Source: Ignavibacteriota bacterium
GTDB lineage: Bacteria > Bacteroidota > Ignavibacteria > UBA10030
NCBI GenBank assembly: GCA_963727825.1
Contig: CAVSHO010000009.1
Span: 128,001 to 192,000, forward strand
DNA length: 64,000 nucleotides
Reading direction: 5' to 3'
Positions within the stretch are counted from its first letter, which is position 1. Each line of letters opens with the position of its first letter. The position numbers and the translations under genes were made by a program. The notes under the pieces were generated by a model. It did not search any database. It was not told the DNA's origin and saw only the letters and a program-made list of their open reading frames with translations. Shown piece by piece: positions 1 through 64,000 of this stretch.

Positions 1-654
1 GTGACATACGTGAACACAAGTGCAGAAGTCAAGGCAGAGTCGGATATTTGCTGTACTTCAAGCAATGCCGTTGCAGTAGTCCAATCGCTGAAGAGTGAGA
101 CGGTTATTTTCCTGCCGGATGAGTATCTTGCCCGCAATGTTGCGCACGAAACTGGTCGGCACATTATTTTCCCAACTCTCACCGGCAGCGATCCAGCAAA
201 CGAAACGCTTCTCGATAAACCTATCATCGGCTGGAAAGCACGGTGCGAAGTGCATGAAAAGTTCACAGTAGAAGATATTCAGAATGTGCGCAAACAGTTT
301 CCCGATGTGTCTATTCTGTCACATCCCGAATGTAGCCCGGAAGTCGTGGCAGCATCAGACTATTCCGGCAGTACTACGCAAATGATTCGTTATGTCCAAC
401 GCACTAACGCACCGCGTTATCTATTACTAACGGAATGTTCAATGGGCGACAATATTATGGCAGCAAATCCGGAAAAGAATATGCTGCGTCTGTGCAGTGT
501 TCGTTGTCCGCACATGAATGAAATTACTTTGGAAGATACGTTGGAAGCTCTCAGAAAAACTCAGTATGTTGTCGAAGTGCCGGAAGAAATTCGGGCTCGT
601 GCATATCGTGCTGTGGAGCGAATGTTGAGTATCATTCCCAAAGCTTCTGATTAA
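1..654 (+). CDS. nadA: Quinolinate synthase NadA (5'-truncated by window edge)
   Basis: Motifs SDICCTSSNA, CEVHE, HPEC, GSTT and CPHMNEITLE; adjacent to nadB. Confidence 0.95.
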   Translation: MTYVNTSAEVKAESDICCTSSNAVAVVQSLKSETVIFLPDEYLARNVAHETGRHIIFPTLTGSDPANETLLDKPIIGWKARCEVHEKFTVEDIQNVRKQFPDVSILSHPECSPEVVAASDYSGSTTQMIRYVQRTNAPRYLLLTECSMGDNIMAANPEKNMLRLCSVRCPHMNEITLEDTLEALRKTQYVVEVPEEIRARAYRAVERMLSIIPKASD

Positions 655-668
655 TATATATTTAATCT

Positions 669-2237
669 ATGAACGAATGTATTGAAACAGATGTTTTGGT
701 CATTGGCAGCGGGATTGCCGGCAGTATTGCTGCGCTCCAACTTGCAGATGCCGGTATTCATGTTGTTGTTGCAACACGCTCAGTGAATCCGGAAGAATCC
801 AATACGTTTTACGCGCAAGGTGGAATAATCTATAAAGGGAAAGAAGATTCGCCCGAACTCCTCATGGAAGATATTCAACATGCTGGAGCAGGCTATTGCA
901 ATCCACAGGCAGTCGCACTTCTTGCGCAGGAAGGACCAAGATTAGTTAAATCTCTACTGCTGAATAAATTATCAATCCCGTTCGATCGCGAAAACGGCGG
1001 TGATCTTTCGCTAGTGCTTGAAGGCGGCCATAGTATTGCACGTATCATTCATGCGGCAGATGCTACCGGAAGCCTTATTGAGAAATATCTGATACAAGCA
1101 CTAAAGTCTAATTCTAACATAACGTTGCTCACCGGTAAAACAGCAGTAGATCTGCTCACACCCGCTCACCATTCACAAAATCGGCAGTCAGTGTATGATC
1201 CCCTTTCCTGCGTGGGCGCGTTTATTCTTGATCAGGGATCCGGACAAGTGCAGCGTGTTCTCGCCCGTGCAACTATTCTCGCTTCAGGTGGATTAGGGCA
1301 AATATTTCTTCGGACGACAAATCCAGCAGGCGCACGCGGTGACGGATTATCTATCGCATATCGTGCTGGAGCGCGAGTGTTAAATTGTGAGTTCGTGCAG
1401 TTTCATCCTACAGCGTTTTATCATCCTAACGCACCATTCTTTCTTATTTCTGAAGCAGTACGTGGCGCAGGCGCACATTTAATAGACTCGAACGGCAAGC
1501 AATTCATGCAGAAGTACGATCCTGAATGGAAAGATTTAGCTCCGCGCGATGTTGTCGCTCGCGGTATCCACCAAGAGATGTTGACTACCGGCGCGTCGAA
1601 TTTATTTCTTGATATAGCCTCTTACATGCATGCAGAAGATATCCGTAATCACTTCCCGTCCATCCACGCGAACTGTTTGCAATATGGCATTGATATGACG
1701 CATGAACCAATACCAATTGTCCCGGCGGCACATTATTTTTGCGGCGGCGTTTGGGTCGATTTGTGGGGACGAACAACGCTCAATCATTTATATGCCGCAG
1801 GAGAGGTTGCATGCACTGGACTTCATGGCGCCAATCGACTTGCTAGTACTTCATTGCTTGAAGGTGTTGTTTGGGGATATAGAGCCGCAGAAAATATTCT
1901 TGACACTTTGAAGGAACATCCTCAACCACGGGCAGAAGAAATTCCGCCATGGCAGGAAACGGGAACATATATTCCGGACTCCGCTCTTATCAGCCAAGAT
2001 ATGAGCGTCATCAAAAACATCATGTGGAATTATACCGGCCTAATCCGCACAAACGAACGATTGCAGCGCGCAATTCGTGAACTACGACATCTCGAATCCG
2101 AAATCGAACGTTTCTACCGCGCCGTAAAATTGACGGACGACATCATTGGCTTACGCAATGCCGTACGCGCCGCTATCATCGTTACCATATCTGCTTGGGA
2201 AAATAAAACGAGCGTTGGCTGTCATTATAGGCAATGA
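669..2237 (+). CDS. nadB: L-aspartate oxidase
   Basis: FAD motif GSGIAG, plus AQGG, EGGHS, QFHPT, LISEAVRG, DLAPRDVVAR and GLHGANRLASTSLLEG. Confidence 0.95.
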   Translation: MNECIETDVLVIGSGIAGSIAALQLADAGIHVVVATRSVNPEESNTFYAQGGIIYKGKEDSPELLMEDIQHAGAGYCNPQAVALLAQEGPRLVKSLLLNKLSIPFDRENGGDLSLVLEGGHSIARIIHAADATGSLIEKYLIQALKSNSNITLLTGKTAVDLLTPAHHSQNRQSVYDPLSCVGAFILDQGSGQVQRVLARATILASGGLGQIFLRTTNPAGARGDGLSIAYRAGARVLNCEFVQFHPTAFYHPNAPFFLISEAVRGAGAHLIDSNGKQFMQKYDPEWKDLAPRDVVARGIHQEMLTTGASNLFLDIASYMHAEDIRNHFPSIHANCLQYGIDMTHEPIPIVPAAHYFCGGVWVDLWGRTTLNHLYAAGEVACTGLHGANRLASTSLLEGVVWGYRAAENILDTLKEHPQPRAEEIPPWQETGTYIPDSALISQDMSVIKNIMWNYTGLIRTNERLQRAIRELRHLESEIERFYRAVKLTDDIIGLRNAVRAAIIVTISAWENKTSVGCHYRQ

Positions 2238-2377
2238 AGCCGCTAAGTAGTATATACCTCCGATGTATTTCAATTTAAGTTTTTTTGAATATTTCGAGTT
2301 ATTTCCTCCAAAAATGTTCCTTTTTTTATTCAAGAGTTTTAGGTATCATTTAACACATCATTGAAAGGATATGAATT

Positions 2378-3340
2378 ATGTACAGGCCGCAGATCACGGT
2401 TGTGGATTGCACTATCCGCGACGGTGGTTTAATGAATAAATCTAATTTCACGCTGGATTGTGTTCAAGCTGTTTATAAAGCCATCTGCGAATCAGGTGTG
2501 CATGTCGTAGAGTTGGGATATAGAAATAGCCGGAAGATGTTTGATCCAGAAAAATACGGTGTATGGCGTTTCTGCGATGACGAGATGATCAAAAAAGTGG
2601 TAGGTGATCATAAATATCCGGACACTAAGATTGCCGTTATGATGGACGCACACAAAAGCTCCATCGATGATCTACTCCCCAAAGAGAAAAGTCTGGTGGA
2701 TTTGGTGCGCTGTGCCACTTATGTTAAGGATATTGACAAATGCATTATGATTGTAAATGATGCCGTAGCAAAAGGTTATGATACAACCATTAACATAATG
2801 TCCATTTCCACAGCCCCGGAGCGCGAGCTCAATGAAGCGTTGCAACAGATTCACGAAGAAACCAAAATCAAGGCATGTTATATTGTAGACAGTTTCGGAA
2901 ATTTGTATTCTGAAGACATCGATTATTTTGTTTCAAAATACCAAAAACTTTTACCCAGCATCGAAGTTGGTGTTCATATGCACAACAACCAACAGCTTGC
3001 ATTCGCCAATACCATCGAAGGCATCATCCGCGGTGCAAATTATATGGATGGTACTCTCTACGGATTGGGCAGGGGCGCAGGTAACTGCTGTTTGGAGCTT
3101 TTACTCGGGTTCCTGAAGAATCCAAAATTCAATATGCGGCCGATATTAGATGTTATCGGCTCACATATTATGCCTCTCCAGAAAGAAATCAACTGGGGCT
3201 ATTCAGTGCCTTACATGATTACAGGCATTATGAACCGGCATCCGGAGGAAGCCATAAAGCTTATGGCATTACCGGAAAAAGATCCGGCAAAATATAATTA
3301 TCGCGCGTTCTATGAAAGAATGCTGGACCCGGAACCATAG
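2378..3340 (+). CDS. DRE-TIM metallolyase (HMGL-like, 4-hydroxy-2-oxovalerate aldolase-like)
   Basis: DCTIRDGG, HMHNNQQLAFAN and GRGAGN motifs. Confidence 0.8.
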   Translation: MYRPQITVVDCTIRDGGLMNKSNFTLDCVQAVYKAICESGVHVVELGYRNSRKMFDPEKYGVWRFCDDEMIKKVVGDHKYPDTKIAVMMDAHKSSIDDLLPKEKSLVDLVRCATYVKDIDKCIMIVNDAVAKGYDTTINIMSISTAPERELNEALQQIHEETKIKACYIVDSFGNLYSEDIDYFVSKYQKLLPSIEVGVHMHNNQQLAFANTIEGIIRGANYMDGTLYGLGRGAGNCCLELLLGFLKNPKFNMRPILDVIGSHIMPLQKEINWGYSVPYMITGIMNRHPEEAIKLMALPEKDPAKYNYRAFYERMLDPEP

Positions 3341-3460
3341 ACAATCCCGCCCGCCGATAGAAAAAGCTCGGTAATGTTGATAACAATTTAAAATGTTCTC
3401 CAAAATAGTCTAGAGACAATTTACGTTTTCCAAATTAATCACAACTAAACAGGAGGCAAT

Positions 3461-4354
3461 ATGATATTTCTTCTCAGTTTAATCATTGTTATCGGAGCTA
3501 TAGTTGTTTGGATCAATGCGCGCAAAAAAGTGCGCGCTGAGCACAATCCATTATTTAAAACAACTGCATCTGCTGCTGGGATCGCAGCGCTAGTTTTTGC
3601 ATTGATCGCTCTTACTCAATGCTTTACACAAATTCCAGCCGGACACGTCGGCGTAGTCGATTTCTTCGGTGTTGTTTCTGACAAACCATTAACGGCAGGA
3701 ATTCAACCAGTTAATCCATTGGCAAACGTGGTGAAATTCTCAATCCAAACGCAGGAACACAAAGAAACAATGCAGGTACTCTCACGTGAGGGTTTGACTA
3801 TCGGGTTGGAAATTAGCGTGCTCTACCGGCTCAACCCAGATTCCGCAGCACAGGTATATAAAACCATTTTAGGTGGAGATTACGAAGGCATCGTACTGGT
3901 TCCACAGTTCCGTGCTATAAGCCGCGCGGTGACTGCGAGTTTCCAAGCCAGTGCACTGTATTCGACGGAACGCGAACAACTCGCTACTTCGATTCAGAAT
4001 GAACTTGGTGCGCTTATCTCTAAACGAGGAGTTATTGTCGAATCAACACCGCTACGCAATGTTGGCTTGCCACCGCAATTAACAGAAGCAATTGAAACAA
4101 AACAGCGTGCCGATCAGGAAAGTCAGCGAATGCAATTTATACTTACAAAAGAAAAACAAGAAGCCGAGAGGAAAAGAATTGAAGCGCAAGGTATCTCAGA
4201 CTTCCAAATCATCGTTGCACGCGGCATCAGCGAGCAATTGCTGCGTTGGAAAGGAATCGAGACAACTGAGAAGCTCGCCAACTCTCCAAATTCAAAAGTC
4301 ATCATCATTGGTGCTGGTAAAGATGGGTTGCCATTGATTTTAGATACAAAGTAA
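3461..4354 (+). CDS. Prohibitin/SPFH (band 7) family membrane protein
   Basis: N-terminal TM segments, GHVGVV, and an AIETKQRADQ..AERKRIEAQG coiled coil. Confidence 0.9.
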   Translation: MIFLLSLIIVIGAIVVWINARKKVRAEHNPLFKTTASAAGIAALVFALIALTQCFTQIPAGHVGVVDFFGVVSDKPLTAGIQPVNPLANVVKFSIQTQEHKETMQVLSREGLTIGLEISVLYRLNPDSAAQVYKTILGGDYEGIVLVPQFRAISRAVTASFQASALYSTEREQLATSIQNELGALISKRGVIVESTPLRNVGLPPQLTEAIETKQRADQESQRMQFILTKEKQEAERKRIEAQGISDFQIIVARGISEQLLRWKGIETTEKLANSPNSKVIIIGAGKDGLPLILDTK

Positions 4355-4387
4355 CTTGATAATCCGGGTTGAACTTACACCCGGACA

Positions 4388-4999
4388 ATGTTTTTGAATT
4401 CATACCACCACAAAATTATTATGAAGAGGATAAATGTGAGACGAAATCATTTTAACGCAAAGATTTTTTCTTTTTTCATCCTCTTTATAATTCTTTTTAC
4501 TTCTTGTCTACTTGGACAAACCATTAAGCCAGATTCGGCACAAATCATTCTAAAAGCTGCCGTAACTAAAACACAATCATCCAAAACGAATGTTCTCCTC
4601 GTTTTTCATGCCACTTGGTGTGGATGGTGCAGGCAATTAGAAACGGCACTCAATGATACAGTGATTAAACCAATAATTGACAAGAACTATATCGTTGCTA
4701 TGGTAGATGTCAATGAGCATGGAGATAAAATACAAAAATCCGAGAATCCTGGTGCGCGGAATTTATTGTCCGACTTCGGAGGGGACAAAGCCGGACTACC
4801 TTTTCTTGTTTTTCTCAATGGGGAAGGTAAAATGATCGCCAACTCCAATGTTATGTCCCAAAAACAGAATATTGGATATCCGGGTTCAAATGAAGAAATT
4901 TCTGCATTTGTGAAGCTACTTCAAAAGACAGCACCGCATATTAATAACAAACAACTTGATGTAATACAAAATTATTTTGAGCTGCACGCACCAAAATAG
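4388..4999 (+). CDS. Exported thioredoxin-fold protein
   Basis: FHATWCGWC CxxC motif after a hydrophobic leader; true start may be downstream. Confidence 0.8.
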   Translation: MFLNSYHHKIIMKRINVRRNHFNAKIFSFFILFIILFTSCLLGQTIKPDSAQIILKAAVTKTQSSKTNVLLVFHATWCGWCRQLETALNDTVIKPIIDKNYIVAMVDVNEHGDKIQKSENPGARNLLSDFGGDKAGLPFLVFLNGEGKMIANSNVMSQKQNIGYPGSNEEISAFVKLLQKTAPHINNKQLDVIQNYFELHAPK

Positions 5000-5019
5000 C
5001 AATTAACTGTGGGCTGCAT

Positions 5020-5798
5020 ATGTCAGACTGCAAAACGCCCGTTCTGTTCATTGGCCACGGTTCGCCAATGAACATTATCTATAAAAACGAATATACTAAA
5101 TCCCTGCAAAAGTTGGGGACTTCTCTTCCAAGACCGGACGCCATACTTGTCGTGTCTGCACATTGGCTTACAGAAGGAACTTTCATCTGCTCTGTAAATA
5201 AGCCGAAACAAATCTACGATTTCTATGGCTTCCCCGATGAACTCTATGCTGTAAAGTACCATCCTCCCGGCGCGCGCGCAATCGCCGAGTCCATCGCGCA
5301 GGAATTAAAGTCCGACAACATCCAACTAGATGCCGAATGGGGAATCGACCATGCCTCATGGGCAGTACTTATTCATATGTATCCTAAAGCAGATATTCCA
5401 ATTTTTGAAATGAGTTTAGATCTAACGAAGAATGAAAAAGAACATTACAGCTTAGGAAAAAACTATCATATCTTCGCAGAAAGAACATTCTCATTATGGG
5501 CAGCGGGAATATCGTTCACAACCTGCGCCAGATTGATTTTGATGAAAATGCCAAGCCATTCCCGTGGGCAATCGAGTTCGATGAATATATTAAAGATGCG
5601 CTTCTTCAGAAAGACCATGACCGGTTGATTCGCTACAAAGAATTGAGTCCTGTCAGCCGACTTGCCGTACCAACGAACGATCATTACCTGCCGTTCCTCT
5701 ACAGCGTTGCATTGCAAGAAGAAGATGAGCAGATTGGGTTTGTTCACGAAGGCATCCAAAACGGATCGATGTCGATGAGATGTTTCACAATTCAATAA
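5020..5798 (+). CDS. ygiD: 4,5-DOPA extradiol dioxygenase (LigB/YgiD family); one frameshift in the A-run near 5457-5462
   Basis: FIGHGSPMN, VSAHW, IYDFYGFP and GIDHASW in frame 1; GSGNIVHNL, PTNDHYLP and SMSM in the next frame. Confidence 0.85.
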
Positions 5799-5811
5799 TA
5801 AGGAATACATC

Positions 5812-6141
5812 GTGATCATTAAAAATATTCCATTTGAAATAACCGATTGGTCCGAAATTAAATCTGAGCGGCATGAAGGTGAAACCGGATACGCCCTTTG
5901 GAAGGTGCGCCAATGCGGTGATATCCGTGTGCGTGTTGTGGAATACTCGGCTAACTATAAAGCCGATCATTGGTGCACAAAAGGGCACATTTTGTATTGT
6001 CTCAAAGGTAAGATAACCACTCATCTGAAAGACGGCCGAGTAGTCGAATTGCGTAAAGGCATGTCGTATCAAGTCGAAGATGAAAATTATCCGCATAGTT
6101 CTTACACAAAGGACGGTGCAGTATTATTTATTGTGGATTGA
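5812..6141 (+). CDS. DHCW-motif cupin fold protein
   Basis: ADHWCTKGH, GMSYQV and PHSS motifs. Confidence 0.85.
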   Translation: MIIKNIPFEITDWSEIKSERHEGETGYALWKVRQCGDIRVRVVEYSANYKADHWCTKGHILYCLKGKITTHLKDGRVVELRKGMSYQVEDENYPHSSYTKDGAVLFIVD

Positions 6142-6188
6142 ACTCATATAATTATCGTGCCGTTTTGTTTACAATCTAAGGGGGTCAC

Positions 6189-9014
6189 ATGAATAGGCGT
6201 CGTATTTTTTTACCATTCTTGCTTTTCAGTTTGTTACTTATTGTTTCCTTTTACATATCTCAAGCGCAGCAGACTTTCAAACTGGATCAAGTTCTTACTC
6301 ACGATCCGAAAATTATAATAGGCAAATTGGACAACGGATTGACTTACTATATTCGTGAGAACCACAAACCGGAAAAACGTGCAGAACTGCGCTTAGCTGT
6401 CAAAGCCGGTTCAATTCTCGAAGACGACGACCAGCAAGGACTGGCGCATTTTGATGAACATATGGCATTCAACGGCACAAAGAGTTTCCCAAAGCAAGAC
6501 ATTATCAACTTTCTTGAAAAATCCGGAGTGCGTTTTGGTGCAGATTTGAACGCATACACCAGTTTCGATCAAACCGTGTATATGCTGCAAGTGCCAACCG
6601 ACTCTCAGGAAGTGATGGAAAAAGGATTCCAAATTCTTGAAGAATGGAGCCACGATGTTTCTTACGACGACAAAGAAATTGATAGAGAGCGCGGTGTTGT
6701 AATCGAAGAATGGCGATTGGGTCAAGGAGCAAGCAACCGTATTTGGATGAAACATGTTCCATTCGAACTCTACAAATCACAGTATGCCAATCGTATGCCG
6801 ATTGGGAAGAAGGAAATCCTGGAGTCGTGCCCCCATGATGCTCTCCGTAGGTTTTATCATGATTGGTACCGACCGGATCTGATGGCGGTGTTTGCTGTCG
6901 GTGATTTCAACAAAGATGAAATCGAAAAGCTTATCAAGGAACATTTTTCACATCTAAGAAATCCTGAGAAAGAACGTGAACGCCGGCAATATCCTGTACC
7001 GGACAACAAAGAAACACTGGTATCCATTGCTACCGATCCGGAATTAACCAGAGCTTCTGTTGAGGTGATGTTTAAACGCGATACAAGTAGTCAATCCACG
7101 GCTGGAGATTATAGAAATGAAATCATCAGCAATCTCTCCAATGCAATGTTGAATGCACGATATAGTGAACTGGTCCAGACACAGAATCCACCATTCATCT
7201 ATGCCTACAACTATGACGAAAGATTCATCGGCCCAAAACAGGCATATAACTTCGGTGCAGTCGTAAAAGAGAATTCTATTCTTAATGGATTTGAAGCCTT
7301 AATAACAGAAGCATTTCGTGTGAAGCTGCATGGATTCACTGTAACCGAACTTGAAAGGCAAAAGGTTCAATTTTTACGAGAGATGGAAAAGTTTTTTAAG
7401 GAACGGGATAAAACTGAATCGCGACAATTCGTTGATGAATATATCAGAAACTTCCTCAATAATGAACCGATCCCCGGAATCGAAGTTGAGCTTGGTTTAT
7501 ATAGACAATTCCTTCCCGGCATAACCCTTCAGGAAGTCAATAAGCAAACGCAGGAACGGATGACTGAGAACAACCGGGTTATTACTGTCTCTGTTCCTCA
7601 GAAGGACAGCGTAAAAGTTCCGACGGAAGCGGAAGTGCTATTTATCATGAATAAAGTTAGCACAGAACAACTCGATCCTTACATCGATAAAGTGAACACG
7701 GAACCGTTAGTCTCTGACCTTCCCACACCGGGCAAAGTTATGGAAGAAAAAAAGTTTGCGTCGCTCGATGTAGTAGAATGGAAACTCTCCAACGGAGCAC
7801 GGGTTGTCCTTAAATCAACAGATTTTAAGAACGATGAAATTCTTTTTTCTGCCCACAGCTACGGCGGCACATCGTTAGTTGATGATAAGAATTACCTCTC
7901 CGCCGAATTTGCATCCGCCATTGTCGGACAATCCTCAGGAGTTGGTAAGTTCGATCCCATCGCATTGCAAAAGAAACTTTCAGGTAAAATCGTATCCGTT
8001 TATCCTACAATTACACAACTCGCAGAAGGATTCAGTGGTAGTGCATCACCGCAAGATATCGAAACACTTTTCCAGCTCGTGTACCTTTTGGGAACTTCTC
8101 CGCGAAAAGATTCGACTGCATTCTTATCTTTGATGACACGGTATAAGGCATCGCTGCAAAATCGCAGTGTAAGTCCTGAAGCAGCATTTGCCGATACATT
8201 GCAAGTCACATTAACAAATTATCATCCACGAATGCGCCCATTAACAGTTCCGCTGTTGGATGAAATTAATCTCGACGCTGCATTTTCCATTTACAAAGAT
8301 AGGTTTGCAGACTTCAGTGGTTTCGTTTTCTTGTTTGTCGGCAATTTCAAGATTGATTCCATCAAACCGCTTGTTGAGCAATATCTTGCCACACTGCCGT
8401 CGCTCAATCGAAAAGAAATGTGGAAAGATATTGGCGTCGAGCCACCAAAAGGCGTCATCAGCAAACAGGTGAAGAAAGGCATCGAACCGAAAAGCTCTGT
8501 CAATCTTACATTCACCGGACCGTTCGAATGGTCTCAACAAAACAGGTATGATTTCAATTCGATGCTCGAGGTGCTCAATATAAAATTGCGAGAAGTACTT
8601 CGAGAAGATAAAGGCGGAACCTATGGCGTTAATGTATCCGGTAATCCCACGCATTACCCACGGCAGGAATATCATATTTCTTTTCGATGGGGATGTAGCC
8701 CCGATCGCGTTGATGAATTAGTGAATATCGCTTTGCAACAAATAGACAGCGCAAAACTCAAACCGTTTGATTCCGTTTATATCGATAAAGTGCGCGAGAC
8801 TCAACGGCGCGGGTATGAAGTAAATCTGAAACAGAACAGGTTCTGGCTTAACAGTCTCCATTCGTTCTATGAGGACAACGGAAATCCCGAAAAGATGCTG
8901 AATTATCCAAAGTTTGTAAAGAATTTGAATGCCGCCGCAATCCAGAATGCTGTAAAGAAATATTTTAATACAGATAATTATGTGAAGGTGGTGCTGTATC
9001 CAGAGAAGAAGTGA
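6189..9014 (+). CDS. M16 family zinc metallopeptidase (PqqL/insulinase-like), exported
   Basis: Inverted zinc motif GLAHFDEHMAF (HxxEH), NAYTSFD, LREDKGGTY and a signal peptide. Confidence 0.92.
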   Translation: MNRRRIFLPFLLFSLLLIVSFYISQAQQTFKLDQVLTHDPKIIIGKLDNGLTYYIRENHKPEKRAELRLAVKAGSILEDDDQQGLAHFDEHMAFNGTKSFPKQDIINFLEKSGVRFGADLNAYTSFDQTVYMLQVPTDSQEVMEKGFQILEEWSHDVSYDDKEIDRERGVVIEEWRLGQGASNRIWMKHVPFELYKSQYANRMPIGKKEILESCPHDALRRFYHDWYRPDLMAVFAVGDFNKDEIEKLIKEHFSHLRNPEKERERRQYPVPDNKETLVSIATDPELTRASVEVMFKRDTSSQSTAGDYRNEIISNLSNAMLNARYSELVQTQNPPFIYAYNYDERFIGPKQAYNFGAVVKENSILNGFEALITEAFRVKLHGFTVTELERQKVQFLREMEKFFKERDKTESRQFVDEYIRNFLNNEPIPGIEVELGLYRQFLPGITLQEVNKQTQERMTENNRVITVSVPQKDSVKVPTEAEVLFIMNKVSTEQLDPYIDKVNTEPLVSDLPTPGKVMEEKKFASLDVVEWKLSNGARVVLKSTDFKNDEILFSAHSYGGTSLVDDKNYLSAEFASAIVGQSSGVGKFDPIALQKKLSGKIVSVYPTITQLAEGFSGSASPQDIETLFQLVYLLGTSPRKDSTAFLSLMTRYKASLQNRSVSPEAAFADTLQVTLTNYHPRMRPLTVPLLDEINLDAAFSIYKDRFADFSGFVFLFVGNFKIDSIKPLVEQYLATLPSLNRKEMWKDIGVEPPKGVISKQVKKGIEPKSSVNLTFTGPFEWSQQNRYDFNSMLEVLNIKLREVLREDKGGTYGVNVSGNPTHYPRQEYHISFRWGCSPDRVDELVNIALQQIDSAKLKPFDSVYIDKVRETQRRGYEVNLKQNRFWLNSLHSFYEDNGNPEKMLNYPKFVKNLNAAAIQNAVKKYFNTDNYVKVVLYPEKK

Positions 9015-9025
9015 CATTTCCGCCA

Positions 9026-9056
9026 CCAATCCGATCCCTAAAAGGGGTCGGATTGG
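9026..9056. terminator. Hairpin between convergent M16 peptidase and proA genes
   Basis: CCAATCCGATCCCT-AAA-AGGGGTCGGATTGG. Confidence 0.55.
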
Positions 9057-9057
9057 T

Positions 9058-10311
9058 TTATTTTCTCACCTGCCCTTTTCCGTGAACAATAAACTTGGTG
9101 CTCGTTAGTTCCACAAGTCCCATCGGTCCACGTGCGTGGAGTTTTTGCGTACTGATGCCAATTTCAGCGCCAAGTCCGAATTCATAACCATCGGTAAATC
9201 GTGTTGAGGCATTCAAATACACTACGGCTGAATCAACTTCCCGCAGAAATCTTTCGCCGTTTGTTTTATTGCTGGTAACAATCGCATCGGAATGATGTGA
9301 ACCATAATGATTGATGTGCCAAATGGCTTCATCCAAACTCTTCACTACTTTGACCGCGATTATCAGATCTAAATATTCTTTGTACCATTCAGCATCCTGA
9401 GCAAGCTTCGCATCTTTGATGATCATAAGCGTCTTTTTATCGCCGCGAATATCAACTCCCGCCTGCTTTAACCTTCTTGCAATGAGGGGTATGAATTTCT
9501 TTGCAATCTTCTCGTGTACTAAAAGTTTTTCAGCTGCATTGCAAACGGAGGGTCTCTGAACCTTCGCATTAAATACGATCTCTTCTGCCTTCGTAAAATC
9601 GGCTGAGCTATCAACATAAATGTGGCAGTTGCCTTCGCCATGTGCAATAACAGGCACGGCAGAATTCTCTTGAATGAAACTGATTAACTTCTGACTTCCG
9701 CGCGGAATAATGACATCGAGGAATCTATCTTGCTTTAGCATTGACAGCACTGCTTTTCTGTCCGTTGTATCGATAAATTCGACACAGCCAGTCGGCAGGT
9801 TCACATCCTGCAAAGCCATCTTAATAATATCAACAAGTTTCTTGTTCGTGTGTATAGCTTCCGAGCCGCCGCGCAGCAGTACAGCGTTCCCGGATTTCAA
9901 ACACAGGACAGAAGCATCGATTGTCACATTCGGCCGCGCCTCATAAATAATACCTACAGCGCCGAGAGGCACTCTCATCTTCTCAATTAGAAGACCATTT
10001 GGCCTTTTTATTTTCTCAATAACTCTCCCAACGGGATCAGGAAGTTTGACGACATCGTTCACACCATCTATCATTTGCCTGATGCGCTGTTCATTGAGAG
10101 TCAACCTATCAAGTAGTATTTTCTGCAGTCCGGTTTGTTTGGCGTTCCGCAAATCTTTTTTGTTGGCTTCGAGAATTGCCGAAGTTTCATTACAAAGATG
10201 TTTGTTGATTGCCCTAAGTAAAGAATTTTTTTTCGCAGTTGTGCAGTTGTAGAGAATTCCGCTCGCTTCTTTGACAGACCGCGCCTTCTTGATAATGTTA
10301 ATTTCTAACAC
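9058..10311 (-). CDS. proA: Glutamate-5-semialdehyde dehydrogenase
   Basis: IIYEARPNVT, LKSGNAVLLRGG, SVCNAAE, NASTRFTDG and STQKLHARGPMGL. Confidence 0.97.
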   Translation of the reverse strand: MLEINIIKKARSVKEASGILYNCTTAKKNSLLRAINKHLCNETSAILEANKKDLRNAKQTGLQKILLDRLTLNEQRIRQMIDGVNDVVKLPDPVGRVIEKIKRPNGLLIEKMRVPLGAVGIIYEARPNVTIDASVLCLKSGNAVLLRGGSEAIHTNKKLVDIIKMALQDVNLPTGCVEFIDTTDRKAVLSMLKQDRFLDVIIPRGSQKLISFIQENSAVPVIAHGEGNCHIYVDSSADFTKAEEIVFNAKVQRPSVCNAAEKLLVHEKIAKKFIPLIARRLKQAGVDIRGDKKTLMIIKDAKLAQDAEWYKEYLDLIIAVKVVKSLDEAIWHINHYGSHHSDAIVTSNKTNGERFLREVDSAVVYLNASTRFTDGYEFGLGAEIGISTQKLHARGPMGLVELTSTKFIVHGKGQVRK

Positions 10312-11447
10312 GATGTTTCTCCAATTAAAACTAAATTATCTCGATGAATCACTTCGTCGTGCGATTTACGATTGAGAATTTTTTCAATCTCACTAGTTCT
10401 TTTCCCTTTAATTTTACCAAGATCCGTTGAAGAATATCCGGTTACTCCCTTTGCGATCACTTTGCTGTTCAAATCTAATATAGAAATAGTCTCGTTCGCC
10501 TTGAACTCCCCATGCACTTCTACAATTCCGGAGGGCAGCAGGCTCTTTTGTCTTTTCAATAGTGCAAGTTTGGCTCCTTCGTCGACGCGCACGTATCCTT
10601 TTGCTGAGGAAACAAAACCAATCCACTTTTTTCGCATATTCAATTTATTTTCTGCCGGCAGAAAGAGCGTGCCTTTAAAAGTGCCAGAAAATATTTCTTC
10701 TAATACACCTTGATTCTTTCCGTTGGCAATGATCATCGCAATACCTGCAGAGACGCAGCGCTTTGCCGCCTGAATTTTTGTAATCATCCCTCCGGTGCTC
10801 AATTCAGTTTTACTGCTCTTTGCAAGTTTTTCAATTTGAAGCGTAACTTTTTCCACAACTGGGATCAGTTCAGCTTCATGATTCTTCGACGGATCATCCG
10901 AGAAAAGCCCGTCAATATCGCTCAAAATGATAAGCAGGTCTGCCTCAATAAGATTTGCGACCATTGCAGAAAGGTTATCGTTATCACCAAGCTTAATTTC
11001 TTCTACCGCAACTGTATCATTTTCATTGATGATCGGAACAACACCTTGCTCAAACAACACTGGAAAAGTGTTTTTTGCATTGAGATACCGCGCTCGATCC
11101 ACAAAATCATCTTTTGTAAGCAGGATTTGCGCAATCGTGCAATTCTGCTTCTTGAAAGCATTTTCGTATGCTTCCATTAACAGCGGCTGACCAATAGCTG
11201 CTGTCGCTTGTTTTTCTGGGATCGTTTTGGGACGTTCTTTTAATTTGAGTGCGGCAACGCCCGCTCCAATTGCTCCGGAACTGACAATTGCGATATGGTT
11301 TCCGAGAGCGTTCAAGCGGGCAACACTTCGTGCAATCTCATTGATCTGATCTAGATTTATTCCTTTCACCTTATCGGCAAGAAGATTTGTGCCAATCTTG
11401 ATTACGATCTTATTGCGCGTATGAAGTATGGATTTAAGACGATGCAT
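10305..11447 (-). CDS. proB: Glutamate 5-kinase with PUA domain
   Basis: VIKIGT, VSSGAI, PIINENDTV, GDNDNLSA, TGGMITK and a C-terminal IHRDNL. Confidence 0.97.
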   Translation of the reverse strand: MHRLKSILHTRNKIVIKIGTNLLADKVKGINLDQINEIARSVARLNALGNHIAIVSSGAIGAGVAALKLKERPKTIPEKQATAAIGQPLLMEAYENAFKKQNCTIAQILLTKDDFVDRARYLNAKNTFPVLFEQGVVPIINENDTVAVEEIKLGDNDNLSAMVANLIEADLLIILSDIDGLFSDDPSKNHEAELIPVVEKVTLQIEKLAKSSKTELSTGGMITKIQAAKRCVSAGIAMIIANGKNQGVLEEIFSGTFKGTLFLPAENKLNMRKKWIGFVSSAKGYVRVDEGAKLALLKRQKSLLPSGIVEVHGEFKANETISILDLNSKVIAKGVTGYSSTDLGKIKGKRTSEIEKILNRKSHDEVIHRDNLVLIGETSC

Positions 11448-11559
11448 GATGCTTTATTATACTAAATAGTAGGGTAAATTCAAAAAAGAAAGCACTTATC
11501 ATTCCATCTTTTTAGTTTCCATTTGCCTTTGACGTGAGACTCTTTTATTTTGAAAGCAT

Positions 11560-12366
11560 ATGAAAAAATTCACACCGATTACTCTATTCCTCGCGATATT
11601 TTCTTTGCGTACCTTTTTCGGTCTTTACTCAATCGCCCTATCAATGTTCATGGGAAAAGGACAGCTACATCCTCGGCACTGGATGCGTAACCGCAGCAAC
11701 AGGTTTTATTTTTTACAGATCAGTCTCATCACCTTCAATTAGCAGAGATCAATCAACTTTCTAGTGAAACGGTGAATTGGTTTGATAGAAGCGCAACGAA
11801 CCATTATTCGGAAACAGCTGCTAACATGAGCGATATTTTATATGGTGCTGCAGCAGTTGCACCGTTTGCCTTGTTTGCAAATGAGACCATGCGCAATGAA
11901 TGGCGTACCATTACACTGATGTATATCGAAACTTGGTCATTCATTGGAGGAACTTCGATGCTAAGCAAGGGATTGGTAGAGAGATATCGTCCTTATGTAT
12001 ATAATCCGAACGTTCCTTTAGATAAAAAATTGAACAGCGATGCAAAGATGTCTTTTTTTTCTAATCATACAACTGCGGCGTTTGCCTCCGCAGTTTTTCT
12101 CTCCACAGTTTATAGTGATTACAATCCCAACTCAGAATGGAGACCGTACGTTTGGGCTGGTTCTTTATTGATAGCAAGTGTTGTTGGTTACTTGAGATAT
12201 GAAGCCGGCGAACATTTTCCTACCGATATAATAGCTGGTGCCGTTGCAGGAAGTGCAATCGGCTATGCTAATTCCATGGATGCACCGTGTTAACAAAGAG
12301 AATGTGTCTATTACTCCTGGTATACCTCACGCCGACTATGGCTTTTCGATACAGGTAAAGTTTTAA
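11560..12366 (+). CDS. PAP2 family phosphatase, frameshifted near both ends
   Basis: K..VERYRP, SFFSNHT and R..AGEHFPTD motifs in 11772-12293; signal-like MKK start at 11560; a C-terminal continuation in another frame ends at TAA 12366. Confidence 0.75.
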
Positions 12367-12373
12367 TTTATAC

Positions 12374-12517
12374 GTAGAGACGTTCAATTGAACGTCTCTA
12401 CAAAAGATTTGTTTGGCTTCGTTGGTTCACGGAGTTTAGGCAACAGTGTAGAGTCCAGTCACCGACTGGACTCTCTCTTTTGCCTTCATATTTTCCGATC
12501 TGGTGATCGGACTCTAC
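12374..12517. repeat. GTAG-type REP-like palindromes
   Basis: Perfect 28-bp palindrome GTAGAGACGTTCAATTGAACGTCTCTAC (12374-12401); inverted pair GTAGAGTCCAGTC..GACTGGACTCT (12448-12474) and TCCGATC..GATCGGACTCTAC (12494-12517), the latter overlapping the ampG stop codon. Confidence 0.8.
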
Positions 12518-13935
12518 CCCAATTTTTTCCTTCCGAATCCGGGATCGATTTTCACTAATGCAGCGACAATAAATCCCGGAATCGTCGATATCATTACCCA
12601 TAAAAAGAAATGCTGATAGCCGACGAGTTCTTGAATTTTCCCGCTCATCATTCCGGGCAACATCATTCCCAGCGCCATAATGCCGGTGCAAATAGCAAAG
12701 TGCGCTGTCTTATGTTCGCCCTGCGAGATATAAATCATATACATTGCATAAGCTGTGAATCCAAACCCATATCCAAACTGCTCCAGTGCCACTGCGATAT
12801 TGATGAACAATAAATTAGTCGGCTGGAAATGCGAAAGATATACGAACATTAAATCCGGCGTGTGCATAATGATCACCATCGGCCAAAGCCACCATCGAAG
12901 GCCTTTCTTTGAAATTGCATATCCGCCGAGTAATCCACCGGCAGTTAGTGCAATTATGCCGACTGTACCGTATACAATTCCGACTTCACTTGTTGCCAAT
13001 CCAAGTCCGCCTTTATCACGCGGATCGAGTAAAAATGGCGAAACGAGTTTTACTAATTGTGCTTCTGCAAAACGATAGAAGAGCAAGAATAAAAGGATTA
13101 CTAAAATATCTTTACGTTTGAAGAATATAACGAAGGTGTGAATGAATTCTTTGTTTATGTTATTCAACTTTGACCCTGAGTTAAAAAACGATCTCCCCTT
13201 CCGCCCAAAAGCCGGCGGATAAATTTTCCCCTCCTTAGTAAGGAGGGGATATGGGGTGGTAATATTTTTATCATTATCAAGAACAGTGTCGGCAAGAAAT
13301 GAATTTGAAATCTGTAAGGTTGATTTATCTGATGTGGGATATGGAAGAATAAATCGATGATACAAACAAAGCACTGCGAACATAACAGCAATCACTAAAA
13401 AGGTAATCGACCACGCCTGTGGAATCCCAATGCGCGACTCTAACGTTCCTGCCAATACAACTAATGCACCTTGTCCTGCAATCATCGCGATGCGATAAAA
13501 TGTACTGCGAATACCGACAAATGCTGCTTGCTGCGGCTCGTTCAAACCTAACATATAAAATCCATCAGCGGCAATATCATGCGTGGCAGAGCTGAATGCC
13601 ATCAACGCAAAGATAGAAAGTGTCAGAACAAGGAATGAAGGCATCGAAATAGTGAACGCAACGCCGACGAGTGCAATGGAAATCAGCAACTGTGTCGAGA
13701 CGACCCAGAACCGTTTTGTTAAAAACATATCAACGAATGGGCTCCACAACGGTTTAATCGCCCAAGGTAAATAAAGCCAGCTTGTGTAAAGTGCGATATC
13801 AGTGTTTGAGATACCAAGTTTCTTATACATTATCACAGATACCGTCATCACTACGACGTATGGAATTCCTTCAGCAAAGTAAAGCGACGGAACCCAAGCC
13901 CAAGGATTTCGATGTGTTGGTTTTGTTATGTTCAT
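12514..13935 (-). CDS. ampG: AmpG-family muropeptide MFS permease
   Basis: PWAWVPSLYFAEGIP, LPWAIKPLWSPFVD, SATHDIAADGFY and a multi-TM pattern; carries a repeat-derived central-loop insertion. Confidence 0.85.
   Translation of the reverse strand: MNITKPTHRNPWAWVPSLYFAEGIPYVVVMTVSVIMYKKLGISNTDIALYTSWLYLPWAIKPLWSPFVDMFLTKRFWVVSTQLLISIALVGVAFTISMPSFLVLTLSIFALMAFSSATHDIAADGFYMLGLNEPQQAAFVGIRSTFYRIAMIAGQGALVVLAGTLESRIGIPQAWSITFLVIAVMFAVLCLYHRFILPYPTSDKSTLQISNSFLADTVLDNDKNITTPYPLLTKEGKIYPPAFGRKGRSFFNSGSKLNNINKEFIHTFVIFFKRKDILVILLFLLFYRFAEAQLVKLVSPFLLDPRDKGGLGLATSEVGIVYGTVGIIALTAGGLLGGYAISKKGLRWWLWPMVIIMHTPDLMFVYLSHFQPTNLLFINIAVALEQFGYGFGFTAYAMYMIYISQGEHKTAHFAICTGIMALGMMLPGMMSGKIQELVGYQHFFLWVMISTIPGFIVAALVKIDPGFGRKKLG
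13193..13260. repeat. Composite palindromic repeat read in frame within ampG
   Basis: TCCCCTCCTT-AGT-AAGGAGGGGA (13227-13249) plus TCCGCC-CAAAAGCC-GGCGGA (13200-13219); a related CCCCACC..CCTCCCC..GGGGAGG repeat lies at about 14004-14033. Confidence 0.75.
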
Positions 13936-14106
13936 TTTTTACCTCGTAACTACTCAACATATTCATATATTGTGGAAAATTGAGATTGAAAGAAATAGAA
14001 TGACCCCACCTTAGTCCTCCCCTTCAGGGGAGGAATTTTTCAAGAAGGTCGATATATATAAAAGGTTACCAAAAGGACGTTGAGCAATTACATTATATCT
14101 TATTGA

Positions 14107-15441
14107 TCAGTATAGCTTCTTTAATTCTGCACAATGGAAGTAATGTTTCAATATTTCTTCCGCGGTGAATCCTTTCGACGCCATTACTGCCGCACCGATT
14201 TGACAAAGGCCAACACCGTGTCCCCATCCCGCTCCATAAAATACGAACTTCATCGGTACTCCTTTCCCGTCTCGTTCGATTTTCACGATGAATGCGCTCG
14301 AATACAAATGCGACTTCGATAACCAGCGGCGGATTTCCAATTCTTTTCCCACAACCATCGTTCGTTTCGATCCGACAATCTTCAATTTGACAATACGTCC
14401 GGATATACCGCGCTTCAAAGGGACGATATCCATAATTGTCCCAAAGTCGATTTCTGATTTTGCATGCAAAATTTCTTCAAGCTGCTCTCGTGAATACTCG
14501 ATTTTCCACCGAAAGAAGTCCGTTGTTTCCTGATCAAACGATGGCAGCACATGCTGTAATATATTTCTATTGGTCGTATTGCAATAAACATCAGGTGAAG
14601 AAGTGATCCATCGTTCAGCATCAGCTTCATTCAATATTGGTGGATAGTTTACAGAAGAATCAGAAACAGATTGAAGACATGGAATTTGTGTCTCTTCCCA
14701 ACAATTTTCAAACAACTCAGTTCTCCCGCCGCAAGCTTTAGAAAACCGGGCGTCGCAAACCTCATTATCAGCAACGAGAACTATTCCTTGCGTTGCTTCG
14801 ACCGCCTCTTTTACAAAATTTGAAATAATTCTTGTAATTCCTTGATAACGCTGGCAGTGATCATCGGCGCAGACATCAAAGAATGCGTGATCTTCTCTGT
14901 CGTACCAGCGGATAATTTCGTTTTCCGTCTCAAGTGATTGCTGTGATTGTTTGCTGATATTTTTGAATTTCTCTAGACGCTCTAACATTGCCACGAGCCA
15001 ACTTCGTGAAATAATAGCATGTGCTTGCAGCAGCTCGATCGGAGCTTCGGCACTCATTTCTGAGGAGATAACGCTTTGAAGATACAACTCTAAACAAACT
15101 TCATTTATCACTGTAAGTGTACCATCAGCATTCAATAGAATCCTAAGATCACCTTCAAAGGTTTGCTTTTCTTTTCGTTCCCAGTGAAAATTGATCCCGA
15201 TAGTGACGCCGCTCAATGTGAACGTAGCATTATTCAACGAACGGCAGTAAAGTTCTTCTGATCGAAGTACTTCCACTTCTTCATCGTCATACAGTACCAA
15301 GTGTCCATCTTTACTCGCACCTCGAAAAGAACCCTGCAATTTTATAGAGTAGGGCAATTCAAAGTATCCGTTGAAATTACCGCGAACTTCTTTCGAGTTC
15401 TCGATTAGGCCAACGGAGATTATCGGTTCCGAGGAGATCAA
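14107..15441 (-). CDS. SpoIID/LytB domain protein (lytic transglycosylase-like)
   Basis: LELYLQSVISSEM, DVCADDHCQRYQG, FSKACGG and GAGWGHGVGLCQIGA. Confidence 0.92.
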   Translation of the reverse strand: MISSEPIISVGLIENSKEVRGNFNGYFELPYSIKLQGSFRGASKDGHLVLYDDEEVEVLRSEELYCRSLNNATFTLSGVTIGINFHWERKEKQTFEGDLRILLNADGTLTVINEVCLELYLQSVISSEMSAEAPIELLQAHAIISRSWLVAMLERLEKFKNISKQSQQSLETENEIIRWYDREDHAFFDVCADDHCQRYQGITRIISNFVKEAVEATQGIVLVADNEVCDARFSKACGGRTELFENCWEETQIPCLQSVSDSSVNYPPILNEADAERWITSSPDVYCNTTNRNILQHVLPSFDQETTDFFRWKIEYSREQLEEILHAKSEIDFGTIMDIVPLKRGISGRIVKLKIVGSKRTMVVGKELEIRRWLSKSHLYSSAFIVKIERDGKGVPMKFVFYGAGWGHGVGLCQIGAAVMASKGFTAEEILKHYFHCAELKKLY

Positions 15442-16439
15442 ATTATTTTCTCCAATATTTCATCGATAATTTCCTGTTTCTCGCTTACCTCAGAGAAAAT
15501 GTCTTCAATCAATTTTGCATTAACGTTTAAGAAATCCTTTTCCAACGGTGTTACTATAAGTCCACCCATATCCACAGCCGCAGGACTAATCAACACGCGT
15601 TCATTACCATCCTTATAATATACACTCGGTCGATGCTTTTGCCGCGGAAAGATAATGAGCCGCCAAATATTTTCTTGATACGAACAAAGAACATTTGCCA
15701 TAGGCTCTTTGACAAGGCGGAGGTACTTTTTCCACTCAACAAATATTTTATGTATAAAGGCGAGCAGTTGAATTTTGTCAGTTGATTCGACAATCATAAC
15801 TGTTCTGCCATAATTCATCAAGGTAAATCCTGCAACATGATTTTTATAGTAGAACCGTTTACGCCTTTGGACATTCACTGAGTCGCGCTCAACAGGAATA
15901 GCAAGACGAGGGCTTGCCTGAAAATGCAAATGATCCGGTGCTGACGCGCCGCATTCCGGTCCATTATAAAATATTGTGTAGTCGGGACAAAGATCTCTTG
16001 CAAGATCGAGCATCGCATCAATAGAAGATTCAAAATCTTGCCGCGTATGACGCATGCTTGATATGGTAAAATGTCTAAAAAAAATCGGAACAGGATTACA
16101 GAGAATTAGGTAATCGTCACGATATAAAATCCCTTGTTGTTCTTCTGGAAGATTCTCAAGACAGAGGATACATTTACGATTATTAATTACTCCCGGATCG
16201 ACATTAGCTTCAGTACTAACGATGCGTTTCGGATTAAATTGCACTTTTACCGTGAATCCACTACAGGTAATTTCGCGAACTTGAACTGACTTAAACGAGG
16301 CATATCCTGCTGCCATCTGTTGCCAAGCTGATTGCTGCTGTGCGAAAAGTTCTGAACACAAATTCGGTAATGCAGCACTTTGGCTTGCAGAATTAAAACA
16401 GTTGAAAACTTTCGGAGTAATATAATCAGCCTGTGTCAA
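15438..16439 (-). CDS. DUF4922 protein (HxHxQ nucleotidyltransferase-like motif)
   Basis: QFNPKRIVS, CILC, FYNGPECGASAPDHLHFQ and ISPAAVDMGG. Confidence 0.85.
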   Translation of the reverse strand: MTQADYITPKVFNCFNSASQSAALPNLCSELFAQQQSAWQQMAAGYASFKSVQVREITCSGFTVKVQFNPKRIVSTEANVDPGVINNRKCILCLENLPEEQQGILYRDDYLILCNPVPIFFRHFTISSMRHTRQDFESSIDAMLDLARDLCPDYTIFYNGPECGASAPDHLHFQASPRLAIPVERDSVNVQRRKRFYYKNHVAGFTLMNYGRTVMIVESTDKIQLLAFIHKIFVEWKKYLRLVKEPMANVLCSYQENIWRLIIFPRQKHRPSVYYKDGNERVLISPAAVDMGGLIVTPLEKDFLNVNAKLIEDIFSEVSEKQEIIDEILEKII

Positions 16440-16457
16440 GGAATATTTTCCTTTCTG

Positions 16458-16979
16458 TTATTTATCTCCAGCCAGAATTTTCTCTATCTGAATGAACCCG
16501 ATGAAATGATCAACTGAGGTTTTGCCCATCGTAAACGGCATATCCTCTACAATTTCATATCCCATTTTTTTATACCACGCAATCGCCGATTTATTTTTGA
16601 CCATCACGCCAAGCCAGATATTTTCAAGTCCCATTGATTTAGCCCGCTCTGCCGCCGATTTCATTAACTTTCTGCCAAGCCCGAGATTTTGATAAACAGG
16701 AAGAATGTACAATTGCTGCACATAAAGCCTATTTTCTTTTTCGTTGCAGTAAGTCTTTTCATAGCCGGCAATCGCATCATCATACTCAGCAACAAATCCG
16801 GTAACTTTAGCGTCGTTATACTGTTCGGCAAGTTTTTCTAATGTATAATTCTCGTTGAAATACACCTGCAAATCATCAATGGGAATGAAACTCGAATACG
16901 ATTCCTTCCACGTTTCCCATAGTATGTACTGCACAATCTTAAGATCGTCTTGATGCCAAAGACGAATATTGATGCTCAT
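16458..16979 (-). CDS. GNAT N-acetyltransferase
   Basis: LYILPVYQNLGLG acetyl-CoA motif and N..AIAWYKKMGY. Confidence 0.9.
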   Translation of the reverse strand: MSINIRLWHQDDLKIVQYILWETWKESYSSFIPIDDLQVYFNENYTLEKLAEQYNDAKVTGFVAEYDDAIAGYEKTYCNEKENRLYVQQLYILPVYQNLGLGRKLMKSAAERAKSMGLENIWLGVMVKNKSAIAWYKKMGYEIVEDMPFTMGKTSVDHFIGFIQIEKILAGDK

Positions 16980-18466
16980 TTTATCTTTCCGTTGAATTGT
17001 TGGCGAGAAAGAATTTCGATCGTGCGAAGTTTATCTTTGAAATGATCATTCTTATTTGCAATCTCGATCGAAAGCGCTGTATCCGTGTTACCTTCCCAGC
17101 GTCGGCAAAGATAAAGCGGTTCGTAGATTCTTCCGATTTGATATTGATGAGACAACCGTAGGGCAATGGCATAATCTTCGCCATAATTCACATTGGGCAT
17201 TCCACCGATTTCTCGAAGCAATGCCGTATTGAAAGCACGGGGGGCACCAAGTCCGTTGATACGAAGCGCATTATTCCTTCCGTTTCTCGGTGTCCATTCT
17301 TTGTGATCGACTATGCCGGGCGGGAGTTCCTCTAATTTCATGTTCACTAATTTGTACGAACCAATCACCATTGCAAAGTTACTGCGATGGAATTCATTAA
17401 CAATTTTCTGAAGAGTATCCTGTCTTGAATAAATATCATCGGAATCGAGTTGAACGACATACCGGCCGCAGGCTTTGGAATAAATAGCTTCATTCCAACA
17501 TCCACCAATGCCAAGATCTGTCCGAGGTGGAATTTGATGCTTGACCAGTGGATTTTTTTCAGCAATGTGCTGAAGCAGTTGTGTTGTACCGTCGGTGGAA
17601 TAATTATCAATGACAATACAGTTAAATGGAAAATTTGTTTTCTGCTCCAAAACGCTTTTTATGGCTTCAGCAACTGTATTTAGGCGATTTCGAACTGGAA
17701 TTACAACACTTGCCTCCACTGGAAAATGGATATCGTACTTCGGCACCTTTGCAAATTCTGGCTTTAGATATGCGCCGATTCGTTTAAGATGCTTTGTAGC
17801 CACCATCTCCATTTCTTTTTGAGCCTGTTGTTCGGAAGGGTTTACGTAATCAAACTGTCTTTCGCCATTTTTATGTACATTAGATTTTATTTTTGTATAA
17901 AGACATTCCTGTATATGAAAAAGTTGATGATCAATGGAAACCTTCAAGCGAAGATCATAGAATCCCGCTTTATAGACATTTTCAAGCTTTCCATAACATT
18001 TAATTGCTTTCTTCACAGCACAAGTGGAGAAAACGAGAACATACCCGAAATCGAAAGTATCACGAATACTGCCGAGTTGATATTCGTTCAATGGATGTTC
18101 GAAGCGATTTCCGTTCTTCGCATCGTAATGGTCTGAGTAGGTCATTCCTGCACCAGTCTGTTCGGCAATTCCAATCATTCGTTCCAATTCAAATTGACTT
18201 ATTTTAATATCTTGGGCTTGCGAAATAAAAACAAAATATTTCGTTTTTATTCTCGCGAGAATTTGATTGAGTGTTTTACCCGAGAGGAATGAATTCGTTT
18301 TTATTGGAAAGCACTTAAAATGGGTTCTAGTATAGTCGCCACTGTGGATAACTAAAATCTTTTCGATAAACGATGAATCGATTAAACGATTGATCGTCAT
18401 CTCAAATTGTGGACTTAGAAAATATTGAAGGATAATAGTAAGGGTTATTTTTTCTTTTTTCATCAA
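16976..18466 (-). CDS. Glycosyltransferase family 2 with N-terminal extension
   Basis: SVVIPVRN, IDNYSTDGT, QLDSDD and YGEDY. Confidence 0.9.
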   Translation of the reverse strand: MMKKEKITLTIILQYFLSPQFEMTINRLIDSSFIEKILVIHSGDYTRTHFKCFPIKTNSFLSGKTLNQILARIKTKYFVFISQAQDIKISQFELERMIGIAEQTGAGMTYSDHYDAKNGNRFEHPLNEYQLGSIRDTFDFGYVLVFSTCAVKKAIKCYGKLENVYKAGFYDLRLKVSIDHQLFHIQECLYTKIKSNVHKNGERQFDYVNPSEQQAQKEMEMVATKHLKRIGAYLKPEFAKVPKYDIHFPVEASVVIPVRNRLNTVAEAIKSVLEQKTNFPFNCIVIDNYSTDGTTQLLQHIAEKNPLVKHQIPPRTDLGIGGCWNEAIYSKACGRYVVQLDSDDIYSRQDTLQKIVNEFHRSNFAMVIGSYKLVNMKLEELPPGIVDHKEWTPRNGRNNALRINGLGAPRAFNTALLREIGGMPNVNYGEDYAIALRLSHQYQIGRIYEPLYLCRRWEGNTDTALSIEIANKNDHFKDKLRTIEILSRQQFNGKIK

Positions 18467-18581
18467 TTGTTCTCGGAATTGTATTATCGTGGAAAATACA
18501 GAGTAATGCAGATGTCTAATCTCTCATCTTTAACTCTGTAATCCTTTGTTCCATTCGCGGTTGAATATTATCTGCCCCTAG

Positions 18582-19538
18582 CTATTCATTTAACAACCGA
18601 ATCGCCATCAGCGCAGCACCTACAACAGGAGATGATTCGGCATTGCGAATAATAATAAGCGGTACTTCTCGCTTGATAGCCGAACGAATTTTACGTGAGT
18701 AAAAATTATCATTCATCAGCAGATTGCCAACGAATGCCAATGGGCGCCTTGGAACGCCCTTCCTCCCTTTATTCATCTTATTCAGGACTGCATTAATTAC
18801 TTCAACTAAATCAGAACAAGCAAGAACAAGAATTTTCTTTGCAACCGAATCACCTTTCGACGCCGCTTCCATTAATACCGGCACAACAGAAGACAAATCA
18901 TATTTCTCTCCATAAACAGCATCGATAATAGCATCTTGAGTTCCAAGTCCGAATTTCTCATCAAATAATTTAGCCAATTTTGTTTTTTCACCATAGCCAT
19001 CGAGCAATTTTGCCACAGCGCGGAATGCTTCTCTTCCAATGGCATAACCGCTTCCTTCGTCGCCGATTAATCTTCCCCATCCACCCGCACGATAAATTTT
19101 ATCACGTTCATCTTTTCCAAATACAATCGACCCGGTTCCTGAAATAACGACAATCCCTGGCTTACCACTGAATGCACCTTCCAGCGCGATCCGCGCATCG
19201 CTTTCTATCGATACTTTTTCAAGATTAAGATTCTTCATGCGCGCTATTTCCAGCAATCTTTCCATTATGCGCTGCTGATCAAAAACGCGGTCGGCTCCCG
19301 CCAGTCCTGCCACTATTGCACCGATTTGTGAAACACTGCATCCAACAGAATGACAACATGTTTGGATTAGATCAAGAATTGTGCTGGCAGTTTTCTCAAT
19401 GCCAACGATATGGAAGTTTGACGGACCTCCCTGTGCTTCGGAAAGTATAATACCATCCAAAGCACAGAGTACAGCAGTGGTCTTTGTCCCACCACCTTCA
19501 ATGCCAATAACATAAAGAGGTTTATCCATATATGACAA
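18582..19538 (-). CDS. BadF/BadG/BcrA/BcrD-type amino-sugar kinase (GlcNAc/MurNAc kinase-like)
   Basis: GIEGGGTKT, GLAG, ISGTGS and GGWGRLIGDEGSG. Confidence 0.88.
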   Translation of the reverse strand: MSYMDKPLYVIGIEGGGTKTTAVLCALDGIILSEAQGGPSNFHIVGIEKTASTILDLIQTCCHSVGCSVSQIGAIVAGLAGADRVFDQQRIMERLLEIARMKNLNLEKVSIESDARIALEGAFSGKPGIVVISGTGSIVFGKDERDKIYRAGGWGRLIGDEGSGYAIGREAFRAVAKLLDGYGEKTKLAKLFDEKFGLGTQDAIIDAVYGEKYDLSSVVPVLMEAASKGDSVAKKILVLACSDLVEVINAVLNKMNKGRKGVPRRPLAFVGNLLMNDNFYSRKIRSAIKREVPLIIIRNAESSPVVGAALMAIRLLNE

Positions 19539-19765
19539 AAATATTGACGATAATTAGCAGAAAAGCAACTATGAGAAGGCTCAGTGATAAGGAGTCCGTG
19601 TATAATACTCAAGTATTTGCTATTCATCAACGATTCCCGATTATCAATTCAACCAAATTATTCCTATTTTTTAATAATATAATATATGAAATGAAACGAT
19701 TTTCTCCGTTCATTGGTTTAGAAGTAAACAGAGTTCACTATTGGACAACTCAATAAAGGTGTTTT

Positions 19766-20254
19766 ATGAAACGCGGATTCATTCTTTCATTACTTCTCGC
19801 ATCGTTTATATTTGCCATCGGCAACGCACAATCCGTTCAAATCCAGAAAGCTCCAAATTTTTCACTCAAGACTTATGATGGCAAAATTGTCGAACTTGCT
19901 AAATTGAAAGGTACAGTTGTTGTCGTAAATTTCTGGGCTACGTGGTGTCCACCTTGCCGTGCAGAGATTCCAGATTTTATCAAAGTTTATGATACTTATA
20001 AATCAAAGGGATTAGAAATCGTGGGCATTGCACTCGATGAAGATGGCTGGCTAAAAGTAAAACCATTCTTAGAAAAGAATAAAATGCATTACCCCATTGT
20101 GCTGGGTAATGCTGAAGTTGTGCAAAAATATGGCGGCATTGAAGGTATTCCAACAACTTTCATTGTGGATAAGAAAGGAAATATCGTTGACCACCAGGTA
20201 GGCATGCTGACAAAAGGAATGCTGGAACAGAAAATCAAACAATTATTGAAATAG
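19766..20254 (+). CDS. TlpA family thiol:disulfide oxidoreductase
   Basis: Signal peptide, VNFWATWCPPCRAEIP and IPTT. Confidence 0.93.
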   Translation: MKRGFILSLLLASFIFAIGNAQSVQIQKAPNFSLKTYDGKIVELAKLKGTVVVVNFWATWCPPCRAEIPDFIKVYDTYKSKGLEIVGIALDEDGWLKVKPFLEKNKMHYPIVLGNAEVVQKYGGIEGIPTTFIVDKKGNIVDHQVGMLTKGMLEQKIKQLLK

Positions 20255-20275
20255 TATGTTCTTGACGGATACGCA

Positions 20276-22105
20276 TTGTTTCTTGCAATGCAAAACCACC
20301 AATTCCATAATTCCGGATTACAGGTAAAAACAGCTATGAAACATTTTCTTTGCGCGCTTATTTCAATTCTCTTTATTGCCTTGGCACTCATCGCACAACC
20401 AACGTCTGCAGCACAGCAAGTAAATGCAAGAGCAATACTCTCCACAGACAAAATACAAGCCGGCAGTACTATTCAGATTGCTCTACAATTGAAGATCTCT
20501 GATGACTGGCATATCAATTCGCATACACCAACATTTGACTATCTGATTGGCACAACTTTCGAACTTCAATCTAAGGAAGAAATTATACTTGCTGATATAC
20601 AGTATCCAAAAGGCAACCCTGTCTCACTATCTTTTGCAGATCAACCTATCGACGTGTATGAAGGAACAACCACAATCTTTGCCTCTCTGAGAATTTCTGA
20701 TAAACTGAATCCCGGCATTGATACAATTAAAGGAAAGATAACTTTCCAGGCCTGCAATAATCAAATATGCTTGCCTCCTTCGGCCATTAATGTAAATATC
20801 CCCATTCAAATTGTTGGACCAGGTGAAGCTGTCACACCTCTGAATCAAGATCTCTTTGCTAATTATAAACCGATTGATTTCATTCACACTGAAACAAAAA
20901 ATGATATCGCGGCAATGTTCGAATCAAATGGCTTGTTGTTGACTTTCTTTGCCATCTTTCTCATTGGCCTTGCGCTCAATCTTACGCCATGTGTTTATCC
21001 AATGTTGTCCGTAACTGTTTCGCTCTTTGGTTCACAAGCAGAAACAAAATTTATCCGCGTTTTCTTCAAAGCTCTTCTTTATGTTCTTGGCATCGCAACG
21101 ATGTACAGCGTGCTCGGTGTAATTGCAGCACTTGGCGGCGGATTATTTGGAAGCTGGCTCCAAAGTCCTTGGGTGCTTGGCAGTATTGCGGCTTTGTTGT
21201 TCGCTCTCGCGCTTAGCTCGTTCGGTTTGTATCAGATACAAATGCCTTTTTGGCTGACAAGCAGATTGGGTGGAACATCGGGCAGTGGATTCATAACAAT
21301 TTATTTATCAGGACTCGTTGTTGGTGTGTTCGCCGCACCGTGCGTTGGCCCGCCGGTGATTGCATTGTTAACATTTGTTGCAGCAAAAGGAAGTGCTTCA
21401 TTCGGTTTCTGGATATTTTTTACGCTATCACTCGGACTTGGATTTCCATATTTACTTCTCGGTACCTTCGCCGGGCTTCTTAAAAAAATTCCGCGCTCTG
21501 GTTCGTGGTTAGTATGGGTAGAACATATCTTCGGGGTTATTCTCACAGGAGCGGCATTATTCTATTTTTCTCTTGCTATTGCACCAAGGCTCGCCATTTA
21601 TGTCATTCCGATTACGCTTGCCGCCGGTGGAATTTATCTCGGCTTCATTGATAGATCCGGAAAAGATAAACCAGCATTGAAACGAATTCAATGGGTACTG
21701 GGAATAATTGCAATAGCCATAGGACTCATCTTCGCTAACAACCTGCGAAACAAAGGTGTGACATGGGAAACTTATTCCGATGCAAACCTATTAAAAGCTA
21801 AGGAGAGCAAAATACCTATTATAATTGATTTCTATGCAGATTGGTGCATTCCGTGTTTGGAACTCGATCGAAATACATGGACAGATGAAGAAGTTATTCA
21901 GGCAATGAAAGATATCAAAAGAATAAAGGTGGATCTGACACATTTCGATTCACCGGAATCTGAGAACTTACGAAAGAAGTTCAACATCTCCGGAGTTCCT
22001 ACAGTAATATTTATCAAGGCGGACGGAACAGAAGCGAATGAGTCTCGAATTATTGGGTTTGTAAACCCAAAGGAATTTATGATAAAGCTAAAACAAATAT
22101 TTTAG
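20276..22105 (+). CDS. dsbD: DsbD-type thiol:disulfide interchange protein (likely start near 20336)
   Basis: N-domain QACNNQICLPP, TM domain TPCVYPM and APCVGP, C-terminal FYADWCIPC. Confidence 0.9.
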   Translation: MFLAMQNHQFHNSGLQVKTAMKHFLCALISILFIALALIAQPTSAAQQVNARAILSTDKIQAGSTIQIALQLKISDDWHINSHTPTFDYLIGTTFELQSKEEIILADIQYPKGNPVSLSFADQPIDVYEGTTTIFASLRISDKLNPGIDTIKGKITFQACNNQICLPPSAINVNIPIQIVGPGEAVTPLNQDLFANYKPIDFIHTETKNDIAAMFESNGLLLTFFAIFLIGLALNLTPCVYPMLSVTVSLFGSQAETKFIRVFFKALLYVLGIATMYSVLGVIAALGGGLFGSWLQSPWVLGSIAALLFALALSSFGLYQIQMPFWLTSRLGGTSGSGFITIYLSGLVVGVFAAPCVGPPVIALLTFVAAKGSASFGFWIFFTLSLGLGFPYLLLGTFAGLLKKIPRSGSWLVWVEHIFGVILTGAALFYFSLAIAPRLAIYVIPITLAAGGIYLGFIDRSGKDKPALKRIQWVLGIIAIAIGLIFANNLRNKGVTWETYSDANLLKAKESKIPIIIDFYADWCIPCLELDRNTWTDEEVIQAMKDIKRIKVDLTHFDSPESENLRKKFNISGVPTVIFIKADGTEANESRIIGFVNPKEFMIKLKQIF

Positions 22106-22140
22106 AATATTTTAGGCTATTTATAATAGCGGAGAAACAA

Positions 22141-22572
22141 ATGAAGAAATTATCAATAATTGTTTTTATCACAATATTCATAAGTGTTATTCTCTCTTCA
22201 CAAGAAAAAAAGGATATTGAGCAATTACATAATAAATACCACTCGATGGTTGGTTATTTGGTCGACCAAAATTGTGGCAAGAGAATGGTAATGGATGATG
22301 TAAAGAAATCAGATGCCAAAGCTGCAAAGCACACAAAGGATTGTTCACTTGACGAAACATGTGAAGCGGCCGGCTTTGGAATTGTAACAGGCGGTAAGTT
22401 TTATAAGTTTGACGAACCTGGAAACAAAAAAGCAATCGATTATCTTACAGCATCAAAAAAAGAAGACAACATTAAGGTAGAAGTCACCTATACGATGGAT
22501 GGCGATAAAATGAAAGTAGAATCGATCAAAGACTACAAGTCCAGAGGGAAGAACGATAAAAAGAAGAATTGA
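22141..22572 (+). CDS. Secreted hypothetical protein with conserved Cys (GYLVDQNC..HTKDC..C)
   Basis: Signal peptide, GGAG RBS and an open frame. Confidence 0.7.
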   Translation: MKKLSIIVFITIFISVILSSQEKKDIEQLHNKYHSMVGYLVDQNCGKRMVMDDVKKSDAKAAKHTKDCSLDETCEAAGFGIVTGGKFYKFDEPGNKKAIDYLTASKKEDNIKVEVTYTMDGDKMKVESIKDYKSRGKNDKKKN

Positions 22573-22690
22573 CATTCGAAAGATTATTTTGGAACAGCCC
22601 TTGGATTGGGAGTGACGATTTTTTATTTCACTCATACTGCCTTCTCTCTCCTTTGCATTCATAATCTGCTTTTGGTATATTAATTTTATC

Positions 22691-22909
22691 ATGCCAGATA
22701 ATTTACTCCTTATCATCTTCGGGATTCTTTCCACTATTGCATTGTTTGTCGGCTGTCTTGCAATCTATTTTGCGGTAAAGTATGCCAAGAAAAAAGACGG
22801 CGAACTGATGATGGTATTTTGGGCGGTGATTGCTCTGGCCGGTCTCACATTTGCCGGAATGAGCTGGGCATATTTCCTCATTCCAATTGTGGTAAATAGG
22901 TTGTTTTGA
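22691..22909 (+). CDS. Small two-TM membrane protein
   Basis: Two hydrophobic helices separated by a lysine-rich loop. Confidence 0.6.
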   Translation: MPDNLLLIIFGILSTIALFVGCLAIYFAVKYAKKKDGELMMVFWAVIALAGLTFAGMSWAYFLIPIVVNRLF

Positions 22910-22998
22910 CTTTCCCTACTTGCCTTTGATTCAAGTCTGATTTACTTTATTCTGAACAAGAATCATACCAAACAACTAATGGACAAACATCAACTCAC

Positions 22999-23619
22999 AT
23001 GCAAATGAATCTTACAAAAACAGAGTTACGGTTTTTTACAAAACTCAAAGCGCCATTCAAGATTCAGGAGTTTCTCGATTCCATTCCATACAGTGACGAA
23101 GAGCGATACCGGTGTCCGCGAAGCGTTTTGCGAGACCGCAAAGCGCATTGTTATGATGGTGCAGTCTTTGCCGCCGCGGCTTTGCGTATGATTGGTTATC
23201 CGCCATTACTTGTCGATATGCTGCCAAACGGGCGTGATGACGACCATGTTCTTGCTGTGTTCCACCAGAACAATCGCTGGGGTGCTGTTGCAAAATCAAA
23301 TTTTTCAGGACTGCGATTTCGTGAACCAGTGTACCGCGGGCTGCGTGAATTGATTATGTCTTATTTTGAATTCTATTATAACATCGCCGGAGAGAAAACG
23401 CTTATCGGTTACACGATTCCGTTAAATTTAAATCGATTTGATAGACTTAGCTGGCTTGTGAACGACAGCGCAATGGATGCAATAGCTATAGAATTGGATA
23501 GCAATCGCAAGTATAATATTATTACTAAAGCAATGGCAAGGCAACTTTCTGTCATTGATAAGCGTTCATATAATGCAGGGTTGCTTGGCGCAAATCATAA
23601 AGGACTCTTTCAACCATAA
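22999..23619 (+). CDS. Transglutaminase/papain-like fold hypothetical protein
   Basis: AHCYDGA and DDHVLA suggest a Cys-His dyad; also WGAVAKSN. Confidence 0.65.
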   Translation: MQMNLTKTELRFFTKLKAPFKIQEFLDSIPYSDEERYRCPRSVLRDRKAHCYDGAVFAAAALRMIGYPPLLVDMLPNGRDDDHVLAVFHQNNRWGAVAKSNFSGLRFREPVYRGLRELIMSYFEFYYNIAGEKTLIGYTIPLNLNRFDRLSWLVNDSAMDAIAIELDSNRKYNIITKAMARQLSVIDKRSYNAGLLGANHKGLFQP

Positions 23620-24111
23620 TTGAGGAACATCATGCTAACAACATCTGAACGAAATGAATGGATTCAGAAGATTCAACAGCTTCCACTGAAATTAGAAGCC
23701 GCTGTTAAAGGATTGAATGACATACAATTGGATACACCGACCGGCGAAGGTAAATGGACAAGCCGGCAAATAGCGCATCATATTGCAGATGCAAACATCA
23801 ATGCTTATTCGCGGATGAAACTCATTGTCACCGAAGAAAAACCAATCTTGAAACCTTACAATCAAGACCAATGGGCATCGCTTGCGGATTGTAAGAACGG
23901 ACGGATAGATTCAACGCTCACACTTATCAAAGGATTGCACGAGCGATGGTTCTTGTTTTTGCAATCGCTGCCGGAAACAAGCTGGGTACGCGAAGGTATT
24001 CATCTTGAAAACGGCAAAGTGACGCTTGAAGATGTTCTAAGAATCTATTCCAAGCATGGCGAAACGCATTTGCAGCAAATAATTTCATTTCGTGAAAAGA
24101 TGAAATGGTAA
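23620..24111 (+). CDS. YfiT/DinB-family metal-dependent thiol S-transferase
   Basis: WTSRQIAHHIAD, LKPYNQDQWA, LHERW and HGETHL. Confidence 0.85.
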   Translation: MRNIMLTTSERNEWIQKIQQLPLKLEAAVKGLNDIQLDTPTGEGKWTSRQIAHHIADANINAYSRMKLIVTEEKPILKPYNQDQWASLADCKNGRIDSTLTLIKGLHERWFLFLQSLPETSWVREGIHLENGKVTLEDVLRIYSKHGETHLQQIISFREKMKW

Positions 24112-24122
24112 AAGATATAAAT

Positions 24123-24474
24123 ATGAATCATGCATGGATCAAATCATTCCCTGCCGCTATAACCGTATGCGATGTCAATGGAATCATTCTCGAAATGAAC
24201 GACAAGGCGATTGACTCGTTTAAAGATGATGGCGGCGAGAAGTTAATCGGAACGAACCTATTGAATTGCCATCCGGAGCCGGCGCGTTCACAACTGGAAG
24301 AGATGCTCAGAACACAAAGACAAAATTCCTATACGATTGAAAAGTGCGGCGTTAAAAAGACTTATTTATCAAACACCATGGTACGACAACGGACGGTATT
24401 CTGGATTTGTAGAAATCAGCCTGCCTATTCCATTTGTCATGCCTCATTTTATTCGAACCGAAAAGAAAGAGTAA
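24123..24474 (+). CDS. Standalone PAS-fold protein (frameshift near 24358)
   Basis: AITVCD..GIILEMN..LIGTNLLNCHPEP, then LIYQTPWYDNG..GFVEIS..MPHFIR* in the shifted frame. Confidence 0.75.
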
Positions 24475-24479
24475 CAAAT

Positions 24480-24887
24480 ATGCCGTTTCTTGAATGGAAA
24501 GATTCATATAACATCGGCGTAAAAGAAATAGATAATCAGCACCGCGGACTATTTGATCTCATCGATAAGTTATTCAATTCGCGCTTGTATGAACCATATG
24601 GAAAATATTTCCTTTTATCGCTGGATAAATTTGTAGAATACGCACAGGTACACTTTGCAACAGAAGAAAGATATATGCAAGAAACACAATACCCGAAATT
24701 TGCAGAGCATAAGCGTGAGCATAAACTCTTTATTGAACAAATATCTAAGTTGGCACAGGGTGTCGAGAACAAGGAACCTGATATCGAGAACAAGACACTT
24801 GATTTCTTAAAGGATTGGTACCTCGCTCACATTTTAGGAACAGATCGCGATTTAGAAAAGTGGTTCCAAGCTAAAGGACTCAAATAG
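24480..24887 (+). CDS. Bacteriohemerythrin
   Basis: W...Y.IG..IDNQH, HFATEE, H...H and HILGTD give a full di-iron ligand set; separate ATG at 24480. Confidence 0.9.
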   Translation: MPFLEWKDSYNIGVKEIDNQHRGLFDLIDKLFNSRLYEPYGKYFLLSLDKFVEYAQVHFATEERYMQETQYPKFAEHKREHKLFIEQISKLAQGVENKEPDIENKTLDFLKDWYLAHILGTDRDLEKWFQAKGLK

Positions 24888-24904
24888 GAATACATAAACA
24901 GGCT

Positions 24905-25315
24905 ATGAATACACCTATAGAATGGCAAGACAATTACAGTGTTGGAGTGAAAGAGCTCGATGATCAACACAAAATTTTATTAGATATCATAAACACCTTA
25001 CTCAAAGAACAAGGAGATGAATATAATGCCGCTCAGTTATCGGAATCGATTTTATCTCTGATTCATTACGCCTATGTTCATTTCGCAACTGAAGAGCGAT
25101 ACCTTGCACAGATACCTTTCCCCGATCTTAAGCAGCATATACTTGAGCATGTTGATTTCATCATGAAAACAATGGAGCTTTCACTTAAAGTAAAAGAAGA
25201 TATACAGGATAATCGGCGTGAGCTTCTTGAATATTTAAAAGGATGGTATTCTTCACACGTCCTCGGCATCGACCGGCTCTACATTCCTTTTTTCAAAGCA
25301 AATGGAATTATATAA
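24905..25315 (+). CDS. Bacteriohemerythrin (paralog)
   Basis: LDDQH, HFATEE, HILEH and HVLGID. Confidence 0.9.
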   Translation: MNTPIEWQDNYSVGVKELDDQHKILLDIINTLLKEQGDEYNAAQLSESILSLIHYAYVHFATEERYLAQIPFPDLKQHILEHVDFIMKTMELSLKVKEDIQDNRRELLEYLKGWYSSHVLGIDRLYIPFFKANGII

Positions 25316-25356
25316 TACGCCATTAGTGATATTATCTATTTCACAAAGGATACATT

Positions 25357-25719
25357 ATGGCAACAAAACTAAACGACTTCCGAACATACCGCGCAAAGAT
25401 GAACCAGCGTATTGCTGAAATTGATCACCTTGGAATTAAAAGATTTTTTAATCTGGATGACTCCGCCTACAAAGCCGGTGCGTTAGACTCAAAAACGAAA
25501 GAACTGCTTGGTTTGGTTGCCTCCGCTGTTCTTCGGTGCAATGATTGTATTGATTACCATCTCATTCAATGCATAAATGCCGGGTGGAAAGACGAAGAAT
25601 TGTACGATGCGTTGAATGTTGCGCTTGTTGTCTGTGGAAGTATTTTCATTCCACACTTGCGCCATGCAATTGAAACTATTGATACTTTGCGTGCAGAACG
25701 CGAACCGATAGAAGTGTAA
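25357..25719 (+). CDS. Carboxymuconolactone decarboxylase/AhpD family protein
   Basis: ALDSKTKELLGLVAS..RCNDCIDYH. Confidence 0.9.
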   Translation: MATKLNDFRTYRAKMNQRIAEIDHLGIKRFFNLDDSAYKAGALDSKTKELLGLVASAVLRCNDCIDYHLIQCINAGWKDEELYDALNVALVVCGSIFIPHLRHAIETIDTLRAEREPIEV

Positions 25720-25877
25720 TCGATAGCAATATTCAATTAAATCATCGCAGAAACGTTCCCCACCAAACAAACGGTGGGTAAAAATTGAACGTTTTAACAT
25801 TGTTCAATAAAGGATAAATGCCTTCAATAGCCACATTCACTGTCATTCTAAATTAATTATAGAAACGAGGAATCTCA

Positions 25878-27971
25878 ATGTCTACATTTGAACATCTTCC
25901 AATGCTGTTTGCGTGTGTATTCGTTCTTTCACTTTTCGTTAACACACAAGTAAGCGCTCAAGCAGCACAGCTTGTGTGGATAAAAGATTCCCAAGTTAAA
26001 CTTGAAAAAGAACTCGTTGCCAAATACGGCGAGGCACAACGCCCTCGGCTTCAGCAAGGGCTCAGGCAAGTTGACAATTTCTGGCGCGCAGAAGATGGAA
26101 ACGCAGCTGTATTTGAGGATTTCGTCCGAACAAACTTCGCCGGTGATCAAACAACACTCGATGTGATGTTTAACCGGTTCGAGTATTTACTGGAACAACT
26201 CAACGGTCATTTAACTGAAATCGGCCGTGAGTTCCGCCAGCAATCTGATCTTGATCTCGGCACTATTTATCCGTTTGATGAAATATTTGCAGGTTATTCT
26301 GCCGGCGCGCATGTAACAGATGATTTCTTCCAAAATAAACTTGCATTTACAGTGTTGCTCAATTTCCCTTTAACTACACTTGACGAACGTTTAACGAAAG
26401 GCGAGCAATGGTCGCGCCGCCAATGGGCGGAAGTACGATTGGCTCAGCAATTTGCTAAACGCATTCCAGCGGATGTAAATCTCTATGTCTCGCAAATTTC
26501 TTCCGAGGCGGAGCAATATATTTCCGAATACAACATCTATATGCACCATCTTGTTGATGCGAATGGCGTGCGTCTTTTCCCGCCGAAGCTTCGATTGCTT
26601 TCTCATTGGAATTTACGCGATGAACTGAAAGCGGATTATAACGAGAAAGAAACTGGACTTGCCAAACAGAAAATGATTCAGCAGGTAATGGAACGAATTG
26701 TGACGCAAACAATTCCGGAAATTGTTATCAACAATCCAAACGTGGACTGGAATCCATTCACAAACGAAGTTAAACCTGCCGCAGTCAAAGATGTTGACGC
26801 TGCGGCGAAAGCAACAGAAAAAGTCTCCGATGCACCGGAGCCGGACACGCGCTATGCGACATTACTGAAGACATTCATCGCTTCAACAAAAGTAGATCCT
26901 TATTCACCGACTGCGCCCACACTAATCGCCCGCCGGTTTGATGAAGACCGCCAAATTCCGGAGGCGCGTGTGAAAGAGCTTCTTGAATCTGTAGTTAGTT
27001 CACCGCTTGTTCCGAAAATTGCAGCTATTATCGAATCACGATTAGGACGCCCTTTAGAGCCATTTGATATTTGGTACAATGGATTCCGATCCCGTGGACA
27101 ATATACAGAAGCCCAGCTTGATGAAATTGTCGCCAAGAGATATCCAACAGCCGATGCATACAAAGCCGACATTCCGAATATGTTAATAAAGCTTGGCTTT
27201 ACAAAAGATCGAGCCGAGTATATCGCCAATAATATTGTTGTTGATCCGGCTCGAGGTTCTGGTCATGCTATGGGTGCAGGAATGAAGTCCGCACATGCTC
27301 ATTTGCGGACACGCGTAGAAAAGAACGGTATGAATTACAAGGGTTACAATATAGCTGTGCATGAGATGGGACACAATGTCGAACAAACATTGTCAATGAA
27401 TAACATCGACCATTATTTTTTAAACGGAGTGCCAAACACAGCTTTCACTGAAGCGATCGCGTTTGTATTCCAGGCACACGATCTTGATTTACTCGGAATC
27501 CCAACCTCCGATCCTCAAGGTGATGCATTGAAAATACTGAACGATTTCTGGGGAGTATATGAAATTGCCGGTGTCGCATTAGTAGATATGGAAGTATGGC
27601 ACTGGATGTACGATCATCCAACAACTACACCTGCTCAATTGAAAGCGGCCACGTTGGATATTGCAAAGAATATTTGGAACAAATACTATGCGCCGGTTTT
27701 CAAGAAGAAAGATGTTCTTCTTCTTGCAATTTATTCGCATATGATCGATAGTTATATGTATTTGCCGGATTATCCAATTGGATATTTGATCGCAAACCAA
27801 ATTGAAGAGCAGGTTAAGAAAAGTGGAAGCGTCGGCAAAGAGGTAGAGAGGATGGTAAAGGCTGGTTGTATCGCTCCGGATTTATGGATGAAGAATGCAA
27901 CCGGATCCCCTGTTAACGCCGATGCTATGCTTGAAGCAACAGAGCGAGCTTTAAAGGAATACAAAAAATAG
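25878..27971 (+). CDS. Secreted gluzincin-like (HExxH) metallopeptidase, uncharacterised family
   Basis: Signal peptide; AVHEMGH followed by FTEAIA as a candidate third zinc ligand. Confidence 0.65.
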   Translation: MSTFEHLPMLFACVFVLSLFVNTQVSAQAAQLVWIKDSQVKLEKELVAKYGEAQRPRLQQGLRQVDNFWRAEDGNAAVFEDFVRTNFAGDQTTLDVMFNRFEYLLEQLNGHLTEIGREFRQQSDLDLGTIYPFDEIFAGYSAGAHVTDDFFQNKLAFTVLLNFPLTTLDERLTKGEQWSRRQWAEVRLAQQFAKRIPADVNLYVSQISSEAEQYISEYNIYMHHLVDANGVRLFPPKLRLLSHWNLRDELKADYNEKETGLAKQKMIQQVMERIVTQTIPEIVINNPNVDWNPFTNEVKPAAVKDVDAAAKATEKVSDAPEPDTRYATLLKTFIASTKVDPYSPTAPTLIARRFDEDRQIPEARVKELLESVVSSPLVPKIAAIIESRLGRPLEPFDIWYNGFRSRGQYTEAQLDEIVAKRYPTADAYKADIPNMLIKLGFTKDRAEYIANNIVVDPARGSGHAMGAGMKSAHAHLRTRVEKNGMNYKGYNIAVHEMGHNVEQTLSMNNIDHYFLNGVPNTAFTEAIAFVFQAHDLDLLGIPTSDPQGDALKILNDFWGVYEIAGVALVDMEVWHWMYDHPTTTPAQLKAATLDIAKNIWNKYYAPVFKKKDVLLLAIYSHMIDSYMYLPDYPIGYLIANQIEEQVKKSGSVGKEVERMVKAGCIAPDLWMKNATGSPVNADAMLEATERALKEYKK

Positions 27972-28034
27972 CAATTAAAGAATCTCCCGAAGAACGAAGG
28001 TCAAAACAGATCTGGCAAAACATTCGGCAGGGAA

Positions 28035-30701
28035 CTACAACCCGCCAATCCAATATGTCAATTTTAACATGAAAATATTGTCAGGCTTCGAACTAACGAG
28101 ACGGTTGAACGAGCCATTTAATGCAAATGTTCCATCTACAACATCATCGGAACGGCTCTGTGTCCACACTAAGAAGAGTGTGGAACCGGGCATATATTCC
28201 CATCTCAATACAGCATTGCCGCGAAGAGATACATAATTAAAGTTCGGATTTGAAATATTCATAACCGGAGCTGGCCCGCTGCCATCCGGATCAAGATCAT
28301 AGCTGCCGATCGAACCATCTGAATTATCATTTCTCGTTATTGTAGAACCATCCTTGCCAAATTCTAGAAAATCAAACGATCGCGCACGTGAAAGTTCTTT
28401 GAAGTTGGTAAAATTCCCTGATGAAAGGAATGGTTGAGCAAAGAGTTGGAAGCTCAGTGTCGGTGTGAACGTCCAATCAACACGTATTTGAGCGGAGAGT
28501 TCTTTATAGACCAAATCTGCAAAAATATATCTCTTTCCATAAGTTGTCGAAGCAAGTTGGTCATCAAAACTTTCAATCCAATGTCCACGATCTAAGTTGA
28601 ATGTATAGGCGGGACCGAATGATATTGAAATACTTGAGATAGGACGCATTGTAAAGGATAAGCTTGCATTGTGATAAAATCCATCAGCTCCTTCATACGC
28701 ATACCAATAAGCTCCAAAAACATACTTGTTGCGGCTGTCGGAAGAATAACTAAAATTCCACTCGTAGCAATCGGGATTAAGCATTTTCGGACCACCGCGT
28801 GTTCGACAATCATTGATGGATTCAAATCCATAATCGTAATACAAACTGAAATAATCATAGCTCGGCAATTGATAATCAATGCCCCCCCAAACGCCTTTCC
28901 ATGTCGCATCCCCGCCAAAATCATAAGTTCCGAAAACTGAACCATAGATGTTCACATAACGATAATATTGCGTCGGATCATTCCACTTATATCCGGTACC
29001 TATATGACAATTGATTATATCGGTGCGTGATAGATATCCGAGATCTCCTGATTCAAATCCCGGGCTAATGAATCCAAACGCGGCATTGAGAATCATATTG
29101 CCCTTTTGTTTGTTCAAGGTAAACCGACCGGCATAACCGCTCAACGATGTTGCAGAACTATCTAAAGAAATATAGTGCGCATCGGGCCGCTGAAAATAAT
29201 GCGCAGAACTTTGCTGCAAATTTATCATCCGTTCACGAGTGCCTTGAACGTTTGAGACCGCAGCCCAACCCGAAATCATATATACTTTTCCCGTATCGAA
29301 TGCCGTCCAACCATCAAGAGCAGCGACATAGGAATTTTCATTGACATCTGTCTTGATACTAACGTCATCAAAAAATCTGTTTACAGACGTGACAAGAAGC
29401 CCTGCACCCTGACGGCCATCATTAAAATCCCGTTGAACGCGTGCGACCATGTATGATGTCATTGGTTCTGCTTCTAACGACCACTTTGTTCCATCAGTAT
29501 CCAATTGATCATACTCGCGCTTCGTTACAGCTTCTATCACTCCGACATTCCAGCCATCAATAACTTTACCAGTGATTTTTGCGGCACCGAGTATATGCGT
29601 ACCGAGCGGAACATCGGCATAATCGTAATCATAATTCGATAGATCGCGCTGAGGCGTGCGACCGATGCGACGGCTGTAAAATAAACTTGGCGATGACCAA
29701 TTAAAATTCCAATAGTTATTCACACCTCCCTGACCAAAGGAAAATATATTCATTCCTTCAAGAAAGAAAGGGCGTTTCTCCTGGAAATACGTTTCTACAT
29801 CGCTTAAATTTACAACAGCCGGATCAACTTCCACTTGGCCAAAATCCGGATTGATCGTTCCTTCGAGCACTAAGTTTGTGCTTAAACCCCATTTTAAATC
29901 CGCCCCAATACCCGGAGTATATTTTGATCCTGTATTAAACGGATCACCGGCATCGTGGGGTGCATATTCAGCTCGTCCGGTTATGTATGGAGTAATCTCA
30001 AATCTAGTTGGAGGCGTAATATTTTCGATGCCAAGAAGATCAGGATAACGAGAAACTGATCCGCTTTCGTTGCGCGGAGTATAAACGAGATAGTCCTGTT
30101 CTTTTTTCCTTGCTATAACGCGCTCAAAATCAATTCCCCAAATATATTGATCATGTTGTTCAAAGCGTAATTGGGAAAATGGAATCTTTATCTCAACACA
30201 CCATCCATCAGAAATGATCTTGGATTTTGCTTCCCATACTCCATCCCAGCTTCCATCGCTCCAATCGTCGTTGTAAAGAATCCCATCCCGCAATGCGCCT
30301 GCTGCCGATACGATAAAGTAAAAGCCATTTCGCTTATCATGATATGAATCGATGCCCACAGCAAATTCATCGGAACTGGCATCGTTATCACGCCGTGCAA
30401 GTCTAGTGATAATGGAATCAGGGTGTGCATCATGCATATGTGCAGCTATATATAATGCTTCATCATCATACGCGACCCACACTTCCGTCAATTCAGTTGC
30501 CGGTTTTCCTTGATCTGGGTTTTGCTGGAAAAAAGCCGTCGTGCCTGCACGCTGCCAGACTGACTCGGAGAGCACGCCATCAATCTTAATGGGTTCCTTT
30601 GTACGAACAGCGGAGATTTGTTTTACAAAGTCAGGCGGGTTGCTATAGCCAGACACAAATCCTACAAGAAGCGTCAGAAAAAACCATCCTAAAAGGCGCA
30701 T
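28035..30701 (-). CDS. CBM9-like plus DUF5916 outer-membrane protein
   Basis: IKIDGVLSE..W, EIKIPFSQLRF, TINPDFGQVEVD, EKRPFFLEG, LFYSRRIG and C-terminal KLTYW. Confidence 0.85.
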   Translation of the reverse strand: MRLLGWFFLTLLVGFVSGYSNPPDFVKQISAVRTKEPIKIDGVLSESVWQRAGTTAFFQQNPDQGKPATELTEVWVAYDDEALYIAAHMHDAHPDSIITRLARRDNDASSDEFAVGIDSYHDKRNGFYFIVSAAGALRDGILYNDDWSDGSWDGVWEAKSKIISDGWCVEIKIPFSQLRFEQHDQYIWGIDFERVIARKKEQDYLVYTPRNESGSVSRYPDLLGIENITPPTRFEITPYITGRAEYAPHDAGDPFNTGSKYTPGIGADLKWGLSTNLVLEGTINPDFGQVEVDPAVVNLSDVETYFQEKRPFFLEGMNIFSFGQGGVNNYWNFNWSSPSLFYSRRIGRTPQRDLSNYDYDYADVPLGTHILGAAKITGKVIDGWNVGVIEAVTKREYDQLDTDGTKWSLEAEPMTSYMVARVQRDFNDGRQGAGLLVTSVNRFFDDVSIKTDVNENSYVAALDGWTAFDTGKVYMISGWAAVSNVQGTRERMINLQQSSAHYFQRPDAHYISLDSSATSLSGYAGRFTLNKQKGNMILNAAFGFISPGFESGDLGYLSRTDIINCHIGTGYKWNDPTQYYRYVNIYGSVFGTYDFGGDATWKGVWGGIDYQLPSYDYFSLYYDYGFESINDCRTRGGPKMLNPDCYEWNFSYSSDSRNKYVFGAYWYAYEGADGFYHNASLSFTMRPISSISISFGPAYTFNLDRGHWIESFDDQLASTTYGKRYIFADLVYKELSAQIRVDWTFTPTLSFQLFAQPFLSSGNFTNFKELSRARSFDFLEFGKDGSTITRNDNSDGSIGSYDLDPDGSGPAPVMNISNPNFNYVSLRGNAVLRWEYMPGSTLFLVWTQSRSDDVVDGTFALNGSFNRLVSSKPDNIFMLKLTYWIGGL

Positions 30702-30732
30702 CTGATTCCTATAAATTATCTATGATAATGTA

Positions 30733-30765
30733 TCAGACTCGACTTTAATCGAAAAGGTTGGGGGG
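30733..30765 (-). promoter_or_regulatory. Putative ECF-sigma promoter of the DUF5916 gene
   Basis: Minus strand CCCCAACC-TTTT..(17 nt)-GTCTGA matches the motif upstream of the ECF sigma at 58381-58410. Confidence 0.5.
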
Positions 30766-30924
30766 ATAATAATCGCTCATCCCTTCTCTCATTAATAAAT
30801 GGCATACGAAATATGAAGCAAACTTGTTGCAATAATAGTTTCTCCCTGTAAATCTTCCTCACTGAAAAAGAAACAATCACCTCGTTGGTTAGATTTCCAT
30901 ATATCCGATAGAAATGCGGCTGGA

Positions 30925-32163
30925 TTACATCGCAGGTAGTGGTTGATCGCCTTGTGCCTCAGGAAGATATACATGAAATGTTGTTCCCTTGCCCACAACA
31001 CTTTCGACGGTTATGAATCCCTTGTGTCCTTTTACAATTCCAGCAACGATCGACAATCCCAATCCCGTTCCCTTGCTGATTTCTTTGGTAGTATAAAATG
31101 GTTCGAATATTTTTTCGATTCGTTCTGGAGGAATGCCAATGCCTGTATCGGAAATTGTCAAAACTAAAAATGAACCTTCGTTAGCATTTGGAATCATTTC
31201 AGCCATTGTTTTACTCACTTGTTCACAAGCAAGCGATATCGTAAGACGACCACCCTCTGGCATTGCATCTTTTGCATTAGTGATCAAATTAACTAATACT
31301 TGTCGAAGCTGAGTTTCATCGCCAAGCACAATGGTAGAGTTATCTGGAAGATTGCTTTCAACCTCGATATTAGGCGGCAAAGTTTCCTGAATCGCAGATA
31401 GAGCACTACGCAAGATATCAGAAACTTGCAGCGGCACATGTTGTCCTTCTACACCGCGAACAAAAGCAAGCACCTGCTGAATAAGATTGATGCTATACTC
31501 AGCGCTAAGCCCGATAGATGTCAACATGGATTTGCTGTTTTTATCTTCAACTTTCCGTTGCAGTAATTCTGCCGCCATCTTCACAGGCACCAAAAGGTTC
31601 TTCAAATCATGCGCCATGCCGCTTGCTAAAACGCCAATACTTTCTATCCGTTGCGCTCGCAGTTGTTTCGCTTCCAAACGCTTTCGCTCCGTCACATCAA
31701 TCAGAACACCCTCGATATATCCTTTATCAGAGAATAAAGTGCCGGAAAAAGAAATACACGCTTCCGTTTTATCGAAACGCTGAACCGTAATTTCAAGGTT
31801 TTTTATTGTTCCTTGTTTTTGAAGCGTAGTAATTATTTGGTCTCGATCTGCCGTTGGGATTGTCTCAAATATTTGTTTTACTTCTTCTGGAGTCTTTACA
31901 CCTAACATTTCTAACAATGCACGATTTGCTTCCAACACATCCCACGAATTTGTAGAAAGGCGCACCATGCCGGCAAGCGAGTTCTCAAAGAGATTACGGT
32001 ACTTTAGCTCGCTTTTAGCAAGTTCTTCAAGCTCGCGCTGTTTGGCAATCATTTCCCTGCGCTTGCTCTGGACAATTGCCATGATAAATCCCACGGCAAG
32101 CAGGAGAAGCACAAATGTGCCCACGCCTATTGTCCATAATATATTTATTGCGGTATCTGGCAT
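30925..32163 (-). CDS. Single-TM PAS sensor histidine kinase
   Basis: One N-terminal TM, a PAS segment, H-box MAHDLKN, NLITNAKDAM, DTGIGI, FEPFYTTK and GTGLGL; the 26-aa extension to 32241 is repeat-derived. Confidence 0.92.
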   Translation of the reverse strand: MPDTAINILWTIGVGTFVLLLLAVGFIMAIVQSKRREMIAKQRELEELAKSELKYRNLFENSLAGMVRLSTNSWDVLEANRALLEMLGVKTPEEVKQIFETIPTADRDQIITTLQKQGTIKNLEITVQRFDKTEACISFSGTLFSDKGYIEGVLIDVTERKRLEAKQLRAQRIESIGVLASGMAHDLKNLLVPVKMAAELLQRKVEDKNSKSMLTSIGLSAEYSINLIQQVLAFVRGVEGQHVPLQVSDILRSALSAIQETLPPNIEVESNLPDNSTIVLGDETQLRQVLVNLITNAKDAMPEGGRLTISLACEQVSKTMAEMIPNANEGSFLVLTISDTGIGIPPERIEKIFEPFYTTKEISKGTGLGLSIVAGIVKGHKGFITVESVVGKGTTFHVYLPEAQGDQPLPAM

Positions 32164-32180
32164 AAAAATTTCTAAAATGA

Positions 32181-32353
32181 AACCTTCCGAAGGGCTGGAA
32201 GCCTGATAATGTTGCCCCGCAATGCGGGGCATCTTTTCCATTTACTTCGGAAGGTTAACTTAAACCTACCCGCAGCAGGCGGGGATTCTACGGTAACCTT
32301 GTCAAGGTTTAACCTGCCTGCCGTCTTTCTGGCGGGAACCTTGACAAGGTTAC
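32181..32353. repeat. Cluster of REP-like palindromes with nested GC-hairpin inserts
   Basis: AACCTTCCGAAGG..CTTCGGAAGGTT; TGCCCCGC-AAT-GCGGGGCA; CCTA-CCCGC..GGCGGG; GTAACCTTGTCAAGGTT-TAA-[24-bp insert]-AACCTTGACAAGGTTAC. Confidence 0.85.
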
Positions 32354-32364
32354 ACGTTTTTGTT

Positions 32365-32801
32365 TTACTTTGCCAATGCTAATGTCTCCATTGTAAATGG
32401 AGATGTTTCATCGCAAAATGGTGGACAGATTTCCACTTTTCTCCATAATACTACCTGTTATCATATCTTTTCCCGCGCCATCAACTCCGACAAGCACAAC
32501 TGTGAATTTATCATTCTCTTGTGCCCAATACATTTTAATTTTCTCACATCCAGGTTGTGCAAGTATTTTATCAAATGCGCCACGGTCAAATGAAGCACCT
32601 TGAGTTTGGGGCGCTTGAGGATTCTTGCGGAAGTTACTGACAAGTTGTAATCCTTCGCATCCAAAGCTGATCTCGTGTTTTTCGGCTCCAATAAATGTTT
32701 TATCTTTTGAATCAGTTGCACTTACTTTCGTTCCGATAAAAAATGAAAGCGTACAAATAACGAGGGCAATTACCCCCCCCCCACAATAATAGTTTTTTCA
32801 T
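32365..32801 (-). CDS. Signal-peptide-bearing CPPxC small protein, paralog of 33547-33879 (two +1 frameshifts; absent from the ORF track)
   Basis: AAGGAG RBS; manual translation MKKLLLWGG/VIALVICTLSFFIGTKVSA..GAEKHEIS..SFDRGAFDKILAQPGC..VLVGVDGAGKDM..SIMEK/ICPPFCDETS..LAK*; shifts at G10 (32773-32782) and near 32431. Confidence 0.8.
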
Positions 32802-32845
32802 TTTGCTGCTCCTTTTGTATTGTTTGTTTTTGGTTGATTAAGATT

Positions 32846-32889
32846 ACCTTCCGAAGGTCTCGGCGGATCTGTATTGACCTTCGGAAGGT
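32846..32889. repeat. REP-like inverted pair
   Basis: ACCTTCCGAAGGTC ... GACCTTCGGAAGGT, same family as 32181. Confidence 0.75.
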
Positions 32890-32893
32890 CAAT

Positions 32894-33545
32894 TTATACC
32901 GGCATTAACCGTTTTGCATAAAAAAGCACGAAGGAAAAAATATACTGCATTACAATAAATACATCATTTAACGGCCAGATTGCTCTGAGCAGTTTTCGGT
33001 TTGATATCAACATTGGGGTAAATAATCCGAAAAAGAAGAATGTGACTACTGCATATAAAACTATTCCTGACAGAACCCAGAAACGAATATCTTTTTTCAA
33101 AACAATATTTGTCTCTTTTATAGATTCTCAGCAATATCCACCCTCCAAAACCGATTTGGATGAGTTGAGCAATTGGCTCAGTATAATTATCCCATCCAGT
33201 AAATGACTCAAAGGTAAATTTTCCGATTATCCAAATTAGCAAATAAACTGCAAATCCAGCCCAAATTAAAAATCCATTTCGCTTGCTTGTTCGCCATAAA
33301 TAAAAAATACATGAGAACAATAATAATTCAATCACTGCAAAACTTTGGCCCATTAAATAAGTATGAATTTTTTTATGAACCATAACATCTATTACTATAT
33401 CGACGATTAATGAGCAAATGATATACCATTCAAGAATCCTAAGAGGTAATGTTAGTTGTTTATATCTTCTTAACCCAATAAATCCTACGACACAAACAAA
33501 AACTTGAGCAGTATATATTGCCACATACACATAATCTAGAGACAT
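32894..33545 (-). CDS. Multi-pass (about 7 TM) membrane protein, frameshift near 33117
   Basis: Consecutive hydrophobic helices; joining the two ORFs gives about 216 aa including RFWVLSGIVLY; start abuts the upstream gene's stop. Confidence 0.75.
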
Positions 33546-33546
33546 A

Positions 33547-33879
33547 CTATGCCTTCAAGAGTTCACTTGTTTCATCGCAAATTGGTGGACAAAACGAACC
33601 TCTCTCCATAATACTTGCAGTCATATCTTTACCAGCTTTATCAACACCAACAAGAACTAAATTAGGTTTGCCATCCTCATCGCGTCCATGATAATATCGC
33701 AAACCTTTACAATCCGGATGGGCAAGAATTTTATCAATTGCTCCACGGTCAAATGAGCCGCCGTGAAGTTTGGGATGGATCGGGTTTTTCTTGTGGCGTT
33801 GTATGTGCTGCTTTGCCTCGTCCAAAGAAATCTCGTGTTTTTCCGCACCCGGAAATTTTGCATCTACTTTTGCAGCCAT
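33547..33879 (-). CDS. Small cytoplasmic protein with C-terminal CPPxC motif
   Basis: Strong AAGGAGG RBS; HEISLDEA, SFDRGAIDKIL..C.GLRYY, LVLVGVD and CPPIC. Confidence 0.85.
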   Translation of the reverse strand: MAAKVDAKFPGAEKHEISLDEAKQHIQRHKKNPIHPKLHGGSFDRGAIDKILAHPDCKGLRYYHGRDEDGKPNLVLVGVDKAGKDMTASIMERGSFCPPICDETSELLKA

Positions 33880-33913
33880 GACTAATCCTCCTTATATGAT
33901 TAATAATTCAAGA

Positions 33914-34077
33914 CTTCTGAAATATTCGGGATTGTCATTTCGAAGAATCCAGAACGACAACTTGTCCGCCATTGTTTTGGCGGAAGTCAATCGGGAGACT
34001 GAGAAATCTTAATAAAAAGAAAGATTTCTCTCCCGATTGACATCGGGATCGAAATGACAAACAATATTTTTCAGAGG
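33914..34077. repeat. MITE-like composite palindrome (GTCATTTCGA...TCGAAATGAC) with nested insert
   Basis: TTGTCATTTCGA (33932) pairs with TCGAAATGACAA (34060); inner GTCAATCGGGAGA..GAGAAATCTT pairs with AAGATTTCTCTCCCGATTGAC; insert CTTG-TCCGCC..GGCGGA at 33961-33984. Confidence 0.8.
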
Positions 34078-34264
34078 CCTCAATTTAATACTGTTGTTTA
34101 GTAAAGCACATAAAAGTATATGTAAACAAACTTTTACAAGTCGCTCATAACATTACCAAGAAGGAGATTTACTGTTTTAAAGACTGCCAACAAGTTAAGC
34201 AAAATTTGGAATTATGCAACGAAAAGATACAATACTTTACCAAGACAATGAGACTTCGAAGTGT

Positions 34265-34324
34265 ATCTCTCCGACCGCTTAAACTTGCCCGCCGAAGGAA
34301 CGCAGGCGGGGCGATCGGAGAGAT
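34265..34324. repeat. Hairpin with nested GC-hairpin insert
   Basis: ATCTCTCCGACCGC-TTAAA-[CTTGCCCGCCGAAGGAACGCAGGCGGG]-GCGATCGGAGAGAT. Confidence 0.8.
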
Positions 34325-34417
34325 CGCTGCACCCAGATATGTATCATTGTGAAACACAATCTAAATAAAGAGCTATCGAAAACTTGCATCCGATAAAAAC
34401 GTAATCCTTCGACAAAC

Positions 34418-34492
34418 CCTCAACGTGAGGCCTCAACGTGAGACCTCGGCGTGAGACCTCGGCGTGAGCTCGGTCGGACGCTCGGTCGAACG
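34418..34492 (+). repeat. Tandem 12-13-bp repeats
   Basis: CCTCAACGTGAG(G/A) x2, CCTCGGCGTGAG(A) x2 and CTCGGTCG(G/A)ACG x2. Confidence 0.8.
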
Positions 34493-34581
34493 TTCAATGT
34501 GACTTCAAGTAATTTTTTTAAGATAAGTTCTAAAAGAAAAGTGGTCTTACCATGGCAATTCATTTCAAAGGGAAAAAACCC

Positions 34582-34623
34582 TTGACACAAGTGTCAATAA
34601 GTCATAATATGCAAACGTTTGCA
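34582..34623 (+). promoter_or_regulatory. Sigma70-type promoter with LacI-family operator
   Basis: TTGACA-17 nt-TAATAT followed by the perfect palindrome TGCAAACGTTTGCA (34610-34623); a second inverted repeat TTGACAC-AA-GTGTCAA overlaps the -35. Confidence 0.7.
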
Positions 34624-34624
34624 A

Positions 34625-34714
34625 ATGAAGCATCCGACTATTATTGATATCGCCCATAAACTGAAGATTTCTCTTTCAAGTGCCCTCAATGATCATCCGA
34701 ATATGGACATATAA
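34625..34714 (+). pseudogene. LacI-family regulator N-terminal remnant
   Basis: MKHPTIIDIAHKLKISLSSALNDHPNM resembles the LacI HTH start (TIxDIA..L.IS.STVSRALN) with the TVSR segment deleted. Confidence 0.7.
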
Positions 34715-34820
34715 TATCTATAAATCTGTCCTGAACAAAAAAGCTTCTGATGCAAATCTTCTCTGGGTAGGATGCATGTCAACTATTGTCGGTATTATGA
34801 TTTCCTTAGTAACTGCGTAA
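34701..34820 (+). pseudogene. Internal fragment of a sodium:solute (galactose-type) symporter
   Basis: IWTYNIYKSVLNKKASDANLLWVGCMSTIVGIMISLVTA resembles the SSS segment WTYDIY..ASD..L..GR..TVVG. Confidence 0.55.
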
Positions 34821-34912
34821 TGAGAAAGAAGTTCCTTTATATTTTACGTGGAGGTTTTATGATTGTCTTCGGGGGTGGAATGTATTTGAAAATGAGAAAG
34901 CAGATAAGGTGA

Positions 34913-36094
34913 ATGTATATGAGTTTTATTCAGTCGGTTACAACTATATTTAGGGAAAAATTCAAAGAACAACCCTTATTATTTCGTTCACCCGGAAGAG
35001 TGAATCTTATTGGCGAGCACACGGATTACAATATGGGGTATGTCCTTCCGGCAGCAATCGATAAAGCAATTATTTTTGCAATTACTCCGCGAAGCGATCG
35101 ACAGTGCATTGTGTATGCAATGGACATGAACGATGAGCATGAATTTTCGTTAGATAATCTTCAATTCTCAAAAAAGGGATGGCCGAATTATTTAATGGGG
35201 GTGGTGGATCAGTTAGTCAAAGCGAAGTATAATATAAGAGGATTTAATTGTGTTTTTGGAGGAGACATTCCAATCGGTGCAGGGATGTCGTCCTCTGCAG
35301 CACTCGAAGCAGGTTTGGCTTTTGCGCTTAACTCTATGTTCGATTTACAGATCGATGCACTTTCACTTGTTAAGCTTGCTCAAAAGGCAGAGAATGAATT
35401 TGTCGGTGTTCGGTGCGGCATTATGGATCAATATATAAACATTTTTGGAACACGAGATAACGTCCTTCGTATTGATTGCCGCTCATTGGAATACAAATAC
35501 TATCCGTTTGCTTTCGGCAATATATCTCTCGTTCTCTTTGACACATGCGTCTCGCATTCATTGGCATCGTCAGAATATAACCGAAGAAGAGAAGAATGCG
35601 GCGAGGGAGTAGAAATAATAAAAAATATTTATCCAGATGTGTGCCATTTACGAGATGTATCTATTGAGATGCTGCAAAAATGCAAGAACAAGATGGATCC
35701 GGTAATATATCGAAGGTGTAAATATGTCGTAGAGGAAAACGGTCGAGTGCTTAGTGCGTGCATCGAACTAGAACAAGGAAACTTGAAAGCTTTTGGTGCC
35801 CTTATGAACAAAACACACGATGGATTGAGCCGCGACTATGAGGTAAGCTGCGCAGAACTTGATTATCTAGTAGAGTTGGTCAAGGACAATCCATACGTCT
35901 ACGGTGCGCGGATGATGGGTGGCGGGTTTGGAGGGTGCACGATCAATCTCATTGAACGTCAAGCGGTCGAAGAAGTCAACCAGCGGGTAGCAGAGAAATA
36001 TAAAAAAGAATTTCACATCGACTTAAAGACCTACATTACGTCCATCGATTCAGGAACACATATTATCACAGCGAACGAATATGCAGCAGACTAA
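34913..36094 (+). CDS. galK: Galactokinase
   Basis: PGRVNLIGEHTDYN, PIGAGMSSSAA, CGIMDQ and GARMMGGGFGG. Confidence 0.97.
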   Translation: MYMSFIQSVTTIFREKFKEQPLLFRSPGRVNLIGEHTDYNMGYVLPAAIDKAIIFAITPRSDRQCIVYAMDMNDEHEFSLDNLQFSKKGWPNYLMGVVDQLVKAKYNIRGFNCVFGGDIPIGAGMSSSAALEAGLAFALNSMFDLQIDALSLVKLAQKAENEFVGVRCGIMDQYINIFGTRDNVLRIDCRSLEYKYYPFAFGNISLVLFDTCVSHSLASSEYNRRREECGEGVEIIKNIYPDVCHLRDVSIEMLQKCKNKMDPVIYRRCKYVVEENGRVLSACIELEQGNLKAFGALMNKTHDGLSRDYEVSCAELDYLVELVKDNPYVYGARMMGGGFGGCTINLIERQAVEEVNQRVAEKYKKEFHIDLKTYITSIDSGTHIITANEYAAD

Positions 36095-37127
36095 ATTGTT
36101 ACGATTTCCTCATCGAAGAAAAAATATACTAACAGGAGAATGGATTCTTGTTTCTCCACAGAGAACTCAGCGACCTTGGCAAGGAGAGATCTCTACTACT
36201 CCGAATGTACAGAACCTTGAATATGAATCAGGATGTTATTTGTGCCCGGGGAATAAGCGCGCAAACGGCGAAATTAATCCTCAGTATACCGGAACCTATG
36301 TCTTTACAAATGATTTCTCTGCACTAATTCCGGATATTCCGGCCGAACGGATCCAGGAGAATGATTTGCTTGTCTCGAAAGCAGAACGAGGAATATGCCG
36401 GGTCGTTAATTATTCGCCGAAACATAACTTAACTCTTGCTGAAATGACCGAAAATGAAATTGAACAAGTTATTGCCACCTGGCAGGAAGAGTTCAGAATG
36501 TTAGGAGAGAAACCTTACATCAACCACGTGCAAATATTTGAGAATAAAGGATCGATTATGGGAAATAGCAATCCGCACCCTCATTGCCAGATATGGGCGC
36601 AGGAAGGCATTCCCATGGAAACTAAAAAAGAGTTGAAACAATTCAAGGCATATTCTTCCAGGAAGAAACGAGGATTACTAACGGATTACCTGAAACTAGA
36701 GTTGCGTTTAAAGGACCGTTTAGTTTTTGAGAATGCATCGTTCGTTGTTGTGGTTCCATACTGGGCAATATGGCCGTATGAAACTATGATCATTCCAAAA
36801 AGAAGAATCTCCAATATTCTTCAATTGAAACCCGATGAACGAAAAGGTTATGCTGGTGCGATAAAAGCTGTAACCGTTAAGTACGATAACTTGTTTAATA
36901 TCTCATTCCCATATTCTGCTGGTTTGCATCAGGCGCCAACTGATAATCGCCGGCATAGCGAATGGCATTTTCATATGCACTTTTATCCACCGCTTCTTCG
37001 ATCGGCACAGATTAAAAAGTTTATGGTCGGATATGAAATGCTCGCTGAGCCTCAACGAGATATCACACCCGAAGAAAGCGCAAGAACTCTCCGGGAGTTA
37101 TCCATAGTACACTTTAAAATAGTTTAG
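36081..37127 (+). CDS. galT: Galactose-1-phosphate uridylyltransferase
   Basis: RPWQG, CYLCPGN, FENKG..GNSNPHPHCQ and YPPLLRSA. Confidence 0.97.
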   Translation: MQQTKLLRFPHRRKNILTGEWILVSPQRTQRPWQGEISTTPNVQNLEYESGCYLCPGNKRANGEINPQYTGTYVFTNDFSALIPDIPAERIQENDLLVSKAERGICRVVNYSPKHNLTLAEMTENEIEQVIATWQEEFRMLGEKPYINHVQIFENKGSIMGNSNPHPHCQIWAQEGIPMETKKELKQFKAYSSRKKRGLLTDYLKLELRLKDRLVFENASFVVVVPYWAIWPYETMIIPKRRISNILQLKPDERKGYAGAIKAVTVKYDNLFNISFPYSAGLHQAPTDNRRHSEWHFHMHFYPPLLRSAQIKKFMVGYEMLAEPQRDITPEESARTLRELSIVHFKIV

Positions 37128-37219
37128 CGCTGCCAAATCCAAATATGCAATCTTCTCAATCATTTATCCATCACACTTACATCGAGTGAAGTCTGAATAG
37201 AGAGGAATATCCAACAACA

Positions 37220-38224
37220 ATGTATTCGCCCAATCTTGATAGATATAGTTCCATGAGATACAATCGGTGCGGTCATAGCGGAATCAAACTATCCGCAATT
37301 TCACTGGGGTTGTGGCATAACTTCGGAAGCGTTGACAGCTTCGCGAATGCAAGAGCAATGCTACACCGGGCTTTTGATTTGGGAATTACTCACTTTGATC
37401 TTGCGAATAATTATGGTCCGGCTCCCGGATCTGCCGAAGAGAATTTTGGGAAGATTTTGAAAAAGGATTTTTTAAAGTATCGCGATGAGTTGATAATTTC
37501 TTCTAAGGCCGGTTATCCCATGTGGCCGGGGCCATATGGGGACTGGGGTTCAAGAAAATATTTGATTGCGAGTTTAGATCAGAGTTTGAAAAGAATGGGA
37601 TTGGAGTATTTAGATATATTCTACCACCACCGCCCAGATCCGGAAACACCACTTGAAGAAACCATGCAGGCGCTTGATCAGATTGTCCGAAGTGGGAAGG
37701 CATTTTATATTGGAATTTCAAATTATCCTGCCGACCTGACATTACGAGCGTCAACAATATTAAAAGAGCTGGGAACGCCTTGTCTTATTCATCAAGCAAA
37801 ATACAATATGTTCAACCGTTGGATTGAAGAAGATCTTCTAACTGTTTTGAAGAAAGAAAGGATCGGATGTATCGCATTCTCTCCTTTAGCACAAGGCCTG
37901 CTCACTGATAGGTATTTGAATGGAATTCCATCGGATTCGCGCGCTGCAAAACCTCATGGCTTTTTAAAAGTGGAAGAAGTGACAGATGAGAAAAGAAATT
38001 TATCTCGGCAATTAAATAAACTTGCTCAACAGCGAAATCAAACCATGGCGCAAATGGCATTAGCATGGGTGCTACGTCACAAAGAAATGACATCAGTCTT
38101 GGTCGGTACCAGCCGCGTTGCTCAAATTGAAGATGCTGTAGGCGCGTTAGCGAATCCCCATTTTTCCTCTGAGGAATTGAATGCAATAGATTTGATTCTT
38201 GCAGGAAAGAAGGAAAAGATATGA
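37220..38224 (+). CDS. mgrA: Aldo/keto reductase (L-glyceraldehyde-3-phosphate reductase, YghZ/MgrA type)
   Basis: SLGLWHNFG, HFDLANNYGP and SSKAGY.MWPGPYGDWGSRKYL. Confidence 0.9.
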   Translation: MYSPNLDRYSSMRYNRCGHSGIKLSAISLGLWHNFGSVDSFANARAMLHRAFDLGITHFDLANNYGPAPGSAEENFGKILKKDFLKYRDELIISSKAGYPMWPGPYGDWGSRKYLIASLDQSLKRMGLEYLDIFYHHRPDPETPLEETMQALDQIVRSGKAFYIGISNYPADLTLRASTILKELGTPCLIHQAKYNMFNRWIEEDLLTVLKKERIGCIAFSPLAQGLLTDRYLNGIPSDSRAAKPHGFLKVEEVTDEKRNLSRQLNKLAQQRNQTMAQMALAWVLRHKEMTSVLVGTSRVAQIEDAVGALANPHFSSEELNAIDLILAGKKEKI

Positions 38225-38609
38225 CAAAAGAATTGGTCACTTGATAGTGATCTTACTTGGAGTGGCAATACTTTGCTCTCAATCCAGAAGTCAATCTGAT
38301 GCAAAGAGATTAGAACGGTTCAAACCACTTTCTTTTGAAAAGGCCGATGTTAAGGCGAGTTCAATTTCCCTCCATTAAAAGACAATCTTCGACTGTAAAT
38401 GGATTATGAATCTATTTGAAAAAGCTTTAATAATAGACAAAGGAAAGGACAGTTGAACCTCTAAATAAAAAACTCTACATTATAATAATATTAACAGGTG
38501 ATAATCTATAATAGCCTATACTAAACCTCACAAAATCATAACATAAAAGCTCTGATTTAGTTCTTTGACGAGTTAGTATAGAAGAAAAAAGTATTGATTT
38601 AGATTCGAT

Positions 38610-38661
38610 GCCCGGATGGCGAAATTGGCAGACCTGCCTGCCGGCAGGCAGGCGCGCTAGC
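38610..38661 (+). pseudogene. tRNA-Leu 5' fragment with 20-bp palindromic insert (copy 1)
   Basis: GCCCGGATGGCGAAATTGGCAGA[CCTGCCTGCCGGCAGGCAGG]CGCGCTAGC is identical to the first 32 nt of the tRNA apart from the insert. Confidence 0.9.
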
Positions 38662-38674
38662 AAGAAACGTAATT

Positions 38675-38926
38675 ATGAATTGGTTTGTCTATGCGATTCA
38701 AAGCATACAACGTAATTATATATATGTCGGATTAACTTCGGACTTAGAGAAAAGAATATCTCAACATAATAACGGTAAAGAACGAACAACGCGACCATAC
38801 AGACCATTTATATTAATACATCATGAAATGTTTGGGACTCGTTTAGAAGCAAGAAAAAGAGAAATCTATTTGAAATCTGGATGTGGAAAAGATTTTTTAA
38901 AAAATCTCTCTTCCTTAGCGAAGTGA
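38675..38926 (+). CDS. Small GIY-YIG nuclease (SLX1-like/UPF0213 size class), copy 1
   Basis: FVY..YVG motifs, conserved Arg in KRISQHN and Glu in REIYLKSG. Confidence 0.92.
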   Translation: MNWFVYAIQSIQRNYIYVGLTSDLEKRISQHNNGKERTTRPYRPFILIHHEMFGTRLEARKREIYLKSGCGKDFLKNLSSLAK

Positions 38927-38955
38927 AACCGATACCAATGTGGATATAGTAAATT

Positions 38956-39007
38956 GCCCGGATGGCGAAATTGGCAGACCTGCCTGCCGGCAGGCAGGCG
39001 CGCTAGC
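38956..39007 (+). pseudogene. tRNA-Leu 5' fragment with 20-bp palindromic insert (copy 2)
   Basis: Same sequence as copy 1. Confidence 0.9.
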
Positions 39008-39020
39008 AAGAAACGTAATT

Positions 39021-39272
39021 ATGAATTGGTTTGTCTATGCGATTCAAAGCATACAACGTAATTATATATATGTCGGATTAACTTCGGACTTAGAGAAGAG
39101 AATATCTCAACATAATAACGGTAAAGAACGAACAACGCGACCATACAGACCATTTATATTAATACATCATGAAATGTTTGGGACTCGTTTAGAAGCAAGA
39201 AAAAGAGAAATCTATTTGAAATCTGGATGTGGAAAAGATTTTTTAAAAAATCTCTCTTCCTTAGCGAAGTGA
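39021..39272 (+). CDS. Small GIY-YIG nuclease, copy 2 (identical protein)
   Basis: Same 83-aa sequence; the ORF-track extension to 38940 reads through the tRNA fragment and is spurious. Confidence 0.92.
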   Translation: MNWFVYAIQSIQRNYIYVGLTSDLEKRISQHNNGKERTTRPYRPFILIHHEMFGTRLEARKREIYLKSGCGKDFLKNLSSLAK

Positions 39273-39301
39273 AACCGATACCAATGTGGATATAGTAAAT
39301 T

Positions 39302-39385
39302 GCCCGGATGGCGAAATTGGCAGACGCGCTAGCTTCAGGAGCTAGTGATCGCAAGGTCATGGGGGTTCAAGTCCCCCTTCGGGCA
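39302..39385 (+). tRNA. tRNA-Leu (anticodon CAG), CCA not encoded
   Basis: Acceptor GCCCGGA/TTCGGGC, anticodon arm CTAGC-TTCAGGA-GCTAG, long variable arm, T-arm GGGGG-TTCAAGT-CCCCC. Confidence 0.97.
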
Positions 39386-39387
39386 CT

Positions 39388-39426
39388 AAAATGAAAAGCC
39401 ACCCTTTGTGGGTGGTTTTTCATTTT
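39388..39426 (+). terminator. Rho-independent terminator after tRNA
   Basis: AAAAGCCACCC-TTTGT-GGGTGGTTTTT. Confidence 0.85.
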
Positions 39427-39460
39427 TATACTTCATAAACGGATTTGTATTTCAAGTTGA

Positions 39461-39512
39461 TCCCGACACACGAAAGTGTGACGGGAGAAATCCCGCTGCT
39501 TTTCAGCGGGAT
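39461..39512. repeat. Pair of TCCCG..CGGGA hairpins
   Basis: TCCCGACACAC-GAAA-GTGTGACGGGA and ATCCCGCTG-CTTTT-CAGCGGGAT. Confidence 0.7.
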
Positions 39513-39624
39513 CCCATTTGGGGGCACAAAGACTCGCTTTGCAATATCTTTCTTTTTATCTTAATCTTAATTGAAAACTGTAAATAGCATCATCCATCAA
39601 CAATCACAACTCACCGCATAGAAA

Positions 39625-40587
39625 ATGGACGTTTACTTTTACGAAGCGTTTGAAGAAGAAGCCGATGCACTTAAATCTCTTCTCGGCAATCAATTATCCT
39701 ACGATTTAACTAATAAAACGATTCAGGAAGCCGGGCATATCACTCCGCCGGCACGTTTGATCAGTATCCGAACACAATCTATCGTTCCGGTAGATTGGGC
39801 AAACAGACTCGATGGCATTTTGAGCAGAAGCACAGGTTACGATCATCTAAAGAAATATTTAGAAAAAGTTCACACACAAATTCCATGCGGCTATCTGGAG
39901 GAATATGCCACACGCGCTGTTGCCGAACATGCCATTCTATTGATGATGGCTTTAATACGACGGCTACCACAGCAGATGATGCAATTCCAGCATTTCGATC
40001 GCGATTGCTTAACGGGCGGGGAATGTGCTGACAGGAATCTACTAGTTGTAGGCGTGGGTAGGATCGGAAGTGAAATTGTGAGGATCGGTTCAGCACTCGG
40101 TATGAATGTCCAAGGTGTCGACATAGTGCAGCGTCACAAAGAATTACGGTATGTCAACAAAGAAGAAGGAGTCGCTTGGGCTGATATTATCATCTGCGCG
40201 ATGAATTTGACAAATGAAAATCACGGCTACTTTTCCTACAATCTTTTGAAGAAAGCAAAGCGAGGTATTCTCTTCATCAACATTGCACGCGGTGAACACG
40301 CTCCACTTTCCGATCTATTGAAGTTAGTGCAGGAACACCATCTCTATGGACTTGGGCTTGATGTCTTTGAAGATGAACCGAATGTTGCCGTAGCTCTTCG
40401 AAGTGGACACACAAATACTTCTGCCGAAGTTCAAACATTAGCGGCGTTACTTCAGCATCCGAATGTTCTCTTTACACCGCACAATGCATTTAATACAATC
40501 GAAGCAGTCCGACGAAAATCTCAATTTAGTGTTGATGAGGTTATTTACTTTCTAAAGAATAAGAATTTTCGGACTCGTGTGCGATAG
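39625..40587 (+). CDS. D-isomer-specific 2-hydroxyacid dehydrogenase family protein
   Basis: RSTGYDH, AVAEHA, GVGRIG, INIARG, LDVFEDEP and TPHNAF. Confidence 0.9.
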   Translation: MDVYFYEAFEEEADALKSLLGNQLSYDLTNKTIQEAGHITPPARLISIRTQSIVPVDWANRLDGILSRSTGYDHLKKYLEKVHTQIPCGYLEEYATRAVAEHAILLMMALIRRLPQQMMQFQHFDRDCLTGGECADRNLLVVGVGRIGSEIVRIGSALGMNVQGVDIVQRHKELRYVNKEEGVAWADIIICAMNLTNENHGYFSYNLLKKAKRGILFINIARGEHAPLSDLLKLVQEHHLYGLGLDVFEDEPNVAVALRSGHTNTSAEVQTLAALLQHPNVLFTPHNAFNTIEAVRRKSQFSVDEVIYFLKNKNFRTRVR

Positions 40588-40621
40588 AATTCATCTAAGT
40601 GCTCCGTCTCTAAATGCATTA

Positions 40622-40731
40622 CTAGTGCCGTTTCTAAAAAATGATATTGTATTCTCTACGACACAGTGCCGCGGAAATAATGAAATAATCCTCACCGAAA
40701 ACACAATATTACTTAGTTGAAGCGGCACTAG
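40622..40731. mobile_element. 110-bp MITE-like element
   Basis: Imperfect terminal inverted repeats of about 29 bp, CTAGTGCCG(T/C)TTC...ATATTGT, bounded by CTAG at both ends. Confidence 0.6.
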
Positions 40732-40841
40732 CTTTTATCTCATTTATTTAGTTTTTAAATACCATCACTACCAAATTTGGCTTTAGATTCAAACAATATG
40801 GTTTTCAGCTCACGCACTTTTTATCTATATTGATAGAAAAT

Positions 40842-42786
40842 ATGCTATCACTTGAACATATTACTATTCAATTTGGAGAACGTTCGCTGTTCCAGGATGT
40901 TACAGCGACTGTTGGTCCGCGAGACTGTATTGGGCTGGTTGGTTCGAACGGCAGCGGTAAGTCTACACTTCTGAAAGCTATTGTTGGTCTTCAGCAAACC
41001 GATGCTGGAACTATCAGCAAAGCGCAATATGTAACGGTCGGCTACTTGCCACAAGACGGTGTTACCGCTTTCGGTCGTACCTTATATCAGGAATCAGAGA
41101 CTGCTTTTGAGGATGTCCTCCAAGTCCAGCATGAACTGGATGATGCACACCAACAACTTGCGAATCTTGATCCTTCCAGCGACGACTTTGCTGATACGCT
41201 TGAAGTTTTGGGTGAACTCCAGCATAAATTAGAAGACCTCGATGCCTACCGGATGAAATCCAAGATCGAACGCATTCTTATGGGACTCGGATTTTCTACA
41301 AAGGATTTTGAACGCCTGACGGACGAGTTTAGCGGCGGCTGGCAGATGCGCATTGCCCTTGCGAAATTGCTTTTAAAGGAACCCAATGTCCTCCTCCTCG
41401 ATGAGCCGACAAATCATCTCGATATTGAAACACTTCAATGGTTGGAAGAATATCTTTGTCAGTATAACGGCGCTATCATTCTTGTCTCGCACGACCGTAC
41501 ATTTCTTGATAATCTTACGAACGAAAACATTTGCTCTCAGCCGCGGTAAATTCGAAAGTTATGCCGGCAATTATTCTTTCTATGAAACCGAGCGCGAAGT
41601 ACGCAAAGAACTCCTTTTAAGCCAACTCAAGAATCAACAGCAGCATATCAAACAAACACAAGTATTCATCGAACGATTTCGGTATAAAGCTACTAAAGCA
41701 CGTCAAGTACAAAGCCGGATTAAACAGTTGGAAAAAATTGGGGTAGTAGAAGTGGAAAGCGAAGAAGAGGAAATCCATTTTCATTTTCCACCACCGCAAC
41801 AAAGCGGTCGTGTAGTGATGGAATTAAATAATCTCGGTAAACACTATGGTGCTTTAGAGGTTTTCAATAATCTTGATTACAAAGTTGAACGCGGCGATCG
41901 TATTGCAATCGTTGGAGTCAATGGTGCTGGTAAATCTACATTATCAAGGATCCTTGCCGGTGCAGAATCCTACGACTCAGGCGAGCGCATCATCGGCTAC
42001 AATGTTGTAACATCTTACTTCGCACAGGATCAAGCGGACGAACTCGATCCCACAAAGGACGTTCTGCAAACAGCAGAGGAATCTGCTGGAACAGAAACTC
42101 GCACTCAGCTTCGCACACTTCTTGGTTCATTTCTTTTTCATGGTGACGATGTTTTTAAGAGCGTATCCGTTCTCTCTGGCGGTGAAAAAAGTCGGCTTGC
42201 GTTAGCAAAAATGTTACTACAGCCGGCAAACTTTCTTATAATGGATGAACCGACGAATCATCTTGACATGAAATCAAAACGTGTACTGCAGGAAGCGCTA
42301 TTAAAGTATGAAGGCACTTTCGCCATAGTCTCGCACGACCGTGCTTTTCTCGATCCCATCGTCAACAAAGTTTTAGAAGTGAAACCCGGTTCACTCCGAA
42401 CGTTCCTCGGTAATCTCTCCGATTATATTATAAAGAAAAAAGAGGAACGCGAACAGACAGAACAGCGCATAGAAAAGTCAGCCACACCTCTTTCTAACGA
42501 GGCGCAAGCGACATGGCAAGAACAACAAAAACGACGCAAGAGCATCGCTCGCGATATCCGTATTGTGAAGAAGAAAGTTGAAGAAGCCGAGATTAGAATC
42601 CATCAACTGGAAACACGGAAAAAAGAGATCGAAGCATTACTCGCGAATCCCGAGCACTATAAAAACGGTGAAGAGGCAAAATTGATCGCAGCAGAATATA
42701 AGGAGTTACAAATCCAAATCGAAAAGGCATATACTAATTGGTCTGATTTAACTCATCAACTTGAGCAAGTGGAGAACGCTATTTAA
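40842..42786 (+). CDS. ABC-F family ATPase (frameshift near 41520)
   Basis: Two ABC cassettes (GSNGSGKST/FSGGW/LDEPTNHLD and GVNGAGKST/LSGGE/DEPTNHLD) and a C-terminal coiled coil. Confidence 0.9.
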
Positions 42787-42906
42787 CACTTTTCTCACGA
42801 ATGACATAGAATAAGTATTGTATGTAGCCGTACATTCAAGTTGATACTTGATAAGGGAATTGCTAAACTGTACAAGGTTTCATTAAATTATAGTCAGAAG
42901 GCGTTT

Positions 42907-44353
42907 ATGCAAACTACGATTTCCTTTATTCTCGATGGCAAAATCGTTACGCTCGACTTCAATTCCGCTTCGCGACTAACACCGACAACAACGGTTCTAA
43001 ATTATCTTCGGAGTCTGCCTAATCACAAAGGCGTAAAGGAAGGCTGTGCCGAAGGTGACTGCGGTGCTTGCACAATTGTACTTGGTGAATTGTCCATTGA
43101 CAATAGAATCCATTATCGAAACATCGATTCATGTCTTGTATTCCTGCCAATGCTGCATGGCAAACAACTTATAACAGTCGAGAACCTGCAAAACAGAAAC
43201 GGGCAATTGCACGCCGTTCAATCTGCAATGGTGGAAACCGGAGGAAGTCAGTGCGGATTCTGCACGCCGGGAATTGTAATGTCAATATTCTCGCTCTATA
43301 AAAATCACAACTTCCCAACACGAGAACAAATTGATGATGCGATTACCGGCAATTTATGCCGATGTACCGGTTACAAACCAATTGTGGAAGCGACGGCACG
43401 CGCATGCGTTTATAACGGAATCGATCATTTCACAGATGATGAACCGGCAATTCTCAAACTTCTCAAATCGATTCCACGCGAATCTATTTATATTAAAACC
43501 AAAGAACAAGAATATTTCCGCCCGAACACTCTAAAGGAAGCTCTTTCATTGAAGAGCAAATATCCCAATGCTTTCATCATCTCTGGTTCGACCGATGTTG
43601 CTTTACGAGTAACAAAGGGGTATGAAATCTTACCGCAACTCATTGATCTCTCTGGCGTCAAAGAATTACAATCTATACAAGAGACTGCCGACACACTCAC
43701 ACTCGGCGCTGGAATAATTCTTAACGATTTGCATGTAGTTGTAAAGGACAATTTCCCAGCACTTCACGATATTTTATCAGTCTTTGGTTCACAACAAATC
43801 AGGAACATCGCTACGCTTGGCGGTAATCTCGGAACAGCATCTCCTATCAGCGATACGTTGCCGGTGTTGATGGCATATAACGCGACTATCATTCTCCAAA
43901 GCATCAACACAAAACGCGAAATTAGTTTGGATGATTTTATACTTGGTTATCGAAAAACCGCCCGTAAACCAGATGAACTGATTACCGCAGTTTGTCTACC
44001 TAAATCGCAAAATGGCGCAATTGTCAAATCATATAAAATCTCCAAACGTAAAGATCTCGACATTTCTACAGTTAGCGCAGGATTTAGATTAGAATTCAAA
44101 GACGACAAAACGGTGAAAGACATCAAACTCATTTATGGTGGTATGGCAGATTGCGCAAAACGCGCGACAAATACAGAACAATTCCTTATTGGCAAACCAT
44201 GGAATCGAAAAATAGTGGAAGAAGCAATGCAGGTTGTCGAAGCGCGACTTCTTGCCAATTTCCGACGCACGAGGATCAGCAGAATTCAGAACAATAGCTG
44301 CAAAAAACTTGCTCCTTAAATTCTGGGTAGATATAGTGAACAATGAGCAGTGA
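42907..44353 (+). CDS. xdhA: Xanthine dehydrogenase small subunit (2Fe-2S plus FAD); frameshift near 44243
   Basis: KEGCAEGDCGAC, QCGFCTPG, GNLCRCTGY and QIRNIATLGGN; tail PISDARGSAEFR..NLLLKFW lies in the shifted frame. Confidence 0.92.
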
Positions 44354-44747
44354 TGAGTGATCAATGGCAAAAGAAAGTATAGTTCGAGAAAAGGCATTTG
44401 CATTTGCAATCAGGATTGTAAAGCTGTATAAATTTCTATCAACAGAAAAAAATGAATTTGTTCTTTCGAAACAGATATTACGCAGTGGCACTTCTATCGG
44501 TGCAAATATTGAAGAGGCAGATGGTGCAATTTCTAAAAAAGAATTTTCAAATAAAATATCCATTGCCTATAAAGAGGCAAGAGAAACTTCATATTGGTTA
44601 CGTTTATTGGAAGCCACTGATTTCATTGAAAAACGCCTATTCGAATCATTGGTAACCGACTGCGAAGAATTGTGTAAACTTCTTTTCGCAATTATAAGAA
44701 CCACGAGAATCAAAAATTGATCACTAATCATTCATCACTGATCACTA
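44334..44747. repeat. Inverted heptamer arrays flanking the four-helix-bundle gene
   Basis: Left TAGTGAA CAATGAG CAGTGAT GAGTGAT CAATGGC; right ATCACTA ATCATTC ATCACTG ATCACTA. Confidence 0.8.
44364..44720 (+). CDS. Four-helix bundle protein (23S rRNA IVS / TIGR02436-like)
   Basis: KAFAFAIRIVKLY, LSKQILRSGTSIGANIEEA and KEARETSYWL. Confidence 0.92.
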   Translation: MAKESIVREKAFAFAIRIVKLYKFLSTEKNEFVLSKQILRSGTSIGANIEEADGAISKKEFSNKISIAYKEARETSYWLRLLEATDFIEKRLFESLVTDCEELCKLLFAIIRTTRIKN

Positions 44748-47047
44748 TGAACATTCCTCACGAATCTGCATCAAAGCACGTATCCGGCGAAGCGGTTTAT
44801 ATTGATGACATACCTGTAAGTGACCAGTTATTGGTTGGTCGTGTTGTCTATAGTCCTCACGCGCATGCCAAGATTAAGTCGTTTGATTTAAGTGAAGCGA
44901 AGAAATCAGAGGGCATTCATGCTGTGCTTTGTTACAAGGATATTCCCGGACACAATCAGATGGGACCGGTTGTGGATGACGAACTTTGCCTCGCCATTGA
45001 CGAAGTGACATTCGTCGGTCAGGCAATGTTCCTTATCGCCGCCGAGACCGAAGCGCAGGCGCGCGCTGCAGAGAAACTAATAAAAGTTGAATATGAATTG
45101 CTTGAACCAATTCTTACAATCGAGCAAGCAATCGAGAAAAATAGTTTGCTCGGTCCACCGCGGGCTATGCAACGCGGCGATGCAAACAGCGCACTCGTTT
45201 CCGCATCGCATGTATTAAAAGGAGAAATTCATACTGGTGCGCAGGAACATTGGTATCTTGAAACACAGATCAGCTTGTGTATTCCAGGTGAACACGACGA
45301 AATGAATGTCTTCAGCGGAACTCAGAATCCGACAGAAACGCAAATTCTCGTTGCAGAAGTGCTTGGCATTCCATTTAACGAAGTTGCAGTAGAAATACGA
45401 CGAATGGGCGGCGCTTTCGGCGGAAAAGAAACACAGGCAAATCACGTTGCCTGCTGGTCTGCGCTTCTTGCGCAAGCAACAAAACGGCCGGTTAAAATTC
45501 GGCTTTTCCGCGATGACGATATGATTATGACCGGCAAGCGCCATCGTTTCCTGACCAAATATGAAGTTGGATTTGATGATAATGGAAAACTGCTCGCGTT
45601 GAAATTAGAATTGAACAGCGACGGCGGCGCCGCAACCGACTTATCGTTCGCTATTATGGAACGCGCCATGCTTCACGCAGATAATGCTTACTTCGTTCCC
45701 AACATGACAGTGCTAGCACGCGTTTGGAAAACTAATCTTCCATCTAATACTGCGTTCCGAGGATTTGGCGGACCACAGGGAATGGCAGCAATTGAGACTA
45801 TCATCGACCGCATTGCACGATATCTAAAAAAAGATGCACTTGATATTCGATATATAAATTTCTATGGCATAGAAACAAACAACATTACACATTATGGCCA
45901 GAAGATCGAGAACAATCGGTTCTTCGTCATCTATGATCAATTGATGAAATCGTCAGAGTATCATAAGCGACGGAACGAAGTGAATGAATTCAACACTACG
46001 CATGAATTCACAAAAAAAGGTCTTGCCTGCACTCCGGTAAAATTTGGCATCTCATTCACGACAACATATCTTAATCAAGCAGGAGCACTCGTCAATGTTT
46101 ATACAGATGGTACGATTCTCGTGAATCATGGCGGCACAGAAATGGGTCAAGGATTACATACAAAGATTCGGCAGATAGCAGCGGCAGAATTTGGCGTCAG
46201 CTTGGACCGCGTTAAAGTGAACGCTACTAATACATCTAATGTCCCTAATACTTCTGCTACGGCGGCGTCTTCCGGCGCGGATTTAAATGGTGCCGCCGTT
46301 AAGAATGCCATCGACATACTCAAGTCTCGTATTGCCGGGGAAATGGCAAAAGTGTTTTCGGAAAAAAATCCAAATAAGCCAACAATACAAAATTCCATTC
46401 TATTCCAAGAAGATAAGGTGTTTGATTCGGCTAATCCCGAAAGGATTATGAAATTTGATGAAGCAATGAACTTGATGAGACTTCGTCAAATAAGCCTTAG
46501 CTCCACCGGTTATTACCGAACACCTGAGATCGGTTGGGACAAAGAGAAAGGTTGGGGCAAACCATTCTATTATTATTCATTTGGAATGTGCGTCTCCGAA
46601 ATTTTATTAGACATTCTTACCGGGCGGCATACACTTTTACGCGTCGACATTTTACACGATGCCGGGGAATCACTCAATCCGCTAATCGACCGTGGACAGA
46701 TTGAAGGCGGTTTCATCCAAGGTGTTGGTTGGTGTACAACTGAAGAAATAAAATGGGACGATAAAGGCAGATTGATGACGCACTCGCCGGACACATATAA
46801 AATTCCGACAGTGCAGGACATCCCAAAGGATTTTCGTGTAGAATTTTTACAAGGTTATCCTAATCCTGTTGCTATTCGACAGAGCAAGACAGTAGCAGAA
46901 CCGCCATTTATGTACGGACTTTCAACGTGGCTCGCTATTAAAGATGCTGTGTCGGCAATTATGGATCATAAAAAAGAACCGGAATTTTCTCTGCCAGCGA
47001 CGAATGAAGTGATCCTGCTATCAATTGATAAGCTCAAAAGAAAATAA
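44747..47047 (+). CDS. xdhB: Xanthine dehydrogenase molybdopterin-binding subunit
   Basis: HESASKHVSGEA, RRMGGAFGGKETQ, TAFRGFGGPQG, GGTEMGQG and SKTVAEPP. Confidence 0.95.
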   Translation: MNIPHESASKHVSGEAVYIDDIPVSDQLLVGRVVYSPHAHAKIKSFDLSEAKKSEGIHAVLCYKDIPGHNQMGPVVDDELCLAIDEVTFVGQAMFLIAAETEAQARAAEKLIKVEYELLEPILTIEQAIEKNSLLGPPRAMQRGDANSALVSASHVLKGEIHTGAQEHWYLETQISLCIPGEHDEMNVFSGTQNPTETQILVAEVLGIPFNEVAVEIRRMGGAFGGKETQANHVACWSALLAQATKRPVKIRLFRDDDMIMTGKRHRFLTKYEVGFDDNGKLLALKLELNSDGGAATDLSFAIMERAMLHADNAYFVPNMTVLARVWKTNLPSNTAFRGFGGPQGMAAIETIIDRIARYLKKDALDIRYINFYGIETNNITHYGQKIENNRFFVIYDQLMKSSEYHKRRNEVNEFNTTHEFTKKGLACTPVKFGISFTTTYLNQAGALVNVYTDGTILVNHGGTEMGQGLHTKIRQIAAAEFGVSLDRVKVNATNTSNVPNTSATAASSGADLNGAAVKNAIDILKSRIAGEMAKVFSEKNPNKPTIQNSILFQEDKVFDSANPERIMKFDEAMNLMRLRQISLSSTGYYRTPEIGWDKEKGWGKPFYYYSFGMCVSEILLDILTGRHTLLRVDILHDAGESLNPLIDRGQIEGGFIQGVGWCTTEEIKWDDKGRLMTHSPDTYKIPTVQDIPKDFRVEFLQGYPNPVAIRQSKTVAEPPFMYGLSTWLAIKDAVSAIMDHKKEPEFSLPATNEVILLSIDKLKRK

Positions 47048-47080
47048 TCATTGCCAGAAAAGAAAGCGTATACATAACAA

Positions 47081-48217
47081 ATGGATATTTACCAGGAACT
47101 CCTCGATTCACTTGAAACAGAAGAGCAAATTATTATGGCGACTATTGTCTCCACGAAGGGTTCGACACCATCGGCCACGCTTTCAAAAATGATTATCAAG
47201 AATAAAGGCAAAACATCTATTGGAACTATTGGCGGCGGATGTGTGGAGGCAGATGTTTTAGGGCGCGCACAACAGAAACTTCAAACGGGGACGATAGAGA
47301 CATTATGCTTTGAATTACGCGAAGACGAGTATATTCAAGGATTAATCTGCGGTGGCACAATCAATGTTTTGCTGGAGCCAATCGGCAGAGATCTTATTCC
47401 ATTTTTCCGTGAGCTCAAATCTATACGTGATAATGGAAATGATTCTGTTATTGGCACGTCTCTTAACTCTGATGGCCGCGTTATTCGCAAAACAATTCTT
47501 GCAGAAAATCAAAGCACCGGACTTTTCTTAAACAAAGAGCAAGAATCATACTGGCAAATGCTTCTGCAAAAAGCTGCGCCGCCATTGCAAAATACGTTCG
47601 CCGAAATTATTGGATCGTCTTTGAAGCATCAGAGTGTCACTCGCATTCCATTGAATGAAGGCGAGCTCATTTTTGAACCTGTTCCCGGTTTGCCCAATCT
47701 TATTCTTTTCGGAGGCGGTCATGTCTCCAGGGCAATTTGCAAATCAGCGGCTTCATGCGGATTTCAGGTAACCGTCACCGATGATCGAGAAGCATTTTGC
47801 AATCCTGCCCGATTTCCAGAAGCATCTGAAACCGTTGTTTCCGATTTTTCTGAAGTTTTTAACCATATTACCATCAAACCGACAACTTATCTTGTCATAG
47901 TAACACGCGGACATCGATATGATGAAGAAGTTCTCGAAAAAGCTCTGAAAACCCCGGCACACTACATCGGAATGATGGGAAGTCAACGAAAAATCTTAAC
48001 AACATATAAACGGCTTCTACAATACGGTTTTAAGACCGAAGACCTGAAGCGCGTTCAATCTCCGATCGGAATTGAGATAGGAGCGATCACTCCAGAAGAA
48101 ATTGCAATAAGTGTAGTTGCACAGCTTATTCGCATTCGTCGTGGCTATTCAAAACCAGCCATTGATAAATCGGAATTGATGTATTCCTTTTTTCATAAAA
48201 ACGACGTACTATCTTAA
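47081..48217 (+). CDS. xdhC: XdhC/CoxI molybdenum-cofactor chaperone
   Basis: GSTP, GTIGGGCVE, CGG, FGGGHV, TRGH, YIGMMGS and TPEEIAIS. Confidence 0.9.
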   Translation: MDIYQELLDSLETEEQIIMATIVSTKGSTPSATLSKMIIKNKGKTSIGTIGGGCVEADVLGRAQQKLQTGTIETLCFELREDEYIQGLICGGTINVLLEPIGRDLIPFFRELKSIRDNGNDSVIGTSLNSDGRVIRKTILAENQSTGLFLNKEQESYWQMLLQKAAPPLQNTFAEIIGSSLKHQSVTRIPLNEGELIFEPVPGLPNLILFGGGHVSRAICKSAASCGFQVTVTDDREAFCNPARFPEASETVVSDFSEVFNHITIKPTTYLVIVTRGHRYDEEVLEKALKTPAHYIGMMGSQRKILTTYKRLLQYGFKTEDLKRVQSPIGIEIGAITPEEIAISVVAQLIRIRRGYSKPAIDKSELMYSFFHKNDVLS

Positions 48218-48261
48218 TAGCATATTAGAATTCAAATCAAAGAAGAGCAGAAAATTAATTC

Positions 48262-48660
48262 ATGGATACAACTGCACAAAAACCAAAAGTATTAATCATT
48301 GATGACGATCCTTCACTTCGACGTCTTGTGCAAGTTGTTTTCGAGCGTAACGGGTTTGATGCATCTCTTGCCAGTGATGGCAGTGAAGGAGTCCATCTGG
48401 CATTGATGAATCCTCCTAATGTCATCATTCTCGATATTATGATGGAAGGACTTCACGGATTTGAAGTTTGTAAGATGCTTCGCGCTAATTCAAGTATGCG
48501 ACATACTGTTATTATTATTACATCGGGGAAATCGTACAAACCGGACATAGATAAGGCAATGGAGCTCGGTGCTGATTCATATGTTGTAAAACCTTTTTCA
48601 CCCAAAGAGCTTCTTAAAATAGCCATCGAACATATGAATGAACGAGCGAGTCAATTATGA
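48262..48660 (+). CDS. Single-domain response regulator
   Basis: IIDDD, ILDIMM and YVVKPF. Confidence 0.92.
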   Translation: MDTTAQKPKVLIIDDDPSLRRLVQVVFERNGFDASLASDGSEGVHLALMNPPNVIILDIMMEGLHGFEVCKMLRANSSMRHTVIIITSGKSYKPDIDKAMELGADSYVVKPFSPKELLKIAIEHMNERASQL

Positions 48661-49541
48661 TGAACATTAGATTTTGGGGAACACGAGGATCTATTCCTTC
48701 ACCTGGAAAATCGACAGTTAAATATGGCGGAAACACATCCTGCGTGGAAGTGCGTGCAGGGAAACAAATACTCATTTTTGATGCTGGCACTGGCATTCGA
48801 GATCTTGGCAATCAACTTCTCAATGAATTTAAAACGCAGCCGGTCAAACTACATCTCTTCATTAGCCATACGCATTGGGATCACATACAGGGATTTCCTT
48901 TTTTCATGCCAGCATATAATAAGAACTTTCAGATCATCGTGTACGGCCCACCAGCACGTGATAAAAGTCTCAAAGATCTATTTAAATTTCAGATGGATTC
49001 AGAATATTTTCCAGTACCATTAGGCGATTTGAACGCCCAGATCGTCATCCAGGAAGTCCGCGAGCCATTCCGTATTGACGATTTGCAGATATCATCATTC
49101 TATATGAATCATCCAACAATGACACTCGCCTATAAAATTTCCGATAGGGAAAAAACATTCGTTTACGCTACAGATAACGAGCCCTATCGGTACACGCTTC
49201 ATGCCGCCCGCAAAGATCCGCTTGCTTCAAAGTACGGTGCAGAGCTGGATCAAAAGTTTATCGAATTTATTAGTGGAGCTGATTTCGTCGTGAGTGATGC
49301 GCAGTACACCCTAGAAGAATATCGATCAAAGGTCGGTTGGGGGCACTCCCCTATCGAATCAATTGTGGAGTTTGCGATAAAAGCAAATGTGAAACAGTTG
49401 GCGTTGTACCACCACGACCCATCACACAACGATGTAACAGTTGACGCTATAGTGCAACACGCACAGAAATTACTTTCGACACAAAAATCTTCTGTGCAAT
49501 GTTTCGGTGCTGTTGAAGGGATGGAAATAAAACTGGCATAA
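48657..49541 (+). CDS. MBL-fold metallohydrolase (RNase Z/cyclic-nucleotide phosphodiesterase-like)
   Basis: FWGTRGS, YGGNTSC, DAGTG, SHTHWDHIQG, WGHS and HHDP. Confidence 0.9.
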   Translation: MMNIRFWGTRGSIPSPGKSTVKYGGNTSCVEVRAGKQILIFDAGTGIRDLGNQLLNEFKTQPVKLHLFISHTHWDHIQGFPFFMPAYNKNFQIIVYGPPARDKSLKDLFKFQMDSEYFPVPLGDLNAQIVIQEVREPFRIDDLQISSFYMNHPTMTLAYKISDREKTFVYATDNEPYRYTLHAARKDPLASKYGAELDQKFIEFISGADFVVSDAQYTLEEYRSKVGWGHSPIESIVEFAIKANVKQLALYHHDPSHNDVTVDAIVQHAQKLLSTQKSSVQCFGAVEGMEIKLA

Positions 49542-49559
49542 TATGCAGAATCACTTTAT

Positions 49560-50687
49560 TTATTCTTTTAGCCGTCGTCCGACGTAATCAATCATCTGCT
49601 GTTTAAATATCTTTCGGTCAAACTTCTCCGCGTGTCGGCGAATGGCATACGGATCGAACTTCATTTTTGAAAGTGATCTAATAGCAGTATTGAGGGCTTC
49701 AAAGGTTGACTCGTAGAAAAATATACCGGTTGGTGAAACACCATCCGCAACAACCGTTTCCATAGCACCCCCTTCTCCAAATGCTACAACTGGCTTTCCG
49801 CTTGCCATTGCTTCAAGCGGAACGATACCAAAATCTTCAACTCCCGGAAATATTAGTGCTCGGCATCCGGAATAAAGTTTTGCAAGACTCTCGCCGCTCT
49901 GCCAGCCAAGAAATTCGATATTCTTGTTTACTTTTTTCTCCAATTTTTCTCGTTCAGGACCAGAACCTACAACGAGAAGTTTCTCACCACTTTTGTTGAA
50001 CGTTTCGATTGCAAGATCAACCCGTTTATATGGAACTAAGGCGCTGACAATTATATAATAGCCATCATCTTTTTCAGAGACTGTGAATTGATCGGTGCTA
50101 ACCGGTGGATAGATAATATCAGAGGTACGATGATAAATGCGCGAGATGCGTTCAGCAACATTATGGGAGTTTGCAATAAAATAGTGAACGCGGTTACATG
50201 TCCGGACATCCCATCGACGAAGATATGGCGCCATTAAAGCCATTATTGATCTAGTAACAAATCCAGCATTTCTTTTTCCAAAATATTCCTCATACTGATC
50301 CCAGACATATCGCATGGGAGAATGGCAATAGCAAATATGTTTTATGCCATCCTTCGGTATTGCTCCCTTTGCGACAGCGGAGCTTGTTGAAATGACGAGA
50401 TCGTACCCTGATAAATCAAGAGAACCGATTGCGAGCGGCATCAGCGGTAAATAATTTCTATATTTTGTTGCTTTCATAGGTAGGTGTTGAATGAAAGACG
50501 TTTTTATTTTCATATGCTCGATAGTTGGTGACATTGCTCCTTCATTATGAAGCAGAGTGAAAACTGTTGCATCTGGGAATAATTCACATAGAACTTCAAG
50601 AACCTTTTCACCGCCGCGCATGCCGGTCAGCCAATCATGAACAATCGCAATGCGTTGAGAAGGCAAATGTATTGTTGATAGACTCAT
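49560..50687 (-). CDS. Glycosyltransferase family 4
   Basis: VHDWLTGMRGGEKVL and EDFGIVPLEAMASG. Confidence 0.92.
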   Translation of the reverse strand: MSLSTIHLPSQRIAIVHDWLTGMRGGEKVLEVLCELFPDATVFTLLHNEGAMSPTIEHMKIKTSFIQHLPMKATKYRNYLPLMPLAIGSLDLSGYDLVISTSSAVAKGAIPKDGIKHICYCHSPMRYVWDQYEEYFGKRNAGFVTRSIMALMAPYLRRWDVRTCNRVHYFIANSHNVAERISRIYHRTSDIIYPPVSTDQFTVSEKDDGYYIIVSALVPYKRVDLAIETFNKSGEKLLVVGSGPEREKLEKKVNKNIEFLGWQSGESLAKLYSGCRALIFPGVEDFGIVPLEAMASGKPVVAFGEGGAMETVVADGVSPTGIFFYESTFEALNTAIRSLSKMKFDPYAIRRHAEKFDRKIFKQQMIDYVGRRLKE

Positions 50688-50752
50688 AATTGACTTTTCA
50701 TTTCATCGCTAATTCGACTCAATTGTTCTTTACAAGGTTATTTAATAGAATT

Positions 50753-51781
50753 CTATTCTAAATAGAATCCAGCAGATAGATATCCAACCCAATGCTTGAG
50801 TGAAAATGGCGCGGTTATTCCCATACCAGTCTGCTTTAATGGAATAACTCCTTCCGTGTAAGAATCTGAATACCGGAGGATTGTTCCACAAAGTTTTTTC
50901 CCGTACGCCTTGACCATCGTCTTTTGTATTGTTAGCAAACCAAATGGAATTGAAAATTTTCCGCACCATACTTTATTTTTCATTTCTTCTGTGAAGTCCC
51001 GGATTTTCATTGTATCAACTCTTCCGGATAGATCTCGATTAGCAACTTGTTGATCTTTTTCAATACCTTTTGCGTGAGCTCTAGTATCTTCTCCCCAAAT
51101 AATATTATCAAAATCTTTACCGTAATGATTAGCATCTGATGAGCAAAGGAAAAATAAATCACGCCCAGGAACAAGTTGGTTTTTCTTTATGTAATCAGAA
51201 ATGACAACACTCAGTTTTTCAGCCAACTCATCCATTCGCTCGAATGGCATTGCAGTCACCATTATCGGTGTGATGCGAATATCGGGATTGAAATACTGAA
51301 GCCAAGGGATCATCGCTTCTATAGAATGTTCAAGCCGATGTGCTTTGTTGTTCACTTTGAAGTATTGCGTATCAATCCTGTTCCTTATGAATTCTCTAAG
51401 AGGAGATATTGCAACGTCTTTTCCGCAGCCCGCCCAAGATTTATACTCATCGAGCAGTAGAATTCCCTTTGGATCCCCAATTTCTTTCCTTACCGTCCCA
51501 TGCGTTACACCAAAGATAACTACTTCCTTAGGTTTGATTAATCGGAAGAGAGGATAATAGACATGTCCGGCATAAAGATAGTCATCATGGGGAGAAATGC
51601 CAGCAACAAAATCCATACAAGGCATGGAATCCTGTTCAGTCGATGCCAGATAACCAATAAGCCGCGTCATTTGTTGAGAATTCCAGCAATAACCGACGCT
51701 ATCTCGAATGGGACGAATATCCTGGGCAGCCAGATGCGATAACGAGAACCACACTGCCAAAATAATAGATGAAGTTTTCAT
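50753..51781 (-). CDS. MEMO1/AmmeMemoRadiSam protein B-like, with signal peptide
   Basis: ISPHDDYLYAG, EHSIE, SSDANHYG, WCG and WVGY. Confidence 0.8.
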   Translation of the reverse strand: MKTSSIILAVWFSLSHLAAQDIRPIRDSVGYCWNSQQMTRLIGYLASTEQDSMPCMDFVAGISPHDDYLYAGHVYYPLFRLIKPKEVVIFGVTHGTVRKEIGDPKGILLLDEYKSWAGCGKDVAISPLREFIRNRIDTQYFKVNNKAHRLEHSIEAMIPWLQYFNPDIRITPIMVTAMPFERMDELAEKLSVVISDYIKKNQLVPGRDLFFLCSSDANHYGKDFDNIIWGEDTRAHAKGIEKDQQVANRDLSGRVDTMKIRDFTEEMKNKVWCGKFSIPFGLLTIQKTMVKAYGKKLCGTILRYSDSYTEGVIPLKQTGMGITAPFSLKHWVGYLSAGFYLE

Positions 51782-51830
51782 CGCGGATTCCCTTTGAGCT
51801 ATGAAGAATTGAATCTTAGTAATAATAACG

Positions 51831-51859
51831 AAAAAAAAGCCGTCATCAAAGATGACGGC
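51831..51859 (-). terminator. Rho-independent terminator ('empty' allele)
   Basis: Minus strand GCCGTCATC-TTT-GATGACGGC-T8. Confidence 0.85.
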
Positions 51860-51937
51860 GTCAAAAGTGAAGATTAGCCATTAAAGCGTTCTCTCATAGC
51901 ACGAATATCCTACTATGGTATTTCAATTATTTCCCAA

Positions 51938-52918
51938 TTATTTTTTTCTAATTTGTGGTAGCATCAAGAGTGCAACAATTAAAATCAAAGCTATTCCGGT
52001 TGTATATGTCGCCCAAGGATTAGCAATACGGGATTCGACAGTCATCGTATAATCTGTAAAGCAGAAATAGTTTTCATCAAGTTTCCATGAAACTTTATTA
52101 CCTTCAACTGTGCTTGCATTAGTGTTCAAGATTATTCCAGGCATCACTACTTCGTTTATATATTTACCATCAGCCTCACTCATAAATTCGTATTTGGAAG
52201 TAAGTGATTTTTTTATACCATCTATTTGCCGCTCCAATTTATCCCTAAATTTTAGACCAAGTATTTTATCCTGATCTTCTATATTATCTTTTTTGTCTTT
52301 GAAGAAATCAACACGTTTATTGATAAATTCATCTTTTTTGGAAAGAAAGATACTCACTGGAAGGGATGGATCGTTAAGACTTTTCACGGAATCTATGAGC
52401 TGTCCATAGAATTCTTCAAAACTGTTTTTCATTATAAACTCATCCAGCCTCTCTTTTAGCGCTTGGCTAGTATCTCTTTTTTCATATTGAGCATATTCCT
52501 CATTGGTCAAAAAAGAGTCAAGCGCAATGTTCTTAAATGGAAAATAAGATTTGTATGTTTCTTGATAATTGAAGTATGTGTAAAACCATCTGAACTTCTT
52601 TTCAAACTTGATATCAACGCCAACCTTGCCTGCTCTTCTATATTCATTATTCATCTGATTGACATCGTCAAACCTCTTATTTGCAATATAGACCTTTTCT
52701 TTCGATGAATCTTTCTCTATACGACTCTCCCAGCTTTTATCAGTTGGAACTGGAAAAGACGAAGATGTATCGCTGTCACTCTTAACAAAGATTGTTCTCT
52801 TGCAAGATCCATCGCTATTAATTTTTGTTGTTGTCCTTTGCTCATGGTTGCAGCTATACCCTGTGAACAAAAAAATGGCAATGATTGCTGTAATCGGAAA
52901 TGTTGAGTTTGTATTCAT
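51938..52918 (-). CDS. Hypothetical lipoprotein with C-terminal TM anchor
   Basis: Lipobox-like FTGYSC and a C-terminal hydrophobic helix followed by RKK. Confidence 0.65.
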   Translation of the reverse strand: MNTNSTFPITAIIAIFLFTGYSCNHEQRTTTKINSDGSCKRTIFVKSDSDTSSSFPVPTDKSWESRIEKDSSKEKVYIANKRFDDVNQMNNEYRRAGKVGVDIKFEKKFRWFYTYFNYQETYKSYFPFKNIALDSFLTNEEYAQYEKRDTSQALKERLDEFIMKNSFEEFYGQLIDSVKSLNDPSLPVSIFLSKKDEFINKRVDFFKDKKDNIEDQDKILGLKFRDKLERQIDGIKKSLTSKYEFMSEADGKYINEVVMPGIILNTNASTVEGNKVSWKLDENYFCFTDYTMTVESRIANPWATYTTGIALILIVALLMLPQIRKK

Positions 52919-53661
52919 TATCGTTTTTCCTTATGGTTGCTTCGTTCTAATTCTTTCTTTAACCGTTCGATTTCGTTTCGAAGCATTTCAAGTTCCTTAT
53001 CTTTCTCTGCAGAATTAAATTTTGGGTATCTATCTTTATAAAATTGATCCTGCATCTCATCCAACCTTTTGCGTGATGCTTCATCTAATGTTTTGTAATT
53101 ATTCAACAACAACTGGAGATCCTCTTTCTTCATAAGAATAAGTTTGTTAGTCAGTTCTATATAAGAACTGCTCCCATCAGACAGTTCGTAAAAATCATAC
53201 AGAAAATCTGGAACATTAACTCCGGGTAGAATAATGCTTGCCCGGCTGAAATTATGTTGCACACCTAATCGTCGTTCCAGATTAACTATTTTTAGCATGT
53301 CGCTGTATTCCATAAATAGATAGGTCATTCCACACATGAGGATTACGATACTACAAGCAAATCGGACAATTTGTATACTGAATACGTCACTCAGGCGATC
53401 AAGAAATGTATTAGTCTTCTCCACTTGTCTTTCGTTGACAATAGCTGCAAGAATTGAATCTGTCAAAGCTTGCTCGTTTCGGATGCGGGGTATTGCCTTC
53501 TTGATTTTATCAAGTATTAGGTTGGCTTTCGATACTTCCTGAAAGATCGTTTTACAAGTTTCGCAATCAGTAATATGCTCCTTTAAGAATTCTCTTTCAG
53601 CCGGATCGAGGTCTTCGATTCTTGTCGAGTAAAGAAGTTGTTGCAGTTCTTCGCATGTCAT
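52918..53661 (-). CDS. Zinc-binding anti-sigma factor (zf-HC2 plus TM)
   Basis: MTC..HITDCETC and a single TM; overlaps the sigma stop. Confidence 0.75.
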   Translation of the reverse strand: MTCEELQQLLYSTRIEDLDPAEREFLKEHITDCETCKTIFQEVSKANLILDKIKKAIPRIRNEQALTDSILAAIVNERQVEKTNTFLDRLSDVFSIQIVRFACSIVILMCGMTYLFMEYSDMLKIVNLERRLGVQHNFSRASIILPGVNVPDFLYDFYELSDGSSSYIELTNKLILMKKEDLQLLLNNYKTLDEASRKRLDEMQDQFYKDRYPKFNSAEKDKELEMLRNEIERLKKELERSNHKEKR

Positions 53662-54236
53662 AAGCTTGCCTCTAACGCCATCAATTTCTTTCTGATGTTT
53701 TGTCTTGCATAGAACAAGTTTGTTTTTATCGCTGATTCAGACATGCCAGTAATGTCAGTAACTTCTTCAATGGTCAGGTCCTGTAAATCTCTCAATAGAA
53801 AAATCATTTTCTGCTTTTCAGATAATCCATCAGCAATATGTTTGATCAACGCCAACGTTTCTTTATTGGTTAAATCCCGTTCTATATCGATATTTTCGAT
53901 GCAGTCATCTTTAGAGGAATTGTCACTCAGTCTTACGAATACTCTCGTTCTTCTTTTATTGGACTTAGCTCTGTCATAGCATAGATTGACAACGATCTTG
54001 TACATCCATGTTGTGAATTTCATTTTTGAATCGAAATCTCGTAGGTGATTCCAAATCCTGATAAAACTTTCCTGAACAACATCTTCGGCGTCATCTTCAT
54101 CGCAAAAAAACCTGAATGCAATAGAGTATGCGTATGATTGATGATACTTGACGATTTCCTTAAAAGCTGTTACATCGCCTTTTTTGGCATCTTCAATGAG
54201 TTTTATAATTGCATCAGCCGGTTTATTATTTTGCAT
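53658..54236 (-). CDS. ECF RNA polymerase sigma factor
   Basis: DAEDVVQESF, FTTWMYKI and a region 4 HTH. Confidence 0.92.
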   Translation of the reverse strand: MQNNKPADAIIKLIEDAKKGDVTAFKEIVKYHQSYAYSIAFRFFCDEDDAEDVVQESFIRIWNHLRDFDSKMKFTTWMYKIVVNLCYDRAKSNKRRTRVFVRLSDNSSKDDCIENIDIERDLTNKETLALIKHIADGLSEKQKMIFLLRDLQDLTIEEVTDITGMSESAIKTNLFYARQNIRKKLMALEASL

Positions 54237-54261
54237 TCGAAGGTGTCTTTGTTCTTGAAAT

Positions 54262-54287
54262 GATACGACACAAGAAGATAAAGGTTA
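54262..54287 (-). promoter_or_regulatory. Putative autoregulatory ECF promoter
   Basis: Minus strand TAACC-TTTATCTTCTTGTGT-CGTATC just upstream of the sigma gene. Confidence 0.4.
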
Positions 54288-54385
54288 AAGGTGAAGGAAG
54301 CTATTCAACAGATCAAGACAAATATCAAACATGCCCTAGATGATTATTATTTAAATTAATTCTTTAAAAAGGACATGTTGATAAT

Positions 54386-54434
54386 AAAAAAGCCGTCATC
54401 AAATGCCGAAGGCATGCCTTTGGCAGATGACGGC
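54386..54434 (-). terminator. Rho-independent terminator ('filled' allele with 22-bp palindromic insert)
   Basis: GCCGTCATC-AAA-[TGCCGAAGGCATGCCTTTGGCA]-GATGACGGC has the same stem as 51839-51859. Confidence 0.85.
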
Positions 54435-54464
54435 TAAGTTAAACCCTCGCAGGTATTCTTACGA

Positions 54465-55565
54465 TTATTTTGCAGACATCTTAAGAATTCTAATGTCGCT
54501 ATTTGAAGTCTCTAGAGTGATAGTTGGACCACCACCATTCAATGTATACACTGCGTAAACTTGATCATCTTCTTCTTTGTTTTCGTATTTATCTGCTTTG
54601 AAATCTGAACGAATAGTGAATTTCTTATGATGCCGTCCCCATCCATGATTTAGGTTGATAGTGGCTTCAACATTAGCTTTTGCGTTTTCAGGTAAGGAGA
54701 GTTCAATTTCTCCTCCTCCGGTCCTGATCGAACTATTTCCTGTACCGCCCGGAGTCAATTCACATTTAATGCTTCCTCCACCTGTTGCAACATCAACAAC
54801 CCCTGTTATATCTTCCATTTCCACACTGCCGCCGCCGGTTTTGACTTTCGCTCCATACTTCGCTCCTTGAACAGACACACTACCACCGCCAGTTGAAAGG
54901 TCAACCCAAGCGCTTGCATCTTCAACTTTTATGCTTCCCCCGCCAGTTGATGCACTTACTTTCCCGCCGGTTTCTCGCAATGAAATACTACCGCCCCCAG
55001 TCCTTGCATCCAGTGTCCCAGTGATAGTTCTGGTCTCAATACTTCCTCCGCCGGTTTGCATTGCGGCATTACCTTCAACCTTCTCCGCTTTAATACTGCC
55101 ACCACCCGTTTCAACATCAACCTTGCCGATAATGTGCTCAATCTTGATACTGCCACCTTTTGTTTCTGCTGTGAAGTCACCTGAAAGCACATCACTTTGT
55201 TTTACACTTCCACCAGATGTTTGAATATTCACATTGTATTTAGAAGGAACATGTATGGTGAATTCCAAATGATCAACATTATGGCGTGAATCTCTGTAGC
55301 TCACCGTAACATCGTTCCCAGACTGCTTCATAACAAGACGATCGGGATGGCGTTCATTGATACCTTCTGCTTCAACGAAGACCTCATCCTTCGACCATGG
55401 TTCAATGCGAACGGCACCCGGTTCCACATCGACTTCGAGTAACCCACCTTTTTGAACAATAAAAGATTTGGATTGATAATCGGACGCCTCATCTGATTTC
55501 CTCTGAGCAATTGAGAGCGATGGTATCATCAAGCCCATCAAAAGGAACACAAATATCTTTTTCAT
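54465..55565 (-). CDS. DUF4097 beta-solenoid repeat protein, secreted
   Basis: Signal peptide, repeated TGGGSI units and LNGGG..I.L.TSN C-terminus. Confidence 0.88.
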   Translation of the reverse strand: MKKIFVFLLMGLMIPSLSIAQRKSDEASDYQSKSFIVQKGGLLEVDVEPGAVRIEPWSKDEVFVEAEGINERHPDRLVMKQSGNDVTVSYRDSRHNVDHLEFTIHVPSKYNVNIQTSGGSVKQSDVLSGDFTAETKGGSIKIEHIIGKVDVETGGGSIKAEKVEGNAAMQTGGGSIETRTITGTLDARTGGGSISLRETGGKVSASTGGGSIKVEDASAWVDLSTGGGSVSVQGAKYGAKVKTGGGSVEMEDITGVVDVATGGGSIKCELTPGGTGNSSIRTGGGEIELSLPENAKANVEATINLNHGWGRHHKKFTIRSDFKADKYENKEEDDQVYAVYTLNGGGPTITLETSNSDIRILKMSAK

Positions 55566-55621
55566 TTATATCCTCCACAAAAATTGTTCGTACATAGTTA
55601 TTTTCATTATTTTATTGCATG

Positions 55622-56771
55622 TTAATGCCGCAGCTTATGAATTTCGATATTCGAATTTGAAGTGCTCAGTTCAACCACTTCACCACCGCCATTGAGTTTA
55701 TAGACCGCATGGATTTCTCCGGCTCTTCACTTGTTTCGTACGATTCTTTTGGGAATTCTGATTTCACGACATAATCGGCTTAAAAATATTTCCAGCCCTT
55801 CAATCGAGATTAGTTGCTTCAATAGTCACTTTCGAATTTTCATCAATATAGAACCGAATATCTCCGCCTGCTGAAGATAACCTGCTTCTTCCTTTACCGC
55901 TGGGAATGAGTTCTGCTTCAACCTCACCGCCTGCTGTTTTTGCATCAATTGAACCCGTGATATTCTGCAATTTCACATCGCCGCCGGATGTTCTCGCATT
56001 GACTTTACCACTGGCGCCTTTTAATTCGATGTCGCCACCTGCTGTGTTAGCGTTGCTCTTCCTGAAACTTTACCAACATCAACATTGCCACCAGAAGTAG
56101 AGACACGCGCTTCTCCGCCAACATCACCAATGATAATATCGCCGCCGGCTGTTTTTGCTTCAAGAGTTTTTGATCACTGCCTCGACCCGAATATTGCCGC
56201 CCGATGTATTGACATAAAGTGAGCCATTTACGCTTCCAACATGTATATCGCCACCTGAAGTTTTAAGATGCCCTTCCCCTTCAAGTTTATCGGTAGTAAT
56301 ATTTCCCCCAGATGTCGACACATTAACAGGACCGCCAAATACGTTACCTAATTTGATATCACCACCCGAGGTCGATCCATCTATCTTTCCAGTAAGTCCG
56401 CCCTTTAGCTCTAAATTGCCTCCTGATGTATTAAGATCAAGATTGAATTGCGATGGTACATTCACATTGAAGCGTGCATGCCCGGACCCATCGCCCCATC
56501 GTGTTCGATACGACACACGCACGACATTTCCATTTTGGGACATCTTTACTTGATCAATGTCTTCATCATCAAGACCTTCAATATTCACATATACTTCATT
56601 CTTTTCCCAAGTTGAAATTCTAATATCTCCAACACTCGTCGTGATTTCGACTGTGCCTCCTTTGCTGACATTAAAGGATTTAGACCTAGATCCTTCTTCG
56701 CTTGCTAAGACGAATGTTAGTGTAAACAATGCCGCGATGGCAGCAATAAGCATTCGATTAAGAGTTTTCAT
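55622..56771 (-). CDS. DUF4097 beta-solenoid repeat protein (several frameshifts)
   Basis: TSGGDI repeats continue past 56160 in other frames to LNGGGEVVELSTSNSNIEIHKLRH*. Confidence 0.8.
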
Positions 56772-57745
56772 TGTTGTACCTCCTGCAAAGCTAACTTTGC
56801 CCTGATTCTGATATAATTATTATCGTCTGATTGAGCCTTGTTCTTGAACATATCAAGAATCTCACGGTTCATCGGTTGGTTTTCATATTTCGATAAGTCT
56901 AACGAATTAATCGCTGTAATCTTCAAACCTGTATTTGATTCATTCGCTAAAACATTAAGGAATGCATGTACGATGACAGGATCCGGTAAATAATTCTTAA
57001 GCACTTTGATAGCCTCTTTTCGCACACCGAGATTCCGATCATGCAGCAGTGCAGTGATGAGAGCGGTTTTCACTTCAGAATCAAGCGCTGGAACACCGGC
57101 TTGTTTTTGCTCAGCCTGTGTACCAATCATATTCACAGCACGAAGTCGGATACCCGCGTTCTGATCGCTTACGAGCGCTCGAGCCAGAACTTTCTGTACA
57201 TTCTCATCATTGACGTTGCCGCGAATACGCACAGGCGTGATAGTTTCAAATGTGAATTCCACATCTCCATTTTGCGAGTTACGATCCAGAAAATGGATAT
57301 TCGTTATTTGAGATTCTCCCGCTTCCATCGTAGACGATCCAAATGCCGTCTGTCGCAGTGGTGAGTATTTTTCAGATGGTGATTTAAAAACGAAATAACC
57401 AACAAGGATTCCAATTACGAGAGTTGCAGCTCCGCCCAACGCGACTTGAAGCGGCGGAGCAAGAAATTCATTGAGCATGCTCTTTAATTTCGTCCACAAG
57501 GATTTTTGCTCAGAATCGGCTTGGATTCGTAAGCGCAGATTTCTTCGCGCATCCTGCAATAACGGCTCCTGTATAACAATTGGTCGATGATGTGCCAAGG
57601 TCGCATGGATTTTTTTTAATTCATTTAATTCAATACGACAGTGTTCACATGTCACAAGATGATCATCAAGAAGTGTTCGTTCTTGTTCACTCAATTCATC
57701 ATAAAGGGAAAGCTGGAGCCATCCCTCAAATTGTTTGTGTTTCAT
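56768..57745 (-). CDS. Anti-sigma factor (zf-HC2, TM, HEAT-repeat domain)
   Basis: HLVTCEHC, one TM, and D.N.GVR..A HEAT-like repeats. Confidence 0.8.
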   Translation of the reverse strand: MKHKQFEGWLQLSLYDELSEQERTLLDDHLVTCEHCRIELNELKKIHATLAHHRPIVIQEPLLQDARRNLRLRIQADSEQKSLWTKLKSMLNEFLAPPLQVALGGAATLVIGILVGYFVFKSPSEKYSPLRQTAFGSSTMEAGESQITNIHFLDRNSQNGDVEFTFETITPVRIRGNVNDENVQKVLARALVSDQNAGIRLRAVNMIGTQAEQKQAGVPALDSEVKTALITALLHDRNLGVRKEAIKVLKNYLPDPVIVHAFLNVLANESNTGLKITAINSLDLSKYENQPMNREILDMFKNKAQSDDNNYIRIRAKLALQEVQQ

Positions 57746-57767
57746 ATACCGTTCCTCGTTTTCTATT

Positions 57768-58346
57768 TCAACTTGCAATATCTTTTAATTGCTTTCTTAA
57801 ACGCGCGGTCGCTTCAAATAAATACTTTTTAACAGTTCCTTCGTTGCATTTCAATATTCCGGCAATCTCTTTCAATTTATAACCATCATAGTGCTTAAGT
57901 GAAAAGACCATCCTCTGGCGCGGTGATAGAGTCTTCAGCGCTTGTTCCACTCTCATTGAAATCTCTGCGTCACGCGTCTGTTGATCGGTCGTCGTATTAT
58001 CGGACAATGTGTCTTTCAATGCATGCGGTTGACCGTCTTCATCGTTCACATTTTGATCGAGCGACGTATGAGAATGTCTTCGTCCGCGCATCCGATGACT
58101 TAAGCAAACATTAGTCGTAATCCGAAAGAGCCAAGTTGAAAATTCACTCTTATATCGGAATTTTGGCAAACCTTTATAGACTCTAAGGAATACCTCTTGA
58201 TAGATATCCTTTGCATCGTCGGAGCAACTTACATAACCTGCCGCAATGGTCAGAACTCGCTTATCATATCGCTGGACAAGCTGCTCGAACGCTTCCATAC
58301 TCCCGCGCTGGGTTTGTATAATTAATTCAGTGTCGTTGGATGCCAT
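57768..58346 (-). CDS. ECF RNA polymerase sigma factor
   Basis: AFEQLV, DAKDIYQEVF, FSTWLFRI and EIAGIL..EGTVK; start placed downstream of the putative promoter. Confidence 0.92.
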   Translation of the reverse strand: MASNDTELIIQTQRGSMEAFEQLVQRYDKRVLTIAAGYVSCSDDAKDIYQEVFLRVYKGLPKFRYKSEFSTWLFRITTNVCLSHRMRGRRHSHTSLDQNVNDEDGQPHALKDTLSDNTTTDQQTRDAEISMRVEQALKTLSPRQRMVFSLKHYDGYKLKEIAGILKCNEGTVKKYLFEATARLRKQLKDIAS

Positions 58347-58380
58347 ACGCTCGGAATTCCTTTGTTTGTCAGACATAGAA

Positions 58381-58410
58381 TTAGACCTTTGATCTGTGAA
58401 AAGGTTGGGG
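58381..58410 (-). promoter_or_regulatory. Putative autoregulatory ECF promoter
   Basis: Minus strand CCCCAACC-TTTT..(16 nt)-GTCTAA. Confidence 0.55.
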
Positions 58411-58555
58411 CTTAAATGCAAGATAGTGAGTGATAGGACTCCATTCAAGCCCGTATACTGTTATGCAATGGCTTGCTTCCATCCTTACGCCTTGATATAT
58501 TCTAAAAGAGACAATCTTTAAGCTGATATTAAAGACATATCAATATAGAATTTCG

Positions 58556-59464
58556 ATGGAAATCATCTATAATCTGTTTATTCTGTCCATTCTCTTTCTT
58601 ATTCAGGCGACTTTTGTTCTTCTTGTCGCTGGACCGCTCATTCTCTTAAAACCCATCCGGCGTAAAAAGGATTGGTATGCGCGGTTCACAAATCTTTTAG
58701 AACCGAAAGATGCAGGACTTCCTCAGGAAAATGTAACCGTAGAGACATTTGATGGACTGAAATTAAGCTGTTGGTTCGTGCATCAAAAGAAAAAAGCACG
58801 CGGCACTATCATATATCTGCACGGAGTTGGTGATTGTAAAATCGCCGGTGTGCCCTTTGTGCGTTCTCTTTATGGCAATGGATTTAATATATTTCTTTAT
58901 GATTCACGTCAACATGGCGAAAGCGAAGGATATTATTGCACCTACGGCTTTTATGAAAAGCACGATGTCTCGGCAGTGATTTCGTACTTGCAATCAAGAA
59001 AAGATATTAAGGTTGGTAAAATTGGCATCTTCGGAACATCAATGGGTGGAGCAGTGGCAATTCAAGCCGCCGCTATTGATCCCCGGATTGCTTGCGTTGT
59101 TTCAGAAGGAAGCTATACTGCATTGCGGATTGTTTTCGTTGATTACCAAAAACGGATTATTAAACTTCCCTGGCATTTCCTAAGGAACATTGCATTGGTG
59201 CAATCCCAAAAAATGGCAAACTTCAAAGCAAGACTTGTCGCACCAATTGAAGATATTAAACGCGTGCATGTACCGGTCTTAATCGTTCATGGGAAAAACG
59301 ATTCTTTCATTAAATCTAATTACTCCAAGCTTCTGTACGATGCCGCCAACGAACCAAAGCAACTTCTTCTAATCGATGGCGCCGAACATACAAATGTTTG
59401 GGAAATTGGCGGCCAGATATATGAAAATTCCATCACCACGTTTTTTAGGGAACATTTGAAATAG
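58556..59464 (+). CDS. Membrane-anchored alpha/beta hydrolase
   Basis: YLHG, nucleophile GTSMGG, HGKND and GAEH. Confidence 0.9.
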   Translation: MEIIYNLFILSILFLIQATFVLLVAGPLILLKPIRRKKDWYARFTNLLEPKDAGLPQENVTVETFDGLKLSCWFVHQKKKARGTIIYLHGVGDCKIAGVPFVRSLYGNGFNIFLYDSRQHGESEGYYCTYGFYEKHDVSAVISYLQSRKDIKVGKIGIFGTSMGGAVAIQAAAIDPRIACVVSEGSYTALRIVFVDYQKRIIKLPWHFLRNIALVQSQKMANFKARLVAPIEDIKRVHVPVLIVHGKNDSFIKSNYSKLLYDAANEPKQLLLIDGAEHTNVWEIGGQIYENSITTFFREHLK

Positions 59465-59531
59465 GATAGTTTCTTCGGAATGTAGTTTAGTTATGCTCGC
59501 TGCCAACTAATCATATATTATTCTTTTCAAT

Positions 59532-61031
59532 CTACCTTCTGTGTAATAGCGCTACATTCTCAATATGGAATGTATGCGGAAACATATCTACTGGTTGAAG
59601 TTTGATCAACTGATATTTTTCAGCGCAGAGTAATTTCACATCGCGTGCCTGCGTTGCCGGATTGCAGCTGACATAGACAATGCGGTCCGGCGCCAATACA
59701 AGAATTTCTTCTACAACTTTGGGGTGCATGCCGTTGCGGGGCGGGTCGATGACGAGCACATCCGGTTTCGAGTGAGACGCCATCCAAGATGTATCTTTGG
59801 TTAGTTTGTCTTTTAAATCTCCAAGAAGGAAATGGCAATTCGTAATGTTGTTTGACTGGGCGTTCTTTTCTGCATCGCGGATGGCACTTTCTACAGATTC
59901 TATTCCAACTACTTCCTTCACCGTATCCGAAATAAATATAGCAATAGAACCCGTTCCGGAGTAAAGATCGAATACAACATCTGTCGATTTGAGTTCTCCG
60001 AATTCTTTCACCACACCGTATAGTTTTTCCGCTTGCGCTACGTTCGTTTGGAAGAATGAGCTTGCCGAGATAGAGAAATCATGATTGCCCAATCTCTCAT
60101 GAATCCATCCATTGCTGAGATAGACATTCTCTGTTTCCCCATACGCAATTTGTGCTTTCTTGTTATTAATTGTGTTCACAACTGTAGTCACTTGTTCAAT
60201 ACTCGCTTTTAATTCCGCTGCATATTGTTTCATTACATCCGGACGATTTTCGAATGTCACGAGATTTGCCATCACTTCTTTTGTCTTTTTGTCCCGTTGA
60301 ACGGGATTCCCAAAAGCAGAACTTTCGCGAATAACGAGGAAGCGGAGATAACCACTGTTGCGATCCGAATCATACACGTTAAGGTGATTCCGCCGGGCAA
60401 AGTCACGAGTAAAATTTAAAATCTGATTGGAAACAACAGACTGTAAATGACATTCATCAATATCTAAAACCTTATCATAGCGCTGCGGAACATGCAAGCC
60501 AAGAAAGATTGGAGACCCGCCTTCGGCGGGCAAGTTGAAAATGATTGACTCATCGTTGGGAGGGAGTTCTACTCCCGACCTTATGGGTAATGTTAACCAT
60601 TCTTTCTCGGCAAACGAATATTCCATTTTGCCGCGGTAGAAATAAATTTTATCCGCTCCAATAATAGGAAGAACATTGAGATTGGAAAATCCACCTATAC
60701 GTTCGAATGAATCAACCACCTGTTGCTGCTTAAATCGAAGCTGTGCTTGATAATCCACATGCTGCCACTTGCATCCTCCGCAAACACCAAAGTATTTACA
60801 TCGTGGATCTACTCGCAACGGCGATGGTCGTTCAATGCGAACAACTTTCGCCTCTGCAAAACTTTTCTTGATTTTCAAAAGCTTAGCAATTACTACATCG
60901 CCGGGAACAGCATTTTCAACAAAGACGACCAATCCTTCATGGCGAGCAACGGCTTTTCCTTCGAACGCAGCATCCGTGATCTCAAGTTGAAGTTCATCGC
61001 CACGATGTAACTCAATCATAGAATCCTTCAT
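59532..61031 (-). CDS. rlmD: 23S rRNA (uracil-C5)-methyltransferase RlmD/RumA
   Basis: TRAM domain, CKYFGVCGGC, SFFQTN, DLYSGTG, IDPPR, YVSCNP and VDMFPHTFHIE. Confidence 0.93.
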   Translation of the reverse strand: MKDSMIELHRGDELQLEITDAAFEGKAVARHEGLVVFVENAVPGDVVIAKLLKIKKSFAEAKVVRIERPSPLRVDPRCKYFGVCGGCKWQHVDYQAQLRFKQQQVVDSFERIGGFSNLNVLPIIGADKIYFYRGKMEYSFAEKEWLTLPIRSGVELPPNDESIIFNLPAEGGSPIFLGLHVPQRYDKVLDIDECHLQSVVSNQILNFTRDFARRNHLNVYDSDRNSGYLRFLVIRESSAFGNPVQRDKKTKEVMANLVTFENRPDVMKQYAAELKASIEQVTTVVNTINNKKAQIAYGETENVYLSNGWIHERLGNHDFSISASSFFQTNVAQAEKLYGVVKEFGELKSTDVVFDLYSGTGSIAIFISDTVKEVVGIESVESAIRDAEKNAQSNNITNCHFLLGDLKDKLTKDTSWMASHSKPDVLVIDPPRNGMHPKVVEEILVLAPDRIVYVSCNPATQARDVKLLCAEKYQLIKLQPVDMFPHTFHIENVALLHRR

Positions 61032-61050
61032 CCTATTCCAATACGAATAA

Positions 61051-61080
61051 AAAACCTCCGATAATTCTATCAGAGGTTTT
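61051..61080 (-). terminator. Probable terminator after the phosphohexomutase gene
   Basis: AAAACCTCCGATA-ATTC-TATCAGAGGTTTT. Confidence 0.6.
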
Positions 61081-61118
61081 ACTCAACTGCTCAAAGACTT
61101 ATTACTTACAGACTTTCT

Positions 61119-62518
61119 TTATACTCCCCGTGCTGCCTTCAATAATGCTTCTACTTTTTCCGGTGTCTCTGCTTCTGCATAGAAACGAATCAGTGGTTCC
61201 GTTCCAGATGCACGCACTAGCACCCAGCCGTTTTTTACGAAGAGTTTGAAACCATCCTTCGTTTCGATTCGCTGGATTGGAAATCCTGCAATTTGTTTCG
61301 GCCCTTTTTTATAGAACGCCATTACTCGATTCTTTTCCTTTTCAGTAAGATGGGCATCATTCCTATTGAAGTAATACCAGCCAAATTCCTCCATTAACTC
61401 GGTGACCAGCTCGCTTAGCTTCTTTTTCCGTGTAGCCATGATCTCTGCAAGCAGAAGACCGATATAAGTGCCATCGCGTTCCGGGAGATGGCCTTTGACA
61501 GCAAGTCCGCCGCTTTCTTCTGCCGCAATAAGTATATCGCGTTCAACCATTAATCGGCAGAGATACTTGAAACCAACTGGTGTTTCATGCAGAACTAGAC
61601 CGTATTTCTTGCACATCTTATCGATGATCTGACTGACTGAGAATGATTTTGCAACTTCACCTGTCATCTTCTTCTCTTCAATAAAATATTTAAGGAGAAG
61701 TGCGAAGATACGATGTGAGTCAACAAAGTTTCCTTTCTCATCGAACGCACCAATGCGATCTGCATCGCCGTCGGTTGCAATACCGATGTCGCATCCGTTC
61801 TTCACAATTGCCTCAATCAATCCAGGTGCATTTTGCGGTAATGGCTCAGGATTACTTCCACCAAACGATGGATTGAAGTCACCGCGAATGGAGACCTTCA
61901 ACGGAAGAATTTGATCCATCACACCTTGACCCGCGCCGTGCATGGCGTCATAAGCAATTTTAATTCCGGAAGATTTGATGAGATCAAGATTGATTTTGCT
62001 TTTAATATCTTCAATGTAAATTGCGGTGAAGTCAATTTTCTTTATTGTTCCTTTTTCCACTAACTCAATAAACGACTTCTTACTTTCTACTTTTGACTTT
62101 ATGACTTTTTTCAGTTCCTTCTCTACTTTTTCAATAATCTCTGGGAAAGCAGGACCGCCAAAATCACCTTTGATCTTGAAACCGTTATACCTTGCCGGGT
62201 TATGACTTGCTGTTATAACTACTCCGCCCGCAGCATTCAATTTTTTAGTTAGTAACGAGACCATCGGTGTAGAAGAAATTTTATCGGAAATAATGACTTT
62301 GGTACCCCGGTTAGCGATCACTTCGGCGGTCTTCTCTGCAAATTCTCTCGACAGGAAGCGTAGAATCATAGCCAATTACAATTCCATTTTTAATTTTCTT
62401 GTGACGCTTATAGATAATTCGCCGTTGCCAGCGCAACCTTCGCTATGTTCGCAAATGTAAAATCGTCGGCAATGACGCCGCGCCAACCATCTGTTCCGAA
62501 TTTAATTTGTGGTATCAT
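61119..62518 (-). CDS. Phosphoglucomutase/phosphomannomutase family (frameshifts near 62365 and 62418)
   Basis: [14 protein letters not shown] start at 62518; ITASHNP, DGDADR, AEESGG and RASGTEP. Confidence 0.9.
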
Positions 62519-62534
62519 GATTTTTTCTCCAGAC

Positions 62535-62572
62535 AAAAAAGCTGGTCAGGAGTAAAAACTCCTTCCCAGCTT
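62535..62572 (-). terminator. Probable terminator after eno
   Basis: Minus strand AAGCTGG..AGGAGT-TTTT-ACTCCT..CCAGC-T6. Confidence 0.6.
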
Positions 62573-62619
62573 ATTTATTATGCTCTTCATACTTACATTA
62601 CGCAAATATGGATATTCTT

Positions 62620-63987
<1,368 letters not shown>

Positions 63988-64000
63988 TCATCGCAGATTC

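Follow-up and report, generated by a model that had tools for sequence, protein, structure and literature searches.

A conserved Ignavibacteria cassette of CPPxC proteins, a seven-helix membrane protein and a PAS histidine kinase as a candidate accessory-protein sensing module

Histidine kinases that lack an outside sensor depend on partners, and only a few partner sets are understood; to our knowledge, those that can be named all come from Firmicutes. An intramembrane-sensing histidine kinase has two transmembrane (TM) helices, a very short outside linker and no other input domain. In S. aureus, the auxiliary lipoprotein SaeP and the membrane protein SaeQ, described as lacking homologs of known function, join SaeS in a ternary complex and stimulate the phosphatase activity of this kinase (PMC5083920). 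In LiaFSR, the membrane accessory protein LiaF is reported to govern LiaS, a kinase without an outside domain (PMC3543457). A seven-helix module feeds the histidine kinase in 7TMR-DISM, 7TMR-HD and LytS-type (BtsS) proteins (PMC6107284, PMC10653868). Contingency loci that depend on homopolymer tracts have also been described, for example with poly-G in Neisseria (PMC2193922, PMC5953494).

Here we describe a locus in a 64,000-nucleotide stretch of the genome of an Ignavibacteriota bacterium (GCA_963727825.1, contig CAVSHO010000009.1, positions 128,001 to 192,000), referred to as the window. Four co-oriented genes lie on the minus strand within 30925–33879, flanked by DUF5916 and galK: a gene for a small protein with a terminal CPPxC motif (P1), a seven-TM (7-TM) protein gene, a second CPPxC gene (P2) and a sensor histidine kinase gene (Table 1). 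In architecture alone, the locus resembles the published SaePQRS arrangement, where the genes for a multi-pass membrane protein and a small protein that is exported immediately precede the gene for a kinase with hardly any part outside the cell. A first-pass annotation made from the DNA letters had listed four co-oriented genes and had recognised their order and the paralogy of the small proteins, all of which stand. As assembled, only P1 and the kinase gene are intact, while the 7-TM gene and P2 are each broken by two 1-nt indels. We tentatively read this lineage-conserved cassette as an accessory-protein sensing module for a kinase without an outside sensor, with a probability of about 0.45.

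Table 1. Features of the cassette and its upstream region (window coordinates).
Feature	Position	Strand	Basis
Conserved upstream block	34082..34240	-	DNA alignment: shared with L004 and L002, partly with L001 and L003
Near-perfect palindromic insertion, 174 nt, between the conserved block and the P1 ribosome-binding site	33908..34081	-	Alignment, fold
P1, 110-aa CPPxC-domain protein, no signal sequence, intact	33547..33879	-	ORF
Seven-TM protein gene, read as disrupted (+1 near 33121, -1 in T run 32935-32940)	32889..33545	-	ORFs, DNA alignment, tblastn
P2, exported paralog of P1 with CPPxC, disrupted as read and spread over three frames	32365..32801	-	Frames, DNA, homology
G10 homopolymer in P2 signal-peptide codons 7-10 (C10 on the + strand)	32773..32782	-	Sole G/C run of at least 8 in the window
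Sensor histidine kinase, 412 aa from Met27 (most likely start); ORF up to 32241	30925..32163	-	Pfam, locus-kinase alignment, homologs

P1 has the length and the CPPxC ending first ascribed to it, with CPPICDETSELLKA at its C-terminus and CPPIC as its version of the motif. All 76 of its homologs are unnamed. In an alignment of 27 sequences, G11 A12 E13 K14 H15 E16, C57 and C97 P98 P99 C101 are invariant; the P1 clade thus has three invariant cysteines, and the wider family retains C-P-P-x-C plus a nearly invariant His. This family comprises 2382 representative clusters at 50% identity. No family scored above cut-off when P1, P2 and the pieces of the membrane protein were scanned against Pfam and NCBIfam, where weak matches (colicin immunity, E 0.03; BacA; DUF4383) were taken as noise, or when 20 diverse small-family members and six intact 7-TM orthologs were scanned against Pfam. 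The small-family profile had no match among PDB sequences at E up to 10, and a fold search of the PDB with the P1 model (pLDDT 77) gave none at E up to 0.001, the best being RadD (E 0.015, TM 0.26). The nearest Atlas clusters are all hypothetical. In tblastn searches, plasmids had no match to P1 or P0133 and phages had none to P0133; a PADLOC scan of five proteins was likewise empty, and a literature search by the motif name 'CPPxC' alone found no description. A thioredoxin-fold CxxC oxidoreductase was considered and rejected, as C-P-P-x-C places three residues between the cysteines; the Pfam and NCBIfam scans contained no match of thioredoxin type or to a metal-binding family. One distant family member (L010) lies beside a conjugative coupling protein gene, with no 7-TM gene or kinase. 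This context, and a family far wider than the cassette, point to a more general role of the CPPxC domain. A function found for this domain would carry over to thousands of proteins.

The 7-TM gene begins 1 nt past the P1 stop, so that the membrane protein does abut P1 as the first-pass annotation stated, but it is not one ORF here: it is covered by an ORF of 193 aa and another of 68 aa in a different frame. Judged by DNA alignment to L004 and L001 and by tblastn with intact orthologs (218–227 aa), the two indels leave about 60 codons in the wrong frame, a stop codon among them. The model of an ortholog has seven helices (pLDDT 86.1, pTM 0.84). Four polar residues inside the helices (E73, Q130, Y164 and N193) are nearly invariant, and a GKFxFE loop is conserved. 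A fold search with this model gave no match at E up to 0.001 and only E-values above 0.06; the non-significant folds at the top of the list were class B receptors, peptide-hormone receptors first, and proteorhodopsins (TM 0.44–0.58), which we read as the likeness of a generic seven-helix bundle and not as homology. The 7-TM profile retrieved only SecE noise from the PDB sequences, and none of 37 7-TM members matched the Pfam models of 7TMR-DISM, 7TMR-HD or 5TMR-LYT at E up to 10. Two candidate identities were dropped on the same 37 members: YhhN, the automatic name of an Atlas cluster, as Pfam YhhN matched none of them, and LiaF, as neither LiaF-TM nor the LiaI-LiaF-like TM domain was found in any.

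The variable end of the small protein raises the possibility of an Agr-like or tethered-ligand system, in which the CPPxC tail would be the signal, with its variable flanks providing specificity; the membrane protein would set it free, or else it would enter the 7-TM pocket. The invariant C-P-P-x-C indeed sits amid highly variable residues, with x itself varying widely, and the last 20 residues are modelled with low confidence (pLDDT 52–60). Exported forms are common as well: an N-terminal anchor is present in 66 of the 148 best new family representatives and in the first genes of L005–L009, and the receptors that head the 7-TM fold list, non-significantly, are those of peptide hormones. However, the 90–95 or so residues before the tail are a well-conserved folded domain, not a leader, and 13 of the same 148 best representatives have two domains in tandem, so that one CPPxC lies inside the protein. 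In AgrB an invariant His is paired with a conserved Cys, whereas the 7-TM protein has a conserved Cys but no invariant His to pair with it. Together with the lack of any AgrB or peptidase family match in the 37 members, of an exporter or protease gene conserved across the loci and of a fold match with an E-value of 0.06 or less, this makes such a system very improbable.

The kinase consists of an outside stub of about eight residues, one N-terminal TM helix followed by basic QSKRRE, a coil, PAS, HisKA and HATPase_c. Pfam matches to HATPase_c (E 3e-28), HisKA (E 1.4e-07) and PAS_8 all exceeded the cut-offs, and HisKA together with HATPase_c makes it a two-component sensor histidine kinase of the HisKA class. 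Met27 is the most likely start, because most of the 68 homologs listed when the first 75 residues were used to gather them are 412 aa long and the kinases of the related loci align from Met27. The single TM helix and the near absence of an extracellular sensor had been noted before and stand, but the cytoplasmic PAS domain means that the kinase is not without a sensor. It shares the negligible extracytoplasmic part of intramembrane-sensing kinases, but has one TM helix instead of two and does have a cytoplasmic sensor; it would work like this class while not being a canonical member.

The TM segment of the kinase is conserved beyond the rest of the protein. Over the TM segment plus stub, the kinases of L005 and L006 match the window at 32/36 and 33/36 positions (89–92%), while their PAS domains are identical at 36/105 (34%) and their catalytic cores at 103–106/245. 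This segment is less similar in L008 (12/36) and L007 (11/36), the two loci where the 7-TM protein, too, has diverged most (22–24% identity). Module exchange, rather than constraint, could explain why the TM segments of L005 and L006 are so similar to that of the window. The strong conservation of the single TM helix leads to a concrete, testable contact hypothesis, and a complex prediction for the 7-TM protein with kinase residues 1–62 gives it weak support. The score was 0.43 (runs 0.54, 0.43 and 0.34), as against 0.00 for the best of three controls; these were unrelated natural proteins, which a hydrophobic helix may beat trivially. At least 95% of contacts agreed among the runs, with partner pLDDT of at least 77. 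Among 157 solved complexes, 116 reach the mark used, as do two of 215 mismatched pairs; these counts hold only roughly here because our own alignments were used. At scores of up to 0.60 it is reached by 18 of the 157 solved complexes and by both passing mismatches, and most passes in this band are wrong, except where the guess had been a likely one from the start. The earlier idea that the membrane protein is the partner of the kinase fits such a link at the level of the membrane.

In the sensing module that we favour, the 7-TM protein would be a membrane-level sensing or modulating partner that contacts the TM helix of the kinase and sets its kinase or phosphatase output. The small CPPxC protein, signal-less or anchored outside the membrane, would bind the 7-TM protein and condition its state. 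One docking model cannot serve both forms, as signal-less P1 and the exported forms would be on opposite sides of the membrane. In some genomes, the exported paralog may be turned on and off by changes in the length of a G run. The output would reach a regulator whose gene lies elsewhere in this genome and, in relatives, a NarL/LuxR-type regulator next door. We infer every physical contact in this scheme, as well as the stimulus, the direction in which the signal travels and any part that the CPPxC motif plays in redox or metal chemistry.

A chance arrangement is countered by the gene order, which was seen again in independent assemblies. Ten related loci (L001–L010), all from metagenome-assembled genomes (MAGs), were fetched with the small-protein profile; as the locus search used two narrow peptide patterns, they are close kin and do not count as independent observations. 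The small gene is followed by the membrane gene in nine of the ten, with gaps of 1–41 nt. An orthologous PAS kinase lies directly downstream in six (L001, L003, L004, L005, L006 and L008), and in L007 it is found at a distance of 4.4 kb; the contig of L002 stops after P2, and L009 has the pair without the kinase. In a proxy for co-occurrence, 14 of 22 distinct sizes of contigs of at least 5 kb with a small-protein match equalled the size of a contig with a kinase match. The suggestion in the first-pass annotation that such triplets recur unannotated in Bacteroidota is thus borne out for Ignavibacteria-type MAGs, some of them titled Bacteroidota. Its remark that no response regulator is adjacent applies to the window, where the nearest REC gene is at 48262, and to L001, but not to L005, L006 and L008, where a REC+GerE (NarL/LuxR-type) regulator and a hybrid kinase come right after the kinase.

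The same loci bear on whether the small and 7-TM proteins form an autonomous two-gene module, for example for envelope redox or metal handling or as a membrane protein with its partner. The nearness of signalling genes would then be a coincidence, and the kinase would rely on its PAS domain for sensing. Within the cassette these two genes are the most tightly linked, and their distance to the kinase varies: besides the kinase-less L009, another two-component system intervenes in L007, where genes for a LiaF-like protein (LiaF-domain match, E 3e-11), a LytS-type kinase and a LytTR regulator come right after the pair. The invariant cysteines of the clade and the family-wide motif and His would suit a redox or metal function. 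The gene directly upstream in L005, L006 and L008 encodes an Fe/Mn superoxide dismutase, and redox genes lie 5–11 kb from the cassette in the window. However, the three superoxide dismutase loci are close kin and amount to roughly one event, and the searches described above returned no thioredoxin-type or metal-binding family. The same kinase ortholog is present in six loci and near in a seventh, and its TM segment is far better conserved than its remainder in L005 and L006. We consider it unlikely that the pair acts without the kinase.

P2 is a paralog of P1 (54% identity over 90 aa, E 2e-30) that the ORF caller missed because it is spread over three frames. After the ATG and MKKLLLWGG, the G10 run shifts the frame, and a single extra base near 32428, ahead of CPPFC and not in a homopolymer, shifts it again before CPPFCDETSPFTMETLALAK and the stop. 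The signal peptide is in frame with the body only if the run has 9 or 12 G. Runs of G or C of at least 8 are expected 0.36 times in the window (one observed), and those of at least 10 are expected 0.02 times. At the same site, L004 has G8, L006 has G10 and L002 has the interrupted, in-frame GGGGAGGG. The tract length therefore differs across the four assemblies, the count of the window tract being unreliable given the other frameshifts in the window, and none of the three uninterrupted tracts (G10, G8 and G10) is of fully 'on' length. Like phase-variable contingency genes, P2 has a homopolymer of at least 8 in its 5' coding region whose length differs between genomes, and this variation suggests a slippage switch. 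Programmed frameshifting was rejected, since G8 and G10 need shifts in opposite directions. If P2 is switched by slippage, this would be an unusual case in an environmental bacterium that is not host-associated.

The first-pass annotation was right that P2 is a paralog and was missed as an ORF, but the gene reads as broken in the window. Signal-bearing orthologs, which it had named as a check, do exist, as seen in the intact 144-aa P2 of L002 (to which the window P2 is 83% identical over 116 aa) and in the anchored proteins mentioned above. Its view that P2 gained the signal peptide is not borne out by a quick tree of the small proteins, which places the exported forms at the base and the signal-less P1 type in a single clade nested among them; loss of the signal in P1 is thus the simpler reading, on weak support. 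Its interpretation as a whole is partly supported, while its proposals of a ligand, ligand-maker or thiol/metal-switch role for the CPPxC proteins, and of cell–cell signalling, stay conjectural. A bolder version would have the stand-alone 7-TM protein act in trans as a receptor that reads the flexible CPPxC tail and relays the signal laterally within the membrane to the kinase, with P2 as a second, exported ligand switched by its G run. We see this as a long shot; if true, the system would resemble a peptide-hormone receptor with its ligand and would let Ignavibacteria signal from cell to cell or across a population.

As the 7-TM gene is broken as read here, the system may not work in this organism. 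The cassette could be a decaying remnant, in which the 7-TM gene and P2 are true pseudogenes, the palindrome severs P1 from its promoter and the kinase is orphaned. The four 1-nt indels fall within about 0.7 kb (33121 to 32428), and at least one of them, the extra base in P2, is outside any homopolymer, while each of the flanking genes (kinase, DUF5916 and 697-aa) aligns to L001 as one segment. P2 orthologs are also often fragmentary in the protein collection (P0065, P0068, P0069 and P0076). The 174-nt hairpin insertion (-72.3 kcal/mol, z -7.8) is unique to this genome: it is absent at the same place in L001–L004, and no second copy was found in the window or the loci. The block that it separates from P1 is likely a promoter or leader region, judging from its conservation. 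A promoter and terminator scan of 30500–35000 gave counts close to the shuffle means, and Rfam and tRNA scans returned only a tRNA-Leu at 39302. Against decay, at least four other genes in the window (LigB-like, ABC-F, DUF4097 and phosphoglucomutase) are split by frameshifts too, and the ABC-F gene is intact in L004. This means that the assembly makes, or keeps, indels widely. As causes of the interruptions, assembly error and recent inactivation have about even odds, and any 'pseudogene' call based on this assembly should be checked against the reads. Nor have the broken genes diverged more than expected: the 7-TM pieces share 70–76% identity with L001 and L004, as compared with 75% between those two loci, and P2 matches L002 and L004 at 94–96/114 positions, as compared with 117/136 between those two. 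We rate a decaying remnant as somewhat unlikely.

Compared with the systems described above, the candidate sensing module combines familiar parts in a different way. In the published accounts of Sae, SaeQ has four predicted helices, as against seven in the 7-TM protein, and SaeS has two TM helices and HAMP, as against one TM helix and PAS. The sae operon includes its regulator, which is absent from the window cassette; the small protein here often has no export signal, unlike in SaePQRS, and the phylum differs. With Lia as reported, the cassette shares an accessory membrane protein and a kinase lacking an outside domain, and L007 even carries a LiaF-like gene after the pair; yet Lia is not known to have a small-protein partner, and the 7-TM protein is unmatched by LiaF-TM or other Pfam models across the 37 members. 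Unlike the fused 7-TM receptors, as these are described, it is a separate seven-helix protein of 215–230 aa next to a kinase with its own single TM helix. P2 resembles the reported poly-G contingency loci in its long G run early in an exported-protein gene, which differs in length between assemblies and is interrupted in-frame in one; unlike the Neisseria cases, its hosts are uncultured environmental bacteria instead of host-adapted pathogens, and its tract is known from assemblies. Set beside these systems, the cassette would be a new partner set from a poorly studied lineage, made up of two unannotated protein families.

The cassette is a real and conserved unit without annotation. The first-pass annotation had described four intact genes, for a small protein with a CPPxC motif (P1), a multi-pass membrane protein (7-TM protein), a secreted P1 paralog (P2) and a histidine kinase. 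This architecture is right in outline, but not all genes are intact as assembled, since the 7-TM gene and P2 carry 1-nt indels. Its statement that no response regulator is adjacent holds: no regulator adjoins the cassette in the window, where a DUF5916 gene comes next after the kinase and galK lies on the opposite side, across a 1-kb gap.

Features of the window, with coordinates
Feature	Position	Strand	Remark
P1	33879..33547	minus	110 aa; C-terminus CPPICDETSELLKA
7-TM gene	start 33545	minus	one base past P1 stop
P2	ATG 32801 to stop 32365	minus	opens MKKLLLWGG; frame thrown by ten-G run
G10 run	32773-32782	minus	P2 codons 7-10
Kinase ORF	32241..30925	minus	locus kinases align from its Met27
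Short palindrome GACCTTCCGAAGGTC	32875-32891		overlaps 7-TM stop
Near-perfect palindrome, 174 nt	33908-34081		between conserved upstream block and P1 ribosome-binding site
LigB-like (dioxygenase) gene, split	5020-5628 plus 5496-5798
ABC-F (ATPase) gene, split	40830-41549 plus 41386-42786		intact, 659 aa, in L004
DUF4097 gene, split	56160-56771 plus 55800-56069		one of the DUF4097 genes in 53658-58448
Phosphoglucomutase gene, split	61119-62375 plus 62408-62545
AhpC/TSA redoxin, DsbD, DinB-like, two hemerythrin-domain and CMD (AhpD-like) genes	19766-25719		redox-related run; 5-11 kb from cassette
galK, galT, aldo-keto reductase, two tandem small GIY-YIG genes, tRNA-Leu(CAG)	34913-39386
23S rRNA intervening-sequence protein family gene	44364-44720		inside xanthine-dehydrogenase-type cluster, flanked by flavoprotein/FeS and molybdopterin subunit genes
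Two ECF sigma factor genes	53658-58448		putative anti-sigma and DUF4097 'toastrack' genes come after each

A genome scan with two narrow peptide patterns matched 77 times; 12 matches were confirmed, and these lie at ten loci (L001-L010, from other assemblies) that are close kin rather than independent samples. The small gene is followed by the 7-TM gene in nine of these, the exception being L010, and an orthologous kinase lies directly downstream in L001, L003, L004, L005, L006 and L008. In L007 the kinase lies 4.4 kb on, past LiaF-like, LytS-type kinase, LytTR regulator and decarboxylase genes; in L002 the contig stops after P2, and L009 is without a kinase. L009 carries ~184-nt tandem repeats downstream of the 7-TM gene (8246-8743), at the place of the kinase in other loci, and a C9 run at 8795. 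In L005, L006 and L008 the kinase is followed by a REC+GerE regulator, a hybrid kinase and a Por secretion tail protein, and an Fe/Mn superoxide dismutase gene lies immediately upstream of the cassette. As a proxy for co-residence, in which equal size is assumed to mean the same contig, the sizes of contigs with small-protein matches were compared with those of contigs with kinase matches: of 22 different sizes of at least 5 kb in the former, 14 are also found in the latter. Segment 34913-39386 separates the window cassette from 2-hydroxyacid dehydrogenase and ABC-F genes. As both lie directly upstream of P1 in L004, this segment looks inserted or rearranged.

The kinase opens with an outside stub of ~8 residues and one TM helix, after which come basic residues, a coil, and PAS, HisKA and HATPase_c domains. 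Its first 75 residues have 68 homologs, most listed at 412 aa, and as the locus kinases begin at Met27, it is most likely a 412-aa protein with its start at 32163. The compared loci were picked through the small protein, and their kinases therefore form an unbiased set. Identity to the window kinase in the TM segment plus stub is 32/36 (L005), 33/36 (L006), 12/36 (L008) and 11/36 (L007), against 36/105 in the PAS domain for the first three and 41/104 for L007, and 103/245, 106/245, 109/245 and 120/249, respectively, in the catalytic core. The most diverged 7-TM proteins are likewise those of L008 and L007, at 22-24% identity to L004. That the membrane anchor is better conserved than the catalytic core points to a specific membrane partner of the kinase, although exchange of modules, rather than constraint from a partner, could also lie behind it. 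When kinase residues 1-62 and the 7-TM protein of L001 were modelled as a complex, both supplied as alignments, the score was 0.43 (runs 0.54, 0.43 and 0.34), against 0.00 for the best of three controls. The runs agreed in at least 95% of contacts, with partner pLDDT of at least 77. Of 157 solved complexes, 116 passed the benchmark mark, as did 2 of 215 mismatched pairs; these counts are only rough here because we used our own alignments. Just 18 of the 157 passed with a score of 0.60 or under, the band that also holds both passing mismatches. The model thus lends weak support to the predicted pairing. The function that we infer for the cassette draws on synteny, one conserved helix and this weak model.

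For the 7-TM protein, 59 homologs were found, almost all of them unnamed and 215-231 aa long, and no Pfam model matched any of 37 family members. The protein itself modelled well (pLDDT 86.1, pTM 0.84) as seven helices, inside which lie conserved polar residues (E73, Q130, Y164 and N193). The loops WRxSK after helix 3 and GKFxFE after helix 4 are conserved, as is a Cys after helix 7; by the positive-inside rule, the N-terminus and the GKFxFE loop would face outward. A fold search returned a generic seven-helix likeness to class B receptors and proteorhodopsins (TM 0.44-0.58, E 0.07 or worse). In L003 (1421-2778), the small gene and the kinase are separated by two 7-TM paralogs in tandem (229 and 222 aa), and one metagenome contig size (24553) is shared by two small-protein and two 7-TM matches. 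The short palindrome at the 7-TM stop, which has a near copy in L001 (~7975-7990) where the kinase comes directly after, may be a terminator or RNA element.

As assembled, the 7-TM gene is a 193-aa ORF with ~45 C-terminal residues out of frame, and its true continuation is a 68-aa ORF in a different frame. By DNA alignment to the intact L004 and L001 orthologs, there is one base too many near 33121 and one T too few in the run 32935-32940; tblastn with intact orthologs delimits ~60 garbled codons, including a stop, between two good stretches. The window's 193-aa ORF itself is among the entries of the protein collection, on a contig of 996 kb. Past its G run, P2 continues as VIALVICTLSFFIGTKVSATDSKDK...GAEKHE...GKDMITGSIMEKSG, and an additional base near 32428 shifts the frame again ahead of CPPFCDETSPFTMETLALAK and the stop. 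P2 is intact in L002 (144 aa, with an MKK start, hydrophobic core and VSA-TD).

In all, four 1-nt indels fall in a ~0.7-kb stretch of the cassette, whereas the genes on either side (kinase, DUF5916 and 697-aa) each align to L001 as a single segment, and the cluster therefore has the look of decay. However, at least four further genes in the window are split by frameshifts, and the assembly seems prone to 1-nt indels. Extra divergence is absent from the broken genes: identity of the 7-TM pieces to L001 and L004 is 70-76% (75% between those two), and P2 matches L002 and L004 at 94-96 of 114 residues (117/136 to each other). Given the other split genes and this normal divergence, recent inactivation and assembly error would be about equally probable. 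The 174-nt palindrome is a real structural difference of the window. It is absent from L001-L004, has a second copy in neither window nor loci, folds at -72.3 kcal/mol (z -7.8) and may be a miniature inverted-repeat element.

The P2 tract is the only G/C run of at least 8 in the window, against 0.36 expected (0.02 for at least 10). At this site L004 has G8, L006 has G10, and L002 has an in-frame GGGGAGGG. By frame reading, 9 or 12 G would link the P2 ATG to the body; with 8 or 11, a GTG at the tract is the only start (the homolog P0070 begins MGGGVIALV), and with 10 there is no start codon. A slippage switch would fit, but none of the tracts compared, among which the window's own count is unreliable, has a fully 'on' length. 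A single programmed frameshift would not account for both lengths, as G8 and G10 require opposite shifts.

P2 and P1 align over 90 residues with 54% identity (E 2e-30). Of 78 candidate homologs of P1, 76 pass at E up to 0.001; none of these has a name, and the few with organism labels come from Ignavibacteria or Bacteroidota MAGs. They take two forms, one of ~110 aa and signal-less, the other of 135-160 aa with an N-terminal hydrophobic helix; the P1 N-terminus has no hydrophobic stretch. A profile of 27 sequences searched against 1.84 billion representatives matched 2382 at E up to 0.001; at 1e-10 and 1e-30 the numbers fall to 912 and 46. Among the best 148 new representatives, C-P-P-x-C occurs once in 124, twice in 13, which are tandem two-domain proteins of ~210-270 aa, and is lacking in 11; a simple hydropathy rule marks the N-terminus as hydrophobic in 66. 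In a set of 98 diverse members, full invariance is limited to C97, P98, P99 and C101, with H15, A22, L52, Q54, R61, Y63, G78 and D85 nearly invariant. No relative turned up in Pfam, NCBIfam, PADLOC or PDB sequences. The model (pLDDT 77) packs two helices on a four- to five-stranded sheet, with low confidence (52-60) in the motif-bearing last 20 residues, and matched no solved fold at E up to 0.001. The L010 homolog (Flavisolibacter, 28% identical, with a long acidic insert) adjoins a TraG/VirD4-type coupling protein gene and two caspase-domain genes (6947-12820), and the domain family is therefore also carried on a likely conjugative element.

In a quick maximum-likelihood tree of 52 rows, where only 2 of 47 inner branches carry the high-support star, the P2 group forms its own clade (SH-aLRT 93) and the signal-less P1 type forms one clade (88) nested among exported clades. 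This nesting weakly favours anchor loss in the P1 line, as the simpler course, over the gain of a signal peptide in P2 proposed by the first-pass annotation.

Among known systems, SaePQRS is nearest in architecture. There, the genes for a lipoprotein and for a membrane protein of four helices lie upstream of that for an intramembrane-sensing kinase; neither of the two proteins has known homologs, and the three form a ternary complex in which the phosphatase activity of the kinase is induced (PMC5083920). LiaFSR (PMC3543457) and fused seven-TM receptor kinases (PMC6107284 and PMC10653868) are the second and third analogues. In the comparisons made, the cassette showed none of the sequence hallmarks that define these families. 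By this comparison, it would belong to none of them and represent a new partner set in a known kind of arrangement.

Follow-up and report, generated by a model that had tools for sequence, protein, structure and literature searches.

How a hairpin of 20–27 nt comes to lie inside the loops of other hairpins is the question raised by a 64,000-nucleotide stretch of DNA from an Ignavibacteriota bacterium, referred to here as the window, and by the genome to which it belongs (G000). Taken as a whole, the observations are probably best explained if the copies form a family of non-autonomous mobile micro-elements, and in the following sections we present the copies and their hosts and weigh this reading against its alternatives.

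Copies of the micro-element in the window

Direct reading of the window confirmed the positions that an earlier note on this DNA had given for seven copies and a degenerate eighth, and revealed a ninth that the note had overlooked (25759–25782, minus strand, arms CCCACC/GGTGGG). The motif proposed in that note has nine matches in the window, which represent only seven loci because two palindromic copies match both strands; 200 dinucleotide-preserving shuffles gave a mean of 0.03 and a maximum of one.

Several copies lie within repeats related to REP sequences. The 24-nt unit at 32313–32336 (plus strand), formed by the tag CCTG and the hairpin CCTGCC-loop-GGCGGG, is inserted in a REP doublet, with the loop TAA before it and the 3′ arm after it. 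Its host hairpin, GTAACCTTGTCAAGGTT-TAA-[insert]-AACCTTGACAAGGTTAC (32293–32353, plus), is a REP of the family flanking the RAYT-like gene G000:C10:250348-250686, which has the same palindromes on both sides, two of them also with inserts. An empty paralogue at G000:C10:250715-250748 shows 97% identity across the junction, and host and insert are predicted to fold as one extended hairpin (−23.5 kcal/mol, z −7.7). The 27-nt unit at 34284–34310 (plus; CTTG followed by CCCGCC-(11-nt loop)-GGCGGG), found by direct reading and motif match, occupies the host hairpin ATCTCTCCGACCGC-TTAAA-[insert]-GCGATCGGAGAGAT (34265–34324, plus; predicted fold −18.7 kcal/mol, z −4.0), which resembles the REPs flanking the RAYT-like gene G000:C9:119964-120299 and has an empty paralogue at G000:C10:194553-194581 and a filled one at C1:246925. 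The degenerate eighth copy, read directly as CCTACCCGCAGCAGGCGGG (32265–32283, plus), belongs to a 19-nt subfamily, CCTRCCCGCAGCAGGCGGG, with 20 genome matches at three or fewer substitutions.

The 24-nt element CTTGTCCGCCATTGTTTTGGCGGA (33961–33984, plus), also found by direct reading and motif match, is nested within a longer, MITE-like repeat of about 170 nt (33909–34081, plus, ends approximate). This host is missing from the orthologous sites in G011, G005 and G006, where query positions 369–372 are joined to 543, and one contig of run X4 skips 33882–34081. The paralogue G000:C12:48469-48548, 96% identical over 80 nt, lacks exactly 24 nt, and the copy is unchanged in a contig of run X3.

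Two copies are found in fragments of a tRNA gene. The 20-nt perfect palindrome CCTGCCTGCCGGCAGGCAGG (38633–38652, without assigned strand) lies in the D-loop of a tRNA-Leu 5′ fragment (38610–38661), and a second copy (38979–38998, likewise) in a second such fragment (38956–39007). The intact tRNA-Leu(CAG) at 39302–39386 (plus) provides the empty reference, reading GGCAGA|CGCGC without an insert, and both 5′ fragments have 20 extra bases exactly there, with a boundary ambiguity of 1 nt for the 38633 palindrome.

The remaining copies are on the minus strand; of the nine in the window, two are found within long ORFs. The 24-nt element TTTATCCGCCGGCTTTTGGGCGGA (13200–13223) adjoins the REP CCCCTCCTTAGTAAGGAGGGG (13228–13248), and both are read in frame within a 473-aa transporter-like ORF (12514–13935, minus) whose orthologues in G013, G011, G005, G002 and G006 have 28–40 nt where G000 has 166 nt. 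The 19-nt copy CTTGCCCGCCGAAGGCGGG (60516–60534) falls in a segment of a 499-aa ORF (59532–61031, minus) that is hypervariable across the genus; it is present in none of the eight orthologues aligned over that segment, which is too variable to yield a precise empty site. The overlooked copy, TTTACCCACCGTTTGTTTGGTGGG, is located at AAACGTTCAATT|GAACGTTT, and in the predicted fold its stem is stacked on that of the host.

Anatomy of the unit and precision of insertion

The unit is a single hairpin preceded by a 4-nt 5′ tag, YTTR (mostly CTTG, TTTA or CCTG), with a 6-bp G+C stem (YCCGCC/GGCGGR or CCTGCC/GGCAGG) and a T/G-rich loop that is usually 8 nt long, a tag-plus-hairpin arrangement shared by every strict copy. 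The fifth and last bases of the stem change together, as T...A or C...G. The arms are conserved, as the earlier note described, but the loops do not differ freely, an RTCTTTKT-like loop being common to most copies. Neither coding capacity nor a shared neighbouring gene was found for the element.

Across the whole of G000 the motif has 48 matches at 43 loci, compared with 0–6 in ten shuffled controls and one in the reversed genome. In-silico excision gave a junction-spanning match to a precise ‘empty’ paralogue in the same genome at 24 of the 43 sites, whereas none of 430 pseudo-excisions at random positions gave one; one further match, the 25th, was set aside as a self-overlap artefact. The units are discrete insertions of approximately 20–27 nt, in keeping with the non-autonomous elements of about 20 bp proposed earlier. 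They are inserted exactly and without target duplication: in 26 filled/empty alignments the ends are exact, with a boundary ambiguity of 0–3 nt, and a duplication is required in none, so that this part of the earlier description stands. Orthologous loci confirm that the element is missing in sister species but gave no precise unit-sized empty allele, and no filled/empty polymorphism of the 20–27-nt unit was seen.

Host sequences and hairpin-loop targeting

Insertions have occurred in many unrelated sequences able to fold as hairpins. At least 15 distinct host contexts, including the tRNA D-loop, coding genes and the element’s own loop, are present in G000, and the hosts comprise REP palindromes flanking RAYT-like genes (several families), attC-like repeats, tRNA-fragment arms and loops, and a terminator-like hairpin. 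The three unrelated hosts singled out in the earlier note have the contexts described there, but belong to repeat families of their own (REPs) or are tRNA fragments. Tandem heptamer repeats are associated with the element at G000:C9:26049 and in Desulfobacterales flanks. The attC-like host repeats adjoin an integron integrase (TIGR02249, 447.9 bits, C11:29893-30834). Integron attC sites are 57–141 nt long and have R''-L''...L'-R' boxes ending in GTTRRRY; we rejected the element as an attC site or cassette, as it is 20–27 nt long, lacks these boxes and is merely located inside attC-like repeats near intI.

No fixed target tetranucleotide was found in the flanks. Among 120 CTTG-tagged copies the preceding base is G 65 times, A 32 times, T 20 times and C three times; T is at −2 in 62 and a purine at −1 in 97, which is a preference only, and no flank-base preference was found for TTTA-tagged copies. 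The insert follows the last loop A in the three host contexts of the earlier note, but the preceding base is not always A.

The preferred landing place is the 3′ part of host hairpin loops. In G000, 15 of the 43 insertions fall within loops whose closing stem has 5 bp or more, as against 415 of 5000 random positions (8%). At these 15 sites the unpaired bases 3′ of the insert number zero in six, one in five, two in two, three in one and four in one; on the 5′ side at least two bases are always unpaired and the 5′ junction is never used. Since the insert is in the 3′ part of the loop, its stem stacks on the host stem, leaving a 5′ bulge. In other genomes the insert is closer to the 3′ side in 16 cases and to the 5′ side in three, and loop targeting is a tendency rather than a rule, because outside G000 just 20 of 129 copies are in strong hairpin loops, against 282 of 3000 random positions (9.4%). 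The earlier view that the elements are structure-targeted therefore survives in part: placement relative to hairpins in G000 is non-random, with loop enrichment and a 3′ skew, but the exact 3′ junction is used at just six of the 15 loop sites and the effect is weaker elsewhere.

The element’s own loop is also a target, with a fixed entry point, and insertion directly behind another copy is found as well. We found 20 distinct self-nested cases, 13 of them after loop base 6 of 8, and all ten tandem pairs abut head-to-tail with 0 nt between; inverted doublets were not noted among these 20 nested and 10 head-to-tail arrangements.

Distribution across genomes and phyla

Occurrence is patchy in one bacterial class and extends to several other phyla with nearly one 24-base sequence. 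At least 119 stretches from named genomes contain the same 24-mer, YTTR-YCCGCC-RTCTTTNT-GGCGGR; they come from Desulfobacterales, Pirellulales and Ignavibacteriota as well as further phyla, whereas for a 41-bit pattern about 0.5 matches are expected by arithmetic over 1.2e12 positions. Every one of the 15 other genomes of the genus has a match, as do 21 of the 24 in the family (reversed-pattern control 0–2) and 34 of 121 genomes of the class, with 35 copies in G078 and none in most. Five distant genomes have 19–69 copies each (controls 0–2), and one Synechococcus-labelled MAG has 25.

Candidate enzymes

The earlier note had named two possible drivers, an unlinked RAYT/TnpA and the adjacent GIY-YIG nuclease, and had suggested that their gene counts be correlated with the abundance of the motif. 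A profile search gave 12 PF01797 matches in G000, and the best correlate of element count is one RAYT-like subfamily (for 41 genomes, which as kin are not independent, rho is 0.75; for the genus alone it is 0.51 and for the genomes beyond it 0.50, shared ancestry being ignored). This speaks for the RAYT side of the comparison, but the same subfamily was found in just two of the five distant element-rich genomes, and is never cognately flanked, which leaves a weak candidate. Free-standing copies flank the Y1 gene at none of the 12 G000 loci; each is flanked by other palindromes, and near seven of them the micro-element is present only as an insert within these. No copy lies within about 1.5 kb at 14 Y1 loci of the five distant genomes, barring three degenerate matches, and G112 (99% complete, seven copies) has no PF01797 match. 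A comparison of 80 loci from different phyla showed no protein family that is repeatedly found next to the element.

The GIY-YIG gene of the window encodes 83 aa (38675–38926, plus; PF01541, 63.6 bits) and is followed by a second, identical gene (39021–39272, plus; PF01541). They belong to a tandem pair of cassettes, each about 346 bp long and consisting of a tRNA fragment, the palindrome and a GIY-YIG gene, with the 38675 gene in the first. Within the genus GIY-YIG gene count shows no relation to element count (rho −0.05), as illustrated by G002, with 19 genes and four elements, and G014, with one gene and 19 elements; most copies are also distant from any such gene, and the proposal that this nuclease drives the element is supported on neither point.

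Proposed mechanism and alternative explanations

REPs and the ends of IS200/IS605 elements are also built from a tag and a hairpin. By this likeness, integration would take place on single-stranded or cruciform-extruded DNA, where the loop would be the target because it is the only unpaired part of the hairpin, and would be catalysed by a trans-acting enzyme recognising the tag plus hairpin of the element. A Y1 HUH enzyme (RAYT or IS200-type) may tentatively be put forward as the best analogy for this catalyst, and HUH chemistry as the basis of insertion is likewise suggested by analogy only. After insertion, the composite repeats of host and insert could be amplified further by the host repeat’s own system.

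The alternative that survives best, though we consider it rather unlikely, dispenses with a dedicated enzyme: a replicative or repair polymerase, stalled at hairpins, would switch templates and so copy the hairpin into their loops, with later amplification of the composite repeats. The hosts are indeed hairpins, the insert is close to the 3′ arm, a point at which a switch by a stalled nascent strand is conceivable, and no linked gene was found. Possible microhomology is seen at C14:32977, where the empty paralogue retains CTTT at the site, and at one target already with CTTG adjoining the insert, but microhomology priming is unneeded and often impossible, because empty sites, AATT|GAAC and ACA|TCTCCC among them, do not contain the full 4-nt tag. 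The exact ends of the unit, full tag included, also argue against template switching; the near-identical 24-mers across phyla and the fixed self-insertion point (13/20) resemble sequence-specific recognition, and a patchy distribution is odd for a universal process.

Less likely again is that the element is not mobile today, and that a few ancient insertions gave composite repeats multiplied by RAYTs, integron recombination and gene conversion, the hairpin being kept for a protein-binding or RNA-stabilising function. Filled copies in one host family often have a common tag type and position (three TTTA at AATT|GAAC, four at ACA|TCTCCC), copies 2 and 3 are unchanged in contigs of related strains, and the element sequence is kept across the order, all of which would fit. 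The number of host contexts in G000 alone, the patchiness within the class, the absence from orthologous sites in sister species and the unrelated flanks of the same 24-mer in other phyla do not.

An RNA route, in which a transcript of the hairpin enters nicked or single-stranded loops by reverse transcription or reverse splicing, seems improbable. It would account for the many hosts that are transcribed 3′ structures (REPs, terminators, tRNA-like arms), for a location in the 3′ half of loops that recalls tRNA-loop intron positions, and for a unit too small for two transposon ends; against it, no matching Rfam family was found for the element and no reverse transcriptase or intron beside the copies, and the insertions lie in both orientations relative to neighbouring genes and in attC-like sites, which act as DNA. 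Finally, that the neighbouring small GIY-YIG nucleases cut hairpin or tRNA loops, into which the hairpin is copied during repair, is very improbable: 10 of the 12 small GIY-YIG genes of G000 adjoin a tRNA gene or tRNA fragments, and in most of those fragments a small G+C hairpin occupies a D-, anticodon- or T-loop (among them the pair in the window and, at C13:67460, another member of the family), but these tRNA-scar hairpins are from several unrelated sequence families at other loop positions, most of the 43 loci are remote from such genes, the gene counts do not follow the element, and repair-mediated homing requires a flanking homology that the unrelated hosts lack.

Comparison with known elements

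The closest known relatives of the micro-element are the small dispersed repeats (SDRs) of cyanobacteria, here compared by description, and REPs inserted in palindromes. SDR1–8 of Nostoc/Anabaena, reportedly described by Elhai et al. in 2008 (Genome Res 18:1484, cited in PMC3116915), are said to be hairpins of 21–27 nt with compensatory changes, no coding capacity, precise insertion, self-nesting and tandem heptamer repeats. By that description, the micro-element is alike in size, hairpin fold, absence of coding capacity, precise insertion, self-nesting and heptamer association. To our knowledge, SDRs have been described only in cyanobacteria, whereas the micro-element is found, with its sequence almost unchanged, in a class of Bacteroidota-labelled genomes as well as in Desulfobacterota, Planctomycetota and other groups, and its preference for the 3′ part of foreign loops (REP, attC-like, tRNA arms) is quantified here. 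Precise insertion inside HIP1 is described for SDR5 (PMC4390886).

For REPs, the superfamilies described by Di Nocera et al. (2013, PMC3733652) have unpaired GTAG or CGTC tags, and the same paper describes REP units within palindromes (A. variabilis GTAG-15, T. roseum GTAG-23, H. neapolitanus CGTC-1). REPs as described there are similar in having a 4-nt unpaired tag before a short G+C hairpin (20–40 nt), dozens of copies and some intragenic members, but the YTTR tag is neither of those two. The micro-element differs further in that a cognate RAYT gene flanked by it was not found (12 G000 and 14 distant loci), in its nested or head-to-tail copies, where inverted pairs are common in REPs (BIME/REPIN), and in the abundance of empty target palindromes from many families.

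IS200/IS605 elements require single-stranded DNA, cause no target duplication, leave seamless empty sites and have a hairpin with an adjacent guide-like sequence. Their single-strand ‘peel and paste’ transposition is exemplified by IS608 and ISDra2 (see also 10.1101/279083). The micro-element shares the absence of duplication, the seamless empty sites and the hairpin with a short adjacent sequence, but has a single hairpin where those elements have separate left and right ends, and no conserved target tetra- or pentanucleotide; no transposase was found within or beside it. An orientation bias relative to replication is a further mark of such elements; relative to local GC skew the micro-element copies divide 19 vs 11 (n=30), which is not significant.

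Rickettsia palindromic elements, mentioned with intragenic REPs in PMC3733652, are likewise palindromic repeats tolerated in frame within protein-coding genes. They are about 100–150 nt long and confined to Rickettsia, whereas the micro-elements in ORFs measure 19–24 nt and the family is mostly intergenic. The G+C clusters and double-hairpin elements of fungal mitochondria are short hairpins rich in G+C, which spread through DNA of higher A+T content and also enter other hairpins. By description they share hairpin-into-hairpin insertion, but are organellar, longer and of other sequence families. At 20–27 nt, the micro-element would be among the smallest DNA elements known that appear mobile.

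Copies in the window and in the genome

The micro-element is an insert of 20-27 nt made up of a 4-nt tag (YTTR), a 6-bp G+C stem and a loop. It was described in an earlier note by the motif A|YYTR-YCYGCC-N(3-11)-GGCRGR, and direct reading of the window finds every copy listed there at its coordinates: CCTGCCTGCCGTCTTTCTGGCGGG at 32313-32336, CTTGTCCGCCATTGTTTTGGCGGA at 33961-33984, CTTGCCCGCCGAAGGAACGCAGGCGGG at 34284-34310, the perfect palindrome CCTGCCTGCCGGCAGGCAGG at both 38633-38652 and 38979-38998, minus-strand copies at 13200-13223 and 60516-60534, and a degenerate copy at 32265-32283. A ninth copy lies on the minus strand at 25759-25782, with arms CCCACC/GGTGGG just beyond the motif; finding it was the only use made of generic G+C-hairpin searches with any 4-nt prefix, in which the family is lost among about 900 unrelated hairpins. 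The motif occurs at 7 window loci, against a mean of 0.03 and a maximum of 1 in 200 dinucleotide-preserving shuffles. The genome-wide scan that the note had called for bears this out, with 43 loci in the 3.12-Mb genome (G000, contigs C1 to C14), far above ten shuffles (0-6) and the reversed genome (1).

Two other features were seen close to these copies. About ten C's in a run at 32766-32776 break a minus-strand ORF (about 32397-32800) similar to the 110-aa ORF at 33547-33879, and for the run a frameshift is one possible reading, a phase-variable tract another. The segment 34400-34480 holds a short tandem array, its unit 13 nt long (GGCGTGAGACCTC-like), with related GC-rich repeats behind it.

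Anatomy of the micro-element

The tag occurs as CTTG, TTTA, CCTG or TTTG, and the 6-bp stem shows covariation at its outermost pair (T...A or C...G). The loops had been thought to differ freely between copies and instead mostly read RTCTTTKT. There are two subfamilies, a 20-nt palindrome that lacks a loop (9 matches, with up to 3 substitutions) and a 19-nt form, CCTRCCCGCAGCAGGCGGG (20 matches). When a filled site is folded as single-stranded DNA it gives one long hairpin, in which the insert stem is stacked on the host stem and a 5' bulge is built from the host loop and the tag; the fold of 32290-32356 has a free energy of -23.5 kcal/mol (z = -7.7). In an Rfam search the micro-element matched no family.

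Evidence for discrete insertion

The element was removed in silico at the 43 loci and the joined 40+40-nt flanks were searched against the genome, an empty paralogue being a match elsewhere that crosses the junction by at least 9 nt. Such paralogues were found for 24 of the 43 loci (25 before removal of C11:397152, which overlapped its own locus), compared with none of 430 random 24-nt pseudo-excisions, and the proposal of discrete insertion is upheld. Filled and empty sites can be paired with exact ends: GTAGAGGCGTTCAATT-(24 nt)-GAACGCCTCTAC has its empty form in three copies of GTAGAGACGTTCAATTGAACGTCTCTAC, and 15 empty copies correspond to GGGAGAACA-(24 nt)-TCTCCC. For the window copy at 33961 the empty counterpart is C12:48469-48548, which matches it at 96% identity over 80 nt and is shorter by exactly 24 nt, and the insertion at C9:281015 has five empty copies that are 98.6% identical. 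The single intact tRNA-Leu(CAG) of the window (39302-39386, by ARAGORN and Rfam) reads ...GGCAGA|CGCGCTAGC..., and two 5' fragments upstream of it carry 20 extra bases at exactly the GGCAGA|CGCGCTAGC point. As the note had held, no target duplication is required in any of the pairwise alignments, the boundary ambiguity being 0-3 nt. Two cases are odd: the 'empty' paralogue C14:32977 retains CTTT at the site, and the target C11:430762 already has CTTG immediately behind the insert. At C12:12694 an element lies in the loop of a second element, itself in the loop of a host hairpin.

A k-mer search of the whole genome for repeats that differ by indels of 12-45 nt yielded 354 groups, for the most part tandem duplications or chance matches, and was left out of all counts; the 13-nt array at 34400-34480 also surfaced in it as an indel.

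Hosts of the insertions

The palindromes among the hosts are repeats that flank Y1/RAYT-like genes (Y1, PF01797, being the HUH transposase family that includes RAYT-like and IS200-like genes). The 12 PF01797 (Y1_Tnp) matches of the genome include a single IS200-like gene (C7:128228-128578) and a pseudogene, and the others fall into several RAYT-like families, which score 99.2, 79.5 and 59.1 bits against NCBIfam REP_Tyr_transpos (cut-off 80); RAYT-like genes lie at C7:141833-142417, C6:12421-12930, C7:111489-111824 and C10:250348-250686, among other places. Host palindromes of this kind are GTAACCTTGTCAAGGTTAC around C10:250348-250686, CTCCGACGCACC... around C9:119964-120299, GGGAGAACATCTCCCTCACAACTT around C7:141971, C8:57993 and C9:377932, and ACCTTCCGAAGGT around C7:111489. 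Further hosts are a terminator-like hairpin upstream of two RAYT-like genes, the loops of tRNA fragments, tandem heptamer arrays (C9:26049), two long ORFs in the window, and repeats ending in GGTTAGG(C/G), called attC-like by their sequence ends, which extend over C11:121-26136 and neighbour an integron integrase (C11:29893-30834; TIGR02249, 447.9 bits, cut-off 265). In all, G000 alone offers at least 15 distinct host contexts.

Several of these hosts are of interest in their own right. Outside the window, C11:1-30834 forms a chromosomal integron in which about 27 kb of GGTTAGG(C/G)-ending repeats adjoin the integrase; similar repeats occur at C11:80-100 kb and C12:73-76 kb, where no integrase was detected. 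REP palindromes are found in frame inside long ORFs, a likeness to the Rickettsia palindromic elements, and two such palindromes bear the micro-element, one in a transporter-like ORF (12514-13935, minus strand) and one in a 499-aa methyltransferase-like ORF (59532-61031, minus strand); a RAYT-like gene at C7:244533-245054 is split by the GTAGAGACGTTCAATTGAACGTCTCTAC palindrome. The window also has a MITE-like repeat of about 170 nt at 33909-34081, with outer inverted repeats GTCATTTCGA...TCGAAATGAC and a paralogue at C12:48423-48556. Long heptamer tandem arrays (AATCCNC-like) lie at C9:1-200 and C9:24900-26100, one of them carrying a copy of the 20-nt palindrome, and in one sister species similar arrays make up the segment of the methyltransferase-like gene that varies.

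Two other repeat families came to light. A longer repeat with at least seven near-identical copies (C1:256440, C1:394292, C11:58595, C7:89254, C9:36566, C9:311219 and C9:928969) has in each copy CCTGCCCGACGCAGGCGGG between ...GATCTGGTGATCG and GACTCTACAAGCTAAT..., and may be an insertion sequence end carrying a relative of the micro-element. A 30-nt hairpin insert (CCAGAGGCG-GAT-GCGCCTCTGG-like), also with filled and empty paralogues, is found at C1:239472-239501, C8:45129-45160 and C12:53184-53230, which suggests that several micro-element families coexist in G000.

Small GIY-YIG genes (80-100 aa) form a recurrent arrangement with tRNA genes: 10 of 12 adjoin a tRNA gene and have partial copies of this tRNA on their flanks, as at window 38610-39386, where the unit is a 346-bp tandem duplicate, and at C7:93996-95000, C10:74914-75500, C8:159600-160000, C12:39900-40400, C13:67400-67820 and C1:4160-4560. 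In most of the partial copies the D-, anticodon-, variable- or T-loop is broken by a small G+C hairpin, and these hairpins belong to several unrelated sequence families. The unit looks like a tRNA-targeting homing cassette with a hairpin-carrying scar.

Target rule

The note placed the insert at the 3' loop/stem junction of host hairpins. With the insert removed and 30+30 nt of flank folded with DNA parameters (a loop being closed by at least 5 bp), the junction fell in a hairpin loop at 15 of 43 sites in G000, compared with 415 of 5000 random positions; two further sites are off by one base only, where the program closes a T-A pair within a TTAAA loop. Among the 15, the insert was followed on its 3' side by no unpaired base in six, by 1 in five, by 2 in two, and by 3 and 4 in one each, where uniform placement would give 2.7 cases per junction; on its 5' side at least 2 bases were always unpaired. 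Enrichment is weaker than in G000 among 129 distinct contexts from other genomes (20 of 129 in loops, against 282 of 3000 random positions), which show a 3' skew of 16 to 3 with one tie. Self-nested cases lie after loop base 6 of 8 (...GTTCTT|element|GT GGCGG...) in 13 of 20 and after base 1 in 3 of 20, and tandem pairs abut with no spacer in 10 of 10, these cases not all being independent as composite units may be copied whole. These loop-position counts thus describe a real tendency to insert 0-2 nt from the 3' arm and not an exact rule, many copies lying outside strong hairpins. No fixed target word was found in the flanks: of 120 CTTG-tagged copies, 62 have T at -2 and 97 have a purine at -1, and TTTA-tagged copies show no base preference.

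Orthologous sites and related strains

Alignment of orthologous loci, which the note had suggested as a way to find empty sites, shows lineage-specific gain. It gives no precise empty allele of 24 nt, since each species is represented in the collection by a single genome. The repeat of about 170 nt that hosts the 33961 copy is missing at the orthologous site in three related genomes (G011, G005 and G006), and where the transporter-like ORF has a 166-nt segment of REP plus element, five sister species have 28-40 nt. The 60516 copy, in a hypervariable segment of the 499-aa ORF, is present in none of the 8 orthologues aligned there, the segment being too variable to define a precise empty site. 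In contigs of four metagenome runs (low depth, 12-28% of sampled words), skips of 114-211 nt remove host repeats and the copies at 33961-33984 and 34284-34310 are covered unchanged; no skip of a 20-27-nt unit alone was seen in these contigs, which cannot show rare alleles.

Distribution

The narrower pattern YTTRYCCGCC-N6-10-GGCGGR was used for counts in the genus, family and class. Every one of the 15 other genomes of the genus carries it (1-24 copies), as do 21 of the 24 in the family and 30 of 41 relatives including G000, with 0-2 matches for the reversed-pattern control. An even sample of the class is patchy, with matches in 34 of 121 genomes, many of them a single match at control level; the copy-rich genomes are G078 (35), G000 (16), G005 (11), G104 (8), G157 (8) and G112 (7). 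G041 and G045 are likewise rich in copies.

A stricter 41-bit pattern, YTTRYCCGCCRTCTTTNTGGCGGR, gives at least 119 stretches in the species-genome collection, where about 0.5 would be expected by chance over 1.2e12 positions at equal base frequencies. Among the matches listed, record titles include Ignavibacteriota, Ignavibacteriales, Melioribacter, Bacteroidota, Desulfobacterales, Desulfobacteraceae, Desulfatiglandales, Pirellulales, Sedimentisphaerales, Zixibacteria, Chitinophagaceae, Pseudomonadota and one Synechococcus-labelled MAG, and two of the matches listed are in complete MAG chromosomes. Five genomes from these matches have 69, 19, 33, 25 and 64 copies (controls 0-2); the flanks of the copies are unrelated, and two- and three-deep nesting, tandem arrays and heptamer-repeat contexts are common. 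The pattern is borne by 2 of 2.9 million viral contigs, and a search of the plasmid collection found no match to a filled site.

The search for a driver

No gene linked to the micro-element was found in the genomes and loci examined. A RAYT-like or other Y1 transposase is the best analogy, with a low probability of being the enzyme itself. In G000, 7 of about 13 Y1 genes have a copy within about 300 nt, always inside the flanking palindrome of that gene, which target preference explains equally well. Element count across 41 related genomes correlates (Spearman) with PF01797 at 0.48 and with two RAYT-like subfamilies at 0.38 and 0.75, and within the genus at 0.32, 0.39 and 0.51, respectively; all such gene-count correlations are only weak hints because kin are not independent. 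Against this candidate, the best-correlated subfamily was found in 2 of 5 distant copy-rich genomes, none of the 14 Y1 loci examined in those five genomes has the micro-element beside it, and G112 (99% complete, 7 copies) has no PF01797 match at E <= 0.001. PF01797 is matched in all five distant genomes, weakly in two (E 5.9e-5 and 5.9e-6). A copy pair flanking an IS200-like gene in G014 was considered as cognate ends and rejected, both copies lying inside that gene's own flanking palindromes. Across phyla, no recurrent neighbour protein appeared in 80 loci beyond orthologous genes of related MAGs, and orientation relative to local GC skew was 19 to 11, not significant. The small GIY-YIG nuclease, also suggested in the note, is not supported as a general driver: its correlation with element count is 0.42 across the 41 genomes and -0.05 within the genus.

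Comparison with known systems

Small dispersed repeats (SDRs) of Nostoc are reportedly 21-27 nt long with a shared fold, and are said to be self-nested and embedded in heptamer arrays. They are the closest description, and the micro-element behaves like an SDR, SDR1-8 having been compared by description only. One SDR family is precisely inserted within HIP1 (PMC4390886), the SDR description of Elhai et al. 2008 is cited in PMC3116915, and Di Nocera et al. 2013 (PMC3733652) describe tagged REPs, with three families inside palindromes, and class the cyanobacterial repeats as 'untagged', in families whose relation is unknown. The cognate RAYT and inverted doublets that define REP/RAYT systems are both absent from the micro-element family, as are the two ends and the fixed target word of IS200/IS605; a strand bias, a third IS200/IS605 feature, has so far not reached significance. 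The micro-element is therefore filed as neither. A literature search found, within the library searched, no account of this sequence family or of loop-directed micro-insertion beyond the papers cited here. The micro-element is of a kind that is already known, if little understood, and shows cross-phylum reach and a measurable target rule.

Proposed mechanism and significance

That the micro-element is mobile, duplication-free and hairpin-seeking is well supported, unlike the exact junction rule and the drivers that the note proposed. Given the lack of any linked gene, its movement would be mobilised in trans and depend on single strands. The ability to fold is the only property common to REPs, attC-like sites, tRNA arms and the element's own hairpin, and once a hairpin is folded or extruded its loop is the sole unpaired DNA. 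Where single strands are cut and joined, as in IS200/IS605 and REP/RAYT, the hallmark is exact ends with no duplication, and by analogy the ends of the micro-element would fit such chemistry. We tentatively propose, as a possibility that we rate somewhat below even, that the YTTR-CCGCC hairpin is a pan-bacterial 24-nt mobile element, the smallest class with a defined sequence, which targets structure and not sequence, entering single-stranded hairpin loops in their 3' part, be they loops of REPs, of integron attC sites, of tRNA arms or of the element itself, is moved by an enzyme or host-universal process so far unconnected with transposition, and crosses phyla as a passenger in transferred DNA.

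Elements this small have no room to encode anything or to hold two transposon ends, and the way in which they are excised, copied and inserted has been a standing question since the cyanobacterial SDRs were described. Cross-phylum reach and a measurable target rule make that question approachable by experiment: a defined 24-mer with exact ends, abundant filled and empty sites in one genome, the structural target rule and a range of 0 to 69 copies across related genomes mean that the enzyme can be sought directly, by oligonucleotide biochemistry and by phylogenetic profiling. For annotation, micro-elements account for odd 'extra' hairpins in tRNA pseudogenes and repeats. The inserts alter the shape of hairpins that have functions, among them REPs, integron attC sites, terminators and tRNA-like arms. 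They are also tolerated in frame inside genes, and so recombination, transcript stability and protein loops may be affected.

Follow-up and report, generated by a model that had tools for sequence, protein, structure and literature searches.

Two tandem copies of a small nuclease-and-palindrome cassette beside a bacterial tRNA-Leu gene suggest a minimal selfish element

How do two copies of a very small nuclease gene, each headed by a piece of a tRNA, come to stand directly in front of an intact tRNA gene? The question is raised by a locus in the window, the whole stretch of 64,000 nucleotides of Ignavibacteriota DNA that was analysed here. In the assembly, two head-to-tail units of 346 bp (38610-38955 and 38956-39301) lie directly 5' of a tRNA-Leu(CAG) (Table 1), as a first-pass annotation had proposed from the letters of the window; both ARAGORN and Rfam identify the tRNA, and ARAGORN finds the sole tRNA-Leu(CAG) of the genome at 39302-39386. 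The annotation had reported one synonymous difference between the copies. Indeed, the units differ at a single base, A at 38752 and G at 39098, which is synonymous because it is the third position of the Lys26 codon (AAA/AAG). Its 13-nt spacer, 83-aa GIY-YIG reading frame (PF01541) and 29-nt tail are likewise all present. It had described the tRNA piece of each unit as the first 32 nt of the tRNA; the end point was right, since the piece stops at tRNA nt 32, where the 5' strand of the anticodon stem ends, but the piece is not contiguous. Instead, nt 1-23 are followed by a perfect 20-nt palindrome, CCTGCCTGCCGGCAGGCAGG (PAL), and only then by nt 24-32. The parts listed in the annotation sum to 326 nt, not 346. 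The partial tRNA copy is therefore disrupted by PAL, and the intact tRNA is unchanged.

Table 1. Features of the tRNA-Leu(CAG) locus, in positions of the window
Feature	Position	Strand	Remark
Native upstream (promoter) region of tRNA-Leu(CAG)	38440-38609	+	aligns with cassette-free relatives
Unit 1, copy of tRNA-Leu(CAG) nt 1-23	38610-38632	+	identical to 39302-39324
Unit 1, PAL, at D-loop/D-stem junction	38633-38652	+	7-8 bp hairpin fold
Unit 1, copy of tRNA nt 24-32, to anticodon stem/loop junction	38653-38661	+	
Unit 1, 13-nt spacer	38662-38674	+	
Unit 1, GIY-YIG nuclease gene, 83 aa plus stop	38675-38926	+	PF01541, AlphaFold, Foldseek
Unit 1, 29-nt tail with sigma-70-like -10 TATAGT	38927-38955	+	
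Unit 2, tRNA nt 1-23 (38956-38978), PAL (38979-38998), tRNA nt 24-32 (38999-39007)	38956-39007	+	
Unit 2, 13-nt spacer	39008-39020	+	
Unit 2, GIY-YIG gene, single synonymous change at 39098	39021-39272	+	
Unit 2, 29-nt tail	39273-39301	+	inferred from unit-unit comparison; string located in unit 1
Intact tRNA-Leu(CAG)	39302-39386	+	ARAGORN; Rfam tRNA, 53.3 bits
Terminator-like GC hairpin, then T run	39394-39420	+	
Relic of an older 3'-side event: decayed tRNA 3' piece	39449-39527	+	

The 83-aa protein is a clear member of the GIY-YIG family (PF01541; 64.3 bits against a cut-off of 22.6, E 1.2e-17), with one intact domain over residues 2-68 and a short C-terminal helix. Its AlphaFold model (pLDDT 94.5) has the GIY-YIG alpha/beta fold, and a separate DNA-binding domain is absent both from this model and from the Pfam matches; in NCBIfam, the one match was to a group I intron endonuclease and, at 20.3 bits, fell short of the cut-off of 56. 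Residues Y6, Y17, G19, R27, H31, E63 and K67 are invariant among 73 aligned sequences; they cover the catalytic-type positions of the family (the two Tyr of the GIY and YIG motifs, Arg, His/Asn and Glu) and are presumably catalytic. Foldseek matched the model to 1zg2, SLX1 (6seh, 7cq2), I-TevI and UvrC-N. Among solved structures, UPF0213 proteins and the SLX1 nuclease domain come closest to it by profile and by fold: the best profile matches were 1zg2 (E 6.3e-12) and SLX1 (7cq2, E 3.5e-6), and the best fold matches in these two groups reached TM 0.65-0.68 (rmsd 2.2-3.0 Å over 70-74 columns), which bears out the relationship to SLX1 that had been suggested earlier. SLX1 and the UPF0213 (YhbQ-type) proteins have core catalytic residues in common with the cassette protein. 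Unlike the latter, SLX1 carries a RING domain and acts on branched DNA in partnership with SLX4; we know of no function for UPF0213 proteins, nor of any report of either group with tRNA fragments or a cognate palindrome. Comparison with a homologue in a same-genus genome, G007 (pN 0.11, pS 0.75; ratio ~0.03), indicates that the nuclease clade is under strong purifying selection. Internal stops occur in 2 of 79 homologues.

Same-genus genomes show what the locus looks like without the cassette. In 14 of 15 of them, tRNA-Leu(CAG) has no match to the cassette GIY protein inside 1.5 kb, and 10 of those 14 cassette-free genomes keep the downstream 2-hydroxyacid dehydrogenase gene; the empty sites were located using the tRNA itself as query. 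Four genomes (G005, G013, G004 and G008) have an empty tRNA-Leu(CAG) at the same site, where the ~170 nt directly 5' of the tRNA align with the region that precedes unit 1. Compared with sister species, the cassette has been inserted, and the partial tRNA copy holds the native promoter position. In G007, two tRNA-Leu(CAG) genes each bear one copy of the cassette; the proteins are 80% and 65% identical to ours, and the second copy carries a frameshift. The copy-number alleles that the annotation had anticipated in relatives do occur, with 0 and 1 copies at the same tRNA. Its suggestion of transcription from the tRNA promoter is plausible because the native upstream region is retained before unit 1. 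The TATAGT of the tail is favourably positioned, 6 nt 5' of the next tRNA nt 1, but it comes from a promoter scan whose matches were as a whole at chance level (5 found against 4.2 expected). The upstream aldo-keto reductase gene was rejected as a synteny anchor: it is found in 23 of 40 relatives, and in 0 of these 23 is there any tRNA within 1.5 kb.

The association with tRNA-Leu extends far beyond this genus. Using the single protein as query, we took the best 80 of 362 relatives, from several phyla, as the set of homologous loci. A same-strand tRNA lies within 400 nt in 69 of these 80, and in all 69 it is a tRNA-Leu. Where the tRNA is downstream, a 5' tRNA piece lies upstream of the gene (36 of 43 loci); where it is upstream, a 3' piece lies downstream of the gene (18 of 26). 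The link between small GIY-YIG homologues and tRNA fragments that had been predicted from the window alone is therefore found, the layout recurring with the nuclease gene in 54 of the 69 tRNA-linked loci in this best-80 set. In L087 and L095, two of the 29 loci with a mapped 5' fragment, the 30-40 nt before the intact tRNA are repeated before the fragment, as expected for a tandem unit. Phyla (by the submitters' taxon labels) are intermixed inside the starred clade of the tree (98/97; 67 rows), which argues for cross-phylum transfer of the cassette, and the nuclease clade is tied to tRNA-Leu across phyla. Since most loci show no difference between the partial tRNA copy and the intact one, the part that arrived with the element is indistinguishable from the resident one. 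A comparison of mismatch rates in the tRNA piece before and after PAL (127/917 and 25/400) was uninformative on element-borne versus resident DNA, and it was discarded because shortened fragments inflate the first figure.

tRNA genes are classic sites of integration, and the locus does contain a partial tRNA repeat. That the locus is a remnant of a tyrosine-integrase island or of a phage attachment site is nevertheless extremely unlikely. As the annotation had noted, no integrase or transposase is nearby: none of these families was matched by the 21 ORFs of at least 110 aa between 25.9 and 52.9 kb, some 27 kb (4 of the 21 match no family, and one was scanned solely as its 83-aa GIY-YIG core), and we rejected the tyrosine-integrase island on this ground. 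Moreover, the repeat is the 5' end of the tRNA, split by PAL, and not the 3' end; the whole insert amounts to 346 bp per unit; and the layout comes with the nuclease gene, as just described. A group I or group II intron was rejected as well, since no intron family was matched at E up to 1 in 37500-40500, where the Rfam scan returned the tRNA and one lncRNA match below the gathering threshold that we take as chance. The annotation's picture stands: a small, integrase-free cassette, linked to a tRNA gene, with one functional tRNA preserved downstream.

The part of the cassette that the annotation had overlooked is its most constrained. Within the best 80 of 362 relatives, PAL is present in 68 of the 80 loci, typically ~100 nt or less from the gene, and 42 of 88 PAL copies have the exact 20-mer. 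The insertion points of 72 copies could be mapped on the tRNA: nt 14-17 took 25 of them, nt 23/24 took 23 and the T-stem/T-loop 14, and 10 lie elsewhere. In 37 of the 72 all 16 flanking bases match, so that these insertions are clean; PAL goes in without duplicating or removing flanking bases, in most cases where a stem of the tRNA cloverleaf meets a loop. It is constant to the letter while synonymous sites of the reading frame are saturated. Such conservation across phyla, set against saturated silent sites, points to specific recognition of the hairpin by the protein, and PAL is probably the DNA partner of the nuclease.

PAL also occurs on its own. In this genome, 7 of 9 PAL sites have neither a tRNA gene nor a match to the seven G000 cassette GIY proteins within 1.5 kb, and the same holds for 21 of 22 sampled PAL loci in relatives. 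Genomes carry 0-9 copies. PAL is found in 23 of 41 related genomes and the nuclease clade in 3 of 41, with no clear link between PAL number and the clade among these 41; G039, for example, has seven PAL sites and one weak nuclease match (38% identity, E 1.7e-12). Four sites on contig 11 have PAL embedded in another repeat family, and hairpins are nested inside PAL in G007 and L099. Viral contigs yielded 40 PAL stretches, of which 1 has a G000 GIY match within 600 nt and none has a tRNA-Leu beside it, so that phage carriage of the whole cassette is unsupported in this sample.

Could PAL then be the primary mobile element, a hairpin that inserts itself into single-stranded loops and would use tRNA fragments as dispensable, structured DNA, with the GIY-YIG gene as its carrier or helper? 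The solitary copies outnumber those in cassettes, and together with the nesting, the copies inside another repeat family and the clean insertion at varied tRNA positions without target duplication, they would fit such an element. We consider it quite unlikely, since a free-roaming hairpin would not be expected near the gene in 68 of the 80 best-matching loci, the hotspots at nt 14-17 and nt 23/24 take 48 of the 72 insertions, and no other candidate enzyme accompanies PAL.

A close parallel for a nuclease with its own hairpin is the Ssn family (cd10448). SsnA is a single-domain GIY-YIG nuclease that binds a single-stranded DNA hairpin, and its authors likened the layout of gene plus hairpin to an insertion sequence (PMC11893778, Chenal et al. 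2025). Ssn proteins of ~80-100 aa resemble the 83-aa cassette protein in having one GIY-YIG domain, and in both cases the gene goes with a conserved, hairpin-forming repeat that also exists in solitary copies. The differences are equally plain. Ssn repeats follow the SRM motif and number in the hundreds, whereas PAL, a different conserved hairpin, does not match the published SRM search motif and is present in 0-9 copies per genome; the solved structures nearest to the cassette protein are those of UPF0213 proteins and SLX1; and in the Ssn paper (PMC11893778) the term tRNA has 0 occurrences. The similarity suggests another reading, unlikely but of some weight, in which the protein is not selfish at all but is a host-serving, Ssn-like single-strand DNase that reads PAL in the genome or in incoming DNA. 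Its task might be to restrict or steer recombination or transformation, or to defend against phages, and the tRNA neighbourhood would merely supply expression. SsnA modulates transformation through NTS hairpins (PMC11893778), and the dispersal of solitary PAL over genome, relatives and viral contigs, the domain and size of the protein and the strong purifying selection on it would all suit a host function. Patchy presence (the clade in 3 of 41 relatives, with 14 of 15 same-genus sites empty) would not, and neither would the mixing of phyla in the tree, the broken tRNA copies that accompany the gene in 54 of the 69 tRNA-linked loci of the best-80 set, or the occurrence of tandem arrays and decayed copies. 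Nor is there an SRM connection: no SRM match lies within 400 nt of the genome's ten GIY loci, and genome-wide the motif is about as frequent (8 matches) as in a block-shuffled control (7), so that there is no enrichment.

For location and amplification, a close comparison is with SegB, a free-standing GIY-YIG homing endonuclease of the tRNA gene cluster of phages T4 and T6 (PMC2330249). SegB cuts inside tRNA genes, and SegB-driven tandem amplification of the segB-tRNA segment needs both the nuclease and homologous recombination (PMC13096335). Like SegB, the cassette has a GIY-YIG gene beside tRNA genes and is probably horizontally mobile, and presence/absence polymorphism at one conserved site is found for it among the 15 same-genus genomes. 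Arrays in relatives fit SegB-like amplification: in G002, another such cassette is repeated in tandem as 14.1 x 299 bp, and in G019 one is repeated as 7.2 x 305 bp, so that arrays of 14 and 7 units agree with the amplification proposed by the annotation. However, SegB is a phage protein, larger, with a separate DNA-binding domain that the cassette protein lacks; it overlapped the window protein weakly, and no SegB structure or family name was among the matches. SegB has neither a plugged partial tRNA copy nor a conserved palindrome, and the cassette, which lives in bacterial chromosomes, has both. Finally, SegB homologues show no tRNA isotype preference (PMC13096335), whereas the cassette clade is confined to tRNA-Leu in the best 80 of 362 relatives.

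In our own locus, the two-copy state is known from the assembly only, and the genome bin has an estimated contamination of 6.55%. Among the contigs of four metagenome runs (highest share of sampled words, 0.34), one contig of run X2 is exact over 38504-38671, which takes in native flank, tRNA fragment, PAL and the start of the spacer; none spans the junction of units 1 and 2, so that copy number is neither supported nor refuted by them. It is conceivable, if unlikely, that the locus is a passive relic: an old and inactive cassette whose nuclease has no role and whose units reflect either an assembly error or an ordinary, recent segmental duplication, in which short repeats slipped or exchanged unequally. 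The 23-nt direct repeats that flank the unit would suffice for such an exchange, the copies are one base apart, and some homologues are broken, all of which, together with the unbridged junction, is compatible with a relic. Yet both reading frames are intact in a clade under strong purifying selection, and arrays recur independently at other tRNAs and in other genomes. An assembly error in the form of a false loop would require the junction word of tail, 23 nt and PAL, which would itself be expected only with tandem or circular units. The two-unit state can also be accounted for by ordinary unequal recombination between the tRNA repeats of 23 nt, whether or not the nuclease helped.

On balance, we favour with some confidence the reading that the locus consists of two tandem copies of a minimal selfish nuclease-plus-hairpin cassette living in tRNA-Leu genes. 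The cassette would comprise a single-domain SLX1/UPF0213-like GIY-YIG gene and its cognate 20-nt PAL, lying between an intact tRNA and a partial tRNA copy that PAL plugs. By analogy with SsnA and the NTS hairpin, the nuclease may bind or cut hairpin or cloverleaf DNA, its partner being either PAL or tRNA-gene DNA when single-stranded or extruded. Breaks would be repaired by homologous recombination between the tRNA-derived repeats, which could copy the cassette into empty tRNA-Leu genes, and out-of-register pairing of the same repeats would add or remove units. The native tRNA promoter would drive a joint transcript of nuclease gene and tRNA. As for the two units, they may stem from an unequal exchange between 23-nt repeats that took place very recently, and the nuclease may have stimulated it, as has been demonstrated for SegB. 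Classical homing, in which insertion destroys the target, does not fit, because the intact tRNA retains any tRNA-borne target; that the tRNA next to the gene stays a target argues against simple double-strand homing. Other observations also count against the reading we favour: PAL is also found outside the cassette in the genome, its relatives and viral contigs; the 83-aa protein has no DNA-binding domain; and some homologues are broken, including the second G007 copy and the 2 of 79 with internal stops.

An arrangement of this kind has a counterpart in fungal mitochondria. In mobile endonuclease ORFs (mORFs) such as that of Allomyces atp6, a GIY-YIG ORF inserts together with a replacement copy of the end of its host gene, and the displaced original end remains as a fragment beside the intact gene, which resembles the cassette. 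mORFs differ in being organellar, in using protein-coding host genes and in being fused to them in frame; their displaced piece is not known to have a conserved palindrome plug, although double-hairpin elements are mobile in the same mitochondrial genomes. A literature search found no published description of the tRNA-Leu nuclease/PAL cassette.

A bolder prediction, which we regard as possible though doubtful, is that nuclease gene and PAL together make up a new type of mobile system, autonomous and guided by the hairpin. The nuclease would read PAL and the stem-loop junctions of tRNA genes in single-stranded form, and host recombination would heal the breaks and paste PAL and gene into new sites. 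With near-universal tRNA-Leu sequence as homology arms, such a system could cross between phyla. Solitary PAL copies in chromosomes and phages would be non-autonomous offspring, as REPs are to RAYT. REP/RAYT systems (IS200/IS605-like) consist of a single protein gene with its cognate hairpin on either side, along with many hairpins that stand alone elsewhere (PMC11893778). They share with the cassette the lack of target duplication and, on this prediction, hairpins recognised as single-stranded DNA, but RAYT is a tyrosine (HUH) transposase with no tie to tRNA, whereas the cassette enzyme is a GIY-YIG hydrolase. If the prediction holds, there may be a family of tiny nucleases, each with its own hairpin, some of which could become single-stranded DNA tools.

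If the selfish-cassette reading is right, the cassette would be among the smallest self-sufficient mobile units of bacteria (~300 bp, with an 83-aa enzyme and a 20-nt hairpin), and one whose home is an essential, universally conserved gene that it leaves undamaged. The reading would account for many 'GIY-YIG family protein' genes annotated beside tRNA genes and for the hairpin-plugged, broken tRNA copies that confuse tRNA annotation, and would join the Seg endonucleases of phage tRNA clusters, the Ssn hairpin nucleases and the mobile ORFs of mitochondria. The predicted protein-hairpin recognition is testable with oligonucleotides and may itself serve as a tool for single-stranded DNA. Copy states of 0, 1, 2, 7 and 14 within one bacterial family provide a natural series for the study of nuclease-driven amplification.

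The same genome holds a further cassette at tRNA-Leu(CAA), with a 46%-identical nuclease that falls outside the PAL clade and has different hairpins. At the tRNA-Leu(CAG) locus itself, two GC hairpins (39459-39487 and 39488-39512) interrupt the tRNA piece of the relic on the 3' side, whose ends resemble a T-arm and an acceptor; 39387-39530 is strongly structured (z = -7.8), and the native downstream flank starts again at 39528.

The window carries two 346-bp units in head-to-tail order ahead of an intact tRNA-Leu(CAG), just as the first-pass annotation had described, with a copy number taken from the assembly. The sole difference between the units is an A at 38752 against a G at 39098, which is synonymous at the third position of Lys26. 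The partial tRNA copy in each unit does break off after tRNA nt 32, the end of the anticodon stem 5' strand, as the annotation had it; however, it is not contiguous, since a perfect 20-nt palindrome (PAL) interrupts it after nt 23. This palindrome had been overlooked, and the parts previously listed for the unit total 326 nt, not 346. Downstream of the intact tRNA, a decayed and hairpin-split tRNA 3' piece shows that the 3' side bears the scar of an older event, and the flank common to relatives starts again after 39527. A TATAGT in the tail, 6 nt before tRNA nt 1, is well placed, yet the promoter scan overall stayed at chance level.

Features of the two-unit locus (window positions)
Feature	Position	Length	Placement	Evidence
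Unit 1	38610-38955	346 bp		
Unit 2	38956-39301	346 bp	head-to-tail with unit 1	
Unit 1, tRNA nt 1-23	38610-38632			
Unit 1, PAL, CCTGCCTGCCGGCAGGCAGG	38633-38652	20 nt	D-loop/D-stem junction	perfect palindrome
Unit 1, tRNA nt 24-32	38653-38661			
Unit 1, spacer		13 nt	between tRNA nt 24-32 and ORF	
Unit 1, GIY-YIG ORF	38675-38926	83 codons		
Unit 1, tail		29 nt	after ORF	
Intact tRNA-Leu(CAG)	39302-39386		downstream of both units	ARAGORN; Rfam tRNA, 53.3 bits
Terminator-like hairpin	39394-39420		downstream of tRNA-Leu(CAG)	
Decayed tRNA 3' piece, split by two GC hairpins	39449-39527		downstream of tRNA-Leu(CAG)	

The cassette is an insertion, tied to tRNA-Leu and to PAL. tRNA-Leu(CAG) was found in all 15 same-genus genomes, and alleles with zero, one and two copies, a comparison that the first-pass annotation had proposed, are all represented: 14 of the 15 have no relative of this GIY gene inside 1.5 kb of this tRNA (10 of these 14 retain the downstream dehydrogenase gene), G007 holds single cassettes, and the window, as assembled, holds two units. 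In four relatives (G005, G013, G004 and G008) the ~170 nt immediately 5' of the intact tRNA align to the sequence before unit 1; the partial tRNA of unit 1 therefore occupies the native position of the tRNA 5' end, behind the native upstream region, and the working tRNA is displaced 692 nt downstream. G007 has two tRNA-Leu(CAG) genes with a cassette at each. One encodes an 80% identical protein and has PAL at the matching tRNA position plus one more hairpin. The other (65% identical) has a second hairpin nested within PAL and, further upstream, a tRNA 5' piece that is decayed and older, and one additional A in an A run (L055:1330-1400) shifts the frame across the last third of its nuclease gene, reflecting either decay or a homopolymer error. 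Separately, in G012 a piece resembling tRNA nt 18-34 lies ~20-50 nt 5' of tRNA-Leu(CAG) (L045), adjoining a GGCAGG motif and without a GIY gene; it may have been left behind by a lost cassette.

The earlier statement that no integrase or transposase lies nearby was borne out, as none of 21 ORFs of at least 110 aa between 25.9 and 52.9 kb matched such a family; for one of the 21, the scan covered only the 83-aa GIY-YIG core. Housekeeping genes surround the locus, namely galactokinase, galactose-1-phosphate uridylyltransferase, aldo-keto reductase, 2-hydroxyacid dehydrogenase, ABC-F and xanthine dehydrogenase subunits. The ABC-F type ATPase gene (40830-42786) is split between two overlapping reading frames (40830-41549 and 41386-42786), owing to either a frameshift or a sequencing error, and a '23S rRNA-intervening sequence protein' gene (PF05635, 44364-44717) sits between two xanthine dehydrogenase-type subunit genes.

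To place the cassette in a wider clade, one genome per prokaryote species was scanned, and the best 80 of 362 relatives (58-80% identity) formed the locus set. By submitters' labels, which are used for taxon names throughout, these come from Ignavibacteriota, Bacteroidota, Balneolota, several Patescibacteria groups and a few Pseudomonadota bins. At 69 of these 80 loci the nearest tRNA lies on the same strand within 400 nt, and it is tRNA-Leu in every one of the 69, with varying anticodons. Of these tRNAs, 42 follow the gene, 26 precede it and 1 overlaps it; the other 11 loci comprise eight loci without tRNA-Leu and three with tRNA-Leu 443-660 nt away. The association of GIY genes with flanking tRNA fragments that the first-pass annotation had suggested searching for was indeed found: a fragment of the tRNA 5' part, its first base within nt 1-5, lies upstream of the gene in 36 of the 43 loci with a downstream or overlapping tRNA, and a 3' piece, running to the tRNA end, lies downstream of the gene in 18 of the 26 with an upstream tRNA, where the terminator is often part of the duplication. 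Of the 29 tRNA-downstream loci with a mapped 5' fragment, 27 have a duplication whose first base is tRNA nt 1; in the other two (L087 and L095) the stretch before the fragment repeats the last 30-40 nt preceding the local intact tRNA, as would be expected of an additional unit upstream. Most loci show no difference between the partial tRNA copy and the intact one. Since the plugged copy at L119 departs from the intact tRNA at several positions, the sequence comparison suggests that tRNA sequence can travel with the element. In the tree, a PAL-linked clade of 67 rows is supported at 98/97, and phyla are intermixed inside it (for example, a Paceibacterota bin and a Flavobacterium bin form a starred pair). 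Such mixing is consistent with horizontal transfer, short of proof because the alignment has just 77 columns and the rows are bins.

PAL, with one change per arm allowed, is present in 68 of the 80 best loci, and the exact 20-mer accounts for 42 of 88 copies. The 72 copies placed on tRNA coordinates concentrate at nt 14-17, on the 5' side of the D-loop (25 copies), and at nt 23/24 (23 copies); the T-stem/T-loop takes 14, and other junctions the remaining 10. In 37 of the 72 all 16 flanking bases match, marking clean insertions without duplication or loss. PAL is thus held constant against a background in which its insertion point, the tRNA sequence and the gene's silent sites all change. In G000, the genome that holds the window, the Leu-CAA cassette has a 46%-identical nuclease from outside the PAL-linked clade and hairpins other than PAL, suggesting, on this one comparison, that the hairpin tracks the nuclease clade and not the tRNA type. 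A recurrent non-palindromic variant, CCTGCCTGTCGGCAGACAGG, with two changes that do not pair, occurs at L080, L086, L100, L116 and L117 and in G025, G027 and G018, and may be a sub-lineage mark or reflect asymmetric recognition. At L131:1920-2500, 3' of an intact tRNA-Leu(CAA), PAL-plugged tRNA-Leu copies recur every 192 nt without an intervening nuclease gene (four PAL copies, three matched tRNA copies).

PAL also occurs on its own. With up to two mismatches it was found at nine G000 sites, five of them exact matches, and among 41 related genomes it was present in 23. Just three of the 41 hold the PAL-linked nuclease clade. A reversed control pattern gave no match in G000 and one or two in each of four genomes. 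Neither a tRNA gene nor a match to the seven G000 cassette GIY proteins lay within 1.5 kb of seven of the nine G000 sites or of 21 of 22 sampled loci in relatives, and all three solo sites whose ORF context was examined are intergenic. Likewise, among 40 viral-contig stretches with exact PAL, one had a match to these proteins within 600 nt and none had tRNA-Leu. As solo copies mostly lack the nuclease, the association runs from nuclease to PAL and not from PAL to nuclease, a one-way enzyme-hairpin pattern that PMC11893778 describes for REP/RAYT and NTS/SsnA pairs. Four G000 copies (C11:80599, 81663, 97290 and 100325) sit at one same spot in a longer dispersed repeat (..cacg-PAL-ctcattcggtcag..) that also contains a second hairpin, so that small mobile hairpins appear to nest within each other. 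On one viral contig (L205:556-647), ARAGORN calls a 92-nt tRNA-Met spanning an exact PAL, which may be a tRNA gene carrying it.

The nuclease matches the GIY-YIG domain PF01541 (64.3 bits) and is a bare catalytic domain without a DNA-binding domain; an NCBIfam search gave nothing beyond a sub-threshold match. Its closest solved relatives by sequence are uncharacterised UPF0213 proteins (1zg2, 1ywl), followed, for a 73-sequence profile, by the SLX1 nuclease domain (E 3.5e-6) and then I-TevI. A confident AlphaFold model from the 73-sequence alignment (pLDDT 94.5) superposes on SLX1 with a TM of 0.65-0.68, and Y6, Y17, G19, R27, H31, E63 and K67 are invariant across the 73. Against the 80%-identical same-genus copy, pN was 0.11 and pS 0.75 (synonymous sites saturated), and other close pairs gave ratios of 0.03-0.10, indicating that selection maintains the gene.

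One tRNA copy is always left whole, and unit number varies. The protein search in relatives revealed tandem arrays of other such cassettes: one of 14.1 x 299 bp up to a contig end in G002, with units made up of a GIY gene and a tRNA-Pro-like 3' piece plugged by a hairpin, one of 7.2 x 305 bp adjoining tRNA-Val in G019, and several match pairs spaced 345-390 nt; the two units of the window fit this series. Phage SegB, also a GIY-YIG enzyme, cleaves within tRNA genes and drives tandem amplification of the segB-tRNA segment, for which its catalytic residues and phage recombination genes are required (Chihara et al. 2026, PMC13096335). In its mode of action the cassette would resemble both SegB-type free-standing homing endonuclease genes and the Ssn/NTS pair, yet it departs from defining features of each, the lack of a DNA-binding domain included. 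PAL falls outside the published SRM motif of Ssn hairpin repeats. That motif shows no enrichment in G000, where it matches 8 times as against 7 in a shuffled control, and none of its matches there lies near a GIY gene. The cassette is tied to tRNA, whereas tRNA is never mentioned in the Ssn paper (PMC11893778). No published account of the cassette, nor of the palindrome as a term, was found in the full-text literature searched, which takes in few subscription journals. Mobile endonuclease ORFs of fungal mitochondria have a layout resembling that of the cassette.

We infer that the protein would act on hairpin or cloverleaf DNA and not on a long double-stranded site, given that it lacks a binding domain, that its closest relative of known activity is a structure-specific nuclease, that PAL lies at stem-loop junctions and that the intact tRNA beside the gene is evidently tolerated. 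Breaks beside the tRNA-derived repeats would be repaired by homologous recombination, which could copy the cassette into empty tRNA-Leu genes, and out-of-register pairing of repeats would alter unit number. The native promoter 5' of unit 1 would transcribe the fragment, gene or genes, and tRNA jointly.

Within G000, a bin with an estimated contamination of 6.55% and 45 tRNA genes, the nuclease protein has 12 matches. Ten have a same-strand tRNA gene within 400 nt (Leu-CAG twice, Leu-CAA, Ser-GCU twice, Ser-GGA, Gln-UUG, Pro-CGG, Pro-GGG and Asp-GUC), and at nearly all ten, GC hairpins break up partial copies of the tRNA in question on the far side of the GIY gene; two of the tRNA-linked copies are broken. 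The remaining two (C7:171193-171393 and C9:23052-23270) are longer paralogues without a nearby tRNA, which may be of Ssn type; their flanks carry other hairpin repeats, among them a ATTCCCGCGTACGCGGGAAT hairpin of dRS3 form. At C7:93800-95150 (L003, L005) tRNA-Ser(UGA), a GIY gene, tRNA-Ser(GCU) and a second GIY gene form an array with a truncated third GIY start, and a composite double hairpin of ~55 nt (GTCCG..GAGATC..CGGAC type) splits the partial tRNA-Ser copies. At C10:74700-75600 (L006) several tRNA-Gln-like pseudo-copies have a TCCCGC..GCGGGA hairpin in place of the anticodon arm and a 24-nt hairpin in the T-loop, with a GIY gene and a GIY fragment interspersed.
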